Source: a virus. From it: 55,970 nt of DNA. Of the stretch, positions 1 through 55,970 are shown one piece after another. The stretch spans positions 1 to 55,970 of IMG/VR virus record IMGVR_UViG_3300045988_090085; one strand, written 5' to 3'. Made by a program: the position numbers and the translations under genes. A model generated the notes under the pieces. The model was not told where the DNA came from and did no database searches. It worked only from the letters and a program-made list of their open reading frames with translations. Each line of letters starts with the position of its first letter. Positions within the stretch are counted from its first letter, which is position 1.

Positions 1-119
1 GCTTTTTTTGCTACCTTATCCTGTATTTTTTGCTTAACCTCAGGAAGTTTCTCCTCCGGGACCATTTCTTTAATCTGCTCCTCAACAGATTTCTTATAGT
101 CTCTAAATGCCTGATCTGA
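1..119. repeat. Terminal direct repeat identical to 55852..55970 (circular closure overlap or terminal redundancy)
   Basis: Read directly: bases 1-119 equal 55852-55970 base for base; unique length 55,851 bp. Confidence 0.95.
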
Positions 120-497
120 TACCGTCAACGCGGTCGTGAGCAATGCATTGCGCTTGAGACTCTGATGCGTTCCAAATATAATGCATACCGCTGAACCTAT
201 AGTCGTGAGTACAACTGGTATATAATAAGGTGCCTTTATTTTGAACACCTCACCGGCTGTAAGCGGATCAGGATCGCCTGTCACCCACTTCTGTGAAGCC
301 TCGTCCATGTATACTCGCTTACGGCTCTCCTGTACCTCCGCTAGCTTTGCTTCAGCTTTTTTGCTTGCATGAGCAGTCTGAAATATAGCGGTTACCATGC
401 CTGCTATACCAACACCCACACTGAGCTCGGTGACATGCTGGGAAGCCAATCTACCAATGTTTGCAGCGATAGGCTTCAAAGTGTCAATTACGCTCAT
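1..497 (-). CDS. Membrane protein, N-terminal part of a gene split by the window ends (continues 55851->55503, 281 aa total); paralog of 53493..54410
   Basis: ATG 497 after AAAGGAG RBS (MSVIDTLKPIAANIG..); frame runs off base 1 and joins ORF 55503..55916 in frame through the 119-bp identity (846 nt). Confidence 0.7.
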   Translation of the reverse strand, partial: MSVIDTLKPIAANIGRLASQHVTELSVGVGIAGMVTAIFQTAHASKKAEAKLAEVQESRKRVYMDEASQKWVTGDPDPLTAGEVFKIKAPYYIPVVLTTIGSAVCIIFGTHQSLKRNALLTTALTVSDQAFRDYKKSVEEQIKEMVPEEKLPEVKQKIQDKVAKK

Positions 498-795
498 TTG
501 AATTTCTCCTTTCAATTTCATCAATTAACATGCATTTGATGTCCTCGATCTCCTCAAGCATGTACCTACCATACTTTGTCGGATTGCGATCATCACCGTT
601 CAACAACATCTCGTGTGTCTTTTGCACAATTAGCATCGGGTCGAGATCCGTGTCGATTAACCTCTGCATTACATATTTGCAGACAGATCTGTGATATGAT
701 CGTTCCATAACCTTATACTTAGGCCATATTTTATCAGGCGGAATCATCTGCGCATAATGATCCCTTAAGATTTTAAGTGCTTCTGCGCCGGTCAT
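484..795 (-). CDS. Hypothetical protein (103 aa)
   Basis: ORF track; AAAGGAG RBS 7 nt before ATG; directly downstream of family-A hairpin 811..850. Confidence 0.75.
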   Translation of the reverse strand: MTGAEALKILRDHYAQMIPPDKIWPKYKVMERSYHRSVCKYVMQRLIDTDLDPMLIVQKTHEMLLNGDDRNPTKYGRYMLEEIEDIKCMLIDEIERRNSNERN

Positions 796-810
796 TGTCG
801 CATCTCCTTT

Positions 811-850
811 CAGAAAAGCTAAGAGAGCCTGTTACAGCTCTCCTGCTATT
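811..850 (-). terminator. Family-A hairpin + TTAGCTTTTC tail
   Basis: Minus strand AATAGCAGGAGAGCTGTAACAGGCTCTCTTAGCTTTTCTG; identical 40-mer at 1052 and 2035. Confidence 0.6.
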
Positions 851-862
851 AAGTTGGTTGTC

Positions 863-994
863 TTATCTGTGCTCTTTCTCCCACTCATCGAATCTCTCAT
901 CGATACGCTTCTGTGCTGTCTGCTGTGCATTTAATGTAGTCAGCACGGTACCAATGATACCGACGATCAGTGAAATTATTCCAAGCTTTGTCAT
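863..994 (-). CDS. Small membrane protein (43 aa, 1 TM), below track cutoff
   Basis: Hand translation MTKLGIISLIVGIIGTVLTTLNAQQTAQKRIDERFDEWEKEHR*; GGAGGTGAG RBS; own promoter-like motif and hairpin. Confidence 0.6.
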   Translation of the reverse strand: MTKLGIISLIVGIIGTVLTTLNAQQTAQKRIDERFDEWEKEHR

Positions 995-1007
995 AAGTTC
1001 TCACCTC

Positions 1008-1037
1008 CCTCATATAATAGTATGTTTTGCGCGCGAA
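1008..1037 (-). promoter_or_regulatory. Promoter-like motif copy (short-leader class)
   Basis: Minus TTCGCGCGCAAAACATACTATTATATGAGG; upstream of 863..994. Confidence 0.55.
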
Positions 1038-1051
1038 GTATGTTCAATCTT

Positions 1052-1091
1052 CAGAAAAGCTAAGAGAGCCTGTTACAGCTCTCCTGCTATT
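1052..1091 (-). terminator. Family-A hairpin + T tail
   Basis: Identical 40-mer to 811..850; 3 nt after stop of 1095..1277. Confidence 0.6.
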
Positions 1092-1094
1092 GAG

Positions 1095-1277
1095 TTACTT
1101 CTTGAATGCATCTTTGATGTTCTCAACTGAATCGTATATAGCCTCTGAGTCCTTGCTCCATTCGTCTGGATATTTAGTGCTGCAACGTGCCGCGGCTATA
1201 AGTCCGCGTACCACGCCTGCACAATAGCCTATACCAGCCGCACAGATGAATAAAATCATACCTATTACTTTCTTCAT
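1095..1277 (-). CDS. Small membrane protein (60 aa, 1 TM)
   Basis: ORF track frame trimmed to ATG (MKKVIGMILFICAAG..) 8 nt after GGAGG. Confidence 0.75.
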   Translation of the reverse strand: MKKVIGMILFICAAGIGYCAGVVRGLIAAARCSTKYPDEWSKDSEAIYDSVENIKDAFKK

Positions 1278-1310
1278 GTTAAAAACCTCCAAATAATATA
1301 TTTTGAGTTT

Positions 1311-1340
1311 CCTCATAAGAGAGCGTGTTTTTTACGCGAA
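1311..1340 (-). promoter_or_regulatory. Promoter-like motif copy (long-leader class)
   Basis: Minus TTCGCGTAAAAAACACGCTCTCTTATGAGG; upstream of 1095..1277. Confidence 0.55.
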
Positions 1341-1706
1341 TCAATAGGTTATGATCGTGCATTCCATGCCATCGCCGAGCTTAGTAGCAGTCTGTTCCAT
1401 GCGATATGGAATCCTGTATCTCCGACATATTTCAGCCATGGCGTTACTCATAAGCTTTACTACCGACGGCATTGCCTCGAAGTATTTTTCTGTGATCATA
1501 TCATAGTAGAGCTCGGAAGACTCGTAAGCAATTTTATAGTGTGAAGTTTTTGTCTCAAGTTTCGTATGTGGTCTTAAGGGCCCTTTCTTATCGTTTTTTA
1601 TGACGGAAACAATTGTTGCCTGGAGACCATTTATCACAGCAATAGTAGTTACAACAAGCTCTTTTCCGTCTCCGTACTCACGGGTCATATATAATACATT
1701 GTTCAT
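1341..1706 (-). CDS. Hypothetical protein (121 aa)
   Basis: ORF track; CAGGAGG RBS. Confidence 0.75.
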   Translation of the reverse strand: MNNVLYMTREYGDGKELVVTTIAVINGLQATIVSVIKNDKKGPLRPHTKLETKTSHYKIAYESSELYYDMITEKYFEAMPSVVKLMSNAMAEICRRYRIPYRMEQTATKLGDGMECTIITY

Positions 1707-1707
1707 T

Positions 1708-2022
1708 TCAATCCTCCTGTATAATATAATCTGGATTGCGCCTACAAAGCATTATCAGATACTCAGCACGTCTATTTATGCTCTTTACATTTGTAGGCAA
1801 ATTTGAGCCAGTGGAATGATCGAATCCTTTGAATACATCCGCGTACTCTACCTGTGCTGCTATATCAGGATATTCAGTCTGCAGATCCTCCAATTCAGAC
1901 GCCCATTTTGACCAAGTAGCATCTGAAATAAGATTCTCATTGTATCCATAATAAATAACTGAGTGTGTCCAGACCTGCAATCTTCGCCTGTGGATCAATT
2001 TGGCTATCTCTTCTCTTGACAT
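1708..2022 (-). CDS. Hypothetical protein (104 aa)
   Basis: ORF track; AAAGGAG RBS; directly downstream of hairpin 2035..2074. Confidence 0.75.
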   Translation of the reverse strand: MSREEIAKLIHRRRLQVWTHSVIYYGYNENLISDATWSKWASELEDLQTEYPDIAAQVEYADVFKGFDHSTGSNLPTNVKSINRRAEYLIMLCRRNPDYIIQED

Positions 2023-2034
2023 TATAACTCCTTT

Positions 2035-2074
2035 CAGAAAAGCTAAGAGAGCCTGTTACAGCTCTCCTGCTATT
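2035..2074 (-). terminator. Family-A hairpin + T tail
   Basis: Identical 40-mer to 811..850. Confidence 0.6.
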
Positions 2075-2084
2075 CTCAGCATCC

Positions 2085-2444
2085 TTATTTCTTAAATATG
2101 CTAGTGAATATGTGCTTAAAGGTGCTCGAACAAATCGAGCCCGTTTGCTCAAATATAAACCCCTGTCTGATCCACTCCTGTTTCTTAATAAACTCCGCGA
2201 CCCCAAGGGCTAATCCGCCGACACTGACACCAGTAGTAATACTATTGATGATTGTATCGCGCTTAACCTTGGACTTTTCAGCCTCCGCATCATCACGACT
2301 CTTCTCATAGTCCGTTACCGCCTTTGTCAGATCAGCAATGCCCTTGGACATCTTTGCATAATCATCAGGTCCAAGATTCATATCAGGCAGCTCTTTTGTC
2401 TGTCTTTCGATTTCCTCTCTGATCACCTTGCTAAATTCGTCCAT
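2085..2444 (-). CDS. Hypothetical protein (119 aa), coiled N-terminal half, hydrophobic segment near C-terminus
   Basis: ORF track; AAGGAAG RBS. Confidence 0.7.
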   Translation of the reverse strand: MDEFSKVIREEIERQTKELPDMNLGPDDYAKMSKGIADLTKAVTDYEKSRDDAEAEKSKVKRDTIINSITTGVSVGGLALGVAEFIKKQEWIRQGFIFEQTGSICSSTFKHIFTSIFKK

Positions 2445-2480
2445 ATTTACATCTTCCTTTCAAAAAATATTGGGATGCTC

Positions 2481-2510
2481 TCCCATAAAACAGGTTGATT
2501 TTATCGCGAA
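2481..2510 (-). promoter_or_regulatory. Promoter-like motif copy (long-leader class)
   Basis: Minus TTCGCGATAAAATCAACCTGTTTTATGGGA; upstream of 2085..2444. Confidence 0.5.
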
Positions 2511-2552
2511 AAAAAACTAAGACCCCATGTATTTCTACATAGAGTCTTATTC
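2509..2552 (-). terminator. Family-B hairpin + T8 tract
   Basis: Plus AAGACCCCATGTATTTCTACATAGAGTCTT: outer AGAC/GTCT and inner ATGTA/TACAT stems; minus strand then reads TTAGTTTTTTTTCGCG. Confidence 0.55.
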
Positions 2553-2555
2553 TGA

Positions 2556-2753
2556 TTATTTATGAATATATGCGATTACGTCAGCATACTTATTAGGTCT
2601 AAGTCCCATCATACGGAATCCGGTGCAGAATATCGAATACCCAATCTTACCAATTATATTTAAATCAGTAAACTCATCGGCTTTCCAAAATCCACCCAGG
2701 ACCCACAATTTGGACCCAATTATGCCAAGTATATGACCAATACATTTTTTCAT
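2556..2753 (-). CDS. Small hydrophobic protein (65 aa)
   Basis: ORF track; GAGGAGGTG RBS. Confidence 0.7.
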   Translation of the reverse strand: MKKCIGHILGIIGSKLWVLGGFWKADEFTDLNIIGKIGYSIFCTGFRMMGLRPNKYADVIAYIHK

Positions 2754-2763
2754 ATTATCACCT

Positions 2764-2793
2764 CCTCATATAATAGTATGTTTCAGTCGCGAC
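2764..2793 (-). promoter_or_regulatory. Promoter-like motif copy (short-leader class); overlaps the 3' end of 2783..3007
   Basis: Minus GTCGCGACTGAAACATACTATTATATGAGG; upstream of 2556..2753. Confidence 0.5.
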
Positions 2794-3007
2794 TCACTTT
2801 GAGTATCACCTTGTTTGTGTTCTCGAACTGGGCTGGCGAATCGGCATCAATTTCAATACTGAACATGTCTTTGTTAGGGTCTTTAGTGTTAACATGAAGC
2901 ACACCAAATCTGACCTTTGTACCAAGACCAGAAATCACTACCGTGAGAGCCATACCGCATGCAAGTCCCATCGACCATATGATAACGGCTACTATGTAGA
3001 ATGTCAT
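2783..3007 (-). CDS. Small membrane protein (74 aa, N-terminal TM)
   Basis: ORF track frame trimmed to ATG (MTFYIVAVIIW..) 6 nt after GGAGGTG. Confidence 0.7.
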   Translation of the reverse strand: MTFYIVAVIIWSMGLACGMALTVVISGLGTKVRFGVLHVNTKDPNKDMFSIEIDADSPAQFENTNKVILKVSRD

Positions 3008-3023
3008 TTTGATCACCTCCTTT

Positions 3024-3067
3024 CAGAAAAAGCTAAGAGAGCCTGTTACAGGCTCTCCTGCGTTGAG
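3024..3067 (-). terminator. Family-A hairpin (perfect 9-bp stem, 3-nt loop) + T tail
   Basis: Plus GAGAGCCTG-TTA-CAGGCTCTC; 1 nt after stop of 3069..3239. Confidence 0.6.
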
Positions 3068-3068
3068 T

Positions 3069-3239
3069 TCATTCGATTACCTTATCGATGTCGTCATCAC
3101 TTTCAAGTTTAGCAGAATGATCACGCAGCTGTATGAGACTAAACACACATCCAATAATCGGTAACATAATTACCGCATAGATGATGGTGTCCTTTACAGT
3201 TATCTGATGATTCATAAACTTCATAAACTTTTCTTTCAT
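3069..3239 (-). CDS. Small membrane protein (56 aa, 1 TM)
   Basis: ORF track frame trimmed to ATG (MKEKFMKFMNH..) after GGAGG. Confidence 0.7.
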   Translation of the reverse strand: MKEKFMKFMNHQITVKDTIIYAVIMLPIIGCVFSLIQLRDHSAKLESDDDIDKVIE

Positions 3240-3274
3240 AATAAAAACCTCCAATAATATAGTTTCGGATTTCT

Positions 3275-3304
3275 CCTCATAAAAGAGTGTGTTTATTACG
3301 CGAG
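3275..3304 (-). promoter_or_regulatory. Promoter-like motif copy (long-leader class)
   Basis: Minus CTCGCGTAATAAACACACTCTTTTATGAGG; upstream of 3069..3239. Confidence 0.55.
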
Positions 3305-3340
3305 AAAAAGGAAGAGCGCTTGTTATCGCGCTCCTGCCTG
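3302..3340 (-). terminator. Family-A variant hairpin with compensatory stem (GAGCGC/GCGCTC)
   Basis: Plus GAGCGCTTGTTATCGCGCTC; the stop codon of 3323..3502 lies in the loop. Confidence 0.55.
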
Positions 3341-3502
3341 TTCGAGGATTGTCTCTCTTACAAAATCGAGTTCTTCCATCATTTCTTTCTTAAGTCTTTC
3401 TGCTCTCACCCAATTTACTACGTACATGATTCCTGCTACAATTCCTGAAATTACAGCTGCCACGCCCATAACAATTGTTGCTACCTTAAAAACCTTTTTC
3501 AT
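3323..3502 (-). CDS. Small membrane protein (59 aa, 1 TM)
   Basis: ORF track frame trimmed to ATG (MKKVFKVATIV..) after GGAGTG. Confidence 0.7.
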   Translation of the reverse strand: MKKVFKVATIVMGVAAVISGIVAGIMYVVNWVRAERLKKEMMEELDFVRETILEQAGAR

Positions 3503-3536
3503 AATAAAACACTCCAAATTATATTTTAGGATTTCT

Positions 3537-3566
3537 CCTCATAAAGGAGCATGTAATTTACGCGAA
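3537..3566 (-). promoter_or_regulatory. Promoter-like motif copy (long-leader class)
   Basis: Minus TTCGCGTAAATTACATGCTCCTTTATGAGG; upstream of 3323..3502. Confidence 0.55.
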
Positions 3567-3599
3567 ATGCTAAGAGAGCCTGTTACAGCTCTCGTTCGC
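3564..3599 (-). terminator. Family-A hairpin
   Basis: Plus GAGAGCCTGTTACAGCTCTC, 3 nt after stop of 3602..3748. Confidence 0.55.
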
Positions 3600-3601
3600 T
3601 C

Positions 3602-3748
3602 TCAATTACAAATTTTGTCATACCATATGTCAATAACTTCTTTTACATAGTCCGTGCTTACATCATATTTCACGGCGATATCCTCTATTGAATATCCGTC
3701 GTGATACATGTAACAAACATCTTCCATAAAATTTTTCATTGCTGACAT
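3602..3748 (-). CDS. Small helix-turn-helix-like protein (48 aa), below track cutoff
   Basis: Hand translation MSAMKNFMEDVCYMYHDGYSIEDIAVKYDVSTDYVKEVIDIWYDKICN*; GGAG RBS; YSIEDIAVKYDVSTDYV looks like an HTH. Confidence 0.55.
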   Translation of the reverse strand: MSAMKNFMEDVCYMYHDGYSIEDIAVKYDVSTDYVKEVIDIWYDKICN

Positions 3749-3761
3749 TTTGATCAACTCC

Positions 3762-3791
3762 TTTCATAAGAGAGCGTGATTTTGTCGCGAC
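3762..3791 (-). promoter_or_regulatory. Promoter-like motif copy (short-leader class) containing the 18-bp palindrome ATTTTGTCGCGACAAAAT
   Basis: Minus GTCGCGACAAAATCACGCTCTCTTATGAAA; upstream of 3602..3748. Confidence 0.55.
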
Positions 3792-3830
3792 AAAATTTAG
3801 AGGCCATGTTTCCACAGCCTCATAGAATTA
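3791..3830 (-). terminator. Family-C hairpin (GAGGC/GCCTC)
   Basis: Plus TTTAGAGGCCATGTTTCCACAGCCTCATAGA; overlaps stop of 3828..4034; near-identical copy at 4960. Confidence 0.5.
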
Positions 3831-4034
3831 CTTGTCTAAATCATCGGAATCCCAATCATATTTTGAGATCGCAATGAAAGCGGCTCCCGTAAGTACCGCC
3901 TGAATTGGCCATATCCATGGCCCGTGTAGTAAGTGCCATGAAAGTACCATGGCCCCTCCACTAACCCAGAATATGATCGTTTTCATTGCGATCTTCCAGA
4001 AATCGTTTTTGTACCTTTCCCAAATTTTCTTCAT
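3828..4034 (-). CDS. Small membrane protein (68 aa, 2 TM)
   Basis: ORF track; AAAGGAGG RBS. Confidence 0.75.
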   Translation of the reverse strand: MKKIWERYKNDFWKIAMKTIIFWVSGGAMVLSWHLLHGPWIWPIQAVLTGAAFIAISKYDWDSDDLDK

Positions 4035-4064
4035 AATAAATTCCTCCTTTATTTAGTTGAGTTT

Positions 4065-4094
4065 CCTCATAATAGGAGATGTTCGGTACGCGAA
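4065..4094 (-). promoter_or_regulatory. Promoter-like motif copy (long-leader class)
   Basis: Minus TTCGCGTACCGAACATCTCCTATTATGAGG; upstream of 3828..4034. Confidence 0.55.
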
Positions 4095-4133
4095 AAGCTA
4101 AGACTCCATGTATTTCTACACAGAGTCTGTCGC
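4093..4133 (-). terminator. Family-B hairpin (AGACTC/GAGTCT)
   Basis: Plus AGACTCCATGTATTTCTACACAGAGTCT, then TTAGCTTTTCGCG on the minus strand. Confidence 0.55.
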
Positions 4134-4135
4134 TC

Positions 4136-4360
4136 TTATTTTCGGAATATTGTCTTAAGAAATCTCCTCAGCCCAACATGCTGATAAAGTTCGTAAAGTA
4201 TCTCATCAATATTATGTTCGACCTCATTGGGACTTAACTTGAGATCCGTTGCAATACTTTTAATACTGCGTCTCTCCATAAGTCCTAATAATATCTTACC
4301 ATTTTGATGAGATATCTTCTCTCTCTTTTCAGCTGTTAACGCCCATTTTTCTATAAACAT
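4136..4360 (-). CDS. Small HTH protein (74 aa), LuxR/sigma-region-4-like
   Basis: ORF track frame trimmed to ATG (MFIEKWALT..); SIKSIATDLKLSPNEVEHNIDEILYEL resembles a GerE-type HTH. Confidence 0.55.
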   Translation of the reverse strand: MFIEKWALTAEKREKISHQNGKILLGLMERRSIKSIATDLKLSPNEVEHNIDEILYELYQHVGLRRFLKTIFRK

Positions 4361-4372
4361 ATAAACACATCC

Positions 4373-4402
4373 TTTCATTAAATAGAATGTTTTATGCGCG
4401 AA
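4373..4402 (-). promoter_or_regulatory. Promoter-like motif copy (short-leader class)
   Basis: Minus TTCGCGCATAAAACATTCTATTTAATGAAA; upstream of 4136..4360. Confidence 0.5.
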
Positions 4403-4433
4403 AAAGAAGAGAGCTTGTTAGCTCTCTTTATTG
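4400..4433 (-). terminator. Family-A short hairpin (GAGAGC/GCTCTC)
   Basis: Plus GAGAGCTTGTTAGCTCTC; the stop codon of 4418..4588 is the loop TAA. Confidence 0.55.
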
Positions 4434-4588
4434 TTGTTAAAAAACATGTCCTTAATTACATATAGTAATGTAATCATTCCTAACAATACCTCCGGGATAG
4501 TAGAATCTATTGCCGATGCAATAAACGCAGCTATTCCTATAATTCCTATTGTTATTATTAAAATCATTACCTTCGCTTTTGTTGACAT
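4418..4588 (-). CDS. Small membrane protein (56 aa, 2 hydrophobic segments), below track cutoff
   Basis: Hand translation MSTKAKVMILIITIGIIGIAAFIASAIDSTIPEVLLGMITLLYVIKDMFFNNNKES*; AAAGGGG RBS. Confidence 0.6.
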   Translation of the reverse strand: MSTKAKVMILIITIGIIGIAAFIASAIDSTIPEVLLGMITLLYVIKDMFFNNNKES

Positions 4589-4601
4589 ATAAATCAACCC
4601 C

Positions 4602-4631
4602 TTTCATTAGAGGGTATGTTTTTGTCGCGAA
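4602..4631 (-). promoter_or_regulatory. Promoter-like motif copy (short-leader class)
   Basis: Minus TTCGCGACAAAAACATACCCTCTAATGAAA; upstream of 4418..4588. Confidence 0.5.
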
Positions 4632-4670
4632 AAGCTAAGAGCCCTAGATTTCTCTAAGACTCTCGTTTGA
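4630..4670 (-). terminator. Family-B variant hairpin with compensatory inner stem (TAGA/TCTA)
   Basis: Plus AGAGCCCTAGATTTCTCTAAGACTCT; same architecture as 4093..4133. Confidence 0.5.
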
Positions 4671-4676
4671 GTTTAC

Positions 4677-4898
4677 TCATTTAATACTTTTAAACATTGA
4701 TTCGGCTGCCTTATTATATATCACTGCCAATTTGCGCTTACGCCACATACGCTTTTTGTAAAAATCATTCATATAAAGTGCCATAGTAGCTTGCAAAAGC
4801 ATCCCGGAATCTTCCGTAATGTTAGCAGCCACCAAACAACCTTTAAGAAATTTATTACTCTTTCTAAGTGTTCTGTAAGCCTTAATGCGTTCAAACAT
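4677..4898 (-). CDS. Small basic protein (73 aa)
   Basis: ORF track frame trimmed to ATG (MFERIKAYRTL..) after GGAGG. Confidence 0.7.
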   Translation of the reverse strand: MFERIKAYRTLRKSNKFLKGCLVAANITEDSGMLLQATMALYMNDFYKKRMWRKRKLAVIYNKAAESMFKSIK

Positions 4899-4930
4899 AA
4901 TAATTACCTCCAATAAATTAATTTGAGTTT

Positions 4931-4960
4931 CCTCATAAGAGAGCGTGATTTTGTCGCGAC
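4931..4960 (-). promoter_or_regulatory. Promoter-like motif copy (long-leader class)
   Basis: Minus GTCGCGACAAAATCACGCTCTCTTATGAGG; upstream of 4677..4898. Confidence 0.55.
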
Positions 4961-4999
4961 AAAAATTAGAGGCCATGTTTCCACAGCCTCATAGAGTTA
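4960..4999 (-). terminator. Family-C hairpin (GAGGC/GCCTC)
   Basis: Part of the 74-nt unit 4933..5006, which matches 3764..3837 at 72/74. Confidence 0.5.
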
Positions 5000-5167
5000 C
5001 TTGTCTTTTTTCTTAAAGATCGCTTTAATCAGCATAACAAGTATAAATATCCCGATCACAATATCTGCAATCGGTAACAACAGTAATCCTCCTCCTGAAA
5101 TCAGGACAATGACTCCTACTGTCACCACAATTAATAATGCAATCATGACAATACAAAATGTTATCAT
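4997..5167 (-). CDS. Small membrane protein (56 aa, 2 TM), below track cutoff
   Basis: Hand translation MITFCIVMIALLIVVTVGVIVLISGGGLLLLPIADIVIGIFILVMLIKAIFKKKDK*; TAGGAGG RBS. Confidence 0.6.
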   Translation of the reverse strand: MITFCIVMIALLIVVTVGVIVLISGGGLLLLPIADIVIGIFILVMLIKAIFKKKDK

Positions 5168-5203
5168 AAATCGTACCTCCTATAAAGTAGTTTTAAGATT
5201 TTC

Positions 5204-5233
5204 TCTCATAATACAGGATGTTTCCCACGCGAC
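5204..5233 (-). promoter_or_regulatory. Promoter-like motif copy (long-leader class)
   Basis: Minus GTCGCGTGGGAAACATCCTGTATTATGAGA; upstream of 4997..5167. Confidence 0.5.
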
Positions 5234-5274
5234 GGAAAAAAGCTAAGAGAGCTTGTTACAGCTCTCTTGCGTTG
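5234..5274 (-). terminator. Family-A hairpin (GAGAGCT/AGCTCTC)
   Basis: Plus GAGAGCTTGTTACAGCTCTC immediately after stop of 5275..5556. Confidence 0.55.
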
Positions 5275-5556
5275 TTACTTGTTCGTTATCTCTTTCATCT
5301 TTTCTTTGATTCTTTTATCGATTTTCTCTTCCATTTCTGCTCTAAGCATGTACTGGAATACGTATCGGCTGTTTGTTCTCACATTAAAGAACTCCTCAGT
5401 TCCCTGCCGTCTCAGAGGATTCGTTTTAATCCAGAGTTTTTTCACCCCGGTTTCCGCAACCTCCTGATGACAAAGATCCATAAGCTCGTTAAAGTGCTGA
5501 ACTAGCCATTCGCCATTTCTTTCCCATTCATACATAAGCATATTTTTCTTTTTCAT
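5275..5556 (-). CDS. Hypothetical soluble protein (93 aa)
   Basis: ORF track frame trimmed to ATG (MKKKNMLMYEWERNG..) after GGAGG. Confidence 0.7.
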   Translation of the reverse strand: MKKKNMLMYEWERNGEWLVQHFNELMDLCHQEVAETGVKKLWIKTNPLRRQGTEEFFNVRTNSRYVFQYMLRAEMEEKIDKRIKEKMKEITNK

Positions 5557-5589
5557 AATAAAACCTCCATAAAATTTGATTGAGATTTC

Positions 5590-5619
5590 TCTCATAAGAG
5601 ACCGTGTTTATTACGCGAA
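5590..5619 (-). promoter_or_regulatory. Promoter-like motif copy (long-leader class)
   Basis: Minus TTCGCGTAATAAACACGGTCTCTTATGAGA; upstream of 5275..5556. Confidence 0.55.
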
Positions 5620-5652
5620 AAAGCTAAGAGAGCCTGTTAGCTCTCCTGCTTG
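5617..5652 (-). terminator. Family-A short hairpin
   Basis: Plus GAGAGCCTGTTAGCTCTC; the stop codon of 5637..5834 is the loop TAA. Confidence 0.55.
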
Positions 5653-5834
5653 TTTTCGTCATCCTTACATACTTCGCTGTAGAATAATACTGCGCCACCA
5701 GCCATTATTGATATGCCTAATATAAGTGCAAGTATAGCAATTCCAACGCATCCGCAACATCCTAAAATGAAGCTAATGGTTATCATGCCTGCTCCTACAA
5801 ACATATTAAGTCCGCCTAATAATTGCTTTAACAT
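5637..5834 (-). CDS. Small membrane protein (65 aa, 2 TM, Cys-rich)
   Basis: ORF track frame trimmed to ATG (MLKQLLGGLNMFVGAG..) after AAAGGAGG. Confidence 0.7.
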   Translation of the reverse strand: MLKQLLGGLNMFVGAGMITISFILGCCGCVGIAILALILGISIMAGGAVLFYSEVCKDDENKQES

Positions 5835-5870
5835 AATAAAATCCTCCTTTAAAATTTGTAATAAATTACT

Positions 5871-5900
5871 CTTCATAAAGGAGTATGTAATCAACGCGAA
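5871..5900 (-). promoter_or_regulatory. Promoter-like motif copy (long-leader class)
   Basis: Minus TTCGCGTTGATTACATACTCCTTTATGAAG; upstream of 5637..5834. Confidence 0.55.
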
Positions 5901-5924
5901 AAAAAAGAGTCCATGTAATAGTGA

Positions 5925-5952
5925 AGTGGCTCAGCAAACACGCCAAGCCACT
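5925..5952 (-). terminator. Hairpin after holin gene (AGTGGCT/AGCCACT, 7 bp)
   Basis: Read directly; 12 nt after the holin stop; followed on the minus strand by a remnant of the GAGTCCATGTAA family-B arm and a T8 tract. Confidence 0.45.
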
Positions 5953-5964
5953 AAACCATTTTGA

Positions 5965-6195
5965 TCATTTAGACTTATTACCGTCACCGTCGTAGTAATC
6001 CATACGATCGTGATACTGCTGTGTGCTTATACCCAGAATTATACCCAGGAACGCATCAATAGCAGTAATTGTACCTACCACCTGCTCGCCATAGGGAAGG
6101 TCCCAAATCTGTGCAAGTGCGAAGTACAATGTGCCGAGTGCAGGGAGCAGATACTGTGCAACCCACTTGAGTGCATCATATACCTTGTTACTCAT
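5965..6195 (-). CDS. Holin (Dp-1-like family pattern)
   Basis: 76 aa; VYDALKWVAQYLLPALGTLYFALAQIWDLPYGEQVVGTITAIDAFLGIILGIS gives 2 TM, typical of the Dp-1 type holin family as recalled; no search run. Confidence 0.6.
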   Translation of the reverse strand: MSNKVYDALKWVAQYLLPALGTLYFALAQIWDLPYGEQVVGTITAIDAFLGIILGISTQQYHDRMDYYDGDGNKSK

Positions 6196-6517
6196 CTGCT
6201 TTTTCCTCCTTTGGCGGGTGCGCCACTATATTGAGTTTAACATCTACCTCGTCCATGACCCTTTTAGCAGAGCCATTACCACCCATTTTCTGATAGGGCA
6301 CGTAGAGGTAGTCATGAAGATTTTCATACTCATCTCGAGTAATCCAATCCCCTCTCTCAAGATATGACATGCCCAGATATAATATTCGATCATGTGCAAG
6401 ACCAACGAGCATCTGATTCTTGACGTCTTTCATATCGGCAATTTTCGTAAAAAATGCCCAAAGACCGCTTGATGCCAGCACTGAGCACACAATCGTTATA
6501 ATTGATTCAACGCCCAA
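6188..6517 (-). CDS. Membrane protein (109 aa, N-terminal TM), lysis-module neighbour
   Basis: ORF track frame; TTG start 7 nt after AAGGAGGGG chosen over the RBS-less upstream start. Confidence 0.55.
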   Translation of the reverse strand: MGVESIITIVCSVLASSGLWAFFTKIADMKDVKNQMLVGLAHDRILYLGMSYLERGDWITRDEYENLHDYLYVPYQKMGGNGSAKRVMDEVDVKLNIVAHPPKEEKADE

Positions 6518-6531
6518 GTTTATACCCCTCC

Positions 6532-6915
6532 TTAAGATATCAACCTTTCCAGTTCGCCGGGGATCCATCTCCAAGCGTAATCGCCGTCTACAGTATAAGC
6601 TATTTTGAATAATTGCTCGCCATAGTCAGCGATGAAGTTGCAGACCCATTCCTCAGCCTCAATCCAATACTCAGGTTTTACCATTTGATGTATATCAGCG
6701 AGTAAGTTGAAGCTGATCATAGCACAATGCCCCAGCTCATGGATCAATACGTGGGTAAAGAAGCCACCAGTCAGTTCGCTCGACATATAAATGGTATATG
6801 TAGCGGGGTCTGTAGTAGCAACTGTCAGTCTACCTGTACGATCCACAAGTTGAGGATTAGTTGGGTGTACAATTACAATACGCCACAAATCCCCGTTAAG
6901 GTAAAAGGTATTCAT
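6532..6915 (-). CDS. Zinc metallopeptidase (HExxH; ImmA/IrrE- or SprT-like)
   Basis: HVLIHELGHC motif in a 127-aa ORF. Confidence 0.55.
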   Translation of the reverse strand: MNTFYLNGDLWRIVIVHPTNPQLVDRTGRLTVATTDPATYTIYMSSELTGGFFTHVLIHELGHCAMISFNLLADIHQMVKPEYWIEAEEWVCNFIADYGEQLFKIAYTVDGDYAWRWIPGELERLIS

Positions 6916-6927
6916 GGCGAGAATAAT

Positions 6928-7017
6928 TTAGACGATCATATTTTTAGCCGTAGGATTATTCGCGATCTGCGGATTACGACTCAGGAGAGTCATGGCAAAA
7001 TTGATCATGTTATTCAT
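6928..7017 (-). CDS. Possible micro-ORF (29 aa)
   Basis: Hand translation MNNMINFAMTLLSRNPQIANNPTAKNMIV*; GGAAGGA 11 nt upstream; overlaps the end of 7010..7468 by 8 nt. Confidence 0.25.
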   Translation of the reverse strand: MNNMINFAMTLLSRNPQIANNPTAKNMIV

Positions 7018-7468
7018 TTTGAGCGCCATCCTTCCTGGGAGCATTATCGGTGTTGAACTTAGGCTTGTATCCTGTAGCACGCTTCTGCGCCTTCTCTATA
7101 CGGTCAAGACGTGCCAGAACATCGCTTTGAAACTTACTTTGAGTTGATATATCGTTTGAGTTTGAATTTGAAACCGGCTCATTTTGTACCTCAGGAACAA
7201 ATGTTATAGTCTTAATTGCCCCGTTAGCTGTCCATGCTTTGGCATAGATTTTTGAATAGTCATTCGTTGGGAACAGACTTACACTACCGTCCATAGGTAT
7301 CTCATTGGGCGTAATCTCGTTTTCATTGTTCACGACACGTCCGCCCATACCAGTAACGTTAGGACGCTGCATAGTTTGCTGCATCTGGTTAACTGGCAGC
7401 TGATTGGGCATAACCGGATAGTAAGGGTTATAGTAGTTACCATAAGGATTTTGACCATTGTTCATCAT
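7010..7468 (-). CDS. Hypothetical protein (152 aa) with N/Q/P/Y-rich N-terminus
   Basis: ORF track frame trimmed to ATG 8 nt after AAAGGAG. Confidence 0.7.
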   Translation of the reverse strand: MMNNGQNPYGNYYNPYYPVMPNQLPVNQMQQTMQRPNVTGMGGRVVNNENEITPNEIPMDGSVSLFPTNDYSKIYAKAWTANGAIKTITFVPEVQNEPVSNSNSNDISTQSKFQSDVLARLDRIEKAQKRATGYKPKFNTDNAPRKDGAQNE

Positions 7469-7594
7469 AATAATGACTCCTTTCATGATGTTAAATTATG
7501 TTTGACTCAGAAGATTAGCGCATAGTGCACTGGACTCACCTCCACACAACCTCAAAACTGTAAAGATGTGCTTGTATTTATCAAACAACAGTTA

Positions 7595-8353
7595 TTACTG
7601 CTGGTCGATAGCTTTGTTAGAAATCCAACCACCGAGAGAGGGCACGTAGACCCATCCGGTGGCAACGTTAAGTTCCTGCCCGCCCTTAACCTGCGTAATG
7701 GCAGTGGAATCAGCGGAAGGAAGCTTGCGAATATTCCAGTTACCCTTCTTGATCGTTACCTTTTTGCAGTTCATTTTGATTGTTTTAGAACTGATTCCGA
7801 TAGCAGAAGGGGTACCGGGCTTGTCCGTGGTTTTGCCGTCAATTGTAATGCCAGGATTATCAGTATATGTAAGATAAGGGCACTTACCCCACCACTTCCA
7901 AGGTCTGAGTGCGAGCTTTGTCTTAACAACACCGTACTCGTGACCTCTCGCTTCGATGACTTCACCACCGCCGATATAAACTCCCACGTGACCACTCATG
8001 AATACGAGTACACCAGGAATGTCAGGCATAGTAGATATACCGCCCCTCTCGGAACAGTTAGCCCGCATCATATTTGCAGACACGTCCTGCGAGCTGTTAT
8101 ACTTGGGCGTAGATGTAGGGGTGTCCGACCAGAGATACCCCTTAATCAGACCTACACAATCGTGGACTCTTTTGCCGTACTGGGAGGGGAAGTTATTGTA
8201 AGCAGTCCCTTCCCATTTATAGAACGTAGGCCACTGTTTCTTCTTGGAAACGTACAGGGCTTCCGTTCCGATCTGACCGAATGTGCCATACCAATAGGGG
8301 AGACCCAACTGAGCCTTGGCGTATGCGACCAGACCGTAGTTTGTCTTAACCAT
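7595..8353 (-). CDS. Endolysin: NlpC/P60 cysteine peptidase + C-terminal SH3b-like domain
   Basis: DCVGLIKGY (catalytic Cys context) and GHVGVYIGGGEVIEA (His); C-terminal WNIRKLPS..GWVYV..GWIS; ATG after AAGGAG. Confidence 0.85.
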   Translation of the reverse strand: MVKTNYGLVAYAKAQLGLPYWYGTFGQIGTEALYVSKKKQWPTFYKWEGTAYNNFPSQYGKRVHDCVGLIKGYLWSDTPTSTPKYNSSQDVSANMMRANCSERGGISTMPDIPGVLVFMSGHVGVYIGGGEVIEARGHEYGVVKTKLALRPWKWWGKCPYLTYTDNPGITIDGKTTDKPGTPSAIGISSKTIKMNCKKVTIKKGNWNIRKLPSADSTAITQVKGGQELNVATGWVYVPSLGGWISNKAIDQQ

Positions 8354-8366
8354 TTTGAATTTCTCC

Positions 8367-8576
8367 TTATTCAGTAATTTCATCGTATGTCTTTTCAAAG
8401 ATGTCAGGTTTGCAGGGGTATTTTTCGCCGTTAACCCCGGTGATAATATAGTCACCAACAGAAGCCGTCATATCACCTTCAAGAGTGTGAATTATGATCT
8501 CTTTGTCAGTCTGATACGCTTCTACCACGACTGGCTTTTTGCGATACTTCTTTGCGATCGGATGATCAATGCACAT
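8367..8576 (-). CDS. Hypothetical protein (69 aa)
   Basis: ORF track frame trimmed to ATG after AAAGGAGG. Confidence 0.7.
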
Positions 8577-8593
8577 TGTATTACCTCCTTTCA

Positions 8594-9262
8594 TTATACT
8601 TTAAGTGCATAATTACCAGTTATGCCTATATACGTATCTTCATTGATAGTGAATACACTGCCTCTGGAAGGGCTCTGCATTCCGCCGTCAAGTGACATGA
8701 TGTGATTTGTTATCACGCCCGAAGCGGCGAATGTAAAGGGCTTAACGCAATATGATGCGAAATTTCCAACAGCTTCTTTTCCGTAATACTCAGAGCTGCC
8801 GCTTTTAGTGCCGTTTCCGGTGAACCAAATCAAGTATGAACCACTGGTATCTACCTCGATTCCAAGCTCGGTGCCATCGAACATATTCCCCGTATAAATG
8901 CCCATCATCCACGGCGTTGTTCCGCCTCCGACGCTGATTCCATCGACATCAGATGCAATATATAGAAATGGGTCATTGGTAAGCGGAACCGACTGCGTTG
9001 ACCAAGCCGGAGATTGGTTGCCCGTTTTAGTCGAATAGGTGATATTAGAACCTGACACTTCGATTACAATTGGCTTGCTGTTGATGTTTTCGGCAAGGGG
9101 CGTAAGCGTGCAACCTTTTTCGGTATAAGATATGCTCGCGACCGTTGTGAGTAAATCTTCTACCGAGTGGAGCCAGCTCAGAATTTTAGTAATATAATTC
9201 GCCTCTGTGCGATCCTCTTTGCTCATGCCTAATGTGGGCTGATATTTGTAGAGTTTTCCCAT
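8594..9262 (-). CDS. Tail-fibre-module protein (222 aa)
   Basis: ORF track; AAGGAG RBS; position distal to the fibre gene. Confidence 0.6.
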
Positions 9263-9329
9263 TTTGATTTTCTCCTTTCTTAGAATTTAAAGCAAGTCTT
9301 AGTGGGCTGGTACATTTTTAACTGTCCCA

Positions 9330-9815
9330 TTACCCAATCACCTCACTATCTGCAACTTCTACTGCTTCACCTATGGCATAAATCGGGAGAAGTATGCCCT
9401 CGAATGCAATTCCTCCTGTAACCAGCCCAGAACCGGAGGAAGATTTCTGAGCTAACTTAAAAGGGCTGGCTCCGTCGTCGGTCAGGATAATGCCAAACGT
9501 AGAAGGGCCTTTGAGATAGAATTTATTCTGACCACTGCGAATAGGGATACGGATTGCATCGCCCGCTGCAATAGTCAAATAGTTGCTATCGACTCCCGGG
9601 TCTACATCACTGTCGAGCATAACCTGAGCATCTTTATCAAGGTTTTTAATCCAAGCATAGCGAGGAAGTTTCTTAGGCTGTTCAATTGTTGAAACCTTTA
9701 TATCATACTCTGATGGAATGATGATTGGAGTCGCAACGTTGAGAACAGTGATCGTGTTTATAACGTCTTTTAAGGAGATGTCGATAGTGATATCTCCAAT
9801 ATTAGTATCTGCCAT
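9330..9815 (-). CDS. Tail-fibre-module protein (161 aa)
   Basis: ORF track frame trimmed to ATG after AAAGGAG. Confidence 0.6.
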   Translation of the reverse strand: MADTNIGDITIDISLKDVINTITVLNVATPIIIPSEYDIKVSTIEQPKKLPRYAWIKNLDKDAQVMLDSDVDPGVDSNYLTIAAGDAIRIPIRSGQNKFYLKGPSTFGIILTDDGASPFKLAQKSSSGSGLVTGGIAFEGILLPIYAIGEAVEVADSEVIG

Positions 9816-9829
9816 AAATATCACTCCTT

Positions 9830-11770
9830 TTAATTAGGTGTTATCTGGTGATCGGGCACGTCCGACAAGTCGATGTCTATGGTGGTCTGTCTTAAAACTA
9901 GAGGTCCATTTTTTGTACTAACCCAACCAGTTGCCATATCAGCAGCAAATTCGTAGTCGCTAAGGTCAAAGTCGGGAGCAGTGGGTACTGACCTATGAAG
10001 TGCTATAGATGTAGGGACGTTATACTCTGTGCCCGTCGGATAATTCATCTCAACATCAATTCTTCTAAAATCTCCGTAACTATCAAGAACGGGGGTTACT
10101 GTAAATTTCGAATTGGGAACTTGTGAAAAATCATAGTATTCGACCGGATAATCGCCCGCATTTTGAATTGAGGGGTTGAATATCAAATCCAATGGTATTG
10201 CAAATCCAGTATCGGATATTTGAGTATTCTTTTGGAACCAGTGCTCATGACCATCGTCGACCACTTTATCCCAATGCGACAATGCATCGTTCAATGCTTC
10301 TTGTGCCGGCGGGAACAATCGATCAACAACATCGTTTATTCTAAGTGATAGACAATTCTCCGGAGTATACGGATCCGGACGCCACGGTATATCACCACCG
10401 CCAGACCAGCTTTGTGTGTCGTATACACTCGTACCGGAGCTATCGGAGGGTTTATACTTAAACGAATAACTCGATTCGCTATATGCAACTGATAGTATTG
10501 GAACATTCTCGACAATTCTCTTATCATAGGTTGCACTCACGGGATCATAATTGAAGTAAACATCTACACGGCTCACCGTTTTAACGATACGTGTGACATT
10601 GTAATGATAATCTTGGTCCGACGAGATCGCAGATATCGGGTATGCATTTCCTCGTATAGCCGGTTGTATATTGCGGAGTCCTTCATTGCTTATCATTATT
10701 GTATCGTTATTTTTTACAGCCAATTCTTTTGAGGGCCGTATATATCTAAAACGTTTAGCGTCTAACGTTTTGGCTTCCCAATAACTAAACGTGCTGCCCC
10801 CGAGTGTCAAATGTTTAGGGTCTGTAGTCATCGGATCGTAATCTACGCCTTCTCGTTGATAACATTTATAGTATCCAACCGGCGTCGCAGCTTTCAGCAT
10901 ATCGGATACATCCATTTTGCCACGTAATGTCTGATGGCCTAAACCCATATTATTATAAATGCTTAGGACAACTTTAGTAGTCTGTATTTGACCATTTTTT
11001 ACACACATGTCGTATGGGACGACATTACCACTGGCATTAAATCGGCCGTCGTCAACGTATTGGGCTAGTGTATATGTCCAGTCTGGATCATCAGGCGCAT
11101 ATTGCAAATGGACTCTTTCAGCTTCCGCTTTAACTTCTTCGTATGGCGGATATATGTAATCCCAAACCTCGACACCATCAACATTTGTAAGGTTCGTGCC
11201 GAGATCCACAGTTTGAATATCCACATCAAATGATAATCCTTCATAATCGAAGTCAAAGTAAACCTGCTTAGAGGGTTCTGAGATATAGCCATAGTTGTTA
11301 TACTTGTTGTATTCGCCAGTATATGGGTCAATCGTTCGATCAAAATGATCAACATTAAATGTCATCGATTCGCCGCTCTCGCCGATAACAAGACCTTTTC
11401 CCAATCGCATGACCTTAATGGTATAGGTACCCGCCGGCAATTTCATACTAACATACGTTCCTAAAGTATTCGTCAAAGTAGTACCTCGATAATACGCAGA
11501 ACAATATATCAATGTGTCGCCGTTGTAAATGCCAATTATCGGACCATTATTTGCAGTATAAGGGATTCTAGAATAGTTATACTCAGAGCTCCCAGAAGAA
11601 TTAGGATCGTAATTCGCATTTCGTCCAGTTCGATATCTAAAATAAATAGTGACATTTGTTTTCATTTCCTGATACTGTCGCCACGAATGGTATATGCCGT
11701 ATTCGCTATAGGAATTATGCAGCGATATCAGGGATTGAAAAACTCGCCCTAAAAATTGTCTTCTGTTCAT
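9830..11770 (-). CDS. Putative receptor-binding / tail fibre protein (646 aa)
   Basis: Large ORF downstream of the Dit/Tal genes; assignment by position only. Confidence 0.5.
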   Translation of the reverse strand: MNRRQFLGRVFQSLISLHNSYSEYGIYHSWRQYQEMKTNVTIYFRYRTGRNANYDPNSSGSSEYNYSRIPYTANNGPIIGIYNGDTLIYCSAYYRGTTLTNTLGTYVSMKLPAGTYTIKVMRLGKGLVIGESGESMTFNVDHFDRTIDPYTGEYNKYNNYGYISEPSKQVYFDFDYEGLSFDVDIQTVDLGTNLTNVDGVEVWDYIYPPYEEVKAEAERVHLQYAPDDPDWTYTLAQYVDDGRFNASGNVVPYDMCVKNGQIQTTKVVLSIYNNMGLGHQTLRGKMDVSDMLKAATPVGYYKCYQREGVDYDPMTTDPKHLTLGGSTFSYWEAKTLDAKRFRYIRPSKELAVKNNDTIMISNEGLRNIQPAIRGNAYPISAISSDQDYHYNVTRIVKTVSRVDVYFNYDPVSATYDKRIVENVPILSVAYSESSYSFKYKPSDSSGTSVYDTQSWSGGGDIPWRPDPYTPENCLSLRINDVVDRLFPPAQEALNDALSHWDKVVDDGHEHWFQKNTQISDTGFAIPLDLIFNPSIQNAGDYPVEYYDFSQVPNSKFTVTPVLDSYGDFRRIDVEMNYPTGTEYNVPTSIALHRSVPTAPDFDLSDYEFAADMATGWVSTKNGPLVLRQTTIDIDLSDVPDHQITPN

Positions 11771-11776
11771 TTTGGA

Positions 11777-12088
11777 TTACCCCACATAGAATCCACTGAA
11801 TGAAACATATCCAGTATAGAGACCATCTTTATCGTAGAAATTTAGGGAATTAATCTGCTCATTTGGGGTCCCTTTATTACTAAATGAAACGCCAACTTTT
11901 AAGTCATAAGCATCATCTTTCCCAACATTATAGTGTTCAGTTATCAAACCGTTGTAATTGTCCACATCGGAATACTCAACAAGATCAGGCTTGGGTAATT
12001 CAACGATAGATGTCGATGACGTGGCACTACTATCAGAAGATGATGTTTGGCCGATCATCATAATTCCAGCTGCAGTAGCAATATCCAT
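11777..12088 (-). CDS. Baseplate-module protein (103 aa); N-terminus paralogous to 12090..12458
   Basis: ATG after AAGGAGG; MDIATAAGIMMIGQTSSSDSS versus MTFAEAAMIMMSGGSTPPAPS. Confidence 0.6.
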   Translation of the reverse strand: MDIATAAGIMMIGQTSSSDSSATSSTSIVELPKPDLVEYSDVDNYNGLITEHYNVGKDDAYDLKVGVSFSNKGTPNEQINSLNFYDKDGLYTGYVSFSGFYVG

Positions 12089-12089
12089 A

Positions 12090-12458
12090 TCATCGACCTC
12101 CTTTAGTGTTAAACTGGAACCTATAAGTTTTATTATTGTCTTTGTCAATTATGCCTACGACCTCTTCATCAGCAGTGTCAACATCGTCAATGATAAGCTG
12201 CCAAATACGGTATCGATAGGCATACGCGTTTTTACCGTCGCTGGTTGTCCAAGTAATATAGTAGGTTATAACTAAGCTATCGGCGGGCACTTCACGTGTT
12301 TCGCCGTTAATATATTCACTACCATTATATTCAGTATCACTGATCGTAGTAGAGTAGTTATAATACGTTAAACCACTTGGAAACGTAGGCGGACCAGATG
12401 GTGCCGGAGGAGTTGATCCACCGCTCATCATTATCATAGCCGCCTCAGCGAAAGTCAT
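12090..12458 (-). CDS. Baseplate-module protein (122 aa)
   Basis: ORF track; overlaps the upstream gene by 4 nt. Confidence 0.65.
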   Translation of the reverse strand: MTFAEAAMIMMSGGSTPPAPSGPPTFPSGLTYYNYSTTISDTEYNGSEYINGETREVPADSLVITYYITWTTSDGKNAYAYRYRIWQLIIDDVDTADEEVVGIIDKDNNKTYRFQFNTKGGR

Positions 12459-12700
12459 TCTGAGACCTCCTCTATGACAGATTTGAAATTATACCGCACG
12501 TTGCCTGTTCCGTCAGCTGTGATGGTCTGTTTGTATCGACCGCCTTGGAAATAGGCAACCACGGTGTTATCGTCGATTTTCTGGATCTTGGTCTCATTCT
12601 CAAAGAATAGCTGTTTGCCAGTAATGGCGACTACACCTACTCGAAGTCCCTTGAAAATCTGTTTAAAGGAAAACCGTTTCAGCACGCCTTCTAAATCCAT
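12455..12700 (-). CDS. Baseplate-module protein (81 aa)
   Basis: ORF track; AAAGGAGGG RBS. Confidence 0.65.
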   Translation of the reverse strand: MDLEGVLKRFSFKQIFKGLRVGVVAITGKQLFFENETKIQKIDDNTVVAYFQGGRYKQTITADGTGNVRYNFKSVIEEVSE

Positions 12701-12713
12701 AGCAAACCCTCCT

Positions 12714-14162
12714 TTACATTAAGAATGCCACTCCAACACCATCCGGAACGATATAGAACATGCCATAATTCTCGCCGATAGTAACTTTCTTGCCAGCAGC
12801 CATATTTTGAGCATATTCACTCGAATAGAAGTGTTGGGTCATTGTTTCTGGCGTCATTAAGCCAGGCTCGGAAAACGTATAAGAGTTGTTAGCGGGGTTG
12901 AGGAAGTCAATCGAAGTCTGAGTAATAACGAAAGTCTTGTCCATATTGTGTGGCGCTGACACAACTTCCATACTCTGACCAAGTTCTATCTTATCGACGT
13001 CCACATCAAGCAAACTTAAGTCGACTGCTTTGATTGTAAATGACATCGTTCCTGTACCACCGCCAAGCTGAATGATATTCAGGGCAGCCTGCTCAAGCTT
13101 ACTTCTATCTTCGATCGTATCGAAGTTTATAACCTTGTCGATAGGACCGGAATCGCCTTCTACGCCACCCTGGACATAATATTGTCTGTCTTTCAAATCA
13201 ACATGGGAGTCGAGCGGATCCTTACCGTTATCATTGTAGATATTAAGGCTGCCCGATCCGAGAGGTATGATGTTATTATACAGCTCATCGCCACTTATAA
13301 ATTCCTCAAAGTCGATCAGATTTTTTGCAAATTCTACTTTTTGTGTGCATGCCCCAGATGGAAGCTGACACAATTCGACATTGGTTATTACTCGGCCGTT
13401 CTCGTCAATTGACCACGACGGTATCATCGAGTAATTATAGTCTTCAATAATTCTATTTTGAATTTCTTCGAAGACTGTATCATAAGAGTCGCATCCAGCA
13501 ATATTGGCGTCAGTTCCGAGCGTGATATTAGAGACCATAAATGTAACCTTACGAGCCGCCGAGCACCGATAATTATACACTCCGATTATGTAATCGAGAT
13601 GCTCTTGTTTGGTCTTAGGCTGGACAGTCCATTCTTCTAGTACGTGGGTCTCTTTAAATGTCTCGATCTCATCACCTTTAGCTTGGATTTGCTTATCGAG
13701 TGTCTTAGCTGCAGCTGGTTGTTCATCTTCGTTTATAGCAGCTCGCTTAGTATTAAGAGCTGCAAGTTCTGTTTCCAGAGTGCCAAGAGTAGTTAAGTTA
13801 GCAGTGTAATCGCCACTTTGAATCCAATACTGGTAGGGAGCGAGACATATATCATTTAAGAACGCCAACGCTCCCTCACAAGTAATGACCTTATTTTGGT
13901 AGAAATCTCTTCGAATGCCGAAGACTCGACCAAACCAGACTATCTTATCGTCTCGCTTGATCATTATCTGGGTCTTCAGTTTCTTGAAATCGCCATACCG
14001 AGGATGCGAGTAAGGTATAGTAAGCGTAGCGTCGCCTGCCTGATCCACCTGAGCATTGAATGAACCAGCTGTGAGTACATAACCTTCCTCGACTTTATCG
14101 GGGGAATATACAAGAGCTGGTGTTGTGTCCAGCAGATCGAAATAAGCGTATACGCTATACAT
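12714..14162 (-). CDS. Tail-associated (Tal-like) baseplate hub protein
   Basis: 482 aa immediately after the Dit-like gene; N-terminal region resembles the siphovirus minor-structural/tail-endopeptidase N-domain (recalled pattern). Confidence 0.55.
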   Translation of the reverse strand: MYSVYAYFDLLDTTPALVYSPDKVEEGYVLTAGSFNAQVDQAGDATLTIPYSHPRYGDFKKLKTQIMIKRDDKIVWFGRVFGIRRDFYQNKVITCEGALAFLNDICLAPYQYWIQSGDYTANLTTLGTLETELAALNTKRAAINEDEQPAAAKTLDKQIQAKGDEIETFKETHVLEEWTVQPKTKQEHLDYIIGVYNYRCSAARKVTFMVSNITLGTDANIAGCDSYDTVFEEIQNRIIEDYNYSMIPSWSIDENGRVITNVELCQLPSGACTQKVEFAKNLIDFEEFISGDELYNNIIPLGSGSLNIYNDNGKDPLDSHVDLKDRQYYVQGGVEGDSGPIDKVINFDTIEDRSKLEQAALNIIQLGGGTGTMSFTIKAVDLSLLDVDVDKIELGQSMEVVSAPHNMDKTFVITQTSIDFLNPANNSYTFSEPGLMTPETMTQHFYSSEYAQNMAAGKKVTIGENYGMFYIVPDGVGVAFLM

Positions 14163-14172
14163 TTAACTCACC

Positions 14173-14655
14173 TCATAACATTTTAGTTTTACCGTCAAGA
14201 GTGTATTTATATGGGCCTACATCATAGTCAACGGTTATTTTACTGTAATGTATACTGGAACTTGAATCCCATTTGCTGACCCATACGCGTCCCTCATAGT
14301 AATAATTTGGATCATCGTTAAAGATAATCTTCTTCTTACTACCATTAAGGTACGCCATTACCGTAGAGAACATATCGCTCCATTCCTTAAACCCATTCTG
14401 GACAAGGAACTCGATCGATCCTGTACGGTTATTGTATACTGGTTTGCCTGAGACAACCTCGGATAAATCTATGACACCGTCAGCCCCCGGGATATCGACT
14501 GTGGAAGTCTTCTGCGTCGGGGGATTTATGACGGGTCTTGTCATAGGAACGAGGTGCCAGTCAATCCAAGAATTTTTTGACTCAGTCGCTGACTTAAACG
14601 TTACCGAATGGAAGTTATTGGCCGCGATCTGGTCTATCTCGTCTTTAGTAGGCAT
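14173..14655 (-). CDS. Distal tail protein (Dit-like)
   Basis: 160 aa directly after the tape measure (TAATG overlap); ..VDIPGADGVIDLS.. pattern and position. Confidence 0.55.
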   Translation of the reverse strand: MPTKDEIDQIAANNFHSVTFKSATESKNSWIDWHLVPMTRPVINPPTQKTSTVDIPGADGVIDLSEVVSGKPVYNNRTGSIEFLVQNGFKEWSDMFSTVMAYLNGSKKKIIFNDDPNYYYEGRVWVSKWDSSSSIHYSKITVDYDVGPYKYTLDGKTKML

Positions 14656-17600
14656 TATCCACCTCGTCTTTTCATAGTAGCCCTATCACCAAGTGACTGA
14701 TCAATGCCGCTTGTAAGCTGACCAACGAGTGCACCAGTATCCATAACGACCTGCATATTATCAAGTCTATCATTGATTGTGGTGAACTGTACGTTGACAT
14801 CGTTTCTAAGCTGCATGAGCTCGTTGACAGGATTAATTGTATCGAGTTTACCGCAAATATCAGTGTTCATCTGGTTAACTGCTCCGAGAAGAGCCGCATC
14901 GTTAGCATTAATATTTGCAGTGCTGTTGATAAGGGTATTGGGAACGGCCAGACCGCCAGCACCAAACATGGTATTCAACTGACCCATACCAAGCTGTACC
15001 TGAGAAAGGTCGAGTACAGGAGTGATAACGGGGCTGGTGTTAATTCCATTTTGAATTGCGGCGTTAAGCTTGCTTACGATGTTGTTCATCGTGTCAATGC
15101 TCGTCTGAGTGTTCACGTCGAGTATACCAAGATCAGTAGATACATAGTTGCCAATACCGTTTGCAAACTTGTTCAATTCGTCGGTAAAGCCTTCGATGAG
15201 ACCTCGAGCAAGATATCTACCAACTTCGTCACGCATTACGGTAGACGGAGAATGGATACCGAAGAGCTCCTTGAGACTATCAGTGATCTTAGCACCGCTC
15301 ATGTCGATAAGGCTAAGAGATGCCTCAGTCTCATCAGAGAATCCGTTAGCAAGACCGGCTGCGATGTTAACGCCAATGGTCTTAGCAGAATCAGGAAGAT
15401 CCTTGACAGTATCGAGAACATCCTGTACATATGCCTCAGTAGCAGACTGAAGCTGATCGCCGTAGAGAGTCTTAGCGAGTTCATTACCTGCGTTCTGGTA
15501 TTTCTCATAGTTATGAGCCAGAGCGGCAAGTTGTTCGTCAGTCTCGGACAAGAGGTAATTTGCAGTAGCAGTGCCCTTTTCGACGTCCATGCCCTCGAAG
15601 AGAGACATAAGTGCGTCAGAGCCACTTCTCTTCTGCAATTCTTTCAGCTTATCATTATATTCATTGATAGCTGTAGTGCCTTTACGTATCTTATCGGTGA
15701 ACCTAGCATCGACAATTGTATCGTCGCCCTTAGCGGATTCATTGGCTTCCTTATAGGCCGTGATTTCCTTCTCAAGAGACTTGATATTCCTTTCAAGTTG
15801 AATAACCTGGTTGGATTCCTCACCATATCTTGCAATGGCGGCATCCTTCTGATCGTTAAGCTCCTGAAGTCTTGTTTCCAAGGGTTCAAGGCCTTGCTCG
15901 TAAAGATCGTTCTTTGTAGTGAACGTCATTAGATCGGCCATATCTTTGTTTACATTACCCTTGAGCTTATCGATCTTGGACTGGATAGTCTTAATCGTAT
16001 TCTCAAAGTCTTTATTCAGGTTATCCATGTTCTTCTGAACATAGTCGGACATCTTATCCTGAGCATAGCCAATAAGACCGACCTGATCCTGGGTATACTT
16101 CTTGAGAAGCGTTGTGTACTTGGCATCATACTCACTTTGCGTAATACGGCCGTCCTTGTAATCTTCTATGATAGCGTCATATTCGGATTTAGCCGTTTGT
16201 AGCGTAGAGCTATATTCGACACCAAGATCTTTGTAGTATTTGGTTATATCGGACTGGGCGACGGAGAGATCGCCCGTGATCAAACCACTGAGATCACCAA
16301 CACCGAACATGCTAGCTATACTCGTGGTGTCCCCTGTTGTGAGAGCGGAGAAGAAATTAGTAGCAGTATCCTTGATACCATTCAACTTATCCTTGCCAGT
16401 ATTTACGAGGGTATCTAAGAAGTTTCCGGATTCCTTTTCAGTCTCGGCTGCAGCCTTAGCATTGCTGGCGTTTACTTCGGCGGTTGCCATTTCAGTTTCC
16501 TTCTTAGCGTCACGAGTTATCTTCCGAGTAGTCTTTGTATACTCATTGACTTCCTTCCGACGCTGTTTGAGAGATGCTTTCAGTTTCCGCTTGCCAGTTT
16601 TAGCACTATCCGATCCGCCAATGAGACTAACGGTTGTAAGCTGTTGGAATGTGCTTACAATATCTGCATATTTCTTTATGTCGGAGTCGCTTATACTACC
16701 AGCGTTTTTGATCATAGCCACCAGAGAGTCAACCATTGAGATGTGTCCGCTAAGTGTTCCACTATCGAGCGATGACATGGTGGTATAGAATCCGCTTGCA
16801 GCAAATGTTATTGAATTGAGGAGGGTCTTGAAATTCTTAATACCAGCTGACTTGTCATCGTTGAGGATACTGTCAGCGACATTTTGAATTATTTTAGTAA
16901 GCGTCTCAGCTGCGGTCTCTGTACTAGCAAGATTGGTAAGTTCCGCATCTGTAACACCAGATATATAGCCAAAAGAGGTACTAAGACCCTGAAGATTACC
17001 TTGCAGTATCGTCCAGTTTACGTTATCAGATGCAAGACCGATATCACGAATGGACGAAGCAAGATTTATGAGTTTGGATATAGAAGTCAGCGCCGAGTTA
17101 ACAGCACTGAAGTTCACGTTTCCGTCAGACAGAGTGCTTGCAAAAGTCATAAGAGACTCGGCGTATGCATTTAAACCATTGCCAAGTTTACTCCAATCAA
17201 CCTTTGTGTTACCCCAGAGCTTATCCCACCAAGAATCGTCCTCGGGAAGGGTCTCATAGAGGTCGATGAGCACAGCTGTACCATCAACGCCATTCTGCAT
17301 CTGAGTAGCATTGATGGATTTGGATTTGATCGAGAATGATTGGAGCGCAGTTGCATAGCTACTAAGTCCCGCCGAGAAGTTGGACCAACTCTTATCGCCG
17401 AACCATTCACCAAGTTTACCACCAGTTTCGGGTATTTCGTCGTTCACAGCGGCAAGTTTCTTAGTAGCATCAACGCCGTTCTCCAAGCCAGTAGCGTCAA
17501 TGTGTTTACAAGCTATCGAGAATACGACGAGTGTACGAGCGTACTGGGATAAACCATCCCGGAAATCATTCCATGTATTATCACCCACAATAGCAGCAAG

Positions 17601-20600
17601 GAAACCGCCGGTATTAGGTATACTTCCAGCTGCTTCAGCAAGTGAGTCAGTAGCATTTACGCCAGCTTCCATACCCGCTGAATCAATACCGGTACCCTGT
17701 TTACTAAATTCAACGAGAGCTTCGCCGTATGATTTTAAGCCAGTGCCGAACTTTGTAAGGTCACTGTTGCCATCTTTCGGACTGTCAGTAAGTGTCTGAA
17801 CCGCCCACAGATCGTTAACAATAAATCCAGCCATTTCAACAAGGGCTTCAGTTCCGGCCTTAGCTTTATTGAGACCACTTGTGTCGATAGATTTACACTG
17901 CTCTGCAAAGTCGTTAAGTACTGGAGTAAGCAACGCCATGGAAGATGAGAGTTTGACCATCATCTTCTTATTATCTTCGAGTTTGTCGATTTTAAACTTC
18001 CCACTAAAAAGAGTAGAAAGAGTTGTGATCAGACTATCTATTGCTTCGATTCTGTCTACAGACAGACTTGCACAACCATCAAGGAAGCCTTGGAGATTAT
18101 CCATGAATTCACTCAGGATATTTCCTATTTCAGGAAGACCTGAGATTGTAGCCACGACTGACTCAGCGAACAATTCCCCGAGACCGACGAAGAGTTTCTT
18201 GAGAGCATCGATTCCGGTATCAATCAAGGCACCGTCATCGCCGATTGCCTCCACTAGCATGCCCATCAACGTAACCACACCTGCTAAACCGGCAATAAGT
18301 GTGAGTAATCCACCTACACCAGCGAGGAGCGTTCCATAATTAAACATACCAGCTATACCGAGTATAACCATAGCCGCTGACAGCGCAAGGAGCATTGAGG
18401 ATATTCCTTGAATAGTGTCAAGTGATGTCTTAAGATCAAATTTTTTCTCTATTGCGGAGATAGCGATTATAAGTGTGCTTATAGCAGCCATGACGCCAGC
18501 CATCTCAATAAGAGCAACGGTCATAGTGCCCATTACGCCCTTCGTATTAGCCATTGCCTTCGAAACCAGACCAATAGCAGCGAATGAAGCAGCAAGAGCG
18601 GCCATGATTATTCCAAGTGCTGTAGCTGCCTTTATCATGGCGTCCTGATCGAAGAGACTAGACGACAAGATGCCCAAACCAACCGTCATACCAACAAGAA
18701 GTGTGGTTATGACTATAAGAGATTTGAATGCATTTTCAGCAAGTTTGGAAACTGCTATAAGGGCTGTCATAACAAGACCTATAGACTGAACTGCCTGTAT
18801 ACCTTGTTTAAGACCCTCTGGATTCATCAAACTGAACGCTGCAACAGCTGCTGTGAGAGCCACTACTGCACCAGAGAATGCGAGAAGCAATACACCAGCC
18901 TTATGAGATGCTTCACCAGCAAGTTTAGAAACTGCTATAAGGGCTATGGCGACAAAGCCAAATTCCCAAATAACGCCGATTCCCTTACTCGCTTCGGATG
19001 TCTTGATCGAACCAAGCATTCGTATACCGACAGCCAAAAGACCTAGGGATGCACTAAATGCGAGTATAGATACGCCTATTTTATTTGTATGACGACCTGC
19101 AAGTTTCGATACTGCAATCATGGCAGTAACGATGCCCGCAAATGTCACGACTATTGTCATGCCTTTTCCAACTTGAGTAGCGCTTGGGAGATTGTTAAAC
19201 GCTGCTGCTATTAACAGAAGCGAACCCGAGAATGCGAGCATCTGAACACCGAATGAGGCTATTTCTTTACCGGTTAGTGATTTTGCCATCAGAGCAAACA
19301 CGCCTATGAAAGACATCAATTCAAGTATGACAGCTGGATTAACAAACTTCACGCTGCTAAGTAATTTTAGTGCACCAGCAAGTACAACACACGAAGCAGC
19401 AATCGATATCATAAAACCAGCTGCTTTGTTTAGTTCTTTGGACACCGTTCCAGAATAATATATAACCGCTGCTATACCACCAAGCATTACACCTAATCCA
19501 GTTATAACATCGGTGGTACCCATCATATCCAGACTCTGGAATGTCTTAGCGAGCTTATCGCATGCGGTGGCTAACAGATTAACTGCTATACCTAATGCGA
19601 TTATAGTGAGCGTTGTGTTGTTGATTACTTTAGCTTCACCACTTACTTTAGTCAGTGCCACTGATAAAACACCAATTGAGCCCATGAGGACCACCATAGC
19701 ACCCAATAATCCAAGTGCTTTACCTATTTTGTCAGGATCTATTGAAGCGAGTAATGTAAGTGATAATGCTAATACACCAACTGCGGCTGCCATTTCAAGG
19801 GTTGCCTCTGCCTGGGTTTTGAACGCCTGTTGTTTAAGTACACCAGTAAACGCCTTTATAGTACCCTTTATGGATTTAAGTATGCCCTTAACCGGATCAA
19901 ATAATTCGACTGCCGATGATAATGCAGTTGATATCCTTTCGACCGTCTTAACAACAATAACAGCATTAGCAGCAGCAAATACAACGCCCCAGTTAAGCTG
20001 AGAGAACGTCTTCTTTATGGCGTCAACTATCATGGATGCTTCCGATAAGAAACTATCGAGAGGCCCTCTTACCTTAGCTAAGCTGCTTTGAAGCGAACCG
20101 ATAAGATTTGTCTTGAGATACGTTCCGAAGTCTGTAAAGTCGACTTCCATTTTGAATAATTCGTCGACCACCATCTCTCGAAACGATGCAAACAGTTTGG
20201 GAAGGTCGCTAATGTCTATATGGCCTAACGATTTCACGTACTGTATAAAATTCTTGATAAGAGTAATGGCGTTGCCGAAATGCTCATTCATGAACTTTCC
20301 GACATTCTTTGCACCAGCCTGAATTTTAGCGAATACAGTCTGTGCTACCTCAGTTTCCATTATCTTATCCTTGAATTCACCGAGATATGTCCATGCATTA
20401 GCAATCGCATCACGTATCTTCTCAAGAGATGATTGGATAACATTATGCTCTTTCATCCACTTACGGAATGCTACGATGTTGTCACCAATGGAGGCAGTAA
20501 ATCCAAGTATATTACCAGCATCGACATCAACTACTTTACCGAGTTCTTGTAATGCAAACTTAAGAACTCCACCTGCAATATCACCAACAATGCCGAAGAG

Positions 20601-22586
20601 CGAGAAGAGTCCCGAAAATGTACGCATAAGTTCGTTTGAGTAGTAACCCACCTTAGCAAATGCCGCCGTGAGTTTGTTCAATGTGGTAAGAAATGTCTTT
20701 ATGGGTTTAGCACCAGTATTGAAAGTTTGTTTGAACGCAATCTTTACAGATTTAGCAATAGCGAGTATGCCGGTTAAAGTGTTCTTGATACTCTCGATAA
20801 GGAGTTGACGTCCGCTCTTTTCGGACATATTTTGAATCATCTCATTGAGCGTTGTGCCACTCGTACGAGCTTCTTCAGCTAATGCTTTATAAGCCTGAAT
20901 CTGATCATCCGTGAGACCTAGATTCTTGAGCTGTGCATTAGACAGTTCATCATAATTTATTTTCTCACCAGCAATGGTTCTGTTAACTAAATCTTGAACG
21001 ACACTGTATTCATATCCAGCGTCTGTCAGTGATTTAACTCGAGCGGAACCATCGCCGTATACACCCTGAATAACGGCGTTAACAACTGACTGATAAGATG
21101 CTATCTTCTGAGCCGCCGCTGCAGCCTCGGTTCCTGTACCGTCGAGCTTACCTGCAAAACCGTCAAGTGTATTGAGAAGACGATCATCAGTAAGCCATCC
21201 ACGCTGAAGTGTTGCTTCAAACGAGCCATCGATCTCTATCCACTTATCAATCGCAAGACCACTCTTACGAGCATCATCTACGAGTTTCTGACGGAATGTA
21301 TCAACTGAAAGTCCCGCATCCTGAAGAGTAGAACTGAACTTACTCCAGTTCGATGTCATGGCATCATTAACGATAGCATTTCGAGCATCACTGGCATCGT
21401 TGATTACTCCACTAAGCATATCCGATATATCGGTGAAGAATCCCTTAGCCTCTTCGAAATCGCCAACAATTAGCTGCCACGTCATGGTCCAACCAGAACC
21501 TACTGCTTCAGTAAGAGTGTCTATGAGCTGAGTAAATGTCTTAACCTTGGTTGCGGCATTCTCCGCTGTGGTTGACATATTAAGAAGCTGATAAGCCTGA
21601 TCTTCGCTTATCTTGCCTGATTTAGCAAGTTCCGCCGCCATTTTATGATATTGCTCGGTTACATCAGAAGAGGCGAGTGCGTTTTTACGCATTGCTTCCA
21701 CTGTTTGTAAACTTGTACCAGTAACCTTTGCAAGATATTCGTTAACGCCAGAAGTAGTAAACTTAGAAAGGGTCTCTGTAAGAATTTCAGAAGTTATCCA
21801 GCCTTCCTTAAGAGACTCTCTAAACGAGCCAGCTTTCTCGATTATCTCGTCGACTGCTACGCCGTATGTTTTAGCAGTATCTTTTAAAGCATTTTGAAAT
21901 ACTTCACCACCCATGCCGGCATTAACGACCGAGTTCCAGTCCTGAAGCTTCAGTGCGCCTGCCGCAAGGGCCTGAGAAAGCTGATACATTGCTGTGGAAG
22001 CCTGCTGAGATGTCGAACCCGATACGGCTGCCAGGTTAGCGATACCCTGAATAGCCCGTGTTGAAGTTTCAAGATCGATACCAGCTGCGGTAAACGTACC
22101 GATGTTACGAGTCATCTCGGTGAAGTTATAAATAGTCAAGTCAGCATATTTGTTCAGCTCATTTAAGGACTTGTTAACGTCATCCAGTGTGGATCCCTTA
22201 GACGAAGTATTAGCCAAAATTGTCTGAATAGCGCCCATCTGGGTTTCGTACTCTTCGAAGCCTGCTGTAATAGGAGCTACAGTAAACATCTCAGCATACT
22301 TTTTGCCAGTATCGACAATTTTATTAGCAATACGGTCCATCACATTGTCAACGGTCCTGTATAGTAAATTAAAAGACTCTCGAACAGTTGCAACAGAATT
22401 CTCAAGCGGCTTAAGTGTTATTGATTCAATTGCACTCGTTAGAACGCTAATCGATTTTGCACTATCTTTGAAATCTAAATCTGACTTAAACTGATTAAGT
22501 GATTGCTGTGATTTCTTTATGTTCTTTTCGAACTTAGAATTATCAAACGAAAGTTCGACGACTTTGCGGTCGACTTCTGTACTCAT
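14655..22586 (-). CDS. Tail tape measure protein (2643 aa)
   Basis: Giant ORF between the chaperone genes and Dit; coiled-coil ends, ~585-aa hydrophobic core, internal tandem repeats. Confidence 0.9.
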   Translation of the reverse strand: MSTEVDRKVVELSFDNSKFEKNIKKSQQSLNQFKSDLDFKDSAKSISVLTSAIESITLKPLENSVATVRESFNLLYRTVDNVMDRIANKIVDTGKKYAEMFTVAPITAGFEEYETQMGAIQTILANTSSKGSTLDDVNKSLNELNKYADLTIYNFTEMTRNIGTFTAAGIDLETSTRAIQGIANLAAVSGSTSQQASTAMYQLSQALAAGALKLQDWNSVVNAGMGGEVFQNALKDTAKTYGVAVDEIIEKAGSFRESLKEGWITSEILTETLSKFTTSGVNEYLAKVTGTSLQTVEAMRKNALASSDVTEQYHKMAAELAKSGKISEDQAYQLLNMSTTAENAATKVKTFTQLIDTLTEAVGSGWTMTWQLIVGDFEEAKGFFTDISDMLSGVINDASDARNAIVNDAMTSNWSKFSSTLQDAGLSVDTFRQKLVDDARKSGLAIDKWIEIDGSFEATLQRGWLTDDRLLNTLDGFAGKLDGTGTEAAAAAQKIASYQSVVNAVIQGVYGDGSARVKSLTDAGYEYSVVQDLVNRTIAGEKINYDELSNAQLKNLGLTDDQIQAYKALAEEARTSGTTLNEMIQNMSEKSGRQLLIESIKNTLTGILAIAKSVKIAFKQTFNTGAKPIKTFLTTLNKLTAAFAKVGYYSNELMRTFSGLFSLFGIVGDIAGGVLKFALQELGKVVDVDAGNILGFTASIGDNIVAFRKWMKEHNVIQSSLEKIRDAIANAWTYLGEFKDKIMETEVAQTVFAKIQAGAKNVGKFMNEHFGNAITLIKNFIQYVKSLGHIDISDLPKLFASFREMVVDELFKMEVDFTDFGTYLKTNLIGSLQSSLAKVRGPLDSFLSEASMIVDAIKKTFSQLNWGVVFAAANAVIVVKTVERISTALSSAVELFDPVKGILKSIKGTIKAFTGVLKQQAFKTQAEATLEMAAAVGVLALSLTLLASIDPDKIGKALGLLGAMVVLMGSIGVLSVALTKVSGEAKVINNTTLTIIALGIAVNLLATACDKLAKTFQSLDMMGTTDVITGLGVMLGGIAAVIYYSGTVSKELNKAAGFMISIAASCVVLAGALKLLSSVKFVNPAVILELMSFIGVFALMAKSLTGKEIASFGVQMLAFSGSLLLIAAAFNNLPSATQVGKGMTIVVTFAGIVTAMIAVSKLAGRHTNKIGVSILAFSASLGLLAVGIRMLGSIKTSEASKGIGVIWEFGFVAIALIAVSKLAGEASHKAGVLLLAFSGAVVALTAAVAAFSLMNPEGLKQGIQAVQSIGLVMTALIAVSKLAENAFKSLIVITTLLVGMTVGLGILSSSLFDQDAMIKAATALGIIMAALAASFAAIGLVSKAMANTKGVMGTMTVALIEMAGVMAAISTLIIAISAIEKKFDLKTSLDTIQGISSMLLALSAAMVILGIAGMFNYGTLLAGVGGLLTLIAGLAGVVTLMGMLVEAIGDDGALIDTGIDALKKLFVGLGELFAESVVATISGLPEIGNILSEFMDNLQGFLDGCASLSVDRIEAIDSLITTLSTLFSGKFKIDKLEDNKKMMVKLSSSMALLTPVLNDFAEQCKSIDTSGLNKAKAGTEALVEMAGFIVNDLWAVQTLTDSPKDGNSDLTKFGTGLKSYGEALVEFSKQGTGIDSAGMEAGVNATDSLAEAAGSIPNTGGFLAAIVGDNTWNDFRDGLSQYARTLVVFSIACKHIDATGLENGVDATKKLAAVNDEIPETGGKLGEWFGDKSWSNFSAGLSSYATALQSFSIKSKSINATQMQNGVDGTAVLIDLYETLPEDDSWWDKLWGNTKVDWSKLGNGLNAYAESLMTFASTLSDGNVNFSAVNSALTSISKLINLASSIRDIGLASDNVNWTILQGNLQGLSTSFGYISGVTDAELTNLASTETAAETLTKIIQNVADSILNDDKSAGIKNFKTLLNSITFAASGFYTTMSSLDSGTLSGHISMVDSLVAMIKNAGSISDSDIKKYADIVSTFQQLTTVSLIGGSDSAKTGKRKLKASLKQRRKEVNEYTKTTRKITRDAKKETEMATAEVNASNAKAAAETEKESGNFLDTLVNTGKDKLNGIKDTATNFFSALTTGDTTSIASMFGVGDLSGLITGDLSVAQSDITKYYKDLGVEYSSTLQTAKSEYDAIIEDYKDGRITQSEYDAKYTTLLKKYTQDQVGLIGYAQDKMSDYVQKNMDNLNKDFENTIKTIQSKIDKLKGNVNKDMADLMTFTTKNDLYEQGLEPLETRLQELNDQKDAAIARYGEESNQVIQLERNIKSLEKEITAYKEANESAKGDDTIVDARFTDKIRKGTTAINEYNDKLKELQKRSGSDALMSLFEGMDVEKGTATANYLLSETDEQLAALAHNYEKYQNAGNELAKTLYGDQLQSATEAYVQDVLDTVKDLPDSAKTIGVNIAAGLANGFSDETEASLSLIDMSGAKITDSLKELFGIHSPSTVMRDEVGRYLARGLIEGFTDELNKFANGIGNYVSTDLGILDVNTQTSIDTMNNIVSKLNAAIQNGINTSPVITPVLDLSQVQLGMGQLNTMFGAGGLAVPNTLINSTANINANDAALLGAVNQMNTDICGKLDTINPVNELMQLRNDVNVQFTTINDRLDNMQVVMDTGALVGQLTSGIDQSLGDRATMKRRGG
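17045..17756 (-). repeat. Four tandem ~62-aa repeats inside the tape measure (F..GL..Y...L..F ... GV ... IP.TGG ... W)
   Basis: Read from the translation: FGTGLKSYGEALVEF / FRDGLSQYARTLVVF / FSAGLSSYATALQSF / LGNGLNAYAESLMTF. Confidence 0.8.
18738..19124 (-). repeat. Three tandem 180-nt (60-aa) hydrophobic repeats inside the tape measure (..ALIAVSKLAG..)
   Basis: Plus-strand GCAAGTTT(G/A/C)GA(A/T)ACTGC(T/A)AT recurs at 18740, 18920 and 19100, exactly 180 nt apart. Confidence 0.8.
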
Positions 22587-22960
22587 CTACTTATAACCTC
22601 CTTCCACATATTATTTGCCAGCTCCTCAAATAAAGGCCGAATAGAGGGATTGATGTAATCGATTCCTTCTACCCATCCCCCGTCACGAGTTGCATGGCCA
22701 GTTTGCAATATTATTGCTATAGGTACACCATTGTGTACGTTTGAGTTGTAGAACGATAACGAGACGGAATTGCGGGTTCGCTCAATGGTATAATACCACG
22801 AATTTGCCGTCATACCAGTGTCTACTGGTGTAGCCGCCCGAAGAGCTTCCACGCCTTTCCGTCCGTATTCGTCAAGTTTGCTTATATACAGGCCCTCTTT
22901 AGCCCGCTCGAAAAAGTTATCAAGGTGTTTGAAGTTTCCGTGTCCTATCAACTGAATCAT
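22583..22960 (-). CDS. HK97 gp10-like tail-completion / head-tail joining protein
   Basis: ..ALRAATPVDTGMTANSWYY.. matches the gp10-family TPvDTG pattern (recalled); ATGA overlap with the TMP start. Confidence 0.55.
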   Translation of the reverse strand: MIQLIGHGNFKHLDNFFERAKEGLYISKLDEYGRKGVEALRAATPVDTGMTANSWYYTIERTRNSVSLSFYNSNVHNGVPIAIILQTGHATRDGGWVEGIDYINPSIRPLFEELANNMWKEVISR

Positions 22961-22979
22961 ACGGGTTGGACCTCCTTAT

Positions 22980-23525
22980 TTATCCTTTTGTGTGCATTTT
23001 AGCACGACGTTCAGCATTGAGTCGCGCGTTTCGCTCCCATATCTCACGATTACTCATTTTCTTAGGAGGTGAGTTCTTTAAACCGCATACCTCTATCAAA
23101 GTCATAAGGCGATTTATATGCCAATACTGACACTCGAAAGGTATGTTAGCAGAAATCATCCACTGATAAATCTCTTCATTAGTAATGATTTTCTTCTTAT
23201 TGGTTTCTTTCGTATTTGCTGGGAGTATAGTTGCAGTAGCAGGGTCATCCATGTATTTATTTATGGTATCAATGTCTTTGCTGGTTAAGCGAGCATATAC
23301 CTCGTCGCTAAACGGGCCGTTAAGTGTCATAAATCTAATGTAATCATACATTTCAGTAGTAGACTTATCACGAGTCGCTATGAATGATTTATGATACTTC
23401 TGTTCCCATTTTGAAATTGAGACGAGGGAGTGCTCGAGCTGCATGACCACTTCGGGGCATTCTATGAATTCGTTAGTTGTTTCGTTGAAACACGCTCCGA
23501 GATTGGGCAATTTTAGTTCTAACAT
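22980..23525 (-). CDS. Tail assembly chaperone, second (gpT-position) protein
   Basis: 181 aa between the first chaperone and TMP; own ATG overlapping the upstream stop (TAATG). Confidence 0.55.
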   Translation of the reverse strand: MLELKLPNLGACFNETTNEFIECPEVVMQLEHSLVSISKWEQKYHKSFIATRDKSTTEMYDYIRFMTLNGPFSDEVYARLTSKDIDTINKYMDDPATATILPANTKETNKKKIITNEEIYQWMISANIPFECQYWHINRLMTLIEVCGLKNSPPKKMSNREIWERNARLNAERRAKMHTKG

Positions 23526-23944
23526 TACTTGACCATCTCGATGGTCTTCTTAGCAGTGTTAGCATCGACATTAGGCATCTTAGGCATGATGCCTGCAACA
23601 AACTTAGCAGCGGCGTCAGCATCAGTAGCGAGCTTCATATAAAGTTCAGAGAATGCGGCAGATGCTTCGAAATTCCTGCACAGAGGTCTACCCTCGTCAT
23701 CAGTCTTTCTGAAGTATTTACCGTCAGCAGACTTTTCGCCATACGCTCTGAGGATGAGTCCCTTGAATATGGTGACAATGTTCTTGTTATCTTTGGTCTT
23801 GATAATCTCTTCGATCATCTTAGAAAGACCGCCCTCGACATCGAGTTCCATTGCCATGAGTTCAGGCTGTGTAATATGGAACCAGAAGTCCTCAGTACGG
23901 GTAACACCATTGTAATCTTCGTAAGTAATAGGCATGTTAATCAT
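23525..23944 (-). CDS. Tail assembly chaperone (gpG-position)
   Basis: 139 aa acidic protein directly after the major tail gene; position plus recalled family pattern. Confidence 0.6.
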   Translation of the reverse strand: MINMPITYEDYNGVTRTEDFWFHITQPELMAMELDVEGGLSKMIEEIIKTKDNKNIVTIFKGLILRAYGEKSADGKYFRKTDDEGRPLCRNFEASAAFSELYMKLATDADAAAKFVAGIMPKMPNVDANTAKKTIEMVK

Positions 23945-23987
23945 TAGAATTTCTCCTTTACGTAATTTATAGTCATTTTGAATTTAA

Positions 23988-24028
23988 AGAGTCTTGGAGG
24001 GCCAACTTAATGACCCTCACGTGACTCT
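23988..24028 (-). terminator. Hairpin after major tail gene
   Basis: Plus AGAGTC..GAGGG-N12-CCCTC..GACTCT (outer 6 bp + inner 5 bp); minus strand continues TTTAAATTC. Confidence 0.5.
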
Positions 24029-24039
24029 GATCGATTATA

Positions 24040-24699
24040 TTAACCAGCGTTAGTTGCGATAATCTGAAGAATCTCAGCAGGTGTAGGCAGGGTAGCTCCG
24101 TCAGTTTCATCGCCGTAGAGCTTCTTCTCGATTGCGTCAAGGATAGCCTTCTTTGTCTTGGTGCTGTCGATGATGATGCAAGAAGTAGGCTTATGACCCT
24201 CGACAGGTACGGGTGTGGTTGTAACTTCCCAAGAGAATGTTACTGCATCAGGGGAGTCGTTGATAGTGGAATAGGACTTCTCGGAAGGAGTAGCCTTAGC
24301 ACCGTAAACGATATGCAGCTTGTAGCCATATGCGTTACCCTGGGTATCGTTACCGAGAGTGGTTCTGTAGCAGAAGCCAAAAGACTTTCTGTCCTGCTGA
24401 CCGATAGTAATGCCTTCGGTGAGTGATGCGGAACCATCACACTCTGCAAACTCGTCGGGATATGTGTAAGCTTCGATTGTAGCGCCGAACTCCTCGAGAG
24501 AAGTAAGATCAAGATACTTGATGTCATCCGCATAAAGCTTTGTGGATTCTGCACCAGATGGTGACTCGGTAACAGCAGTAAGACCATTCCAAGCAACACC
24601 AGCGCCGTAGCCAGATTCGGTCATGGGGTAAAGAACACCCATCTTCGTACCGGTTTCGTAAAGCTTCTTGCCTTCAGTATCCCAGGTAAGTCTAGCCAT
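24040..24699 (-). CDS. Major tail (tube) protein
   Basis: 219 aa; ..GVAWNGLTAVTESPSGAE..YADDIKY..IEAYTYPDEF..CDG pattern typical of siphovirus tail tube proteins; position. Confidence 0.8.
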   Translation of the reverse strand: MARLTWDTEGKKLYETGTKMGVLYPMTESGYGAGVAWNGLTAVTESPSGAESTKLYADDIKYLDLTSLEEFGATIEAYTYPDEFAECDGSASLTEGITIGQQDRKSFGFCYRTTLGNDTQGNAYGYKLHIVYGAKATPSEKSYSTINDSPDAVTFSWEVTTTPVPVEGHKPTSCIIIDSTKTKKAILDAIEKKLYGDETDGATLPTPAEILQIIATNAG

Positions 24700-24713
24700 G
24701 AAAAATTCCTCCT

Positions 24714-25019
24714 TTAATAATAAATTGTGAATACATCGTGATTCAATCCGTCCGCGGTATAATGTCGCTGATAGTGTGAGGACGGAATCTTTGACACTCT
24801 ATCAACTACTACACTATCAGGATTTTTGTCTATGACAATAACTTCATAAGAATGATTTTGAGCATAGACATTATCATTCGCGAAAGTGTTTTCTATATTC
24901 AACCTTGAGTAACGAATGGCGGGGTATTTCATTCGTACCGATGATGGAGCCTGATAGTAGACATTTTTACTACCGAGGCACTCTTCAAGCAATTTCTGAA
25001 AACCTAATCTATCAGCCAT
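24714..25019 (-). CDS. Head-tail joining / tail terminator-position protein (101 aa)
   Basis: ORF track frame trimmed to ATG after GGAGGGG; position between capsid and tail tube. Confidence 0.5.
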   Translation of the reverse strand: MADRLGFQKLLEECLGSKNVYYQAPSSVRMKYPAIRYSRLNIENTFANDNVYAQNHSYEVIVIDKNPDSVVVDRVSKIPSSHYQRHYTADGLNHDVFTIYY

Positions 25020-25332
25020 TATATACCCCTCCAATCGTGATGTTGAGACGAGGAGGCGCAACATCAACGTCCGTGACGCACCACTTAGCTCCTCTAAACT
25101 CAACGTACCTCATGAGGTGAATATGATCGATGAGATACGGGTCCGCAACAACGCTAATCTCATTGGACACGTTGACATCTGGATTGACACGGTCGGCGGT
25201 AGCATTTGACCAGAAATGCCGCAGAAGATCGCCACTATAGTGTCTCTCCTCGATATCTTCAACATAGACGCCAGAATCTTCCGATTCCAAACGTTGTGTT
25301 GCGAACCCGATTATTCCATGAAATTTAGCCAT
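25012..25332 (-). CDS. Head-tail joining-position protein (106 aa)
   Basis: ORF track; position immediately after the capsid gene. Confidence 0.5.
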   Translation of the reverse strand: MAKFHGIIGFATQRLESEDSGVYVEDIEERHYSGDLLRHFWSNATADRVNPDVNVSNEISVVADPYLIDHIHLMRYVEFRGAKWCVTDVDVAPPRLNITIGGVYNG

Positions 25333-25344
25333 TTTGAATTAGCC

Positions 25345-27108
25345 TCAGGTATTGTCTTCGGTGCCGGGATCAGAAGATGCTTTAGCAGTTTCGATGGCAA
25401 TAGCAGAATAGGGCTTGATGAGCGCACCGGAGATTCTGGTCTCGATCAGATACTTCTGCTGGTTGTAGTCGATGTCGAAGTCATCAAACATGTTGATAGC
25501 TCCGCCCTTATCAGCACCAACGTTGTAGTCGGAGAGGTTTACGATAATGCCGAGCAGATCGCCGCCGTTCTTACCCTTGGCGCCTTCCATAACAGGTACA
25601 GTAACGATAGCGGAAACTCTGAGCTTCTTAGCGAGCTGAGCCTCATCGTTGTAGATGGTACGGCCGGTGGTGTCCTCGATGAGGAGCATAGAAGTAAGCA
25701 TGTCTTCAGTAGTGTAAAGAATAGGAGCGCCGCTGCCCTTATAGTCCTTACGAGATCTGATAGCGGCAACAATAAATGCCTTAGCCTTATCGATATCAGA
25801 AGCGCCGTCTGCAGTAGTAACAGTAACCTTGATGGTATACAGATCATCATCGTTGAAGATAGGTCTTACGTGAGACTCCTGAATCTTGTCTTCAGCAGAA
25901 GAGAGTCTTCCGTCACCGATGAGAATAGCTCTTGCAAGTTCCTCGTTGAGCATCATACGCATCTCGGACTTAACCCAAGATACAACGTCGAATGAGGTGA
26001 TGTCAATGAGATCATCTCTGTCGAACTTCTGCTTCTTGTAGACAGTCTGAGGGTCAGTGGTTCTCTTGAGGAGTGTGAATACCTGCTCCTTCTTGAGCTT
26101 ACCCTTGATATAACCCTTTGCGCGAGCTTCGTCAGCGGTAATGTTAGCGAAGATAGACTTGATGCGGCTGAAGGGAGTGTGATGTACGCCATTGAGAACG
26201 CCGTCAACCCAGCTGGTATCACGCTTGATGAAACCGGGGATAGTGTCGATGGTCTTGTAGTCGGGGAACAGATAATCAATGTTAGTGATAGAGTGAGCGA
26301 TGCAGGACTCCTTCATGGAACCGTAACGCTTCATATCACTGATTGCGGCAGCCATGTCTTCATGAGAAATGGTATCGCCGGTAGTGAGTGTGCTCTGGTC
26401 AAATACATTATAAGGCATTTCATTTTCCTCCTTAATAGAATGAATTATATCTTCAGGGTCGCTGAGGTCGAGATCAAGACCGTCGAGCACATCTCCTGAA
26501 TCGTATGAATGTTCAATGTCTGTAGATCCTTCATCGAGAGCATGAGCAACGAGTGCCGTCACTACATCGCGCTGCTTGTCAGTAAGGGTCACAAGGACGT
26601 CGGCAACGGTCTCTTCCTTTGAATCAGGAGTGCCGTCTGCGGAATGGCAAATGATGGATTCACCGAAATAGATAACACCTTCTTCGCTCAGATCTTCACC
26701 ATGAGAAACGACGGTATCGATTGTTGCGGCAGGATTAGCCCCAACTGCTACAAGGCTGACTTCACAGATATTTCCATGAGTTACGTCAGCGCCGAACTGG
26801 TGAATATCATTTGCGAAAATGGAAAGGGATTTGAGGTCACCGTGCATAACCGCCTTGTGAGCATCAATGCCCTTTGTGGTGTCATTGAACTTACAGTAAG
26901 CATACACGCCCTCTGGACGATTCTCAAGCAGTGCATGCCCAAGAATATTGGATACATCCTTGTGCTGATGGGACCAAACGAGAGGCACGATCTTACCGTT
27001 GCAATGCGCGAATGCATCCTTCTTGATGGTTCTGCCATCGGAGCATCTCACATCATTCTTGGTTGCCCATCCACAAAAGTCATAGTCATTACTGCTGACT
27101 GTTGCCAT
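25345..27108 (-). CDS. Prohead protease (HK97 S78 family) fused to major capsid protein (HK97 fold)
   Basis: N-terminus ..VWSHQH..GHALLENRPEGVYAY..HGDLKSLSIFA..ICEVSLVAVGANPAATI; C-terminus ..DRDDLIDITSFDVVSW..EELARAILIGDGR; ATG after GGAGG. Confidence 0.8.
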   Translation of the reverse strand: MATVSSNDYDFCGWATKNDVRCSDGRTIKKDAFAHCNGKIVPLVWSHQHKDVSNILGHALLENRPEGVYAYCKFNDTTKGIDAHKAVMHGDLKSLSIFANDIHQFGADVTHGNICEVSLVAVGANPAATIDTVVSHGEDLSEEGVIYFGESIICHSADGTPDSKEETVADVLVTLTDKQRDVVTALVAHALDEGSTDIEHSYDSGDVLDGLDLDLSDPEDIIHSIKEENEMPYNVFDQSTLTTGDTISHEDMAAAISDMKRYGSMKESCIAHSITNIDYLFPDYKTIDTIPGFIKRDTSWVDGVLNGVHHTPFSRIKSIFANITADEARAKGYIKGKLKKEQVFTLLKRTTDPQTVYKKQKFDRDDLIDITSFDVVSWVKSEMRMMLNEELARAILIGDGRLSSAEDKIQESHVRPIFNDDDLYTIKVTVTTADGASDIDKAKAFIVAAIRSRKDYKGSGAPILYTTEDMLTSMLLIEDTTGRTIYNDEAQLAKKLRVSAIVTVPVMEGAKGKNGGDLLGIIVNLSDYNVGADKGGAINMFDDFDIDYNQQKYLIETRISGALIKPYSAIAIETAKASSDPGTEDNT

Positions 27109-28345
27109 TTTGAATTTCCTCCTTCTTATTATTTGTAGTGTCATTGGAAGGAGTTTGTGCAACTTCTTCGGCAGACTTATTGAGGTTCTTGTTTCTAAGT
27201 TCATCCGCATTCGGGTCGCTGGAGGGTTTCATACCTGCAATCTGGCGAACTTCATTAGATGTAAGAATCTCGTTTCTTGTAAACTTATCCGCAATATCAG
27301 CAAGATTACTGATAGGAACAAGCTTAAAGGGATCTCTGAAGTATACAATGTCTTGACGCTGACTACGCGCCGTCTTGGATAAGAACTTAACACGCATAGC
27401 ATCAACTATAGCAGCTACAATTGGTTCGATTGTACGGCTGTTGTAGTTTAACATTGTACTTTCATCGGCGGAACCATTGAGAACTTCGGTTGTGATACCT
27501 AACTGGGCATAAAACTGTGAAGTGAGGTATTCAATCTGGGCCTGGAGATTGTTCTCAAGGGGACGGTTAAGTTGAGTAATCTTCTCAGTGCCATCCGTGT
27601 ACGCAATACCATACTTTGAACCTGAAAGTTGGACTTCAATTTCTCTACGTCTTTCCTCAGCCTGCTTCTTTCTGGCTTCGGATTTGATAACATAAGGTAA
27701 CTGAATGATAAGGTCTAACTTACCAGCACTATTTTGAGCGTCAATAGCGTCAAGCATAGATATTTTTCGCATAAGACGCTGCATAGTGCTGTTTGGTTCA
27801 TTTATTATGGCATACAGGGGATTTGGAACGATCGCGACACAACGTTTCGGAAGCATTATCTCATGATGCTGACCATCGTTTTCGTTGTAAAGATCTATCT
27901 TAACATACTGAGGTCGCCATTCAACTATCTTACCAACTCGCATACTAAGCACGTCGTAAGAATCTGTGAACGTTATATCATTTGTAGCTTTGACCGGAAC
28001 AATTGCAATCGAACCGTTTGTAAACATACTCAGCACGCAGTCTTGAACGAAAGCCCTAGATGTCTGATCGATATTAGCCTCTTGTGTCAAGCAATAATTC
28101 AGGCCATCATTAATGGTTTCTGAATATCTGTCATTTTCGTCAAGACGTACGTGCTGTATCACAACGGACGCAACATCCAGTGCGATACGATTATAGACAG
28201 CCATAATGGTTGTCGTTTCTGACCCCTGATAGTATCTTGCATAGTTGGGTGAGTAGTACGACGCGGGGCCGTAGTCGTACGGGGTAGGATCTCGACCCAT
28301 AAAAACGTTCCAGGCGTGTTTAGCCCGGGATATTAATGAAGCCAT
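27089..28345 (-). CDS. Portal protein
   Basis: 418 aa between the TerL-side genes and protease-capsid; assigned by size and position. Confidence 0.7.
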   Translation of the reverse strand: MASLISRAKHAWNVFMGRDPTPYDYGPASYYSPNYARYYQGSETTTIMAVYNRIALDVASVVIQHVRLDENDRYSETINDGLNYCLTQEANIDQTSRAFVQDCVLSMFTNGSIAIVPVKATNDITFTDSYDVLSMRVGKIVEWRPQYVKIDLYNENDGQHHEIMLPKRCVAIVPNPLYAIINEPNSTMQRLMRKISMLDAIDAQNSAGKLDLIIQLPYVIKSEARKKQAEERRREIEVQLSGSKYGIAYTDGTEKITQLNRPLENNLQAQIEYLTSQFYAQLGITTEVLNGSADESTMLNYNSRTIEPIVAAIVDAMRVKFLSKTARSQRQDIVYFRDPFKLVPISNLADIADKFTRNEILTSNEVRQIAGMKPSSDPNADELRNKNLNKSAEEVAQTPSNDTTNNKKEEIQNGNSQQ

Positions 28346-28360
28346 AAACAGCTCTCCTGA

Positions 28361-29905
28361 TTATCGACGCATTGCGTTTTGTATATTACTGATGATATTA
28401 TTGAATGTATCCATATTCATATCGATCTCTCCCCCGGTGTTTATCTTAGATATTTCACCGGCGCCATCCGAAATACGTTCAAGCTTATTACGTAAGGCAG
28501 TCTTCTGCATGTCGCTTATATTTGCAGCGTCGATATCGGAATCGATTTTATTATACGCGGTTTCCCACATTTTATATTTACCCTCAGCTAACGTTACATT
28601 CTTTTTTGTGTTTCGAGCTGCTGATATCATGCTTTCGTAGCTTGTCCGCAGGTTACGTGCCAAGTTTATCAGATCCTGTGTAGATTTATAGAACTGATCC
28701 AATTTGTTATTGAGGCTGTTGTACGCATTGTTATTTGCTATAGGTTTCGGAACAGCCGCATGCTCGATAAAATCGTCAGTAGGCATGTCGAAATATGACT
28801 GCTTGATTCTCTGATTGGGATTAGGGTAAGATACGACTTCATAGGGAATAAATATGGATCTTGCTTTCATCAATCTCATTGAATTTCGTTTTGAGGTAGT
28901 TGGGTATGCAGAAACATCAATAGCTTTAACGTCGTCCAGGAGTTTTTTCTGGGCATCGACATTGACCTTCATTTGTGCATGGTAAGAATCAGCTTCACTC
29001 TTGGCGTCTGAAGCTTTTTTTCTAGCTTCCCATATCCACTTCTCGTAATTTTGAGTAGCTTTTAAAGGGTGGCCGTACTTCGATGCTGACGATGCTCGGA
29101 TACCCTCATAACTTCCCGCATTATTCATGTAATTATAATACGACTTCATAGACCGATTATAATCATTCAAGATAGTTTTGTACTCGCTCTTGAGTTTCTT
29201 CATTTTTTCTGCATAAGCATTTATCAGACGAATATCTGCATCATACTGCGGACTTCCCGTGGGAACCAAGCTGGCATGCGAAAGAGTGTTATTAGCATAC
29301 GCTCTACTTGAACCGGATCCCTGGTAGTCAAGCCAATCGTTCATTGACATGCCTCTTTTTTCGGCATGTCGAACGCTATTCACATACGGTCCGTCATATT
29401 CACGGGTATGTTTAGAACGCTGCTGCCGGTATTTATCATATTTAACTTGTGCAATGGAGAGCCTTCTTTTAGCATCAGAAAGACCGTTTTTTGCGTATTC
29501 AAGTTGTTTATTGAGATCCTCAAGATGCAATTTTTGGTTCTTTTCTCGGCGAGTCGATTCCTGAAATGCCTTTAATGGAGAAGCGACTGCAGCTTTCTTT
29601 CGTTCTGCTTCGATATCAGCTGCTTGTTTTTCGACTTCTTTTATACGTTTCTCGATTTCTTCAACTTGCTTTGTATATCGTTCGATATCCATTTCGGCAC
29701 TTCTTTTTTCACGCCAGGTCTTCTCAACAGCATAATCATCGGCATCGTCCTGTTCGATTCGTGCACGAACTTTCTTTTCGTCGAGTTCTTCTTTGTCTTT
29801 TTTACCAAAAAGTTTCGACGGATCCCATTTCATGCCCTTTACGCCATAGTGAGCAATATACGCTTTACTTGAACCCGATCCCTGATAGTCAAGCCAATCG
29901 TTCAT
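28361..29905 (-). CDS. Coiled-coil head-module protein (514 aa) with duplicated N-terminal tag MNDWLDYQGSGSS
   Basis: ORF track frame trimmed to ATG after GAGGTGG; a 47-nt repeat (29860..29906 vs 29299..29345) places a second in-frame ATG behind a GAGG. Confidence 0.65.
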   Translation of the reverse strand: MNDWLDYQGSGSSKAYIAHYGVKGMKWDPSKLFGKKDKEELDEKKVRARIEQDDADDYAVEKTWREKRSAEMDIERYTKQVEEIEKRIKEVEKQAADIEAERKKAAVASPLKAFQESTRREKNQKLHLEDLNKQLEYAKNGLSDAKRRLSIAQVKYDKYRQQRSKHTREYDGPYVNSVRHAEKRGMSMNDWLDYQGSGSSRAYANNTLSHASLVPTGSPQYDADIRLINAYAEKMKKLKSEYKTILNDYNRSMKSYYNYMNNAGSYEGIRASSASKYGHPLKATQNYEKWIWEARKKASDAKSEADSYHAQMKVNVDAQKKLLDDVKAIDVSAYPTTSKRNSMRLMKARSIFIPYEVVSYPNPNQRIKQSYFDMPTDDFIEHAAVPKPIANNNAYNSLNNKLDQFYKSTQDLINLARNLRTSYESMISAARNTKKNVTLAEGKYKMWETAYNKIDSDIDAANISDMQKTALRNKLERISDGAGEISKINTGGEIDMNMDTFNNIISNIQNAMRR

Positions 29906-29916
29906 TTTACCACCTC

Positions 29917-31659
29917 TCAAAAATTATCTCGATTGTGTTTGTATGCCACAAAAGCGTCCATCATTGCCGAGACAGAATCAATCTTCTGTTCGCGATGAGA
30001 CTTAAGCAGCTTTCGGTTTCCGTTAGTATCCTCTAGTGTGATGCAGTTTCCCATAGCGAACTGCATAAGGGCTTCGTCAAAGAGAAGCATACGCTTTTCA
30101 CTAAGATGCTTTAACTCACCAAGAGGAACTGACTCTGTACGTGCTCCCTGGATAACTTTCTCAACACCGAATTCGGAGTTCTCAGATACATAAAGATCTA
30201 CGAACTCTTTAGCATTATATGGGTCGTAACCAAAGCAACGTACATCATATTCGCACATTTGTATATGTGTATCGAGGTCCTGATATACCTGTGTCATGTC
30301 AAGTATAGAACCTTCCATGATTATAAGACTACCTTCATCCATGAATTCCTGGTATTTACTCCTCATTGCCAACGGCAACTTAGCAAGAGTAAATGAGGTT
30401 ATGTAAGCTCGAGTCTTTATTCCGAAAGCACCGTTATCAAGCGGAAACAGGAATGTAAACGCACAGAAGTCATCGCCAAGTGACATATCACCACCAAGCG
30501 AACACGCCATTCCGTTATAATACTGCTTACGATGGGGTATAGTTTCCTCGTATGAAAAGTAATATGTGTAACCCTCCATCGGTAAACCGAACCTCTTAGC
30601 AAGAATATCATTACGGGTAGCGGGAGCTTTCTCGGCACGTTCTACGTCGAGTTGATAAGCTTCATAACTTACGGTCTTTCCTATATTAGGCTGGGCCTTT
30701 ATCCACATCTCCGGATTACCAACTTCATCAATAGAATCGAGTTGATACCACCAGATAGATACATGAGGATTGATGTACTCGCCTTTAAGGATATCCATCA
30801 ATTCCATTTTGATTGTATCGCCCGGGCCATTACGAACCGTACCTTCTGAACTTACTGCAATGATAAGATAGTCATCATTCTTGGATGCACCCTGTTCAAG
30901 CGCACCTATTACATCCTCTCGGATATCGCCTGAAAGCCATTCGTCGACCGTATTGATACGGCTGTTAAGTCCCTGCAACTTGTCAATAGTCATGGGACGA
31001 ATCTCGACAATGGATCCAGTGATGAAATTCTCGATACCCTTCTTTGTAGCTACAAGTTTAGGTCGACTAGCCTTTGAACCAGTAGTGTTATTGATAGAGC
31101 CTTCTGTCAAGAAAGTATACAACGGTCCTCGGGATCTAGCCATGGCAGTTTTCATAGGCATGGTGACCTCTTCTGCCTGCTTCATAGTCGGAGCGGTGTG
31201 TACACCACGTGTGGTTGTAACATCGCAGCTTAAGAAGTAACTCTGTATGTAGCTCTCATACTGCGATTTAGCTGCGCCTCGTCCTACAATAAGGTATTGT
31301 TTGTTGATGAGTCTTTTCTTGACTCTTCGACGGACATAGTGACCGGTGTTGTTTTTACCGGGTTTGTATACGTGCTTTTCAACGAAGTAATACCAACCAA
31401 ACACCTGCTCTCCCCAGAGCTTAAACGTATCCAGAAGCTTAAGATCAGAACCATCTGTAAGAGTTAACTCATTCTCACAAAACTGTATCCATCCTTCAAC
31501 CTTTCCCGGATCGTAATACACTCCCGGATTTCGAATCAGGTCATCTATGCGATTCATCTCCATCGAAATCTTCTGATTAACAGGTATCTCGCCGCGCATT
31601 ACTGCGTCACGAAATTCACCGTAATACTTAGGAACGGCAGTGTTTGATAACCTACTCAC
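29917..31659 (-). CDS. terL: Terminase large subunit
   Basis: 580 aa; P-loop-like LIVGRGAAKSQ, nuclease-type C-terminal half, position; GTG start overlaps the upstream stop (GTGA). Confidence 0.85.
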   Translation of the reverse strand: MSRLSNTAVPKYYGEFRDAVMRGEIPVNQKISMEMNRIDDLIRNPGVYYDPGKVEGWIQFCENELTLTDGSDLKLLDTFKLWGEQVFGWYYFVEKHVYKPGKNNTGHYVRRRVKKRLINKQYLIVGRGAAKSQYESYIQSYFLSCDVTTTRGVHTAPTMKQAEEVTMPMKTAMARSRGPLYTFLTEGSINNTTGSKASRPKLVATKKGIENFITGSIVEIRPMTIDKLQGLNSRINTVDEWLSGDIREDVIGALEQGASKNDDYLIIAVSSEGTVRNGPGDTIKMELMDILKGEYINPHVSIWWYQLDSIDEVGNPEMWIKAQPNIGKTVSYEAYQLDVERAEKAPATRNDILAKRFGLPMEGYTYYFSYEETIPHRKQYYNGMACSLGGDMSLGDDFCAFTFLFPLDNGAFGIKTRAYITSFTLAKLPLAMRSKYQEFMDEGSLIIMEGSILDMTQVYQDLDTHIQMCEYDVRCFGYDPYNAKEFVDLYVSENSEFGVEKVIQGARTESVPLGELKHLSEKRMLLFDEALMQFAMGNCITLEDTNGNRKLLKSHREQKIDSVSAMMDAFVAYKHNRDNF

Positions 31660-32120
31660 TTCTTATCACTCTGTCCCTTCTTAGGATTTACAATATCCTG
31701 TCCCACGGCCTTGTTTATAGCGGTGCCGAGGGCATATGTTACCGCTTGGGTTCCAATATTTTCGAGTGACTTATCGAGTACATTCTTACCAATCTTACTG
31801 ATCCAATCAACTGCACGCTTCTTCTTAGACGGTGCTGCTGCCATAGACTTTTCGAGATCGGCAAGAGACTGCTCGAGCTTGAGACGAGATATGCGGTTCT
31901 GTATCTCCTCGTCAGTCATCTCAGAAACCTTTTTCTTCTTGGGAGTTTCATCCTCAGCTTTTGTTTTGCTGGTTGAAATCTTCTTGCGTCCGCCATGGAA
32001 ACCAAGACTCTGAAATGGACGAAGACCAGAGCCCCATTTAAATCGTCCCGATCTACGAGGTTTGCCATAGTGGGCAATGAAATCCTCATAAGGCATATTC
32101 GTTATAGACGTGACATCCAC
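31656..32120 (-). CDS. Basic protein (154 aa) carrying the N-terminal HYGKPRRSGRFKWGSG motif
   Basis: GTG start 5 nt after GGAGGAG; motif shared with 34207..36975. Confidence 0.65.
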   Translation of the reverse strand: MDVTSITNMPYEDFIAHYGKPRRSGRFKWGSGLRPFQSLGFHGGRKKISTSKTKAEDETPKKKKVSEMTDEEIQNRISRLKLEQSLADLEKSMAAAPSKKKRAVDWISKIGKNVLDKSLENIGTQAVTYALGTAINKAVGQDIVNPKKGQSDKK

Positions 32121-32479
32121 TATGACTCCTCCTTTTGATAGAGTTTATCAGAGATAGCATTGATGCGCCATTCGAGTTCAGCGATTGTCTGATCGAGGGC
32201 ATCAACCGCGCTACTATTTGTAGGCGGATCAAACTGTTTACGAACTTTGGCGGTGACATAAGACTTCACCAGGTTACGAGTCTTCTCGTCAGGTATAAGT
32301 TCAGTCCACGTTTCATTTATACCAGTGACAAACATTGTGTTTGGCATGCTATCGCCGATCTGATCCAAGATAACAAGCACACTGTTTATGTACATAATGA
32401 GATCTGGATCATAGTAATCATCTTCTACGTTTCCAGTCAGGAACTTTCGCATTGACTGGAGGATGCTGTCAGTATTCAT
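32120..32479 (-). CDS. Hypothetical protein (119 aa), possibly head-tail connector-like
   Basis: ORF track; weak recalled resemblance to gp6-like connector proteins, position atypical. Confidence 0.5.
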   Translation of the reverse strand: MNTDSILQSMRKFLTGNVEDDYYDPDLIMYINSVLVILDQIGDSMPNTMFVTGINETWTELIPDEKTRNLVKSYVTAKVRKQFDPPTNSSAVDALDQTIAELEWRINAISDKLYQKEES

Positions 32480-32721
32480 CGACGGCCTCCTATCTTGTGA
32501 TCTCGTATCTCTACGTGATCGCGTTCAGTATAACCTATTACGCCATAATCGGCTTTGATGAAGTAGTACCTGTCCGACGATTTTGAGTAGTCTACCGTGA
32601 CCATAGATCCTTCTGAGATTATACCAACAGTATAAGACGTGTCAATCGGTTTCACTCGAATAATCGTGTTAAAACAGTTGGTAACGAAACCTGTAGCTAC
32701 TTTTTGATCAGTCTCAGACAA
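32476..32721 (-). CDS. Small SH3-like beta protein (81 aa)
   Basis: TTG start 7 nt after GGAGG preferred over the upstream ATG at 32754. Confidence 0.5.
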   Translation of the reverse strand: MSETDQKVATGFVTNCFNTIIRVKPIDTSYTVGIISEGSMVTVDYSKSSDRYYFIKADYGVIGYTERDHVEIRDHKIGGRR

Positions 32722-32725
32722 GCTT

Positions 32726-33157
32726 TTACCTCCTCTTCCAGGGGCAAGTATCATAAGGTTTGCGTTCCACTGGTCGGATATTGAGTTGATCCAGATTCCC
32801 GTAGTGTATGGCCTTATGTGTTGTTACCCTAACTGATATGAGATACTCTGGATCCATAAGGAACCTTGTACCGTTACGAATATCATCCATAGTAATCGGA
32901 TTCATATGATGGATTATGATCATCTCGCCAGGAGTAAACTCATGACCTTCAACGCCTAAGTCGCAGCCCATATCACGGGTTATAACTTGCGGTCTGACGA
33001 TTGACCATTCTCTTGAATGATAAAACATCTGATTAAAGATTCTGTCTACGCCGAAAGTATCGCTTGCTACGACCCCTGGAAGTTTCAAATACTCGAATCG
33101 CTCCTCGAATGTAGCAAGCTGGGATAGTTCAGTATAACTCCTGATCATCTTCATCAT
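32726..33157 (-). CDS. HNH endonuclease (terminase-associated type)
   Basis: ..IIIHHMNPITMDDI..LISVRVTTHKAIHYG = H-N-H pattern; start uncertain (33148-33184). Confidence 0.65.
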   Translation of the reverse strand: MMKMIRSYTELSQLATFEERFEYLKLPGVVASDTFGVDRIFNQMFYHSREWSIVRPQVITRDMGCDLGVEGHEFTPGEMIIIHHMNPITMDDIRNGTRFLMDPEYLISVRVTTHKAIHYGNLDQLNIRPVERKPYDTCPWKRR

Positions 33158-33473
33158 CGTTTCCACTATATCTTCGCATAGCATCGATTACCTTTTGGAA
33201 CAGTTCTTCATTCCTTTTCTCGGACTTTATGGCCTCGGTCTTTGCCCTAAGAAGTTTGTTCTCTTCTTCAAGCTTTTCTCTTTCGAGCCGATCTCGAGAC
33301 CCGGCCATTTTTAAGTAGTGGGTAATGACCTGTGACGATGCGGTGCCATCCCTTAGCTGCTGTTCGGCACGGTCTACTGCTAACGCAATGAGCTGTGCTT
33401 CACGAGCTTCAGGCGTATATGCTGGGGTCGTCTCGTAATTTACATCACTACCGTTAACTTTACCTCGTCTCAA
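33129..33473 (-). CDS. Putative terminase small subunit
   Basis: 114 aa; TTG start 8 nt after AAGGAGG; first gene after a 476-bp non-coding region, upstream of HNH and TerL; function by position only. Confidence 0.4.
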   Translation of the reverse strand: MRRGKVNGSDVNYETTPAYTPEAREAQLIALAVDRAEQQLRDGTASSQVITHYLKMAGSRDRLEREKLEEENKLLRAKTEAIKSEKRNEELFQKVIDAMRRYSGNDDEDDQELY

Positions 33474-33490
33474 AGTAGTTTCCTCCTTAA

Positions 33491-33569
33491 GCCCTAGTAG
33501 GAGATTGCACGTACTCGACACCTATTGAAAGGAGAAAGTTAAGTATCGCCTGCAACCTCTTACTAGGGC
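33491..33569 (-). promoter_or_regulatory. Long imperfect hairpin (19-bp outer stem + 6-bp inner stem) abutting the RBS of the first late gene
   Basis: Minus GCCCUAGUAAGAGGUUGCA..UGCAAUCUCCUACUAGGGC (1 mismatch, 1 G-U), inner CGAUAC/GUGUCG; 3' arm ends 1 nt before UUAAGGAGG. Confidence 0.6.
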
Positions 33570-33590
33570 TTAAAAGTGATTTTAAGCAAA

Positions 33591-33658
33591 CCTCCCCCGG
33601 GGAATTCTCGAGGAGGCGCGCGATAAGAGAGGGGGTGTATTTTGAAAGACCCCTCCCC
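33591..33658. promoter_or_regulatory. GC-rich palindrome cluster (candidate cos/pac or regulatory site)
   Basis: CCTCC-CCCCGGGG-AATT-CTCGAG-GAGG, GCGCGC, then GAGGGGGT-N12-ACCCCTCC, inside otherwise AT-rich DNA. Confidence 0.4.
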
Positions 33659-33949
33659 ATGTTCATATGTTTGCAATGTCCTTTGCTTTCTTCTTTCATT
33701 TCTGTTCGTTGAACAATAACAAAAGCTTAAACAATTTGTTAGACAAAGCAAACACATTAAACATGAGAAACGTTTTGCTGTTTACTGACCAAACAACAAA
33801 GCGCTTTAAAGTTCTTATCCTTGTAAATAGAATTCAAAGATTATCGATCAGCTTCTTTAATCATTCATGTATCGAATCCAATTGTGTGGGTAGGCATAGA
33901 TTCCATAAACTATATCTGCAAGTCCAGTCAATTAATCTAAGAATTATAT

Positions 33950-34201
33950 TCAAGTATTATTTGGAGCGTTACGACTAACGACTTTGAAGATGTCTAAAGG
34001 ATCTTCAATAACAACTTGATTGCAAGCTCTTTGAATTTCCTTATTGTATTCTTCAGGAGTCATTGTGTCATCTGTGAACGCAACTCTTGCGAGACGTTCA
34101 CACGTCTTATAACCATGAGCGATATCATAGTTCCACCACTGATCAAACTTATCAAATGGTGAATAAGGATTATCTTTCGTGGTTAATGCGAATTCTTTCA
34201 T
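33950..34201 (-). CDS. Hypothetical protein (83 aa)
   Basis: ORF track frame, ATG 8 nt after AGGAG; last gene of the nuclease/RNAP operon. Confidence 0.7.
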   Translation of the reverse strand: MKEFALTTKDNPYSPFDKFDQWWNYDIAHGYKTCERLARVAFTDDTMTPEEYNKEIQRACNQVVIEDPLDIFKVVSRNAPNNT

Positions 34202-34206
34202 TGCGT

Positions 34207-36975
34207 TCACTCCTTTCCTTTAACATAAGCAGAAACAGTTGATGAAGATACCCCAAGTGCTTCTGCAATTTCAGCAACTGTATAACCAGAGGTATTCATT
34301 GCTTTAAGTTTATTGATCTTTGCATCAGAGAGAGTTGTTGCAGCTCTTGGTGTAGCGCGCTTTCTTAAATCCTCAGAATCAACATACTTAAATATTTTAC
34401 CGAGTTTGCTGTCCGAAATTGCGCCTGCTTGAATCGCTTCCCATTCACGATCTGAGATCTTGATGTTGGTACGCTTAGCTCCCACCTGGATACGGGCCTT
34501 AGTAAGCTGTCTCTGACTTTCTTTCTTGATTTCACCCTTTGTCATATAGGGATTCGATGCCTTCTTAGCATCCACTGCCATGCGGGCTATGATCTGAGCT
34601 TGCCTTTCACGAGGAGCATTACGGGCTGCAGTCTTATACTGAGCCTCAAGGTTAGCTACCTCAGATGCATACTTCTTATTTGCTTCCGGACTATAGGTAA
34701 GTCGAGGCGTGTACACAGAAGCCTTGCGTGCTTCGTTTGCCAATGTCTTAAGATCATTAGCATAGTTTGCATACATATCTTCGACAACAGTTCCTGAAGA
34801 TAAAGTACGAGCATCGCGTGTTTCAGCCATCTTGGTGGAAACCTGCTGACGATGGACGGTCTCACCCTTTTTATTCACGTAAGTAGCAGGGTCTGTTGCC
34901 TGTATTTCAGCACCTTCCGGAAGTGAAGGATCATACCAAGGCTTGTCTTTCTGATTGATATGAACAGAGCCTTTTCGTTTATCTACACGTTTGTCACTCT
35001 TTGCTCGAGATATAAGTGTAGACGCACCTTCATGATATTTACCATCATCTTCATCAATGTGTCCCTGATACTTAGCTTTAAGTGCTGCTATTCTATTATC
35101 AGCTTCGGACTGCTTATAGTTCAGTCCATGCTTCTCGGCATCGATTACAACCATCGAATGTCGAACTGCACAAGCAAGTTCGTCATCGTTAGCGCCCTTC
35201 AATGTCATGTCAGTGATGAGGTTTGAAACAACACCCATTTCCTTCTGGGTCTGACCTTTGGTCATTCGTTTCATTCCTTCGATTGCAGGATATGCCATCT
35301 TAGGATCGAAGCCCTTGAGTCCAGGAAGTTCCTCTCTTGATGTTATCTTAACACCTGTATTCTTTCCATTACCAGCTGTAGGGATAACCATTACAGTATC
35401 ACCATCGAAGTCCGCTCCCGAAAGTCGATCAGCTACATCTTTTGAGATACCAACAGCATCGAGTGCATTGCCGTATGTATTTTTGCCTTGCTTATTCTTA
35501 TTATTGACTGTGAGTATAGGTATCTCAAACGTACCACCATGTGGAAATCGTATAAGCGCTACCTTTTCGCCGTCCTGATAAGTAGGCGCATAAACCTCAT
35601 CGTTCTTTATATCGGTTAGGGGTAAGATTACTTTGTAGTTCTGCCTAGGAAGTGCTGCTGCGTCAAGATGAACTGCAGTTGAATCACAGTCCGAGGCAAA
35701 GCTCGCGAGGAGCTCTCTTTTAACAACAGGATTATCCAGAGAAAGTATTTCATCAAGATCTTCCTGTCGATTCTTTATAGACAAATCAAGCTGCTTTGAA
35801 ATAAGCTGCTTATTCTGTTTGGATAAGAACTGTGCAGGAAGATGATCAGACCATTCTTCCCAATCGCCTTCCTCTCGGGTCTTATTAATAAGACTCTGCT
35901 GCTCTTTTCCATTGTCATCAGTGTACCAAGACTGACCACCACGCTCCTTGAGGAGAGCGCCGAACGGATTTTCGGGATCATCCTTGATTTTCTTGAGAAC
36001 GTCCATCTTAGGCACGTCTTTGGTTTTGTTTGTGTTGAAACGGACATCGACTCCATCAGGAAGATCGTCAGCGTAGACTGCCATTCCCTTCAGGTATCTA
36101 TTTCCGTCAACCAGAATTCGAACCTGCGCATAATGTGAATTGCCGAGGTCCAAATCTGCTACACCTCTACGGAGCTCGATTACGCCATCCTTGTTGACGC
36201 CACCGTCTTCGGCGTAGTTGATCATCAAACGCTTAGAATCCATAGATTTAGGATAAGCAAATGCCTTTTTGAACGAATCACCCTGATCATAGGAAATATA
36301 GTTCTCAACCGAATGAATTTCGTCGAAATTGAATATTTCCTTGTGTTCTGTACCAGGAGGACAGAGCGCTTTAACAGTAGTGAACTTACCAGGATTAGTA
36401 ACCTGCTCCATTCGACCATTATAAGTCGGATAACCTTCGAGTTCAAGAATATAGAGCGCAGTTTTCATCATTTCTGGCGAAACACCTAGCTGCTCAGCAA
36501 CACCTGAACCGACATCCAGTTTACCATCTTCGGCGACTCTCTTTTTGAGGAAGTCAGCTGTCTTCTGGGCCTGGTTCATGCGAGCTTCAGATGCTTCATT
36601 CAAGAGCGATCGTACTGTTGACTCAGCAATACCGCCCATACGTCTTCCGATCTCAGTAGCTCCATAACCCTTTTCAGAAAGTCTTCTTGCAGTCTCAACC
36701 TGAATAGCTCTTTCTTCGTTCTTGGCGAGAGATCGCTGAGTTCTGAACTGCGAAGTTGTAAGACCCATAGATTTAGCAACCTCGGTATCTGTCATACCAG
36801 TAGCCTTTAGTTCCTTTATACGACTGAGAAAATCACCTGCGTGCTGATAGGGATTCTCGCCAGATCCGTAAGGCCACCGACCAGATCGTCTTGGCATTCC
36901 GTAATGCTCGATAAGCCAAGGCTCTCTGTCAAGTTCCTCTTCAAAGTAGGCAAGATCTTCCATGCCCCAGATCAT
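34207..36975 (-). CDS. Putative single-subunit double-psi beta-barrel RNA polymerase (YonO / RdRP-like) with N- and C-terminal HTH modules
   Basis: aa 472-533 VALIRFPHGGTFEIPILTV..LSGADFDGDTVMVIP parallels beta-prime ..NRAPTLH..NADFDGD.. and the RdRP DbDGD loop (DFDGD = 35398..35412); HTH-like aa ~55-125 and ~893-922. Confidence 0.6.
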   Translation of the reverse strand: MIWGMEDLAYFEEELDREPWLIEHYGMPRRSGRWPYGSGENPYQHAGDFLSRIKELKATGMTDTEVAKSMGLTTSQFRTQRSLAKNEERAIQVETARRLSEKGYGATEIGRRMGGIAESTVRSLLNEASEARMNQAQKTADFLKKRVAEDGKLDVGSGVAEQLGVSPEMMKTALYILELEGYPTYNGRMEQVTNPGKFTTVKALCPPGTEHKEIFNFDEIHSVENYISYDQGDSFKKAFAYPKSMDSKRLMINYAEDGGVNKDGVIELRRGVADLDLGNSHYAQVRILVDGNRYLKGMAVYADDLPDGVDVRFNTNKTKDVPKMDVLKKIKDDPENPFGALLKERGGQSWYTDDNGKEQQSLINKTREEGDWEEWSDHLPAQFLSKQNKQLISKQLDLSIKNRQEDLDEILSLDNPVVKRELLASFASDCDSTAVHLDAAALPRQNYKVILPLTDIKNDEVYAPTYQDGEKVALIRFPHGGTFEIPILTVNNKNKQGKNTYGNALDAVGISKDVADRLSGADFDGDTVMVIPTAGNGKNTGVKITSREELPGLKGFDPKMAYPAIEGMKRMTKGQTQKEMGVVSNLITDMTLKGANDDELACAVRHSMVVIDAEKHGLNYKQSEADNRIAALKAKYQGHIDEDDGKYHEGASTLISRAKSDKRVDKRKGSVHINQKDKPWYDPSLPEGAEIQATDPATYVNKKGETVHRQQVSTKMAETRDARTLSSGTVVEDMYANYANDLKTLANEARKASVYTPRLTYSPEANKKYASEVANLEAQYKTAARNAPRERQAQIIARMAVDAKKASNPYMTKGEIKKESQRQLTKARIQVGAKRTNIKISDREWEAIQAGAISDSKLGKIFKYVDSEDLRKRATPRAATTLSDAKINKLKAMNTSGYTVAEIAEALGVSSSTVSAYVKGKE

Positions 36976-37529
36976 ATTACTCCTCCTTCCTGTTTAGTTA
37001 TGATATCAGAGAATCGTATTGCCTTATCCATAATATATTTTATGCGCTCTGGCTCAGGATTATGAATCACAACCTGATTGTTCTGATATATGCGTAATTC
37101 CATCTCAAGATCAGCCGGATTCTTCTTATACTCCAGACAGAACAAAGCTGCATATATTTCAAGCTGCTCCATGTGTGCTGGAACTACCCCAGTCTTGAGA
37201 TCATGTATTCTCAGCATATTTTTTCGGAAACTTATGGCATCAGCCGTTCCAAAACAATAAGGAGAATAATATAATATTCTCTCAGGTGTCATCTTGTAGC
37301 CAATTGCGTCATTGACATAAAGATTGAGAGTCGCGTTGGTTTTCTGCAGCTTTACGCCAAGCTTAATACACTGTGCTGCAAGAGCGTGAAGTTCAGTTCC
37401 CTGAGCAGCTGCAAGGAAATTATTGCGAGTTTCCATGAGCTTGTCTTCGTCATAGTTTACCCAAGAATATTTACTCGCCGAGAGAAAGGCATGTTTACCT
37501 TCAAGCTTGGAATGATCGTTCCATATCAT
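36972..37529 (-). CDS. PD-(D/E)XK nuclease (RecB/Cas4-like core, no Cys cluster)
   Basis: GTADAISF..LRIHDLKTG..HMEQLEIYAALF = D..DxK..QxxxY; ATG after AAGGAGG. Confidence 0.6.
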   Translation of the reverse strand: MIWNDHSKLEGKHAFLSASKYSWVNYDEDKLMETRNNFLAAAQGTELHALAAQCIKLGVKLQKTNATLNLYVNDAIGYKMTPERILYYSPYCFGTADAISFRKNMLRIHDLKTGVVPAHMEQLEIYAALFCLEYKKNPADLEMELRIYQNNQVVIHNPEPERIKYIMDKAIRFSDIITKQEGGVI

Positions 37530-37812
37530 TGAGTACGGCCTCCTTATTCTCAGGGTAAATAAATGATGCATAGGACATGTTGTTCATCGTATCAACATAA
37601 TAATCCTGATTGGGTTGATGAGACGCTTCGGCATCTCTCTTACATTCAAGAGCTGCCCAGTGTCCTTGATGTAAAACAAGTAAATCTGGGATACCCTGAA
37701 TGTGATTTGGATCAGTCTTTAAAACCAGGCATCCTTCGAACCGATGCTTGATCTCTTTGACTAAACCAGATTGGAAGTCTCGTTCCAATTTGTTAGGGGA
37801 TCGTCCTTTCAT
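37501..37812 (-). CDS. VRR-NUC domain nuclease
   Basis: ERDFQSGLVKEI..GIPDLLVL..ALECKR pattern; ATG after AAAGGAG. Confidence 0.65.
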   Translation of the reverse strand: MKGRSPNKLERDFQSGLVKEIKHRFEGCLVLKTDPNHIQGIPDLLVLHQGHWAALECKRDAEASHQPNQDYYVDTMNNMSYASFIYPENKEAVLNDMERSFQA

Positions 37813-37832
37813 GAAAATTCTCCTTTCAAATA

Positions 37833-37947
37833 TTTTGAGCAGGACCCAGCAGGTTGAAAGAGGAAGATAAGATGGAGGTCCAAACCATGGGTCGTCAGGG
37901 ATTGGAGGATATATCAACATATGGAGGTCGCCAAGTCCTGCTCAAAA
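37833..37947 (-). promoter_or_regulatory. Leader element: perfect 13-bp inverted repeat (TTTTGAGCAGGAC/GTCCTGCTCAAAA) enclosing 89 nt with three CCTCCA motifs
   Basis: Read directly; 3' arm ends 4 nt before TTGAAAGGAG, the RBS of 37501..37812. Confidence 0.55.
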
Positions 37948-37982
37948 GATAAGAGAGAAAGTAGTTATTGTCTCTTTCTCTC
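37943..37982 (-). terminator. Leader hairpin (9 bp GAGAGAAAG/CTTTCTCTC) + TTATCTTTT: attenuator-like
   Basis: Starts inside the 3' end of promoter-like copy 37980..38009. Confidence 0.45.
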
Positions 37983-38009
37983 CATAAAAGACCATGTTTC
38001 GCGCGCGGA
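37980..38009 (-). promoter_or_regulatory. Promoter-like motif copy heading the nuclease/RNAP operon
   Basis: Minus TCCGCGCGCGAAACATGGTCTTTTATGGAG. Confidence 0.45.
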
Positions 38010-38023
38010 CATTTATCAATCTT

Positions 38024-38446
38024 CTACCTGACGATTGGAGGCTCTGGATAGGTCAAATCTTCGACCCTAACATCCAGCGCGTTTGCTATTTTGAACATAT
38101 TACCCAGAGAAGGGCAACATGTTGCATGCATATAATTTGATATTGTTGGTTGAGATATACCCGTCTTAACCGAGAGGTCTGTCTGACTCATGCGTTTACG
38201 TGCCATGTGTCGGTTGAGTCTTAGAGCAAAACTCCTGAGATATTCATCCTCGGTATAACCTTCTTCAATGTCAACAGCAAGTACGTCAAGTCTGAAGTTC
38301 CTTCCATTCTCAGTATAGACCATTCGCTTGCCATGCATTGTGAATACAATCTCCCCATACCTAGCGTCGATGACGTCTGTAATCTCAATACCCTGCTGTA
38401 GATACTTGTCCATGTCCATCCAGAATACTTCCATTGTATAACCCAT
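38024..38446 (-). CDS. XRE-family HTH transcriptional regulator (C-terminal HTH)
   Basis: MSQTDLSVKTGISQPTISNYMHA..NMFKIANALDVRVEDL; ATG after AAGGAAGG. Confidence 0.7.
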   Translation of the reverse strand: MGYTMEVFWMDMDKYLQQGIEITDVIDARYGEIVFTMHGKRMVYTENGRNFRLDVLAVDIEEGYTEDEYLRSFALRLNRHMARKRMSQTDLSVKTGISQPTISNYMHATCCPSLGNMFKIANALDVRVEDLTYPEPPIVR

Positions 38447-38549
38447 AAAATAGCCTTCCTTTCTTGATTTGTATGAATTTTTGATAAATTGCGGTAAAAT
38501 CACAAAAATTTTAAAAATCTTTAATTAGCAACCGAAAAAATGGCATTTT

Positions 38550-38565
38550 TATTAATTTATTTATA
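38550..38565. promoter_or_regulatory. Operator-like palindrome O1 (imperfect)
   Basis: TATTAAT-TT-ATTTATA. Confidence 0.5.
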
Positions 38566-38568
38566 GCC

Positions 38569-38584
38569 TATTAATATATTAATA
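38569..38584. promoter_or_regulatory. Operator-like palindrome O2
   Basis: TATTAAT-AT-ATTAATA, perfect 7-bp arms. Confidence 0.55.
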
Positions 38585-38640
38585 AAAATGGAAATTCACG
38601 TAGGAGAAATAAAACAATATTTTTTATTTTTATCAAAAAT

Positions 38641-38656
38641 TATTAATAAATTAATA
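38641..38656. promoter_or_regulatory. Operator-like palindrome O3
   Basis: TATTAAT-AA-ATTAATA, perfect 7-bp arms. Confidence 0.55.
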
Positions 38657-38659
38657 GCC

Positions 38660-38675
38660 TATTAATAAATTAATA
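38660..38675. promoter_or_regulatory. Operator-like palindrome O4
   Basis: TATTAAT-AA-ATTAATA; 19 bp centre-to-centre from O3. Confidence 0.55.
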
Positions 38676-38704
38676 GAATATTGTTCAATCTTCGCCCAAC
38701 AATC

Positions 38705-38920
38705 TCACAAAACTCGCCCATTACGACTGGTCTTGAGGACATAATCTCGGACCATCCTCTTGTCATCAGGCTTTGAAACTACTAGCTTTTTATTACAATC
38801 GATTGCTGAACAGCCTCTCAACTCACCCGTCATCAACATATAATGGCAGCACTTCTGATGATTACACCTACCAATATCTCTCCAATAAAAGCACCCTGCA
38901 CAACTATTTTTACTTGCCAT
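38705..38920 (-). CDS. Cys-rich small protein (71 aa), probable zinc-binding
   Basis: ATG 9 nt after AAGGAG (MASKNSCAGCFYWRDIGRCNHQKCCHY..GC..DC); the longer track ORF would read through a terminator hairpin. Confidence 0.6.
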   Translation of the reverse strand: MASKNSCAGCFYWRDIGRCNHQKCCHYMLMTGELRGCSAIDCNKKLVVSKPDDKRMVRDYVLKTSRNGRVL

Positions 38921-38950
38921 TTCAACCAACTCCTTAAATTCAAACATAAT

Positions 38951-38985
38951 TTTAATAAAACGAAGAGTCCATGTAAGACTCCTCG
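38951..38985 (-). terminator. Family-B-related intrinsic terminator (9-bp stem + UUUUAUUAAAAUU)
   Basis: Minus CGAGGAGUC-UUACAUG-GACUCUUCG; the one non-WC pair is G-U only on the minus-strand RNA. Confidence 0.65.
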
Positions 38986-38991
38986 TTTGCA

Positions 38992-39165
38992 TTACAAATC
39001 ATCCCAGAAAATATGCTTTCCTGAAATCAACAATGTGGGAGTTGCTAATATATCAAGTATCACTGTTAACCATGTACAACGATCTTCTATTGTTAAGATC
39101 GCCGAACAAGCTAACATAAATACCGCTAACATCAGCATAGTCCCATCAAGTCTTTTTCCGTTCAT
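38992..39165 (-). CDS. Small membrane protein (57 aa), below track cutoff
   Basis: Hand translation MNGKRLDGTMLMLAVFMLACSAILTIEDRCTWLTVILDILATPTLLISGKHIFWDDL*; GGGAGG RBS. Confidence 0.6.
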   Translation of the reverse strand: MNGKRLDGTMLMLAVFMLACSAILTIEDRCTWLTVILDILATPTLLISGKHIFWDDL

Positions 39166-39191
39166 AATATATTCCTCCCTAATGAAATGTT

Positions 39192-39221
39192 CTTCATAAA
39201 GGAGTATGTATTAATCGCGTG
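39192..39221 (-). promoter_or_regulatory. Promoter-like motif copy
   Basis: Minus CACGCGATTAATACATACTCCTTTATGAAG; upstream of 38992..39165. Confidence 0.5.
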
Positions 39222-39225
39222 TATC

Positions 39226-39543
39226 TTACTTTATATCATCCTCGTCCGAATCAACCGGATAAATGATCTCAGCGCCATCTTCTTCGTCCTCCGAGTCGTC
39301 TACATACTCAAAGAAGCATTCATCATCTTTAAATCCAACGAGGCCACGTATAGACCCGAATAGACCCACCACAATGAATGCAACCGCCGGTGTAATATCC
39401 TTAGCAATAGGGTCTATCTTAACCATGCACCAGCCAATGAGTACGCCAAGCACAATCATCGTCAGACCCTGAAAGAATAAACTCATGTCAGGCAGTCGCT
39501 TAGGACCATCAGATTTCTTTACTCTTACTTTCCATCGTTTCAT
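39226..39543 (-). CDS. Membrane protein (105 aa) with acidic C-terminal tail
   Basis: ORF track frame trimmed to ATG after GGAGGG; ATGA overlap with the upstream gene. Confidence 0.7.
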   Translation of the reverse strand: MKRWKVRVKKSDGPKRLPDMSLFFQGLTMIVLGVLIGWCMVKIDPIAKDITPAVAFIVVGLFGSIRGLVGFKDDECFFEYVDDSEDEEDGAEIIYPVDSDEDDIK

Positions 39544-39833
39544 ATTAACCCTCCTCTGCAATGATATGGCCGCCCGTTACCAGCATGCTTCTCACCGCCA
39601 ATTGACTCATTAGGAGCATACCCGCGCTCGCGCAGATATCCTTCGAGTGAATCAATACAATCAGCATTAGCCATGGAAGACGATAGTCTCATTTCACCGC
39701 CCATATTTGTGCCACGATATGTAAGATATACCCGACCGTGGTATTCCTCATCCGTTATCAAGGAGCAAACTTGATCGAAAACAATTTTAGGGACGTACAT
39801 ATAATATGCCGATCTTGAGTTAAGCCTTGCCAT
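39540..39833 (-). CDS. Hypothetical protein (97 aa)
   Basis: ORF track frame trimmed to ATG after GGGAGG. Confidence 0.65.
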   Translation of the reverse strand: MARLNSRSAYYMYVPKIVFDQVCSLITDEEYHGRVYLTYRGTNMGGEMRLSSSMANADCIDSLEGYLRERGYAPNESIGGEKHAGNGRPYHCRGGLI

Positions 39834-40182
39834 CGTGTCTCGCCTCCCAATCAGCATCAAACTTCTCGATGACTTTACTAGCCTCGAAAAGAGCCTTAAC
39901 ATCGATCTTATACTCCTTAAGAGTTTTTTCGATGCACACCATGTAATCGTGGATCTTAGACTCGTTTGTTTTCATCTCAATGTAACCAGACTTAGCTTCC
40001 TCATCGAGGTCGCCAAAGCAGATATCTTTCATTTCCTCATCAAGCTTTTCACCAAGATGAAGCAGCAAACGTCCCTCTGTGTATTCTTCAATCATTCTTC
40101 TTATAAGTTCCTTGTGAAAATGTGCATTAAGCTTCTCGTTAAGCTCCCTTGCGACATCATTATTCATTTCCTTCTTATCCAT
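39820..40182 (-). CDS. Hypothetical acidic protein (120 aa)
   Basis: ORF track; AAGGAG RBS; downstream of hairpin 40212..40247. Confidence 0.7.
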   Translation of the reverse strand: MDKKEMNNDVARELNEKLNAHFHKELIRRMIEEYTEGRLLLHLGEKLDEEMKDICFGDLDEEAKSGYIEMKTNESKIHDYMVCIEKTLKEYKIDVKALFEASKVIEKFDADWEARHDGKA

Positions 40183-40211
40183 ACCGATTTTCTCCTTTCA
40201 AAATTCAAATA

Positions 40212-40247
40212 AGAAAAGCTAAGAGAGCCTGTTATAGCTCTCTTTGC
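40212..40247 (-). terminator. Family-A hairpin
   Basis: Plus GAGAGCCTGTTATAGCTCTC; the stop codon of 40232..40603 lies in the loop. Confidence 0.55.
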
Positions 40248-40603
40248 TTTAAAGATATAAATAATTTAGAGTTGTTAATAAATGGTATATAACCCACTAT
40301 ATCACCATACTCATCTATTTTAAACTTGAAAACCATCGATTTTTGATTAATGGCATCGTCTATTATCGGTTGTATTGCATTTTGTATATATTTAACATAT
40401 GCCGGATTAACGTCTTCTAGATACTCCCCGAACGAAAATGGTTCGCCGGTTTTTCTCCATTCCTTATTAACACCGTCAATTGCTTCGTTAAAAATTTTAG
40501 CAACCGCATTATGATGCCCCATAAACCAATTAGTCATGGGTTTCCGTAAAATTTTTGGTATGTTGTTATAATGATAAAATACCTTGAATAACGATTCTTT
40601 CAT
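40232..40603 (-). CDS. Hypothetical protein (123 aa)
   Basis: ORF track; AAAGGAGG RBS. Confidence 0.7.
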   Translation of the reverse strand: MKESLFKVFYHYNNIPKILRKPMTNWFMGHHNAVAKIFNEAIDGVNKEWRKTGEPFSFGEYLEDVNPAYVKYIQNAIQPIIDDAINQKSMVFKFKIDEYGDIVGYIPFINNSKLFISLKQREL

Positions 40604-40617
40604 TATATTACCTCCTT

Positions 40618-40647
40618 TCTCATAAGAGGCAGTGTTTTCTTCGCGGA
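40618..40647 (-). promoter_or_regulatory. Promoter-like motif copy (short-leader class)
   Basis: Minus TCCGCGAAGAAAACACTGCCTCTTATGAGA; upstream of 40232..40603. Confidence 0.5.
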
Positions 40648-40965
40648 CTACTCAAACGTCCCAACATATTTGCCAACTACCCCTGCTGAGTCCTTTGAGT
40701 CGGTAGCTTTGAAGTATGCACCTTCTTTACGAGGATACATAAATTCGAACATGAGATAGTTCATAGCATCGAGAAGATATTCGGTATTACCTGTCTCCTC
40801 ATATTTCTCAATACATCTCTGACAAGTAGGTATGGCCTTTACTCCATTAGGCTGAGTAAAGTTATCCGCAGCAGAGCCGTATTTGTAGAATGAGGTCTCA
40901 ACTCGGTTTTTTCTTAGTTGATCTGCGCGTAGAGAGTATTCTTTGTTCAGATCAAACTTCGTCAT
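40648..40965 (-). CDS. Hypothetical protein (105 aa)
   Basis: ORF track frame trimmed to ATG after AAGGAGGAG. Confidence 0.65.
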   Translation of the reverse strand: MTKFDLNKEYSLRADQLRKNRVETSFYKYGSAADNFTQPNGVKAIPTCQRCIEKYEETGNTEYLLDAMNYLMFEFMYPRKEGAYFKATDSKDSAGVVGKYVGTFE

Positions 40966-41428
40966 CAGACTTCTCCTCCTTAATCCATTTCTCGAAGACA
41001 TTGTAGTAAGAGCCGGTATTGCCCATCGTCTTCTTAGTAATTGCCATAGCCAGACCCTTCTCAGGATCAAACTTGTCCCCAGGCTGGCACTTCACAACTG
41101 TCTTAGTGCCGTCACTCCAGAATACGATAGTAGCAGGGTCGTTAAAGATGACATTCTTGATATAAATAGGTGATCTCGATACAACATCACCATCAAAGTC
41201 TGCACCAAGAGCCCCAATGCCATAAAGGGAATTAAGAAACCTCTTACATTCGAGTACATTGCTCTTACCCAAAGCTCGTGATGTTGTGATAACATCATTC
41301 ATAATATAACGACGTATATCTTCGGGTATAATCTGAATATTATCAGTATCCAGTGTATATGTCTTGCCCGGCTTACACTTCTGAATCAGGTCGTACTTTG
41401 TGATCGGAATCATGTGATGAATTATCAT
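40952..41428 (-). CDS. Hypothetical protein (158 aa); contains an isolated GADFDGD heptapeptide
   Basis: ORF track frame trimmed to ATG after GGAGG; C-terminal ..IVFWSDGTKTVVKC..FDPEKGLAMAITKK is a recurrent phage motif (recalled). Confidence 0.65.
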   Translation of the reverse strand: MIIHHMIPITKYDLIQKCKPGKTYTLDTDNIQIIPEDIRRYIMNDVITTSRALGKSNVLECKRFLNSLYGIGALGADFDGDVVSRSPIYIKNVIFNDPATIVFWSDGTKTVVKCQPGDKFDPEKGLAMAITKKTMGNTGSYYNVFEKWIKEEKSDDEV

Positions 41429-41494
41429 AATAAAAACCTCCAATTTTTTGTGTAATTTTATAAATATATGCCTAAAAATCTCTTAGTTGATTAC

Positions 41495-42148
41495 TTACTT
41501 CTCCTTTCCAGTAATCAGCTCAGAATATGGTAAACTCTCAATCCAGTCGCAGAAAGCCTTCCACTCATCAAGCTTATGACCTTTACGAGACTTGTACATA
41601 TTTGCGAGAACTTCATAGTTAAGCATGATCGTACGCTTTTGATTATATGAACTAGGAAGAAGCTGAATTATTTGCCACCAGATATCTTTTTTTGAAAATT
41701 CAGCTTTGTATTCGTCCGTTTGCTTATCGTAGTTATTATAAATATCCCGATAGATGTTCAGTTCGTTAATAACAGATTCCAGCAAGCAATCGCTAATCAA
41801 ATGCTCACAACTGAAATCATCCAGAGTAAGCTCCTTCTCTGCAATTTTATGCATGGTCGAACACGAGTTGGCAACCGTGCCGACCTTATATGTGTCGTAT
41901 TCTTTCCACCAGTATACTGGTGCGTTTATATCCATTGATACCATGATCATGCGACGGAACTTGCAGTGATCGGTACCCGCGGCGCAGAGCTTCTTCATCA
42001 GAGCAAGATCATTGGGGCCAATAACTGGTAACCCGCTTCCTGACATATCGAATTCACTATCACTCTTATCCCAAGAGTTATAAGAGTTTCTCATGCCACG
42101 GATAGCCTCTTCCCATCCGTAAGTCTTTATTTTGGTTATCTCAATCAT
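41495..42148 (-). CDS. ThyX-like (flavin-dependent thymidylate synthase fold) protein, divergent
   Basis: ..GTDHCKFRRMIMVSMDINAPVYWWKEYDTYKVGTVANSCSTMHK.. aligns by eye to the ThyX core, but the RHR..S..S.RY residues are replaced. Confidence 0.35.
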   Translation of the reverse strand: MIEITKIKTYGWEEAIRGMRNSYNSWDKSDSEFDMSGSGLPVIGPNDLALMKKLCAAGTDHCKFRRMIMVSMDINAPVYWWKEYDTYKVGTVANSCSTMHKIAEKELTLDDFSCEHLISDCLLESVINELNIYRDIYNNYDKQTDEYKAEFSKKDIWWQIIQLLPSSYNQKRTIMLNYEVLANMYKSRKGHKLDEWKAFCDWIESLPYSELITGKEK

Positions 42149-42635
42149 TTTTATTCTCCTCCTTCATTTCTGTTCTCCAAGTAGTATTACCATCGCCCGC
42201 ATACTCAATAGTGGTTTTATTTTCCTCCTCATCTTTCTCCTGGCTCAGGATTTTCTTAAGTGTGGCCATACCATGTTCAATACCGCGAACCCCATTCCAA
42301 CAACGACTGCAAGCTCCAAACGCCACTGCGTCCGATATTACACTCATATTGCGGGATATTTCTTTTAAGGTTTCCAACTCTTCCGCGGATTTACACAATA
42401 TTGGTTCCTTGGGTGTCGGTCTATCGATTACCGGCTTGCACTTATCTGAGGCCACCTTCTCGACTCCGTATAACACAGCAAGGGCGAACTGATTTGCGTA
42501 AGTGTTAAATGTGAGCGGCGCAAATTTTATATCGATGACCTCTACGCTATCATTTTGTCTCATCCAAGTATTAAATTTTTCTGCAATCTCGACGAGCTCG
42601 CCTTTAAAGGTAACCATTCGATAATTAGTTGTCAT
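42141..42635 (-). CDS. Hypothetical protein (164 aa), Cse60-like N-terminal domain
   Basis: ORF track; N-terminus resembles that of 42635..42820 (..F..W......V.VIDIKF..). Confidence 0.6.
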   Translation of the reverse strand: MTTNYRMVTFKGELVEIAEKFNTWMRQNDSVEVIDIKFAPLTFNTYANQFALAVLYGVEKVASDKCKPVIDRPTPKEPILCKSAEELETLKEISRNMSVISDAVAFGACSRCWNGVRGIEHGMATLKKILSQEKDEEENKTTIEYAGDGNTTWRTEMKEENKND

Positions 42636-42820
42636 TATATAGTCCTCTCTTTCTCTCTATAGAAGATAACAAGCACTTCTTCGCCGTCTCTAGAGAATCT
42701 ACTCTCACGAAATTCGGTATTGATAATCTCTATACGATTGTCGTTTCTCACAAAGGTGTTGAAACGTCTTATGAGATCATCTATATAACCTACTATAATA
42801 ATCTTATGATAATTTTTCAT
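42635..42820 (-). CDS. Small Cse60-like protein (61 aa)
   Basis: ORF track frame trimmed to ATG after AAAGGTGG. Confidence 0.55.
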   Translation of the reverse strand: MKNYHKIIIVGYIDDLIRRFNTFVRNDNRIEIINTEFRESRFSRDGEEVLVIFYREKERTI

Positions 42821-42833
42821 AGTGATCCACCTT

Positions 42834-43487
42834 TCATACTCCAATTATCTGTGATGCGATCATATCAGCAGTGTGAGTATAGAGAACATTATGATATATC
42901 TTAACAGCAGCCGAGTAGCACTGCCAATTCTCCTTGTCGTCAAACGCTCCCATATGCCAACGGATACAATACATTTCTTCATCAGTCAGTCCGCCCTGAA
43001 CTGGCGTCATAACCTGCTGAGCCATCAGGGCACTCTTATCGCCGTGACCTGGCAGAAGCTTATTTTTATTGTAAGTCCATACTCCTTCATCATTTAAAAT
43101 GTAGTCATCGCATTTACAAAGATCATGCAACATGCCAACAGTAATAGGGCTGCCTGAATGAGCCCAACGCAGCCCAAGTCTGTCAGTGAGGTTCCGTAAC
43201 TCAGTAGCAACCTGCTTTGAATGATCGTAGAGTCCACCAATATAATTGCCATGATGACTAATTGCTGCTGGAGCTGTAAAGTAGCCGAGTTCGTCGAGGA
43301 AATTACTCAGTACGATAGGGTTGTTGACTCGGTTCAGCATAAATTCCCGGAAGTCCTTTATGTTCTTATCTCTTACTTCTTTCATCTCCGCCTCAACTTT
43401 AGACCTAGTTACAGATGGATCTTCGGTGGCCTTCTTAGTCTCGGTCTCGTCAACCTCAATTACCTTATAGATCTTTTCATTACTCAT
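42834..43487 (-). CDS. HD-superfamily phosphohydrolase
   Basis: ..ISHHGNYIGGLYDHSKQV.. and ..GMLHDLCK.. motifs. Confidence 0.7.
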   Translation of the reverse strand: MSNEKIYKVIEVDETETKKATEDPSVTRSKVEAEMKEVRDKNIKDFREFMLNRVNNPIVLSNFLDELGYFTAPAAISHHGNYIGGLYDHSKQVATELRNLTDRLGLRWAHSGSPITVGMLHDLCKCDDYILNDEGVWTYNKNKLLPGHGDKSALMAQQVMTPVQGGLTDEEMYCIRWHMGAFDDKENWQCYSAAVKIYHNVLYTHTADMIASQIIGV

Positions 43488-43923
43488 TGCTATTCTCCTT
43501 TTCAGATATTATTTTCACCTTATAACCGAGTTCTTTTTCTACCTCGGACAGGGTCATTTCCTTAGATGGCTCATTTATTATGCAACTCGCCATCGCCACA
43601 GGTGTATTGGTTTTGTTATTAGGGAGATAAGTGAGTTCGCCAAGTAACAGATTAGCAGAACCAATAGGCATAGTTATATCGTACGATACTGGACCCGTCC
43701 AATCTGAATGAAGTGTCGGCAACACGTTAACAGGAAACACATTAACAACCCTGGGAAATTCGACAAGCCACTCAAGTCCATCCTTCGCATAGCATCTATA
43801 CACGAGGTCGAAATACCCTTCATCGGTATGAAAATCTGCCTTTTCTAACACAACCTTAGTGATATCCGATTCTTTTATATTCTTAGGGTTTATTACACCT
43901 CTTAACATTTTACCATTTATCAT
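43480..43923 (-). CDS. Hypothetical protein (147 aa)
   Basis: ORF track frame trimmed to ATG after AAAGGAG; downstream of hairpin 43938..43978. Confidence 0.65.
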   Translation of the reverse strand: MINGKMLRGVINPKNIKESDITKVVLEKADFHTDEGYFDLVYRCYAKDGLEWLVEFPRVVNVFPVNVLPTLHSDWTGPVSYDITMPIGSANLLLGELTYLPNNKTNTPVAMASCIINEPSKEMTLSEVEKELGYKVKIISEKENSNE

Positions 43924-43937
43924 AATATTTCTCCTTT

Positions 43938-43978
43938 CCGAAAAGCTAAGAGAGCTTGTTACAGCTCTCCTGCTTTCG
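43938..43978 (-). terminator. Family-A hairpin (GAGAGCT/AGCTCTC)
   Basis: Immediately after stop of 43979..44167. Confidence 0.55.
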
Positions 43979-44167
43979 TTAACCAAACCTTTTAATATCG
44001 AATACAATTACTCCAAAAGCCAACCAGTTTATAATAGCTGGAATAACTAAACTGGCTATTGGACCGCCCTGTGCGACGACAGCAAATGCTGCCAATGTGC
44101 AGAGTGTCGCCAATATACAGCTGGTAATTCCCTGAATTATTAAAAATACTTTAAATACTTTTTTCAT
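43979..44167 (-). CDS. Small membrane protein (62 aa, 2 TM)
   Basis: ORF track; AAAGGAGG RBS; shares its MKKVFKV start with 3323..3502. Confidence 0.75.
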   Translation of the reverse strand: MKKVFKVFLIIQGITSCILATLCTLAAFAVVAQGGPIASLVIPAIINWLAFGVIVFDIKRFG

Positions 44168-44197
44168 AATAAATTCCTCCTTTAATTAGTTGAGTTT

Positions 44198-44227
44198 CCT
44201 CATAAAGGAGTATGTAATTTACGCGAT
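44198..44227 (-). promoter_or_regulatory. Promoter-like motif copy (long-leader class)
   Basis: Minus ATCGCGTAAATTACATACTCCTTTATGAGG; leader nearly identical to that of 3828..4034. Confidence 0.55.
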
Positions 44228-44382
44228 TATTCCTTAGCCTCAAAGTTAATAGGCTTATGGGAATTTATATTCCACGGCCTACTGAGGCACCTGTTGCACG
44301 GTTCCTCAGACTCTGACTGCTTATACCACTTACACTTGGGACAGTAGTCGGTATAGTAGCATTCCTTAGTTGGTGTTTCCAT
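44227..44382 (-). CDS. Small zinc-ribbon protein (51 aa), below track cutoff
   Basis: Hand translation METPTKECYYTDYCPKCKWYKQSESEEPCNRCLSRPWNINSHKPINFEAKE*; GGAGGAGG RBS; TAATG overlap with the MazG-like gene. Confidence 0.6.
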   Translation of the reverse strand: METPTKECYYTDYCPKCKWYKQSESEEPCNRCLSRPWNINSHKPINFEAKE

Positions 44383-44744
44383 TATATTTGATCCTCCTCC
44401 ATTTTAAGATTATCTGGCAGACGATCATACGCACGATTGAGTTTGATATCGCACGCCCTATCAATCTGCTCACTAGTAAATAATTCACTTAACTCAATCA
44501 CATATATTGTAACGAGAACGTCAGCAAATTCTTCAAGAACGCCGTAACCATTTTCGTCAAGACCACGGTTGTACTTAGATATTGCCTGTATCAGCTCTGC
44601 GCACTCTTCCTGAAGAATGCAAAGGTTTTCCTTTGCGGTCACGGAATGTGCAATGCACTCCGCTTTAGCAATGTATGTTGCGGGGGAATTGTGTTCACTT
44701 TTGTCGTCATTAGTCATGCGCCTTATAAATTCCTCACAATCCAC
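44382..44744 (-). CDS. MazG-like nucleotide pyrophosphohydrolase
   Basis: ..LQEECAELIQAI.. and ..LEEFADVLVTIY.. (EExxE / ExxD helices); GTG start. Confidence 0.55.
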   Translation of the reverse strand: MDCEEFIRRMTNDDKSEHNSPATYIAKAECIAHSVTAKENLCILQEECAELIQAISKYNRGLDENGYGVLEEFADVLVTIYVIELSELFTSEQIDRACDIKLNRAYDRLPDNLKMEEDQI

Positions 44745-44746
44745 AA

Positions 44747-45034
44747 TTACACATCCTTTCTTTTGTTCTTAACGTATCCCCAAATTATATTAAGAGCACG
44801 ATCGTGATAGTTGAGATGGGCTTCATATCCAGCCTGATTGAGTATGTCGATTGTCTGATCAAGAACAACCTTATCAGTGTCGTTAAAGGTAATGTAGCAT
44901 TCTGGTTTGCCTTCCCCGGCAGCCTCGTCGATTTTTGCCGCAATCTTCTCAACAAAACTGTCAAGTCCTTTTTTGCGAACAATCTCAGTAGCCTGAATCT
45001 GTACGTCTATAGCTTTCCTCAACATTATTTCCAT
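44747..45034 (-). CDS. Hypothetical protein (95 aa); paralog-like to 45036..45293
   Basis: ORF track; ..LNQAGYEAHL.. versus ..LDGAGYKYHI.. Confidence 0.65.
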   Translation of the reverse strand: MEIMLRKAIDVQIQATEIVRKKGLDSFVEKIAAKIDEAAGEGKPECYITFNDTDKVVLDQTIDILNQAGYEAHLNYHDRALNIIWGYVKNKRKDV

Positions 45035-45035
45035 A

Positions 45036-45293
45036 TTATTCTTCCTCCTTATTAAAATATATGTGCATCACTCTGTCAATTTCGCCAACCTCAGTCGACG
45101 ATGGCGTGGATGAGATGTGATATTTGTATCCCGCCCCATCAAGATTTTCTTTGAGCTTATCTATAAGGTCCTCACCAACATCCGATATATCAACATATAT
45201 CTCGCTCGTCGTATCCTTGTCAACTATCTCGATATAGGACATTATGCATGCAACGAGACGAATATCGCGAATGATTTTCGTAGCGTCAGTCAT
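45036..45293 (-). CDS. Hypothetical protein (85 aa)
   Basis: ORF track frame trimmed to ATG after AAGGAGG. Confidence 0.65.
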   Translation of the reverse strand: MTDATKIIRDIRLVACIMSYIEIVDKDTTSEIYVDISDVGEDLIDKLKENLDGAGYKYHISSTPSSTEVGEIDRVMHIYFNKEEE

Positions 45294-45534
45294 GATCGTC
45301 CTCCTTATAGTCACGATCCACACAATAGTAGGATACCCAAGTTACATATCCGCAGCAATCGCACATATAACCTCTTCCACCTTGAGAATCCTCATCGAAT
45401 TTCCTCAACTTTCTCTCACAATGTGGGCATATACCGTGATTGTAATCAACTTCCTCCCTGCGAATGAAAAGAAGTACCATTACTACCACAAAGATCAATG
45501 AGCACAAGAGCACAATACAACCTACTATAGGCAT
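45286..45534 (-). CDS. Membrane-anchored zinc-ribbon protein (82 aa)
   Basis: N-terminal TM, then CPHC..CDCC. Confidence 0.65.
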   Translation of the reverse strand: MPIVGCIVLLCSLIFVVVMVLLFIRREEVDYNHGICPHCERKLRKFDEDSQGGRGYMCDCCGYVTWVSYYCVDRDYKEDDHD

Positions 45535-45540
45535 CTCGAT

Positions 45541-45759
45541 TCACCTCCTTTCGCATGAGAAACTTATTCTCTCGTTAGCGGGCTGAACCCACCAGAATCT
45601 TTGCACAGTAGCGTCTTTATTACCGTCGAACATTTTATGGGCGGCAAGTACAGCACTACCGCGTTTTTTGTAATGTTGGGGATATAAGGACAATCCCTTG
45701 AATTCGTTATTTACTATGGTAATATGATAAATTACCCAATATTTGGTTTCTGTGTCCAT
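45541..45759 (-). CDS. Hypothetical protein (72 aa)
   Basis: ORF track; AAAGGAG RBS. Confidence 0.65.
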   Translation of the reverse strand: MDTETKYWVIYHITIVNNEFKGLSLYPQHYKKRGSAVLAAHKMFDGNKDATVQRFWWVQPANERISFSCERR

Positions 45760-45791
45760 ACCAATATTCTCCTTTCAAAAATAAAAGACTT

Positions 45792-45863
45792 AAAAGACCT
45801 TGGGAATCGAACCCAAGAACTCTCGATCAACTCGAACGTGTTACCATAGTTACACCAGTCTTC
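45792..45863 (-). tRNA. tRNA-like gene, best read as tRNA-Gln(UUG) with a non-canonical anticodon loop
   Basis: Minus GAAGACT-GG-TGTA-ACTATGGT-AACA-C-GTTCG-AGTTGAT-CGAGA-GTTC-TTGGG-TTCGATT-CCCAA-GGTCTTT-T; canonical T arm and GG D-loop; G at positions 8 and 33. Confidence 0.6.
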
Positions 45864-47117
45864 TCATAATACACCATGCATTTTTCGCGAATTATTGTTG
45901 AAGGACTCGTAGAATCGTCCTTCATTGAATTTACCCTTAGCCTTCAAAGCTCTGGTTATTGCCCTGTCGATTGGACTTCTCGATACAAGATGATAATACC
46001 ACAGATTCATATAAGGCGTATTGAGGCGATCAATTCGTCCCTGTGCTTGGTTCATTATTCGCCAACTATAATTCTGAGAGTAGAATATTATAGTATCGGT
46101 AGTGATACAATTCCAACCCTCGGCACCTGCAGCATAATTGACCAAATAAACCCATTTACTTGATGTAGGGACGGGTTCGTGCTTATGCCCATTCCACTCA
46201 GCAATTTCTATGTCATCGCCATAATCAATAGACTTGAGTATATCCAACTCGAAATCATAATTGTAGAAGATGATGGCAGTGGGATGCTTCTCAATCAATT
46301 CAAGTAGAGCTACCACGCGACTCTCATCACTAAAAGTAATCTGTCGAAGAACACTACAGAATTGTGCAGCATTTTCTATAGGCTCTCCTTCCAAATTTTG
46401 CCGTGTCTTAATGACTTGCGTTATCAACTCGCCATCATATCTAACAGCAATTTCTTCGTGGTGAGAGGTTGTCTTCCGCTTGAAATCCATATCCACAAGT
46501 AATTCATCTCGATGCTGGATAAGCAATTCGACATTTATATATTGCAGCACTTGAGGGAATGTGGTTCTCGGATTATAGACAATGTGATAATACTCGAACT
46601 CGCTTTTATTTCGGTAGAACCCATTGGCAATGAATACCGCCATGTAGTCCTCCCATTTGTCGCCAGGAGTAGCGGATAACAGTACCCATTCGTTATTCCT
46701 AGCAATCTTTATAAAGGTTTTTGCCCATTTTCCGTATCCAACGACACGCTGTTCGTCAAATATGAAGAAGGCATCTTTAACATTGACATATTTTTCTATA
46801 TTATTCCAACTGTCAACAATTACTTGATTATCGTATTCATTAGCATCTGGATGTGGAGACAGCAAGAATGGTGCCATATCGACCGACCATTCTGCCGTAT
46901 CTCTCTTCCTAGCAGTTGTAATAATATATAAGTCTTTTGGGCGGGTCATCATAGAAAACTTCTTAGAAGTGTCATACAAATCACCACCCATTCGACTGTA
47001 ATAGTATGCCAACGATGTCCGGCTTTTACCAGAGCCAACTCCGCCACAGAGAATGCAACCATTATGCATTTTTCTTATAGCATCGAGTTGATAATCATAC
47101 ATTGGTACACTACTCAT
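45864..47117 (-). CDS. SF2 (SNF2/DEAD-like) helicase
   Basis: GGVGSGKS (Walker A), FIFDEQ (DExx box), ..QAQGRIDR.. (motif VI). Confidence 0.75.
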   Translation of the reverse strand: MSSVPMYDYQLDAIRKMHNGCILCGGVGSGKSRTSLAYYYSRMGGDLYDTSKKFSMMTRPKDLYIITTARKRDTAEWSVDMAPFLLSPHPDANEYDNQVIVDSWNNIEKYVNVKDAFFIFDEQRVVGYGKWAKTFIKIARNNEWVLLSATPGDKWEDYMAVFIANGFYRNKSEFEYYHIVYNPRTTFPQVLQYINVELLIQHRDELLVDMDFKRKTTSHHEEIAVRYDGELITQVIKTRQNLEGEPIENAAQFCSVLRQITFSDESRVVALLELIEKHPTAIIFYNYDFELDILKSIDYGDDIEIAEWNGHKHEPVPTSSKWVYLVNYAAGAEGWNCITTDTIIFYSQNYSWRIMNQAQGRIDRLNTPYMNLWYYHLVSRSPIDRAITRALKAKGKFNEGRFYESFNNNSRKMHGVL

Positions 47118-47365
47118 CTATGCAAAAACACCCGATTCCTTCTGCGGCAAACGTGAACATTGTTGTAGCCATCTCTTCTTATTGCATTATCGTATGACGC
47201 CGCACAAGAAGTGGCATTGCGATAGGGACCCACATCAATCTCAACGGCAGCATAATCTGATGCAAGAAAATCATCAAGAGTACCTACAACATCATGATAG
47301 CAGGACTTCTCTTCTCTCATGTCATACCTAGTAGGTATGACGTCGATGGGTGTCATTCTTGGCAT
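47114..47365 (-). CDS. Hypothetical protein (83 aa)
   Basis: ORF track; AAAGGAG RBS. Confidence 0.65.
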   Translation of the reverse strand: MPRMTPIDVIPTRYDMREEKSCYHDVVGTLDDFLASDYAAVEIDVGPYRNATSCAASYDNAIRRDGYNNVHVCRRRNRVFLHR

Positions 47366-47393
47366 AACAATTTTCTCCTTTCATTTTTTAGCA

Positions 47394-47858
47394 TTAGTGA
47401 TGCATGTACTTCATAGCAAAGGGATCCGCAGCCAGGTCCTGTGTGACGTACATAGTGTTGACATAGAGTGTCTTACCCCGGTCCCATACACGAGGGTTGA
47501 GGAAGACATCAACATTTGACGCTCTGATAGTATCGAGCACACTCACACTCTCCGGATCAAGCAGTACCGGCTCGTTATCGCCCACAACGAGGAATATGCG
47601 AGGAGGGAACTTAGACTCATAGTTGATTATCACAGATACAAAGAATGTGGGGATAAAGCCCTCTTCTTCGCCCTCACGAGGCACCGTCTGCTTGACATTA
47701 AAGCCTTCCTCGATCATCTGCATAGCAAGGTTATGATCAGGAATGATGACATTTGCCTTGCGCTGATTGCTCTTGAACCTGTCTCGGTTGGGGTCACCGG
47801 CGAAGTTAGTGTCAAAGATAAAATGAGTATTTTCGAGAATGATACGATTGTTTTCCAT
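47394..47858 (-). CDS. Hypothetical replication-module protein (154 aa); ssDNA-binding role only guessed
   Basis: ORF track; AAAGGAG RBS; directly downstream of the replicase. Confidence 0.6.
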   Translation of the reverse strand: MENNRIILENTHFIFDTNFAGDPNRDRFKSNQRKANVIIPDHNLAMQMIEEGFNVKQTVPREGEEEGFIPTFFVSVIINYESKFPPRIFLVVGDNEPVLLDPESVSVLDTIRASNVDVFLNPRVWDRGKTLYVNTMYVTQDLAADPFAMKYMHH

Positions 47859-47897
47859 AATAAAATTCTCCTTTAACTTATAAAATATTTATTTTGA

Positions 47898-50800
47898 TCA
47901 GAAGGGGAGCGCCCCGGGAATTTCCCCGAAGTACCCCTCATCCGATGCAAACCAACCTGCATCACAATAGAGCGAGATCGACTCTATTGCGTCGTTGACA
48001 AGCTTTATATAATACGACTTATCAACCTTATCCTGAAGACCAAGCTGTTCGACCTGTTCAGTCTCCATCCATAGGTAATCCTTGGTACCGCCGATAGAAT
48101 AATATTTACCATCGGCTTCACGATAGAGTTTACCTGCACCTACACCCTCCTGCATAGGACAGAACAACCCAACTTTACCAACGAAGATGTAGCTGTGTTC
48201 ACCCTCGGGAAGACCCTCGCACATGTCAAGGTATATCGACCCACGGCACTCCTTTGTCTCACACATATCCTCGAACGCTATCTCCTCTTTACTAAACAGG
48301 GTCTTGAATACATATGGTACGGCAAACTGAGTGCCAGTTGCAGTCCATTCGCCACTATTTTTGTGGTTCTTGCCAGGACAATAGCCGTAGAGAGACATGC
48401 ATTTCTCCTCGGTAGCATATTTGGCAATGTAGACTGCATTGTTTACCAGACACATCTTCTCGTAAGTGGCCTCGTGTTCGAAGGTATAGCCATAGCTTAA
48501 GCCATAGTTATACACGAAGTCAATTATCTCAGGAGTAGCATCAGGTATTTTGATCGAGTCGGTCTTGATATGAGCAACCTTGAAGCCACGCGCCTCAACC
48601 TCGTTCTTCAAATTAACCATGAAGAGAGCGCCACGCTTGGCAACAATGTTGTCTATATTTCTGGCATCCTTGAACGGGTTCTCAAACTTGGCCGATGTGA
48701 GACCATATACGGAGTTGATAGCAGTCTTCAACGCATTCGCCAGTGAGCCTGAGGTCATTTCGCCGCTCAGTACTTTCTGGATATAAGGTGCCAGCTTGCC
48801 ATCAAGCATGCCGTTTACAATGTCCCAAGCCTCGTGCTTGATTGATACACGACCCTCGACAATATCACGGAATGCTCGAGTGAACCTTGGTCCAAACAGA
48901 CATTCTGCAATTGCAGAATGAGGGTGCATGGATGATATGTCGAGTAACGCCACATTACCATACGCATCCGGCTTAGCGAATACCCAACCTCCCTCACCAA
49001 CGACCTCTCCACGATAAGTTGATTTACCGAATTTGAATTCGTAGCCTGGGAAGTAAGGCAGAAGTGACTCTCTCTTATCACCGCTACCCTCATATCCGTA
49101 ATGCTTCTTAGACATCATCTCAGGGCATGCTTCCTTGAGAAACGCCTCGACTTCAGGATCCATGCAGGTGACTGGTTCAGCAAGATTTCTGTAACAGAAT
49201 TCATTCTGAGGTTTACGATTTGTACCAAAGATGATTCTCGTTGTGAGACTATTGGTCGAATCGTTTACGGTCATTTCTGCTAAGTCAGCCAGAATTTCTC
49301 TTGCTGTCCAGTCGGCTTCAAGGTAGTGGAATGCAGCCTTAGTTGCCCTAACATCGTTCTTACAATATTTTACAACCTTAGGCCATAACTCCTCAGGTAC
49401 GGGCTTGTCCCAAGGCAGACCGAGTTCCTGATGGTGAATACCCATTTTGATCTCAAGCTTCTTAAGGCTCATTTTATTGCTTGCTGAAGCGAAGTCGTAG
49501 ATATCCGTGTAACTCAGGTTATATGCCTCACGGAATTTGCCGTCCTTATGGTTGCCGATGATAAGACCAGATTGCTGATATATTTGATCATTGTCATATC
49601 CTAACATTCTCGCATAAAGAATGTGGTTGTCATAATTTCTGTTATTAAAGCCCACAAGTTTGGTAGATGTGAGCTTATTTATGTCTTCTGCTGTTGGGTT
49701 GATTAATGCAGATACTTCGTCTGAGTCATCGGACATGAAACATACAACAAAGAGATTAGGAAAGACTTCCACATCATAAAATACGATGGGCTTCTCGTCC
49801 TTTAACTCTGCGTTATCCAACACAAACTCGTCAGCCGACTTGAACTGCATCTTGTTAACCATTTTGATACAATAGTCAGCATGATTAGTCGAGCCGGCCG
49901 CGAATGCCAGCACAGCATTTCTTAAATCTCTGACATCATACTGAGTGCCCGCCTTATAAGCATCGTCCAGTATCTTGTAGATAAAGTCAATACTTGGCTT
50001 GGTGCCTGGATGATACTCTTTCTCCAGGTTTCTAAGAATGAGAGTACGAATTGCCTTTTCATTCTTAATAGTATCTTGATTTACCACCTTGTCATCTCCT
50101 TTCAATGGTAAACCTGAACTGATATTGGCGATAGGAAGATTGTTACACTTGGTGAGCTTTCTTCTTAATGCCTGCTTACCGGTGAATACTTTTATCTCAA
50201 CATTTTCTGAATAGATTCTGCTGAGTTTAGTCGGATCACCAGTGTAGATGTAATGCAGATGTACGCCGCAGCCAGACTTACTCAGTTCCGCATAAGTAGC
50301 CGGCCATTTAGCAGCCTCTGCAAGATTTGCTTCGAGACTCTTCTTACCATCGACCTTTAAATCGAAGTCTATTACAATATGATGTATGTCTGAGAACAGC
50401 ACATAATGCAATAAAGAGGTGTCAATATCCGACAATTTGGTGGTTACGTTATCCCATTTTGATCGAGGGGCGCCTTCCTCGGATGCATACTGGGCATAGC
50501 AATCTGCACACATTTTGTCGAATATTGAGATATTTGAGTCTAATATCAGGGTTTTGGAGCCATTTTGAGCAGGTGCAGTGATAGAAGTATCATTTGATTC
50601 GTATCTATCGCCTCTAAAACCCTTATAATAGCCCCTCGCATTGGTACCATCAGCTAAGGTATACTTATCAAGGTATTCGTCAAAGTAATTCTTCAACTCT
50701 TCCTTGAATACTCGCTGTGGGAATGGATAAGCTACCTTTGCATATTCACAATAGTTCTTATACATCTCCCAAGCTATTTTGAGAGATACGCCGTTGTCCC

Positions 50801-51890
50801 TTGAGAAGATCAAATAACTATCCATAACGAAGTTGTAGAAGTCATTCGATGCCCCCATCATACCAACAGGGATATAGTCATCGTAGGCATGCTTGTCGTC
50901 TAGATACACATTCAAGCACTCATTAGCAATACCCCCGAGCTCGAATGGGATCATGCCTTTGAGTCTATCATAATCTGCACGATTAAGAAGCCTACCAGAT
51001 GGTGACACGTCAATGAGTCGTCTTATCAACCCTGATTTAGCATCGGTAATTTTTACTGGCTTGTTTGTACCCATAAATAGGAAACACTTGAAGTCAGTAG
51101 CATAAGTTGATTTAAACTTCTCATTGACTGTCATCTTCTCATGTGACACTAAGGAATTTAATCGAGTATTGTCCTCGATTCTGGAAAGGTCACCATCATG
51201 CTGAATAGCAACCAACGGGTTTGATTTGAAAGCCTCAAGCGCAAACTGATTGCTTGATGAACCCAAGGATTTCGCATCAAATACCGAATAGTAACCCTGG
51301 AACAATTGTTCTACAATGTTGAGGATTGTTGATTTACCCGTACCCTGTGCACCATAGAGAACCATAAATTTCTGAATCCTTTTGGAATCACCGGACACGA
51401 TAGCGCCGATCGCCCACATCAATTTGTGAGCTTCCTCCTCATCATAGAGGGTATGTATCATCTGATCAAATGCTGGTGTTGGAGCATTCTCGAGTGGATA
51501 AGGTAACCTCTTGCTCGCGTAATCCTCTTTTTTCACAGGACTGTTTGCAAAGACAAGAGTCTCGTCTAATGGGTGAAATGAGTCTCGCATCTGACGCTGA
51601 CAATATCTATGCCATGCATCAATCATGTTTGACTCTGCATCGCACATGTAAAGCACGATTGCCCCATGCTCGATATTCTTTTCAGCAAGATACTTGTCAA
51701 TCTCGGCATCAATCAGATCAAGCGCGTCTTGTTCATCAGTGCTCCAACGCCCCTGCTCGTCAAGCCAGATGGCATAGAAATCCCCGCCTCGAATCATCAA
51801 GTCTTTTGACTTAGTAATTCTGAAGCGAGGATATACGACTGTACGACCTTTCGAGTCCGTTCGAGTAGACACTCTGAAGAAGTCTAGCAT
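47898..51890 (-). CDS. Fusion replicase: SF3 (D5/P4-type) helicase + archaeo-eukaryotic primase + family-B DNA polymerase with 3'-5' exonuclease
   Basis: YGAQGTGKST (aa 179-188); VIDFD + SGCGVHLHY (aa 506-547); exo FYDVEVF / NRNYDNH / YCKNDV; pol DISSMHPHS / KTAINSVYG / IKTDS. Confidence 0.8.
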   Translation of the reverse strand: MLDFFRVSTRTDSKGRTVVYPRFRITKSKDLMIRGGDFYAIWLDEQGRWSTDEQDALDLIDAEIDKYLAEKNIEHGAIVLYMCDAESNMIDAWHRYCQRQMRDSFHPLDETLVFANSPVKKEDYASKRLPYPLENAPTPAFDQMIHTLYDEEEAHKLMWAIGAIVSGDSKRIQKFMVLYGAQGTGKSTILNIVEQLFQGYYSVFDAKSLGSSSNQFALEAFKSNPLVAIQHDGDLSRIEDNTRLNSLVSHEKMTVNEKFKSTYATDFKCFLFMGTNKPVKITDAKSGLIRRLIDVSPSGRLLNRADYDRLKGMIPFELGGIANECLNVYLDDKHAYDDYIPVGMMGASNDFYNFVMDSYLIFSRDNGVSLKIAWEMYKNYCEYAKVAYPFPQRVFKEELKNYFDEYLDKYTLADGTNARGYYKGFRGDRYESNDTSITAPAQNGSKTLILDSNISIFDKMCADCYAQYASEEGAPRSKWDNVTTKLSDIDTSLLHYVLFSDIHHIVIDFDLKVDGKKSLEANLAEAAKWPATYAELSKSGCGVHLHYIYTGDPTKLSRIYSENVEIKVFTGKQALRRKLTKCNNLPIANISSGLPLKGDDKVVNQDTIKNEKAIRTLILRNLEKEYHPGTKPSIDFIYKILDDAYKAGTQYDVRDLRNAVLAFAAGSTNHADYCIKMVNKMQFKSADEFVLDNAELKDEKPIVFYDVEVFPNLFVVCFMSDDSDEVSALINPTAEDINKLTSTKLVGFNNRNYDNHILYARMLGYDNDQIYQQSGLIIGNHKDGKFREAYNLSYTDIYDFASASNKMSLKKLEIKMGIHHQELGLPWDKPVPEELWPKVVKYCKNDVRATKAAFHYLEADWTAREILADLAEMTVNDSTNSLTTRIIFGTNRKPQNEFCYRNLAEPVTCMDPEVEAFLKEACPEMMSKKHYGYEGSGDKRESLLPYFPGYEFKFGKSTYRGEVVGEGGWVFAKPDAYGNVALLDISSMHPHSAIAECLFGPRFTRAFRDIVEGRVSIKHEAWDIVNGMLDGKLAPYIQKVLSGEMTSGSLANALKTAINSVYGLTSAKFENPFKDARNIDNIVAKRGALFMVNLKNEVEARGFKVAHIKTDSIKIPDATPEIIDFVYNYGLSYGYTFEHEATYEKMCLVNNAVYIAKYATEEKCMSLYGYCPGKNHKNSGEWTATGTQFAVPYVFKTLFSKEEIAFEDMCETKECRGSIYLDMCEGLPEGEHSYIFVGKVGLFCPMQEGVGAGKLYREADGKYYSIGGTKDYLWMETEQVEQLGLQDKVDKSYYIKLVNDAIESISLYCDAGWFASDEGYFGEIPGALPF

Positions 51891-51905
51891 CTGGACTCCC
51901 CCTTT

Positions 51906-52277
51906 TTATTCTTCTGTTGTGTCAGTTTTGGTTTTCTCATTATAGAGATTAAGTTCAACGTTATCAAGCCTGTCTTTGAGTTCCTTGGCTCTTGTGTTGG
52001 CCAGTGATGCGGTTACGAGACCAATTACGCCGAATACGACACCAACTGTGCAACCAACATTGAGACGAGATACATTTTTGTCAAGGAGGCCGATAGCTCT
52101 GTCCATAATGTTCATGTCGTCGGCCATTGCTTTAACGCAGCTGGTCAGCCCTTTGATGCAATCGGAGTTGTTATTGATATGCACGGTAGCATCATGAGAC
52201 CAAGCCACAGTATCACAGATGAAACCAAGCACCTTCTCGGTAACATTTCCATTGTTCATTGTAGTAATTTCGTTCAT
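51906..52277 (-). CDS. Hypothetical protein (123 aa) with C-terminal TM
   Basis: ORF track frame trimmed to ATG 8 nt after GGAGG. Confidence 0.65.
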   Translation of the reverse strand: MNEITTMNNGNVTEKVLGFICDTVAWSHDATVHINNNSDCIKGLTSCVKAMADDMNIMDRAIGLLDKNVSRLNVGCTVGVVFGVIGLVTASLANTRAKELKDRLDNVELNLYNEKTKTDTTEE

Positions 52278-52293
52278 AGTTATATCCTCCATT

Positions 52294-52830
52294 TTATTTA
52301 AGTGTATTAAGATAGCGCATTGCCTGGTACCATATTTCCAGGTTACGCATATCCACGGTGGGATCCGCAACGGTGAATAAGCCACCTCGTCCAGATGGCA
52401 TGTACTCACCTGCTTCAAACCTGTTTATTATTTCCTGTACATCGACAGGGTTGTAATGTTTGTCATCATACCCGTCAAGGCCTAATGACACGATCATAGC
52501 ATAGAACCACACACCCGTTCTGTCACCTTCAGCATCATCGGCCATAATCTGCTCCTCGATGCGGAGTGCGAGTGCCACCATCATCTCGAGCATTGAGCAG
52601 CCGTCATTTTGATCAAGGATTGTTGTTATCTCAGATGGCGTAAGGCCTATCTCATGTCCGAAACGCTGTCTCATGGCCCGTCCATCCGACTCTCGGTTTT
52701 CGTCCATACGGTTCTGATATACAAATCGTATGTCATGAAGCTGTGTACAGAGCTTCTTGTAGAACTGGAGTCCAGTCTTATCTACGAGCCATTTGACATA
52801 GTCGCGTTCCTGGTGTGGATGAATTCTCAT
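52294..52830 (-). CDS. Hypothetical protein (178 aa)
   Basis: ORF track frame, ATG 6 nt after GAGGTG. Confidence 0.65.
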   Translation of the reverse strand: MRIHPHQERDYVKWLVDKTGLQFYKKLCTQLHDIRFVYQNRMDENRESDGRAMRQRFGHEIGLTPSEITTILDQNDGCSMLEMMVALALRIEEQIMADDAEGDRTGVWFYAMIVSLGLDGYDDKHYNPVDVQEIINRFEAGEYMPSGRGGLFTVADPTVDMRNLEIWYQAMRYLNTLK

Positions 52831-52840
52831 TTTGATCACC

Positions 52841-53482
52841 TCACTTTACATCTAGCGGGTTGTCCGGAAAGGCATTGTCATAGTCAGGCGGTAAATCTGA
52901 ATAATTCATATCCTTTCGATTTATCTCGTAATCGATCATACGAGCATCGTTACGTACCCATATTTGTACCGTATTGAAGTCATCGAATGCATGGATAGCA
53001 TCAAGTCCGATTACAGTTTCGGGGTGCTCGATCTTAACGCCCCAGCTATCAGCTAAGACCCCGTCATCATACCAATCAAGGTCAAGTAGCTCATAGTCAT
53101 CGCAGTCACCCACCTGATTTGGATCGATGAGATAAGGCTTGTCTTCTGCATCGGGATTGGATACAGATTTCTCCATAAGAATCTCGCCTACGCCAGGTTC
53201 AACAACACCTTCTTCTTTCTTCTCAGGCTGTGAATAATTTGTATACTCATTCACCTGACGAGTGTATTTGTTGAACTCGGGATCATCCTTGTCACTGTCA
53301 ACGTAATTAGCTATTGCACCGTCTTCACGATACTTATGAATTACCCCATAAGCAGCTTTGACGCCAGCAATATCTCGATAAGCTTTTTCAGCGTATTTCT
53401 TCTCGAAGTATTTCATTGTGGAGACTACACCAACGGCAGCCCCCACAATAAACGCCAATACAACCTTAACTGTATTGTTCAT
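52841..53482 (-). CDS. Membrane-anchored acidic protein (213 aa)
   Basis: ORF track frame, ATG 6 nt after GAGGTG; N-terminal TM VVLAFIVGAAVGVVS. Confidence 0.65.
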   Translation of the reverse strand: MNNTVKVVLAFIVGAAVGVVSTMKYFEKKYAEKAYRDIAGVKAAYGVIHKYREDGAIANYVDSDKDDPEFNKYTRQVNEYTNYSQPEKKEEGVVEPGVGEILMEKSVSNPDAEDKPYLIDPNQVGDCDDYELLDLDWYDDGVLADSWGVKIEHPETVIGLDAIHAFDDFNTVQIWVRNDARMIDYEINRKDMNYSDLPPDYDNAFPDNPLDVK

Positions 53483-53492
53483 TTTGATCACC

Positions 53493-54410
53493 TCACCACT
53501 TTACTCGAGACATGATGTTGTCTGAGCAGTTGAAGTTTAGCCATACACCCTCGCGACCGCTATCCGTTACAAAGTTAGCAGCAGAGGGGTTATTGTAATC
53601 AAAGATGCCGAAAGATATCTGATGAGTAGGTCCATCGGGATCAAATATCCAGCCGGAGAACTGTCCTTCAGGTGTTCTGTCGAGACCGAGATCGTCTCTT
53701 ACCTCGTTTTCGAACATGAAGCCGGTTGCACGAAGTTTATCATTCGCTGCCTGCTCGTGTGCTTTAAGGAACATAAGATTGTAATTATTGTAGGGGTCAC
53801 GCTCATAGTTTACATTGCATTCATCAAAGAGTGCAGTATGAGGCGCCTTGTCGATCTTCTTGACTTCCTTGGTTTCAGTCTTTACCTCGCCGGTCTCAGG
53901 ATCGACGGTCTCGGTCTGTTCAAGCTCAACGCGCTCATTACGATAAAGCTTCATCTCTGCTTCATCACCGATAGCACCAGCAACACGCTTACGATATTCT
54001 CTGAATGATGTATCAACAGCAGTAAACGCAGCCGACAGCGCCGCATTTCTGCGCATCATAATGTTATTGGATCCGAGCATGCATGTGATAGAAGTTGCAG
54101 ACAGAAGAATTGTAGGTGCATATACCTTAGTGAGATACCATGCGGTGTCGAGATATACCTTTGTCATAGCCTGAGCATCTTCCTTACTCAGCTCGGCTTT
54201 TTCGTTACCCTCTTCATCGAGGTGAATTTCTTCGATTTTGATCTTGGCTTCCTCGATAACAGGAATAGCCTTCTTTGTACCCATAATAGCGCCGACGATA
54301 GCACCCGCACCTGCCACGATAGCACCCGCGATAAGAAGCTTAGGTGAGTTTTCGATTGCTGCAAACTTAACGTTTGTCATAAATTTACCGATAGTGTTCA
54401 TGATTTCCAT
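53493..54410 (-). CDS. Two-TM membrane protein (305 aa); paralog of the wrap-around gene 1..497 + 55503..55970
   Basis: ORF track; GGAGG RBS; shared blocks YAPTILLSATSITCMLGS..ALSAAFTAVDTSFREYRKRV. Confidence 0.7.
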   Translation of the reverse strand: MEIMNTIGKFMTNVKFAAIENSPKLLIAGAIVAGAGAIVGAIMGTKKAIPVIEEAKIKIEEIHLDEEGNEKAELSKEDAQAMTKVYLDTAWYLTKVYAPTILLSATSITCMLGSNNIMMRRNAALSAAFTAVDTSFREYRKRVAGAIGDEAEMKLYRNERVELEQTETVDPETGEVKTETKEVKKIDKAPHTALFDECNVNYERDPYNNYNLMFLKAHEQAANDKLRATGFMFENEVRDDLGLDRTPEGQFSGWIFDPDGPTHQISFGIFDYNNPSAANFVTDSGREGVWLNFNCSDNIMSRVKW

Positions 54411-54428
54411 ATTATTTTCCTCCTTGAA

Positions 54429-55034
54429 TTATTTATTGATGGGATAGGGGTTCGGCAGCTTAACAATGTAACAATTGCCATAAGAAACTACACGTGCATC
54501 TCTTATATCTGTCCAACCCCATTTGTTATCATTATAGTTGGGAATGATTCCAGCAGACTGATAGAAATCGCCTACAGATGCAATACCATACTCGGCGATC
54601 AACTCGAACATCTGGTCAAGCACCTTTTCGGCATCGACTCTTGTTGGGAATTGCACTGACTGATAATCAAATACAGATCCGGTTCTCGCAGGTGTTGGTG
54701 GACCGTTATACGATGCATAATAAGGTGTCACTTGAGCCTGCTTGTAATATCCTCCGTATGATGTATATGGGCTTCCACTATACCCTCCATATCCGTATCC
54801 ACGATTATTATGTCGAGCCTCGCCGAACAGTAGCATATCAACGCCGTTTGATATAATACTTGATGCCAGCTGTTTGAGGCCTGGTACAATCCAGTCTCTG
54901 AATATGGTGCCACTGACCGTTTTCAGGTCTGTTGTAATAAACTTGCCAGGATTAGCAGTAGGTTTCTTAACCGCCTGCGCCACAGCTTTAATTTCCTTCT
55001 TAGGGGTATTTGTTGGCATATTTGCCTGTGCCAT
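54429..55034 (-). CDS. Hypothetical protein (201 aa) with G/Y/S-rich low-complexity centre
   Basis: ORF track; AAGGAG RBS; downstream of hairpin 55057..55095. Confidence 0.7.
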   Translation of the reverse strand: MAQANMPTNTPKKEIKAVAQAVKKPTANPGKFITTDLKTVSGTIFRDWIVPGLKQLASSIISNGVDMLLFGEARHNNRGYGYGGYSGSPYTSYGGYYKQAQVTPYYASYNGPPTPARTGSVFDYQSVQFPTRVDAEKVLDQMFELIAEYGIASVGDFYQSAGIIPNYNDNKWGWTDIRDARVVSYGNCYIVKLPNPYPINK

Positions 55035-55056
55035 TGTATCATCTCCTTATTTTGAT

Positions 55057-55095
55057 CAGAAAAGCTAAGAGAGCCTGTTACAGCTCTCTCGCTTG
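55057..55095 (-). terminator. Family-A hairpin + T tail
   Basis: Plus CAGAAAAGCTAAGAGAGCCTGTTACAGCTCTC, 6 nt after stop of 55102..55434. Confidence 0.6.
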
Positions 55096-55101
55096 ACATC
55101 T

Positions 55102-55434
55102 TTACTTTGTTTCAGTCTCCTCATTTTCTGTCTGAACCTGAATGTCGGGAGCTTCGGTTGTTTCAGTTTTAACTGTTGCCTGTTCCGCCGATACCTGCTT
55201 TGACTCCTTCTTAGCTTTGATCCTAGCCGCAATAGCTTTGCCACCCTTGAATGCCAGCTTGACGAGTGCTGCTACACCCACGCCTGCCAGCACCGAGATG
55301 CCAATGCCCACAGCGACTGTACCCTTGTCAAGACCTTCGTCTTCGTCACAAGTGTCTTCGGATACAGGAACAATATCTGTTGCCTCTACCTCAGTCTCGT
55401 TCTCCATTACTTCGTTGTTCATCATTTCTTCCAT
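55102..55434 (-). CDS. Acidic single-TM protein (110 aa)
   Basis: ORF track frame trimmed to ATG after GGAGG. Confidence 0.7.
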   Translation of the reverse strand: MEEMMNNEVMENETEVEATDIVPVSEDTCDEDEGLDKGTVAVGIGISVLAGVGVAALVKLAFKGGKAIAARIKAKKESKQVSAEQATVKTETTEAPDIQVQTENEETETK

Positions 55435-55472
55435 GATTAAAACCTCCAATAAAATTTAATTTTTGAGATGTC

Positions 55473-55502
55473 TCTCATAAGAGAGTGTGTTTTTATCGCG
55501 AA
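55473..55502 (-). promoter_or_regulatory. Promoter-like motif copy (long-leader class)
   Basis: Minus TTCGCGATAAAAACACACTCTCTTATGAGA; upstream of 55102..55434. Confidence 0.55.
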
Positions 55503-55970
55503 TTACAGAACATGCCTAAAGTCTGTTCTTGGCGGTATTTCAAAATCGACCGTCATCGCAAGTCGATTATCTGCTGTGAGCGTGGACCCAAATATTGGAT
55601 CGATGTATCCGCGGTCTATGTGCCAGCCAAGTTCGTGACCCAAGGCAGTTTCTTCAAGTCCTACTTCGTAATAGAACTCATTGAGAGATATATAATTATC
55701 ATCTCTCATCTGCCGATTTAGGTCATTGCAGGCTTTTTTGATATCCTCCATTGTAGAGTAAAAGTATCTACCTGAGTAGCGCTCATAGCAAAGAAGTTTG
55801 CCATCTGCATTAGCAATAGCCACAGGAGCAGGTGTCGTAGATGCATCAACTGCTTTTTTTGCTACCTTATCCTGTATTTTTTGCTTAACCTCAGGAAGTT
55901 TCTCCTCCGGGACCATTTCTTTAATCTGCTCCTCAACAGATTTCTTATAGTCTCTAAATGCCTGATCTGA
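55503..55970 (-). CDS. C-terminal part of the wrap-around membrane protein gene (see 1..497)
   Basis: ORF 55503..55916 stays open to the window end; 55852..55970 duplicates 1..119. Confidence 0.7.
   Translation of the reverse strand, partial: SDQAFRDYKKSVEEQIKEMVPEEKLPEVKQKIQDKVAKKAVDASTTPAPVAIANADGKLLCYERYSGRYFYSTMEDIKKACNDLNRQMRDDNYISLNEFYYEVGLEETALGHELGWHIDRGYIDPIFGSTLTADNRLAMTVDFEIPPRTDFRHVL
55852..55970. repeat. Terminal direct repeat identical to 1..119
   Basis: Read directly. Confidence 0.95.

Follow-up and report, generated by a model that had tools for sequence, protein, structure and literature searches.

YonO of Bacillus SPbeta is a processive DNA-dependent RNA polymerase for phage late genes, and its mode of promoter recognition is unexplained (PMC5467207). 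In phage P23-45, which has two polymerases, the non-virion enzyme gp64 and the TMP-fused virion enzyme gp96, the authors propose promoter motifs of their own for both (PMC10770324). The polymerase gp66 of crAss-like phage phi14:2 is a 2,166-aa virion-packaged chain of the two-barrel fold with a DFDxD-type loop. The two-barrel (double-psi beta-barrel, DPBB) superfamily unites cellular RNA polymerase beta/beta', eukaryotic RNAi RdRPs, YonO, P23-45 gp64 and crAss gp66. QDE-1 of Neurospora and RDR2 of plants are eukaryotic enzymes that take RNA or single-stranded DNA as template; QDE-1 is RNA-dependent, yet DNA-dependent too. T7-type RNA polymerase has an unrelated right-hand fold, and the T7 RNA polymerase gene is transcribed from host promoters. 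The phage 1706 family, to which the locus described here belongs, was listed among YonO-like proteins in 2010, in a review that allowed such proteins a possible role in RNA-mediated regulation (PMC2919709). A 2021 preprint described in this family a DxDGD motif with HTH domains at both termini and an HHpred match to RdRP (P = 95.7%; bioRxiv 10.1101/842583). A biochemical activity of any family member was not found in the literature.

The predicted polymerase gene and its family

We define the "window" as the whole stretch of viral DNA analysed, 55,970 nt (IMG/VR record IMGVR_UViG_3300045988_090085). The 922-aa ORF that the original prediction placed at 34207..36975 exists; the strand, which had not been given, is minus, the plus-strand frame being full of stops. 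The features of the gene are as follows.

34207..36975, minus strand, 922-aa ORF, homologue of single-chain two-barrel RNA polymerases (ORF, phrog_4291 profile, AF2 model, Foldseek)
36850..36912, minus strand, conserved N-terminal peptide HYGxPRxSGRYPWGSGE, aa 22-42, predicted disordered
36745..36840, minus strand, first N-terminal HTH-like module, aa 46-77 (model helices 46-58, 63-69, 74-101)
36598..36684, minus strand, second N-terminal HTH, aa ~98-126, homeodomain-like or sigma-70 region-4-like
36364..36522, minus strand, winged-helix-like module, aa 152-204 (model strand 152-154, helices 159-163 and 167-179, strands 184-190 and 198-204)
35872..36228, minus strand, predicted first barrel, beta-subunit-like DPBB, aa 250-368, with invariant D263, R286, K296-G297 and the FNTNK317 block
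35380..35640, minus strand, predicted second barrel, beta'-like DPBB, aa 446-532, with R476-x-P478-H479 and the Mg loop
35398..35412, minus strand, codons of D522-F-D-G-D526, predicted catalytic metal-binding loop (from the translation; invariant in 82/82 sequences)
34213..34332, minus strand, C-terminal HTH, aa 882-921, sigma-70 region-4-like or homeodomain-like (Pfam)

Residues 22-921 of the protein align to positions 12-908 of the 909-position phrog_4291 profile, a full-length match (E = 0, 1219 bits). With 251 phage records and, at 50% identity, 1,515 clusters, the family is large; 755 clusters at that identity match the core at E<=1e-30, and in 249 phage records identity is 38-50% across 97% or more of the length. 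Members of this phage 1706 type include proteins of Lactococcus phages 1706, P078 and CHPC971 and of Faecalibacterium phage Oengus (AUV56548.1), and the "HTH DNA-binding" proteins of Arthrobacter, Gordonia and Streptomyces phages are likewise of the phrog_4291 type. Several GenBank phages carry the annotation "RNA-dependent RNA polymerase", and most records label family members only "helix-turn-helix DNA-binding domain protein". The protein studied here comes from a gut metagenome and has the same sequence as P0001, found on 14 contigs; its nearest isolate-phage relatives are below 50% identity. These relatives have the same domain order and the same synteny (nucleases, polymerase, small ORF, genome end), and no categorical difference separates them from it. 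The original prediction had supposed that no enzyme of this architecture was known; given the profile, the GenBank annotations, the 2010 listing and the 2021 preprint (PMC2919709; bioRxiv 10.1101/842583), that supposition fails, and the protein is a further member of a known, biochemically uncharacterised family.

The catalytic signature lies in residues 472-490, VALIRFPHGGTFEIPILTV, and residues 518-532, LSGADFDGDTVMVIP. Both strings are present as originally read, and the DFDGD codons are at 35398..35412 as predicted (residues 522-526), but the gap between the strings, given as 30 residues, measures 27, and the last residue of the segment is 532 instead of 533. Translated in six frames, the window contains D-x-D-G-D only three times, and none of the 82 aligned homologues (39-85% identity) departs from R476, P478, H479 or S519-G-A-D-F-D-G-D526, so the signature is more than a chance occurrence. 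Some 100 other positions of the core do not vary either across this range of identity. Candidates for all eight universal two-barrel invariants, taken as defined in PMC2919709, can be named, each invariant in 82/82 sequences. For the beta'-like barrel, defined by a D-x-D-x-D metal loop after R-x-P (Rpb1 R446, P448, D479/481/483), these include R476, P478, D522, D524 and D526. For the beta-like barrel, defined by one acidic and two basic residues (Rpb2 D837, K979, K987; QDE-1 D709, R738, K743), the candidates are the equally invariant D263, R286 and K296-G297, their equivalence being read from motifs only: the region resembles RHGNK-G of beta and R266...K271-G of YonO. The distance from R to D is 46 aa, compared with 43 in YonO, 45 in QDE-1 and 35 in beta'; motif order and spacing agree with the two-barrel fold, as had been claimed.

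Predicted fold and DNA-binding modules

The full-length AF2 model has a pLDDT of 81.9 and a model of the core alone (predicted to span aa ~250-640) 77.6. The first barrel was placed by invariant columns, the strand pattern of the model and likeness to E. coli beta RHGNKG...VDIVLNP. With the core model, the best Foldseek match is QDE-1 (E 7.5e-9, probability 1.00, TMq 0.43-0.44), and the list includes RDR2 (E 7.5e-7), P74-26 gp62 (E 3.5e-6) and AR9 beta' (E 4.6e-3). The top 50 consist exclusively of two-barrel polymerases, also including Pol IV, crAss gp66 and multisubunit RNA polymerases. The original prediction had named QDE-1 and phi14:2 gp66 among the structures for comparison; both were recovered, no other fold entered the top 50, and the two-barrel assignment stands for the predicted structure. 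The full-length model retrieves RDR2 first (E 1.7e-4), and a BFVD search has a phage "RdRP" as top match (E 2.8e-7). At the level of sequence, Pfam RdRP (PF05183) was matched by 20/20 core sequences and is the sole family common to all (best member E 5.4e-5); the protein itself scores 16.0 bits at full length and 17.5 bits core-only, below the gathering cut-off of 23.8 bits.

The likeness to individual polymerases varies. Matches to QDE-1 and RDR2 (E 7.5e-9 to 7e-6) cover about 450-510 aligned columns at 12-15% identity, with a TM-score of ~0.43 normalised to the query, and HTH modules are not evident in these comparisons. P74-26 gp62, the counterpart of P23-45 gp64, is a single-chain two-barrel phage enzyme like ours, but differs in its 12% identity, its ~590-aa crystallised chain and the lack of evident flanking HTH modules in the comparisons; only one polymerase was found in the present phage. 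The match to phi14:2 gp66 is far weaker (E 0.055). With YonO the family shares a single chain, R-x-P-H followed 43-46 aa on by D-x-D-G-D, an R...K-G motif in the first barrel and a gene position just upstream of late or packaging genes. The specific YonO kinship once proposed gave no detectable sequence signal: family profiles A1 and A2 gave hhalign probabilities of 2.0% and 0.08% against YonO, a weak test since YonO was entered as a single sequence, and only short motifs are held in common. Single sequences of YonO, beta and beta' gave nothing significant with hhalign, and against beta' the best-scoring stretch was residues 445-468 (NADFDGD), at a non-significant probability. The HTH regions showed no link to YonO in the hhalign alignments run.

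HTH modules at both ends were also part of the original prediction, and this part holds: HTH-like strings lie at residues 62-77, 105-121 and 898-918, the C-terminal module exceeds Pfam cut-offs and an N-terminal one is detected in 16/18 members. The C-terminal HTH matches HTH_23 (E 4.5e-10, 39.5 bits against a cut-off of 24.6), Sigma70_r4_2 (E 4.4e-7, 29.9 against 25.7) and HTH_7 (E 9.3e-7), all above the curated cut-offs. The second N-terminal HTH matches HTH_23 in 16/18 members (best E 3.3e-7; 24.0 bits in the present protein, just short of 24.6) and Sigma70_r4_2 in 13/18, and it has a PDB profile match to the IS5376 transposase HTH (E 8.4e-4). The winged-helix-like module was matched by HTH_24 (winged HTH) in 9/18 members, and the first N-terminal module (string 62-77), which has no significant profile match of its own, is given by predicted helices only. 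Ahead of these modules, residues 1-42 have a pLDDT below 50, and H24, G26, S31, G32 and R33 of the N-terminal peptide are invariant in 82 sequences. The gene very probably encodes a single-chain two-barrel RNA polymerase with built-in DNA-binding modules.

Gene neighbourhood and a promoter-like motif

The polymerase gene lies in a replication/nuclease module, with the packaging and structural genes directly downstream. Its neighbours are listed below.

37501..37920, minus strand, VRR-Nuc-type endonuclease gene, first in the conserved block (phrog_93, E 1.3e-15)
36972..37571, minus strand, Cas4/PD-(D/E)XK-type exonuclease gene (phrog_3953, E 1.2e-77; DUF2800)
33950..34210, minus strand, 86-aa ORF (phrog_4303, E 7.5e-25)
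33522..33949, minus strand, intergenic gap of 428 bp that contains GC-rich inverted repeats and separates the polymerase block from the packaging/structural genes

An operon with two nucleases had been proposed, and both upstream ORFs are nucleases by their PHROG profiles. The exonuclease stop overlaps the polymerase start (ATGA), and the start of the 86-aa ORF overlaps the polymerase stop. The exonuclease gene has an equivalent position in P078, Scarif, Giantsbane and Kenosha, the endonuclease counterpart is annotated VRR-Nuc in Giantsbane and Kenosha, and a small syntenic ORF follows the polymerase in 4/4 relatives; the four-gene block is strictly syntenic across phyla. The gap at 33522..33949 matches the place where the genomes of relatives physically end: the polymerase gene is at the right end of actinophage genomes, and many IMG/VR contigs stop 1.1-1.5 kb past the core match. 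The structural operon measures 27 kb, and the phage carries its own primase-polymerase. Neither a sigma factor nor a second RNA polymerase subunit was found among ~70 further ORFs scanned, in agreement with the original prediction.

A motif of ~29 nt, TCGCr-N5-wACAyr-N-CyCT-nTwATGAGr, is present in about 20 copies on the coding strand of this genome, compared with one weak match on the other strand. Each copy lies 0-40 nt ahead of an RBS and start codon, often directly after a hairpin and T-run. The copies precede small post-lysis genes, replication genes and the nuclease-polymerase operon.

55473..55501, minus strand, motif copy
45862..45890, minus strand, motif copy
44198..44226, minus strand, motif copy
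40618..40646, minus strand, motif copy, RBS abutting its 3' end
39192..39220, minus strand, motif copy
37980..38008, minus strand, variant motif copy directly upstream of the endonuclease-exonuclease-polymerase operon
5871..5899, minus strand, motif copy
5590..5618, minus strand, motif copy, terminator-like hairpin and T-run ahead
5204..5232, minus strand, motif copy
4931..4959, minus strand, motif copy
4602..4630, minus strand, motif copy
4373..4401, minus strand, motif copy
4065..4093, minus strand, motif copy
3762..3790, minus strand, motif copy
3537..3565, minus strand, motif copy
3275..3303, minus strand, motif copy
2764..2792, minus strand, motif copy
2481..2509, minus strand, motif copy
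1311..1339, minus strand, motif copy
1008..1036, minus strand, motif copy

Phages of Streptomyces, Arthrobacter, Gordonia and Lactococcus in which the same enzyme is encoded carry the motif too, in register. A PWM built from this window only found 12 coding-strand and 0 reverse sites in Streptomyces phage Scarif, 9 and 0 in Arthrobacter phage Giantsbane and 8 and 1 in Gordonia phage Kenosha, in each case exceeding every shuffle maximum; a Scarif PWM found 10 and 0 in Lactococcus phage P078. Among 80 IMG/VR loci encoding the enzyme there were 139 forward matches, one reverse and one shuffled, and of the 59 loci that reach 8 kb, 55 had at least one forward match. A strong copy occupies the equivalent position before the operon in most of the 80 loci, and in Giantsbane the operon-upstream copy is at record position 52728. 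The motif spans hosts of two phyla and phage genomes of GC 0.34 to 0.59. It probably marks the enzyme's own promoter, a correlative link in that every genome examined carries both.

Readings of the enzyme and its motif

We consider it likely that the protein is a single-chain two-barrel polymerase whose fused HTH modules read the motif. Its predicted core would combine a beta-like barrel (D263, R286, K296) with a beta'-like barrel (R476-x-P478 and D522-F-D-G-D526), with HTH and winged-helix modules before the core and a sigma-region-4-like HTH at the protein end. The HTH modules would recognise TCGCr-N5-wACAyr-N-CyCT-nTwATGAGr as a promoter, and transcription would start inside or just after it. 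The closest solved folds are RNA-dependent polymerases, and host RNA polymerase could use the motif in four isolated relatives, the three actinophages and Lactococcus P078, where it contains a perfect TATAAT.

These TATAAT copies bear on a division of labour of the YonO type, in which host RNA polymerase with sigma-A would read the motif and so express early and middle genes, the polymerase among them. The phage enzyme would serve only the long structural and lysis operon, starting at a putative promoter within 33522..33949 or reading through the genome junction. Directly before the packaging and structural genes, the gene has a position like that of yonO in SPbeta, which agrees with this arrangement, as does the lack of any motif copy in the structural block or ahead of its operon; a motif before the polymerase operon itself is most simply explained if the host reads it. 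However, the hexamer in this phage and its gut relatives is TCTTAT or TTTTAT, without the A at -11 and without a -35 element (in this phage, none at 17 bp), and the motif here makes a poor sigma-A promoter. Its invariant positions, TCGC, ACA and GAG, fall outside the sigma-A elements and are conserved across phyla whose promoters otherwise differ, and no distinct late promoter was found. Because the motif is shared across two phyla and has here a poor -10 and no -35, sigma-A is disfavoured as its reader, and we regard the division of labour as unlikely.

A motif before the polymerase operon implies either an enzyme seed or some host recognition. The enzyme could be delivered with the virion, as in N4, crAss gp66 and P23-45 gp96, and start at the motif without host RNA polymerase; this is a variant of our favoured reading with the timing fixed, and packaging might proceed via the disordered N-terminal peptide. 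Early and middle-type genes as well as the polymerase operon follow the motif, which would call for a pre-existing enzyme. In one relative (P0399, L009 1866-7235) a portal domain precedes the polymerase in a single fusion protein, encoded at the portal position of a head module, a parallel to the TMP fusion of gp96. The fusion lacks profile positions 1-112 and with them the N-terminal peptide, which elsewhere is invariant yet predicted disordered, and one source calls some homologues "structural protein". Against this, the gene is in the replication/nuclease module and not among the structural genes, the fusion comes from one contig and the "structural protein" labels are automatic. We hold virion delivery to be unlikely.

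An RNA- or ssDNA-templated polymerase of the QDE-1/RDR kind, could act with the Cas4-type exonuclease and VRR-Nuc during replication or recombination or against host defences. Its templates might be resected ssDNA or double-stranded RNA, and it would not be a promoter-directed transcriptase. QDE-1 and RDR2 are the best structural matches, Pfam RdRP is the sole family matched by every member, the strict synteny of the nuclease-polymerase block would suit such a role, and the 2010 review left RNA-mediated regulation possible (PMC2919709). But HTH modules at both ends, predicted to bind dsDNA sequence-specifically, fit promoter recognition, the phage already has a primase-polymerase, a multi-copy promoter-like motif co-occurs with the enzyme, and YonO, once called RdRP-like, proved DNA-dependent (PMC5467207); this reading is quite improbable. 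That the protein is a DNA-binding regulator with a degenerate, inactive core is hardly credible: most records annotate an HTH protein only, and only HTH domains exceed Pfam thresholds, but eight candidate catalytic residues and ~100 core positions invariant at 39-85% identity, and a core matched by 755 clusters at E<=1e-30, do not fit an inactive core.

The favoured reading, a promoter-reading single-chain polymerase, can be carried one step further, although here we are tentative and lean slightly the other way. The enzyme, its sigma-4-like HTHs and the ~29-bp promoter may form a self-sufficient system of cellular fold in one polypeptide, the first enzyme molecules perhaps arriving with the virion, as the portal-fused relative suggests. 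The motif is recognisably alike in phages of Streptomyces, Arthrobacter, Gordonia, Lactococcus and gut Firmicutes. The analogy to T7-type polymerases would be functional only: one polypeptide and a long, multi-copy promoter conserved up to the start site. The polymerase is directly testable by way of its candidate promoter, which is shared by phages whose hosts are only distantly related. If the proposal is true, it would answer how YonO-like enzymes find promoters, and polymerase and promoter would form an orthogonal pair in the manner of T7, but with another fold and at work across bacterial phyla.

Candidate catalytic residues, predicted fold and family of the polymerase

The 922-aa ORF is present at 34207..36975 on the minus strand, and the plus-strand frame of that interval is riddled with stop codons. 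All of the strings cited in the original prediction are found in it, with VALIRFPHGGTFEIPILTV at residues 472-490 and LSGADFDGDTVMVIP at residues 518-532; the second segment ends at 532 rather than 533, and the spacer between the two is 27 residues, not 30. The DFDGD loop occupies residues 522-526 (codons 35398..35412, as claimed), and, translated in six frames, the window has just three instances of D-x-D-G-D. In an alignment of 82 non-redundant homologues (39-85% identity to the query), which form three clades (gut Firmicutes phages, the Lactococcus P078 group and actinophages), R476, P478, H479 and S519-G-A-D-F-D-G-D526 are invariant in all 82. The motif is real and not a chance match. Eight residues are universal to two-barrel polymerases (PMC2919709), and candidates for all eight (D263, R286, K296, R476, P478, D522, D524 and D526) are likewise invariant in 82 of 82. 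The R-to-D spacing is 46 aa, compared with 43 in YonO, 45 in the RNAi polymerase QDE-1 and 35 in beta'. The block R286...H-Y-L-K296-G...G-V-D-V-x-F-N resembles K...RHGNKG...PVDIVLNP of E. coli beta, and by motif reading D263, R286 and K296 are candidate active-site residues of the first barrel.

A second in-frame GADFDGD (…GALGADFDGDVVSRS…) lies at ~41,185-41,205, in a 163-aa ORF at window 40952-41443, minus strand. This ORF has no match in PHROG or PDB, and around the loop it resembles the polymerase weakly (BLASTP E 0.017, a single comparison). The loop could be a chance occurrence, a fragmentary paralogue or a metal-binding loop.

Sequence searches returned mainly the HTH modules. Above threshold, the Pfam scan of the query gave HTH domains only, with a sub-threshold match to RdRP (PF05183) at residues 512-621; phmmer and a family-profile hmmsearch against PDB sequences brought up HTH proteins and no polymerase, and a match to the AR9 beta' loop in the PDB sequence search was non-significant (E 0.6). 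Among PHROGs, phrog_4291, annotated "RNA-dependent RNA polymerase", matches the query over its full length (E=0, 1219 bits). Pfam was also run on core-only and N-terminal sub-alignments of the family, and RdRP was the sole family matched in 20 of 20 individually scanned core sequences, always under the gathering cut-off.

The full-length AlphaFold2 model (82-sequence alignment; pLDDT 81.9, pTM 0.71) has as its best PDB match the plant RNAi polymerase RDR2 (E 1.7e-4), followed by a run of multisubunit RNAP largest subunits with E-values that are all non-significant. The comparison that is decisive for the two-barrel assignment is that of a predicted core-only model (aa 236-660), for which 50 of the top 50 matches are two-barrel polymerases: QDE-1 (E 7.5e-9, probability 1.00, TM 0.43-0.44 on the query, ~500 aligned columns), RDR2 (E 7.5e-7), Thermus phage P74-26 gp62 (E 3.5e-6), AR9 beta' (E 4.6e-3) and, after AR9, Pol IV, crAss gp66 and cellular RNAPs. 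The claimed two-barrel fold and function are supported by prediction, and the protein is very probably a polymerase of the cellular type. Its affiliation with YonO is not supported. Alignment of family profiles by hhalign with single sequences of YonO, E. coli beta and beta', templates of low power, gave nothing significant, and with beta' the NADFDGD loop alone aligned (probability 2.6%). With no direct homology to YonO detectable in this way, we class the protein as a member of phrog_4291 and of the two-barrel superfamily, but not of the YonO family proper.

HTH segments had been described at both ends of the protein, and both are borne out. The C-terminus passes the curated cut-offs for HTH_23, Sigma70_r4_2 and HTH_7, and at the N-terminus the query has a profile match at ~aa 98-126. 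Across the N-terminal 220-residue profile, HTH_23 was found in 16 of 18 members, Sigma70_r4_2 in 13 and the winged-helix HTH_24 in nine; PDB profile matches of this region are transposase and ECF-sigma HTH domains, and the AlphaFold2 model has a winged-helix-like unit at aa 152-204.

The original claim that no enzyme of this architecture was known does not hold, because the family had already been predicted in the literature and is abundant. Of the five YonO-like families that Ruprich-Robert and Thuriaux (PMC2919709) listed, one is made up of "phage 1706" proteins, and a preprint (bioRxiv 10.1101/842583) described exactly the family studied here in actinophages, Lactococcus phages and Faecalibacterium phages, noting an HHpred match to RdRP, a DxDGD loop and an HTH domain at either terminus. 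GenBank records of several phages also annotate it as RdRP, though most read "HTH DNA-binding domain protein", and most databases still carry the family as "HTH DNA-binding protein" or "hypothetical". There are 251 isolate-phage records and at least 513 IMG/VR loci; each protein search scored more than 8,000 relatives, and there are 1,515 clusters at 50% identity, almost all of 890-1,060 aa with the core at ~220-660. A literature search found no biochemical or transcriptomic study of any phrog_4291 member. The protein is an additional member of a widespread family so far known as a prediction; the analysis adds to it a portal fusion in one relative and a conserved candidate promoter.

Genome context and repeated cassettes

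The phage is a siphovirus of ~55.85 kb. Positions 1-119 of the window are identical to 55852-55970 (119 nt), so the assembly is circular (or terminally redundant), with a genome length of ~55,851 bp; Megablast found no close nucleotide relative of this genome among isolated phages. The minus strand carries every ORF with a family match and almost every long ORF. In line with the original statement that no sigma factor or other RNAP subunit is visible, the other ORFs scanned gave neither a sigma factor nor a second RNAP. At 2,643 aa the tape-measure protein (window 14655-22586, minus strand) is very large, as would be expected of a phage with an unusually long tail, and a fused polymerase in the style of P23-45 was looked for in it and not found.

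The two nucleases placed in the polymerase operon are indeed there: a VRR-Nuc-type endonuclease and a Cas4-type exonuclease lie upstream, a conserved 86-aa ORF (phrog_4303) lies downstream, and the start and stop codons of the polymerase gene both overlap codons of its neighbours. This four-gene block is the genome end in four isolated phages that encode the same enzyme, P078 (Lactococcus) and the actinophages Scarif (Streptomyces), Giantsbane (Arthrobacter) and Kenosha (Gordonia); their orthologues of the polymerase are P078 gp77, Scarif_00088, Giantsbane gp93 and Kenosha gp89. Many viral contigs among 80 IMG/VR loci (L010-L089) end 1.1-1.5 kb past the polymerase core match, right after the small ORF, consistent with a defined genome terminus adjoining the polymerase gene across the family. 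At the position of the relatives' physical genome ends, between the polymerase block and the packaging genes, the window has a 428-bp non-coding gap (33522-33949) with GC-rich inverted repeats (…GGGGAGGGGTC…CCCCCTC…CCCCGGGGGAGG…); it is likely the cos/pac region and possibly a late promoter site. Elsewhere, an AT-rich repeat (TTATTAATAAATTAATAGCC) occurs three times at 38549-38678, just upstream of an XRE-type HTH regulator gene (38024..38503), and looks like an operator region.

A repeat search of the window revealed two multi-copy cassettes, both on the coding strand. One is a hairpin followed by a T-run, terminator-like, in at least 10 copies. The other is a 29-nt motif with the consensus TCGCGtAAAAAACAyrCTCTyTTATGAGg, in which the CGCG, ACA and TTATGAG blocks keep a fixed spacing.

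Repeated cassettes in the window
804-850, 1045-1091, 2028-2074, 3018-3064, 3295-3341; minus strand; terminator-like hairpin and T-run, GGAGAGCTGTAACAGGCTCTCTTAGCTTTT
3555-3601, 5228-5274, 40204-40250, 43931-43977, 55050-55096; further copies of the hairpin and T-run
5590-5618, 3275-3303, 1311-1339, 44198-44226, 37980-38008; minus strand; examples of the 29-nt motif

There are ~20 good copies of the motif on the coding strand versus one weak match on the opposite strand. They stand 0-40 nt ahead of a ribosome-binding site (RBS) and start codon, and the genes behind them are small genes after the lysis cassette, some replication genes and the nuclease-polymerase operon (37980-38008); the structural block has no copy. 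Most terminator-like copies directly precede a motif, which gives one predicted terminator-promoter cassette per small gene. Where the RBS directly adjoins the motif, as in several copies, any transcript would have to begin inside it. The motif is a poor sigma-A promoter, because its -10-like hexamer (TCTTAT or TTTTAT) is without A at -11 and no -35-like sequence lies 17 bp upstream. A simple sigma-70 consensus scan around the polymerase gene found no excess of sites (17 vs 16.7 in shuffles).

Two other readings of the motif were rejected. An N4-type hairpin promoter was considered for the short hairpin CTCTC-TTAT-GAGAG, but the motifs of the actinophages and of P078 do not preserve this hairpin. 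A T-arm-like sequence after the copy at 45862 raised the possibility of a tRNA-gene driver, and ARAGORN found no tRNA in the window or four relatives. Directly after the motif at 45862-45890 there is a ~70-nt tRNA-like stretch (45792-45864, minus strand) with a perfect T-arm (CTTGGGTTCGATTCCCAAG) and then a T-run; its Rfam match to tRNA-Sec is not significant (16.3 bits, E 0.96), and it may be a degenerate tRNA or small RNA.

The motif in relatives

Comparison across phages is decisive for what the motif is likely to mean. In register with the window's version, the Scarif motif reads TCGCAagaaTTACAyGsCCTATAATGAGAcccc and that of P078 TTTTACATACCCTATAATGArAGG, without the TCGC half. By group, the motif has TCGCG in gut phages and TCGCA in actinophages, and the Lactococcus group has no TCGC half.

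PWM scans (coding-strand/reverse-strand sites; best score; shuffle maximum, in bits)
Window-only PWM on Scarif: 12/0; 29.8; 12.9
Window-only PWM on Giantsbane: 9/0; 22.9; 10.8
Window-only PWM on Kenosha: 8/1; 26.5; 10.9
Scarif PWM on P078: 10/0; 30.0; 13.4
Scarif PWM on window: 8/0; 23.4; 15.0

The window-derived 29-nt PWM found no sites in P078, whose motif has no TCGC half; 6 and 10 sites were recovered there with the Scarif PWM and its 3' half. Over the 80 enzyme-encoding IMG/VR loci (1.08 Mb), the window PWM gave 139 coding-strand matches, 1 on the reverse strand and 1 in shuffled sequence. Of the 59 loci that are 8 kb or longer, 55 have one or more matches, and a strong copy is repeatedly found immediately ahead of the nuclease-polymerase operon. 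In Giantsbane, the motif copies fall on a "32-bp repeat" known from the literature, where it is described as a recombination boundary sequence with no link to a polymerase; a literature search found no report of the motif as a promoter.

Phages whose hosts belong to five groups and two phyla, and whose own genome GC spans 0.34-0.59, share the motif, which indicates a phage-encoded reader. The sole conserved candidate identified is the polymerase with its HTH modules, and its co-occurrence with the motif, in that all scanned genomes encode the enzyme, suggests that it is probably the reader.

A candidate promoter-reading polymerase

Under the mechanism we propose, the polymerase would read the 29-bp motif as a promoter via its fused HTH modules. 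Its own operon is preceded by the motif, which would call for either weak reading of the motif by the host or delivery of the enzyme with the virion. Weak host reading is plausible, because the motif contains a perfect TATAAT in the three actinophages and P078. A serious rival is the YonO-type model, in which the host reads the motif and the phage enzyme transcribes late genes only. Less likely, the enzyme would use RNA or ssDNA templates and work with the nucleases next to it. That the protein is an inactive regulator is very unlikely, because the catalytic set is invariant.

Delivery with the virion is the other route open to a motif-reading polymerase. P0399 (Logan SRR12949875 contig, L009 1866-7235) is a contiguous 1,789-aa ORF in which residues 1-389 are a portal domain (PF04860, E 2.9e-29) and residues 1050-1788 a polymerase of the phrog_4291 family, without the family's terminal HTH parts. 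It occupies the portal slot of the head module, after a 533-aa gene and before the protease and capsid genes. This fusion, known from one contig, suggests at least one lineage in which the polymerase may be part of the virion, and the tape-measure-fused RNAP of P23-45 is a precedent. A second long variant, P0420 (1,809 aa), has another N-terminal part (phrog_8314). The peptide HYGxPRxSGRYPWGSGE (aa 22-42, window 36850-36912) is nearly invariant across phyla and predicted to be disordered (pLDDT below 50); it is among the N-terminal 112 profile positions that the portal-fused relative lacks, and it may serve for docking or packaging.

PMC5467207 poses as an open question how YonO and other single-chain two-barrel RNAPs recognize promoters. 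The family offers a testable pair, in which the enzyme carries its HTH modules fused and the candidate promoter is a conserved 29-bp sequence; together, this candidate promoter and the portal-fused relative turn the question of promoter-finding by such enzymes into a direct experiment. If the pairing is true, it would constitute a compact, sigma-independent transcription system that could be moved from one Gram-positive phylum to another, given that hosts from Lactococcus to Streptomyces have phages with the same motif, and the "boundary repeats" of cluster AU actinophages would be reinterpreted as promoters.
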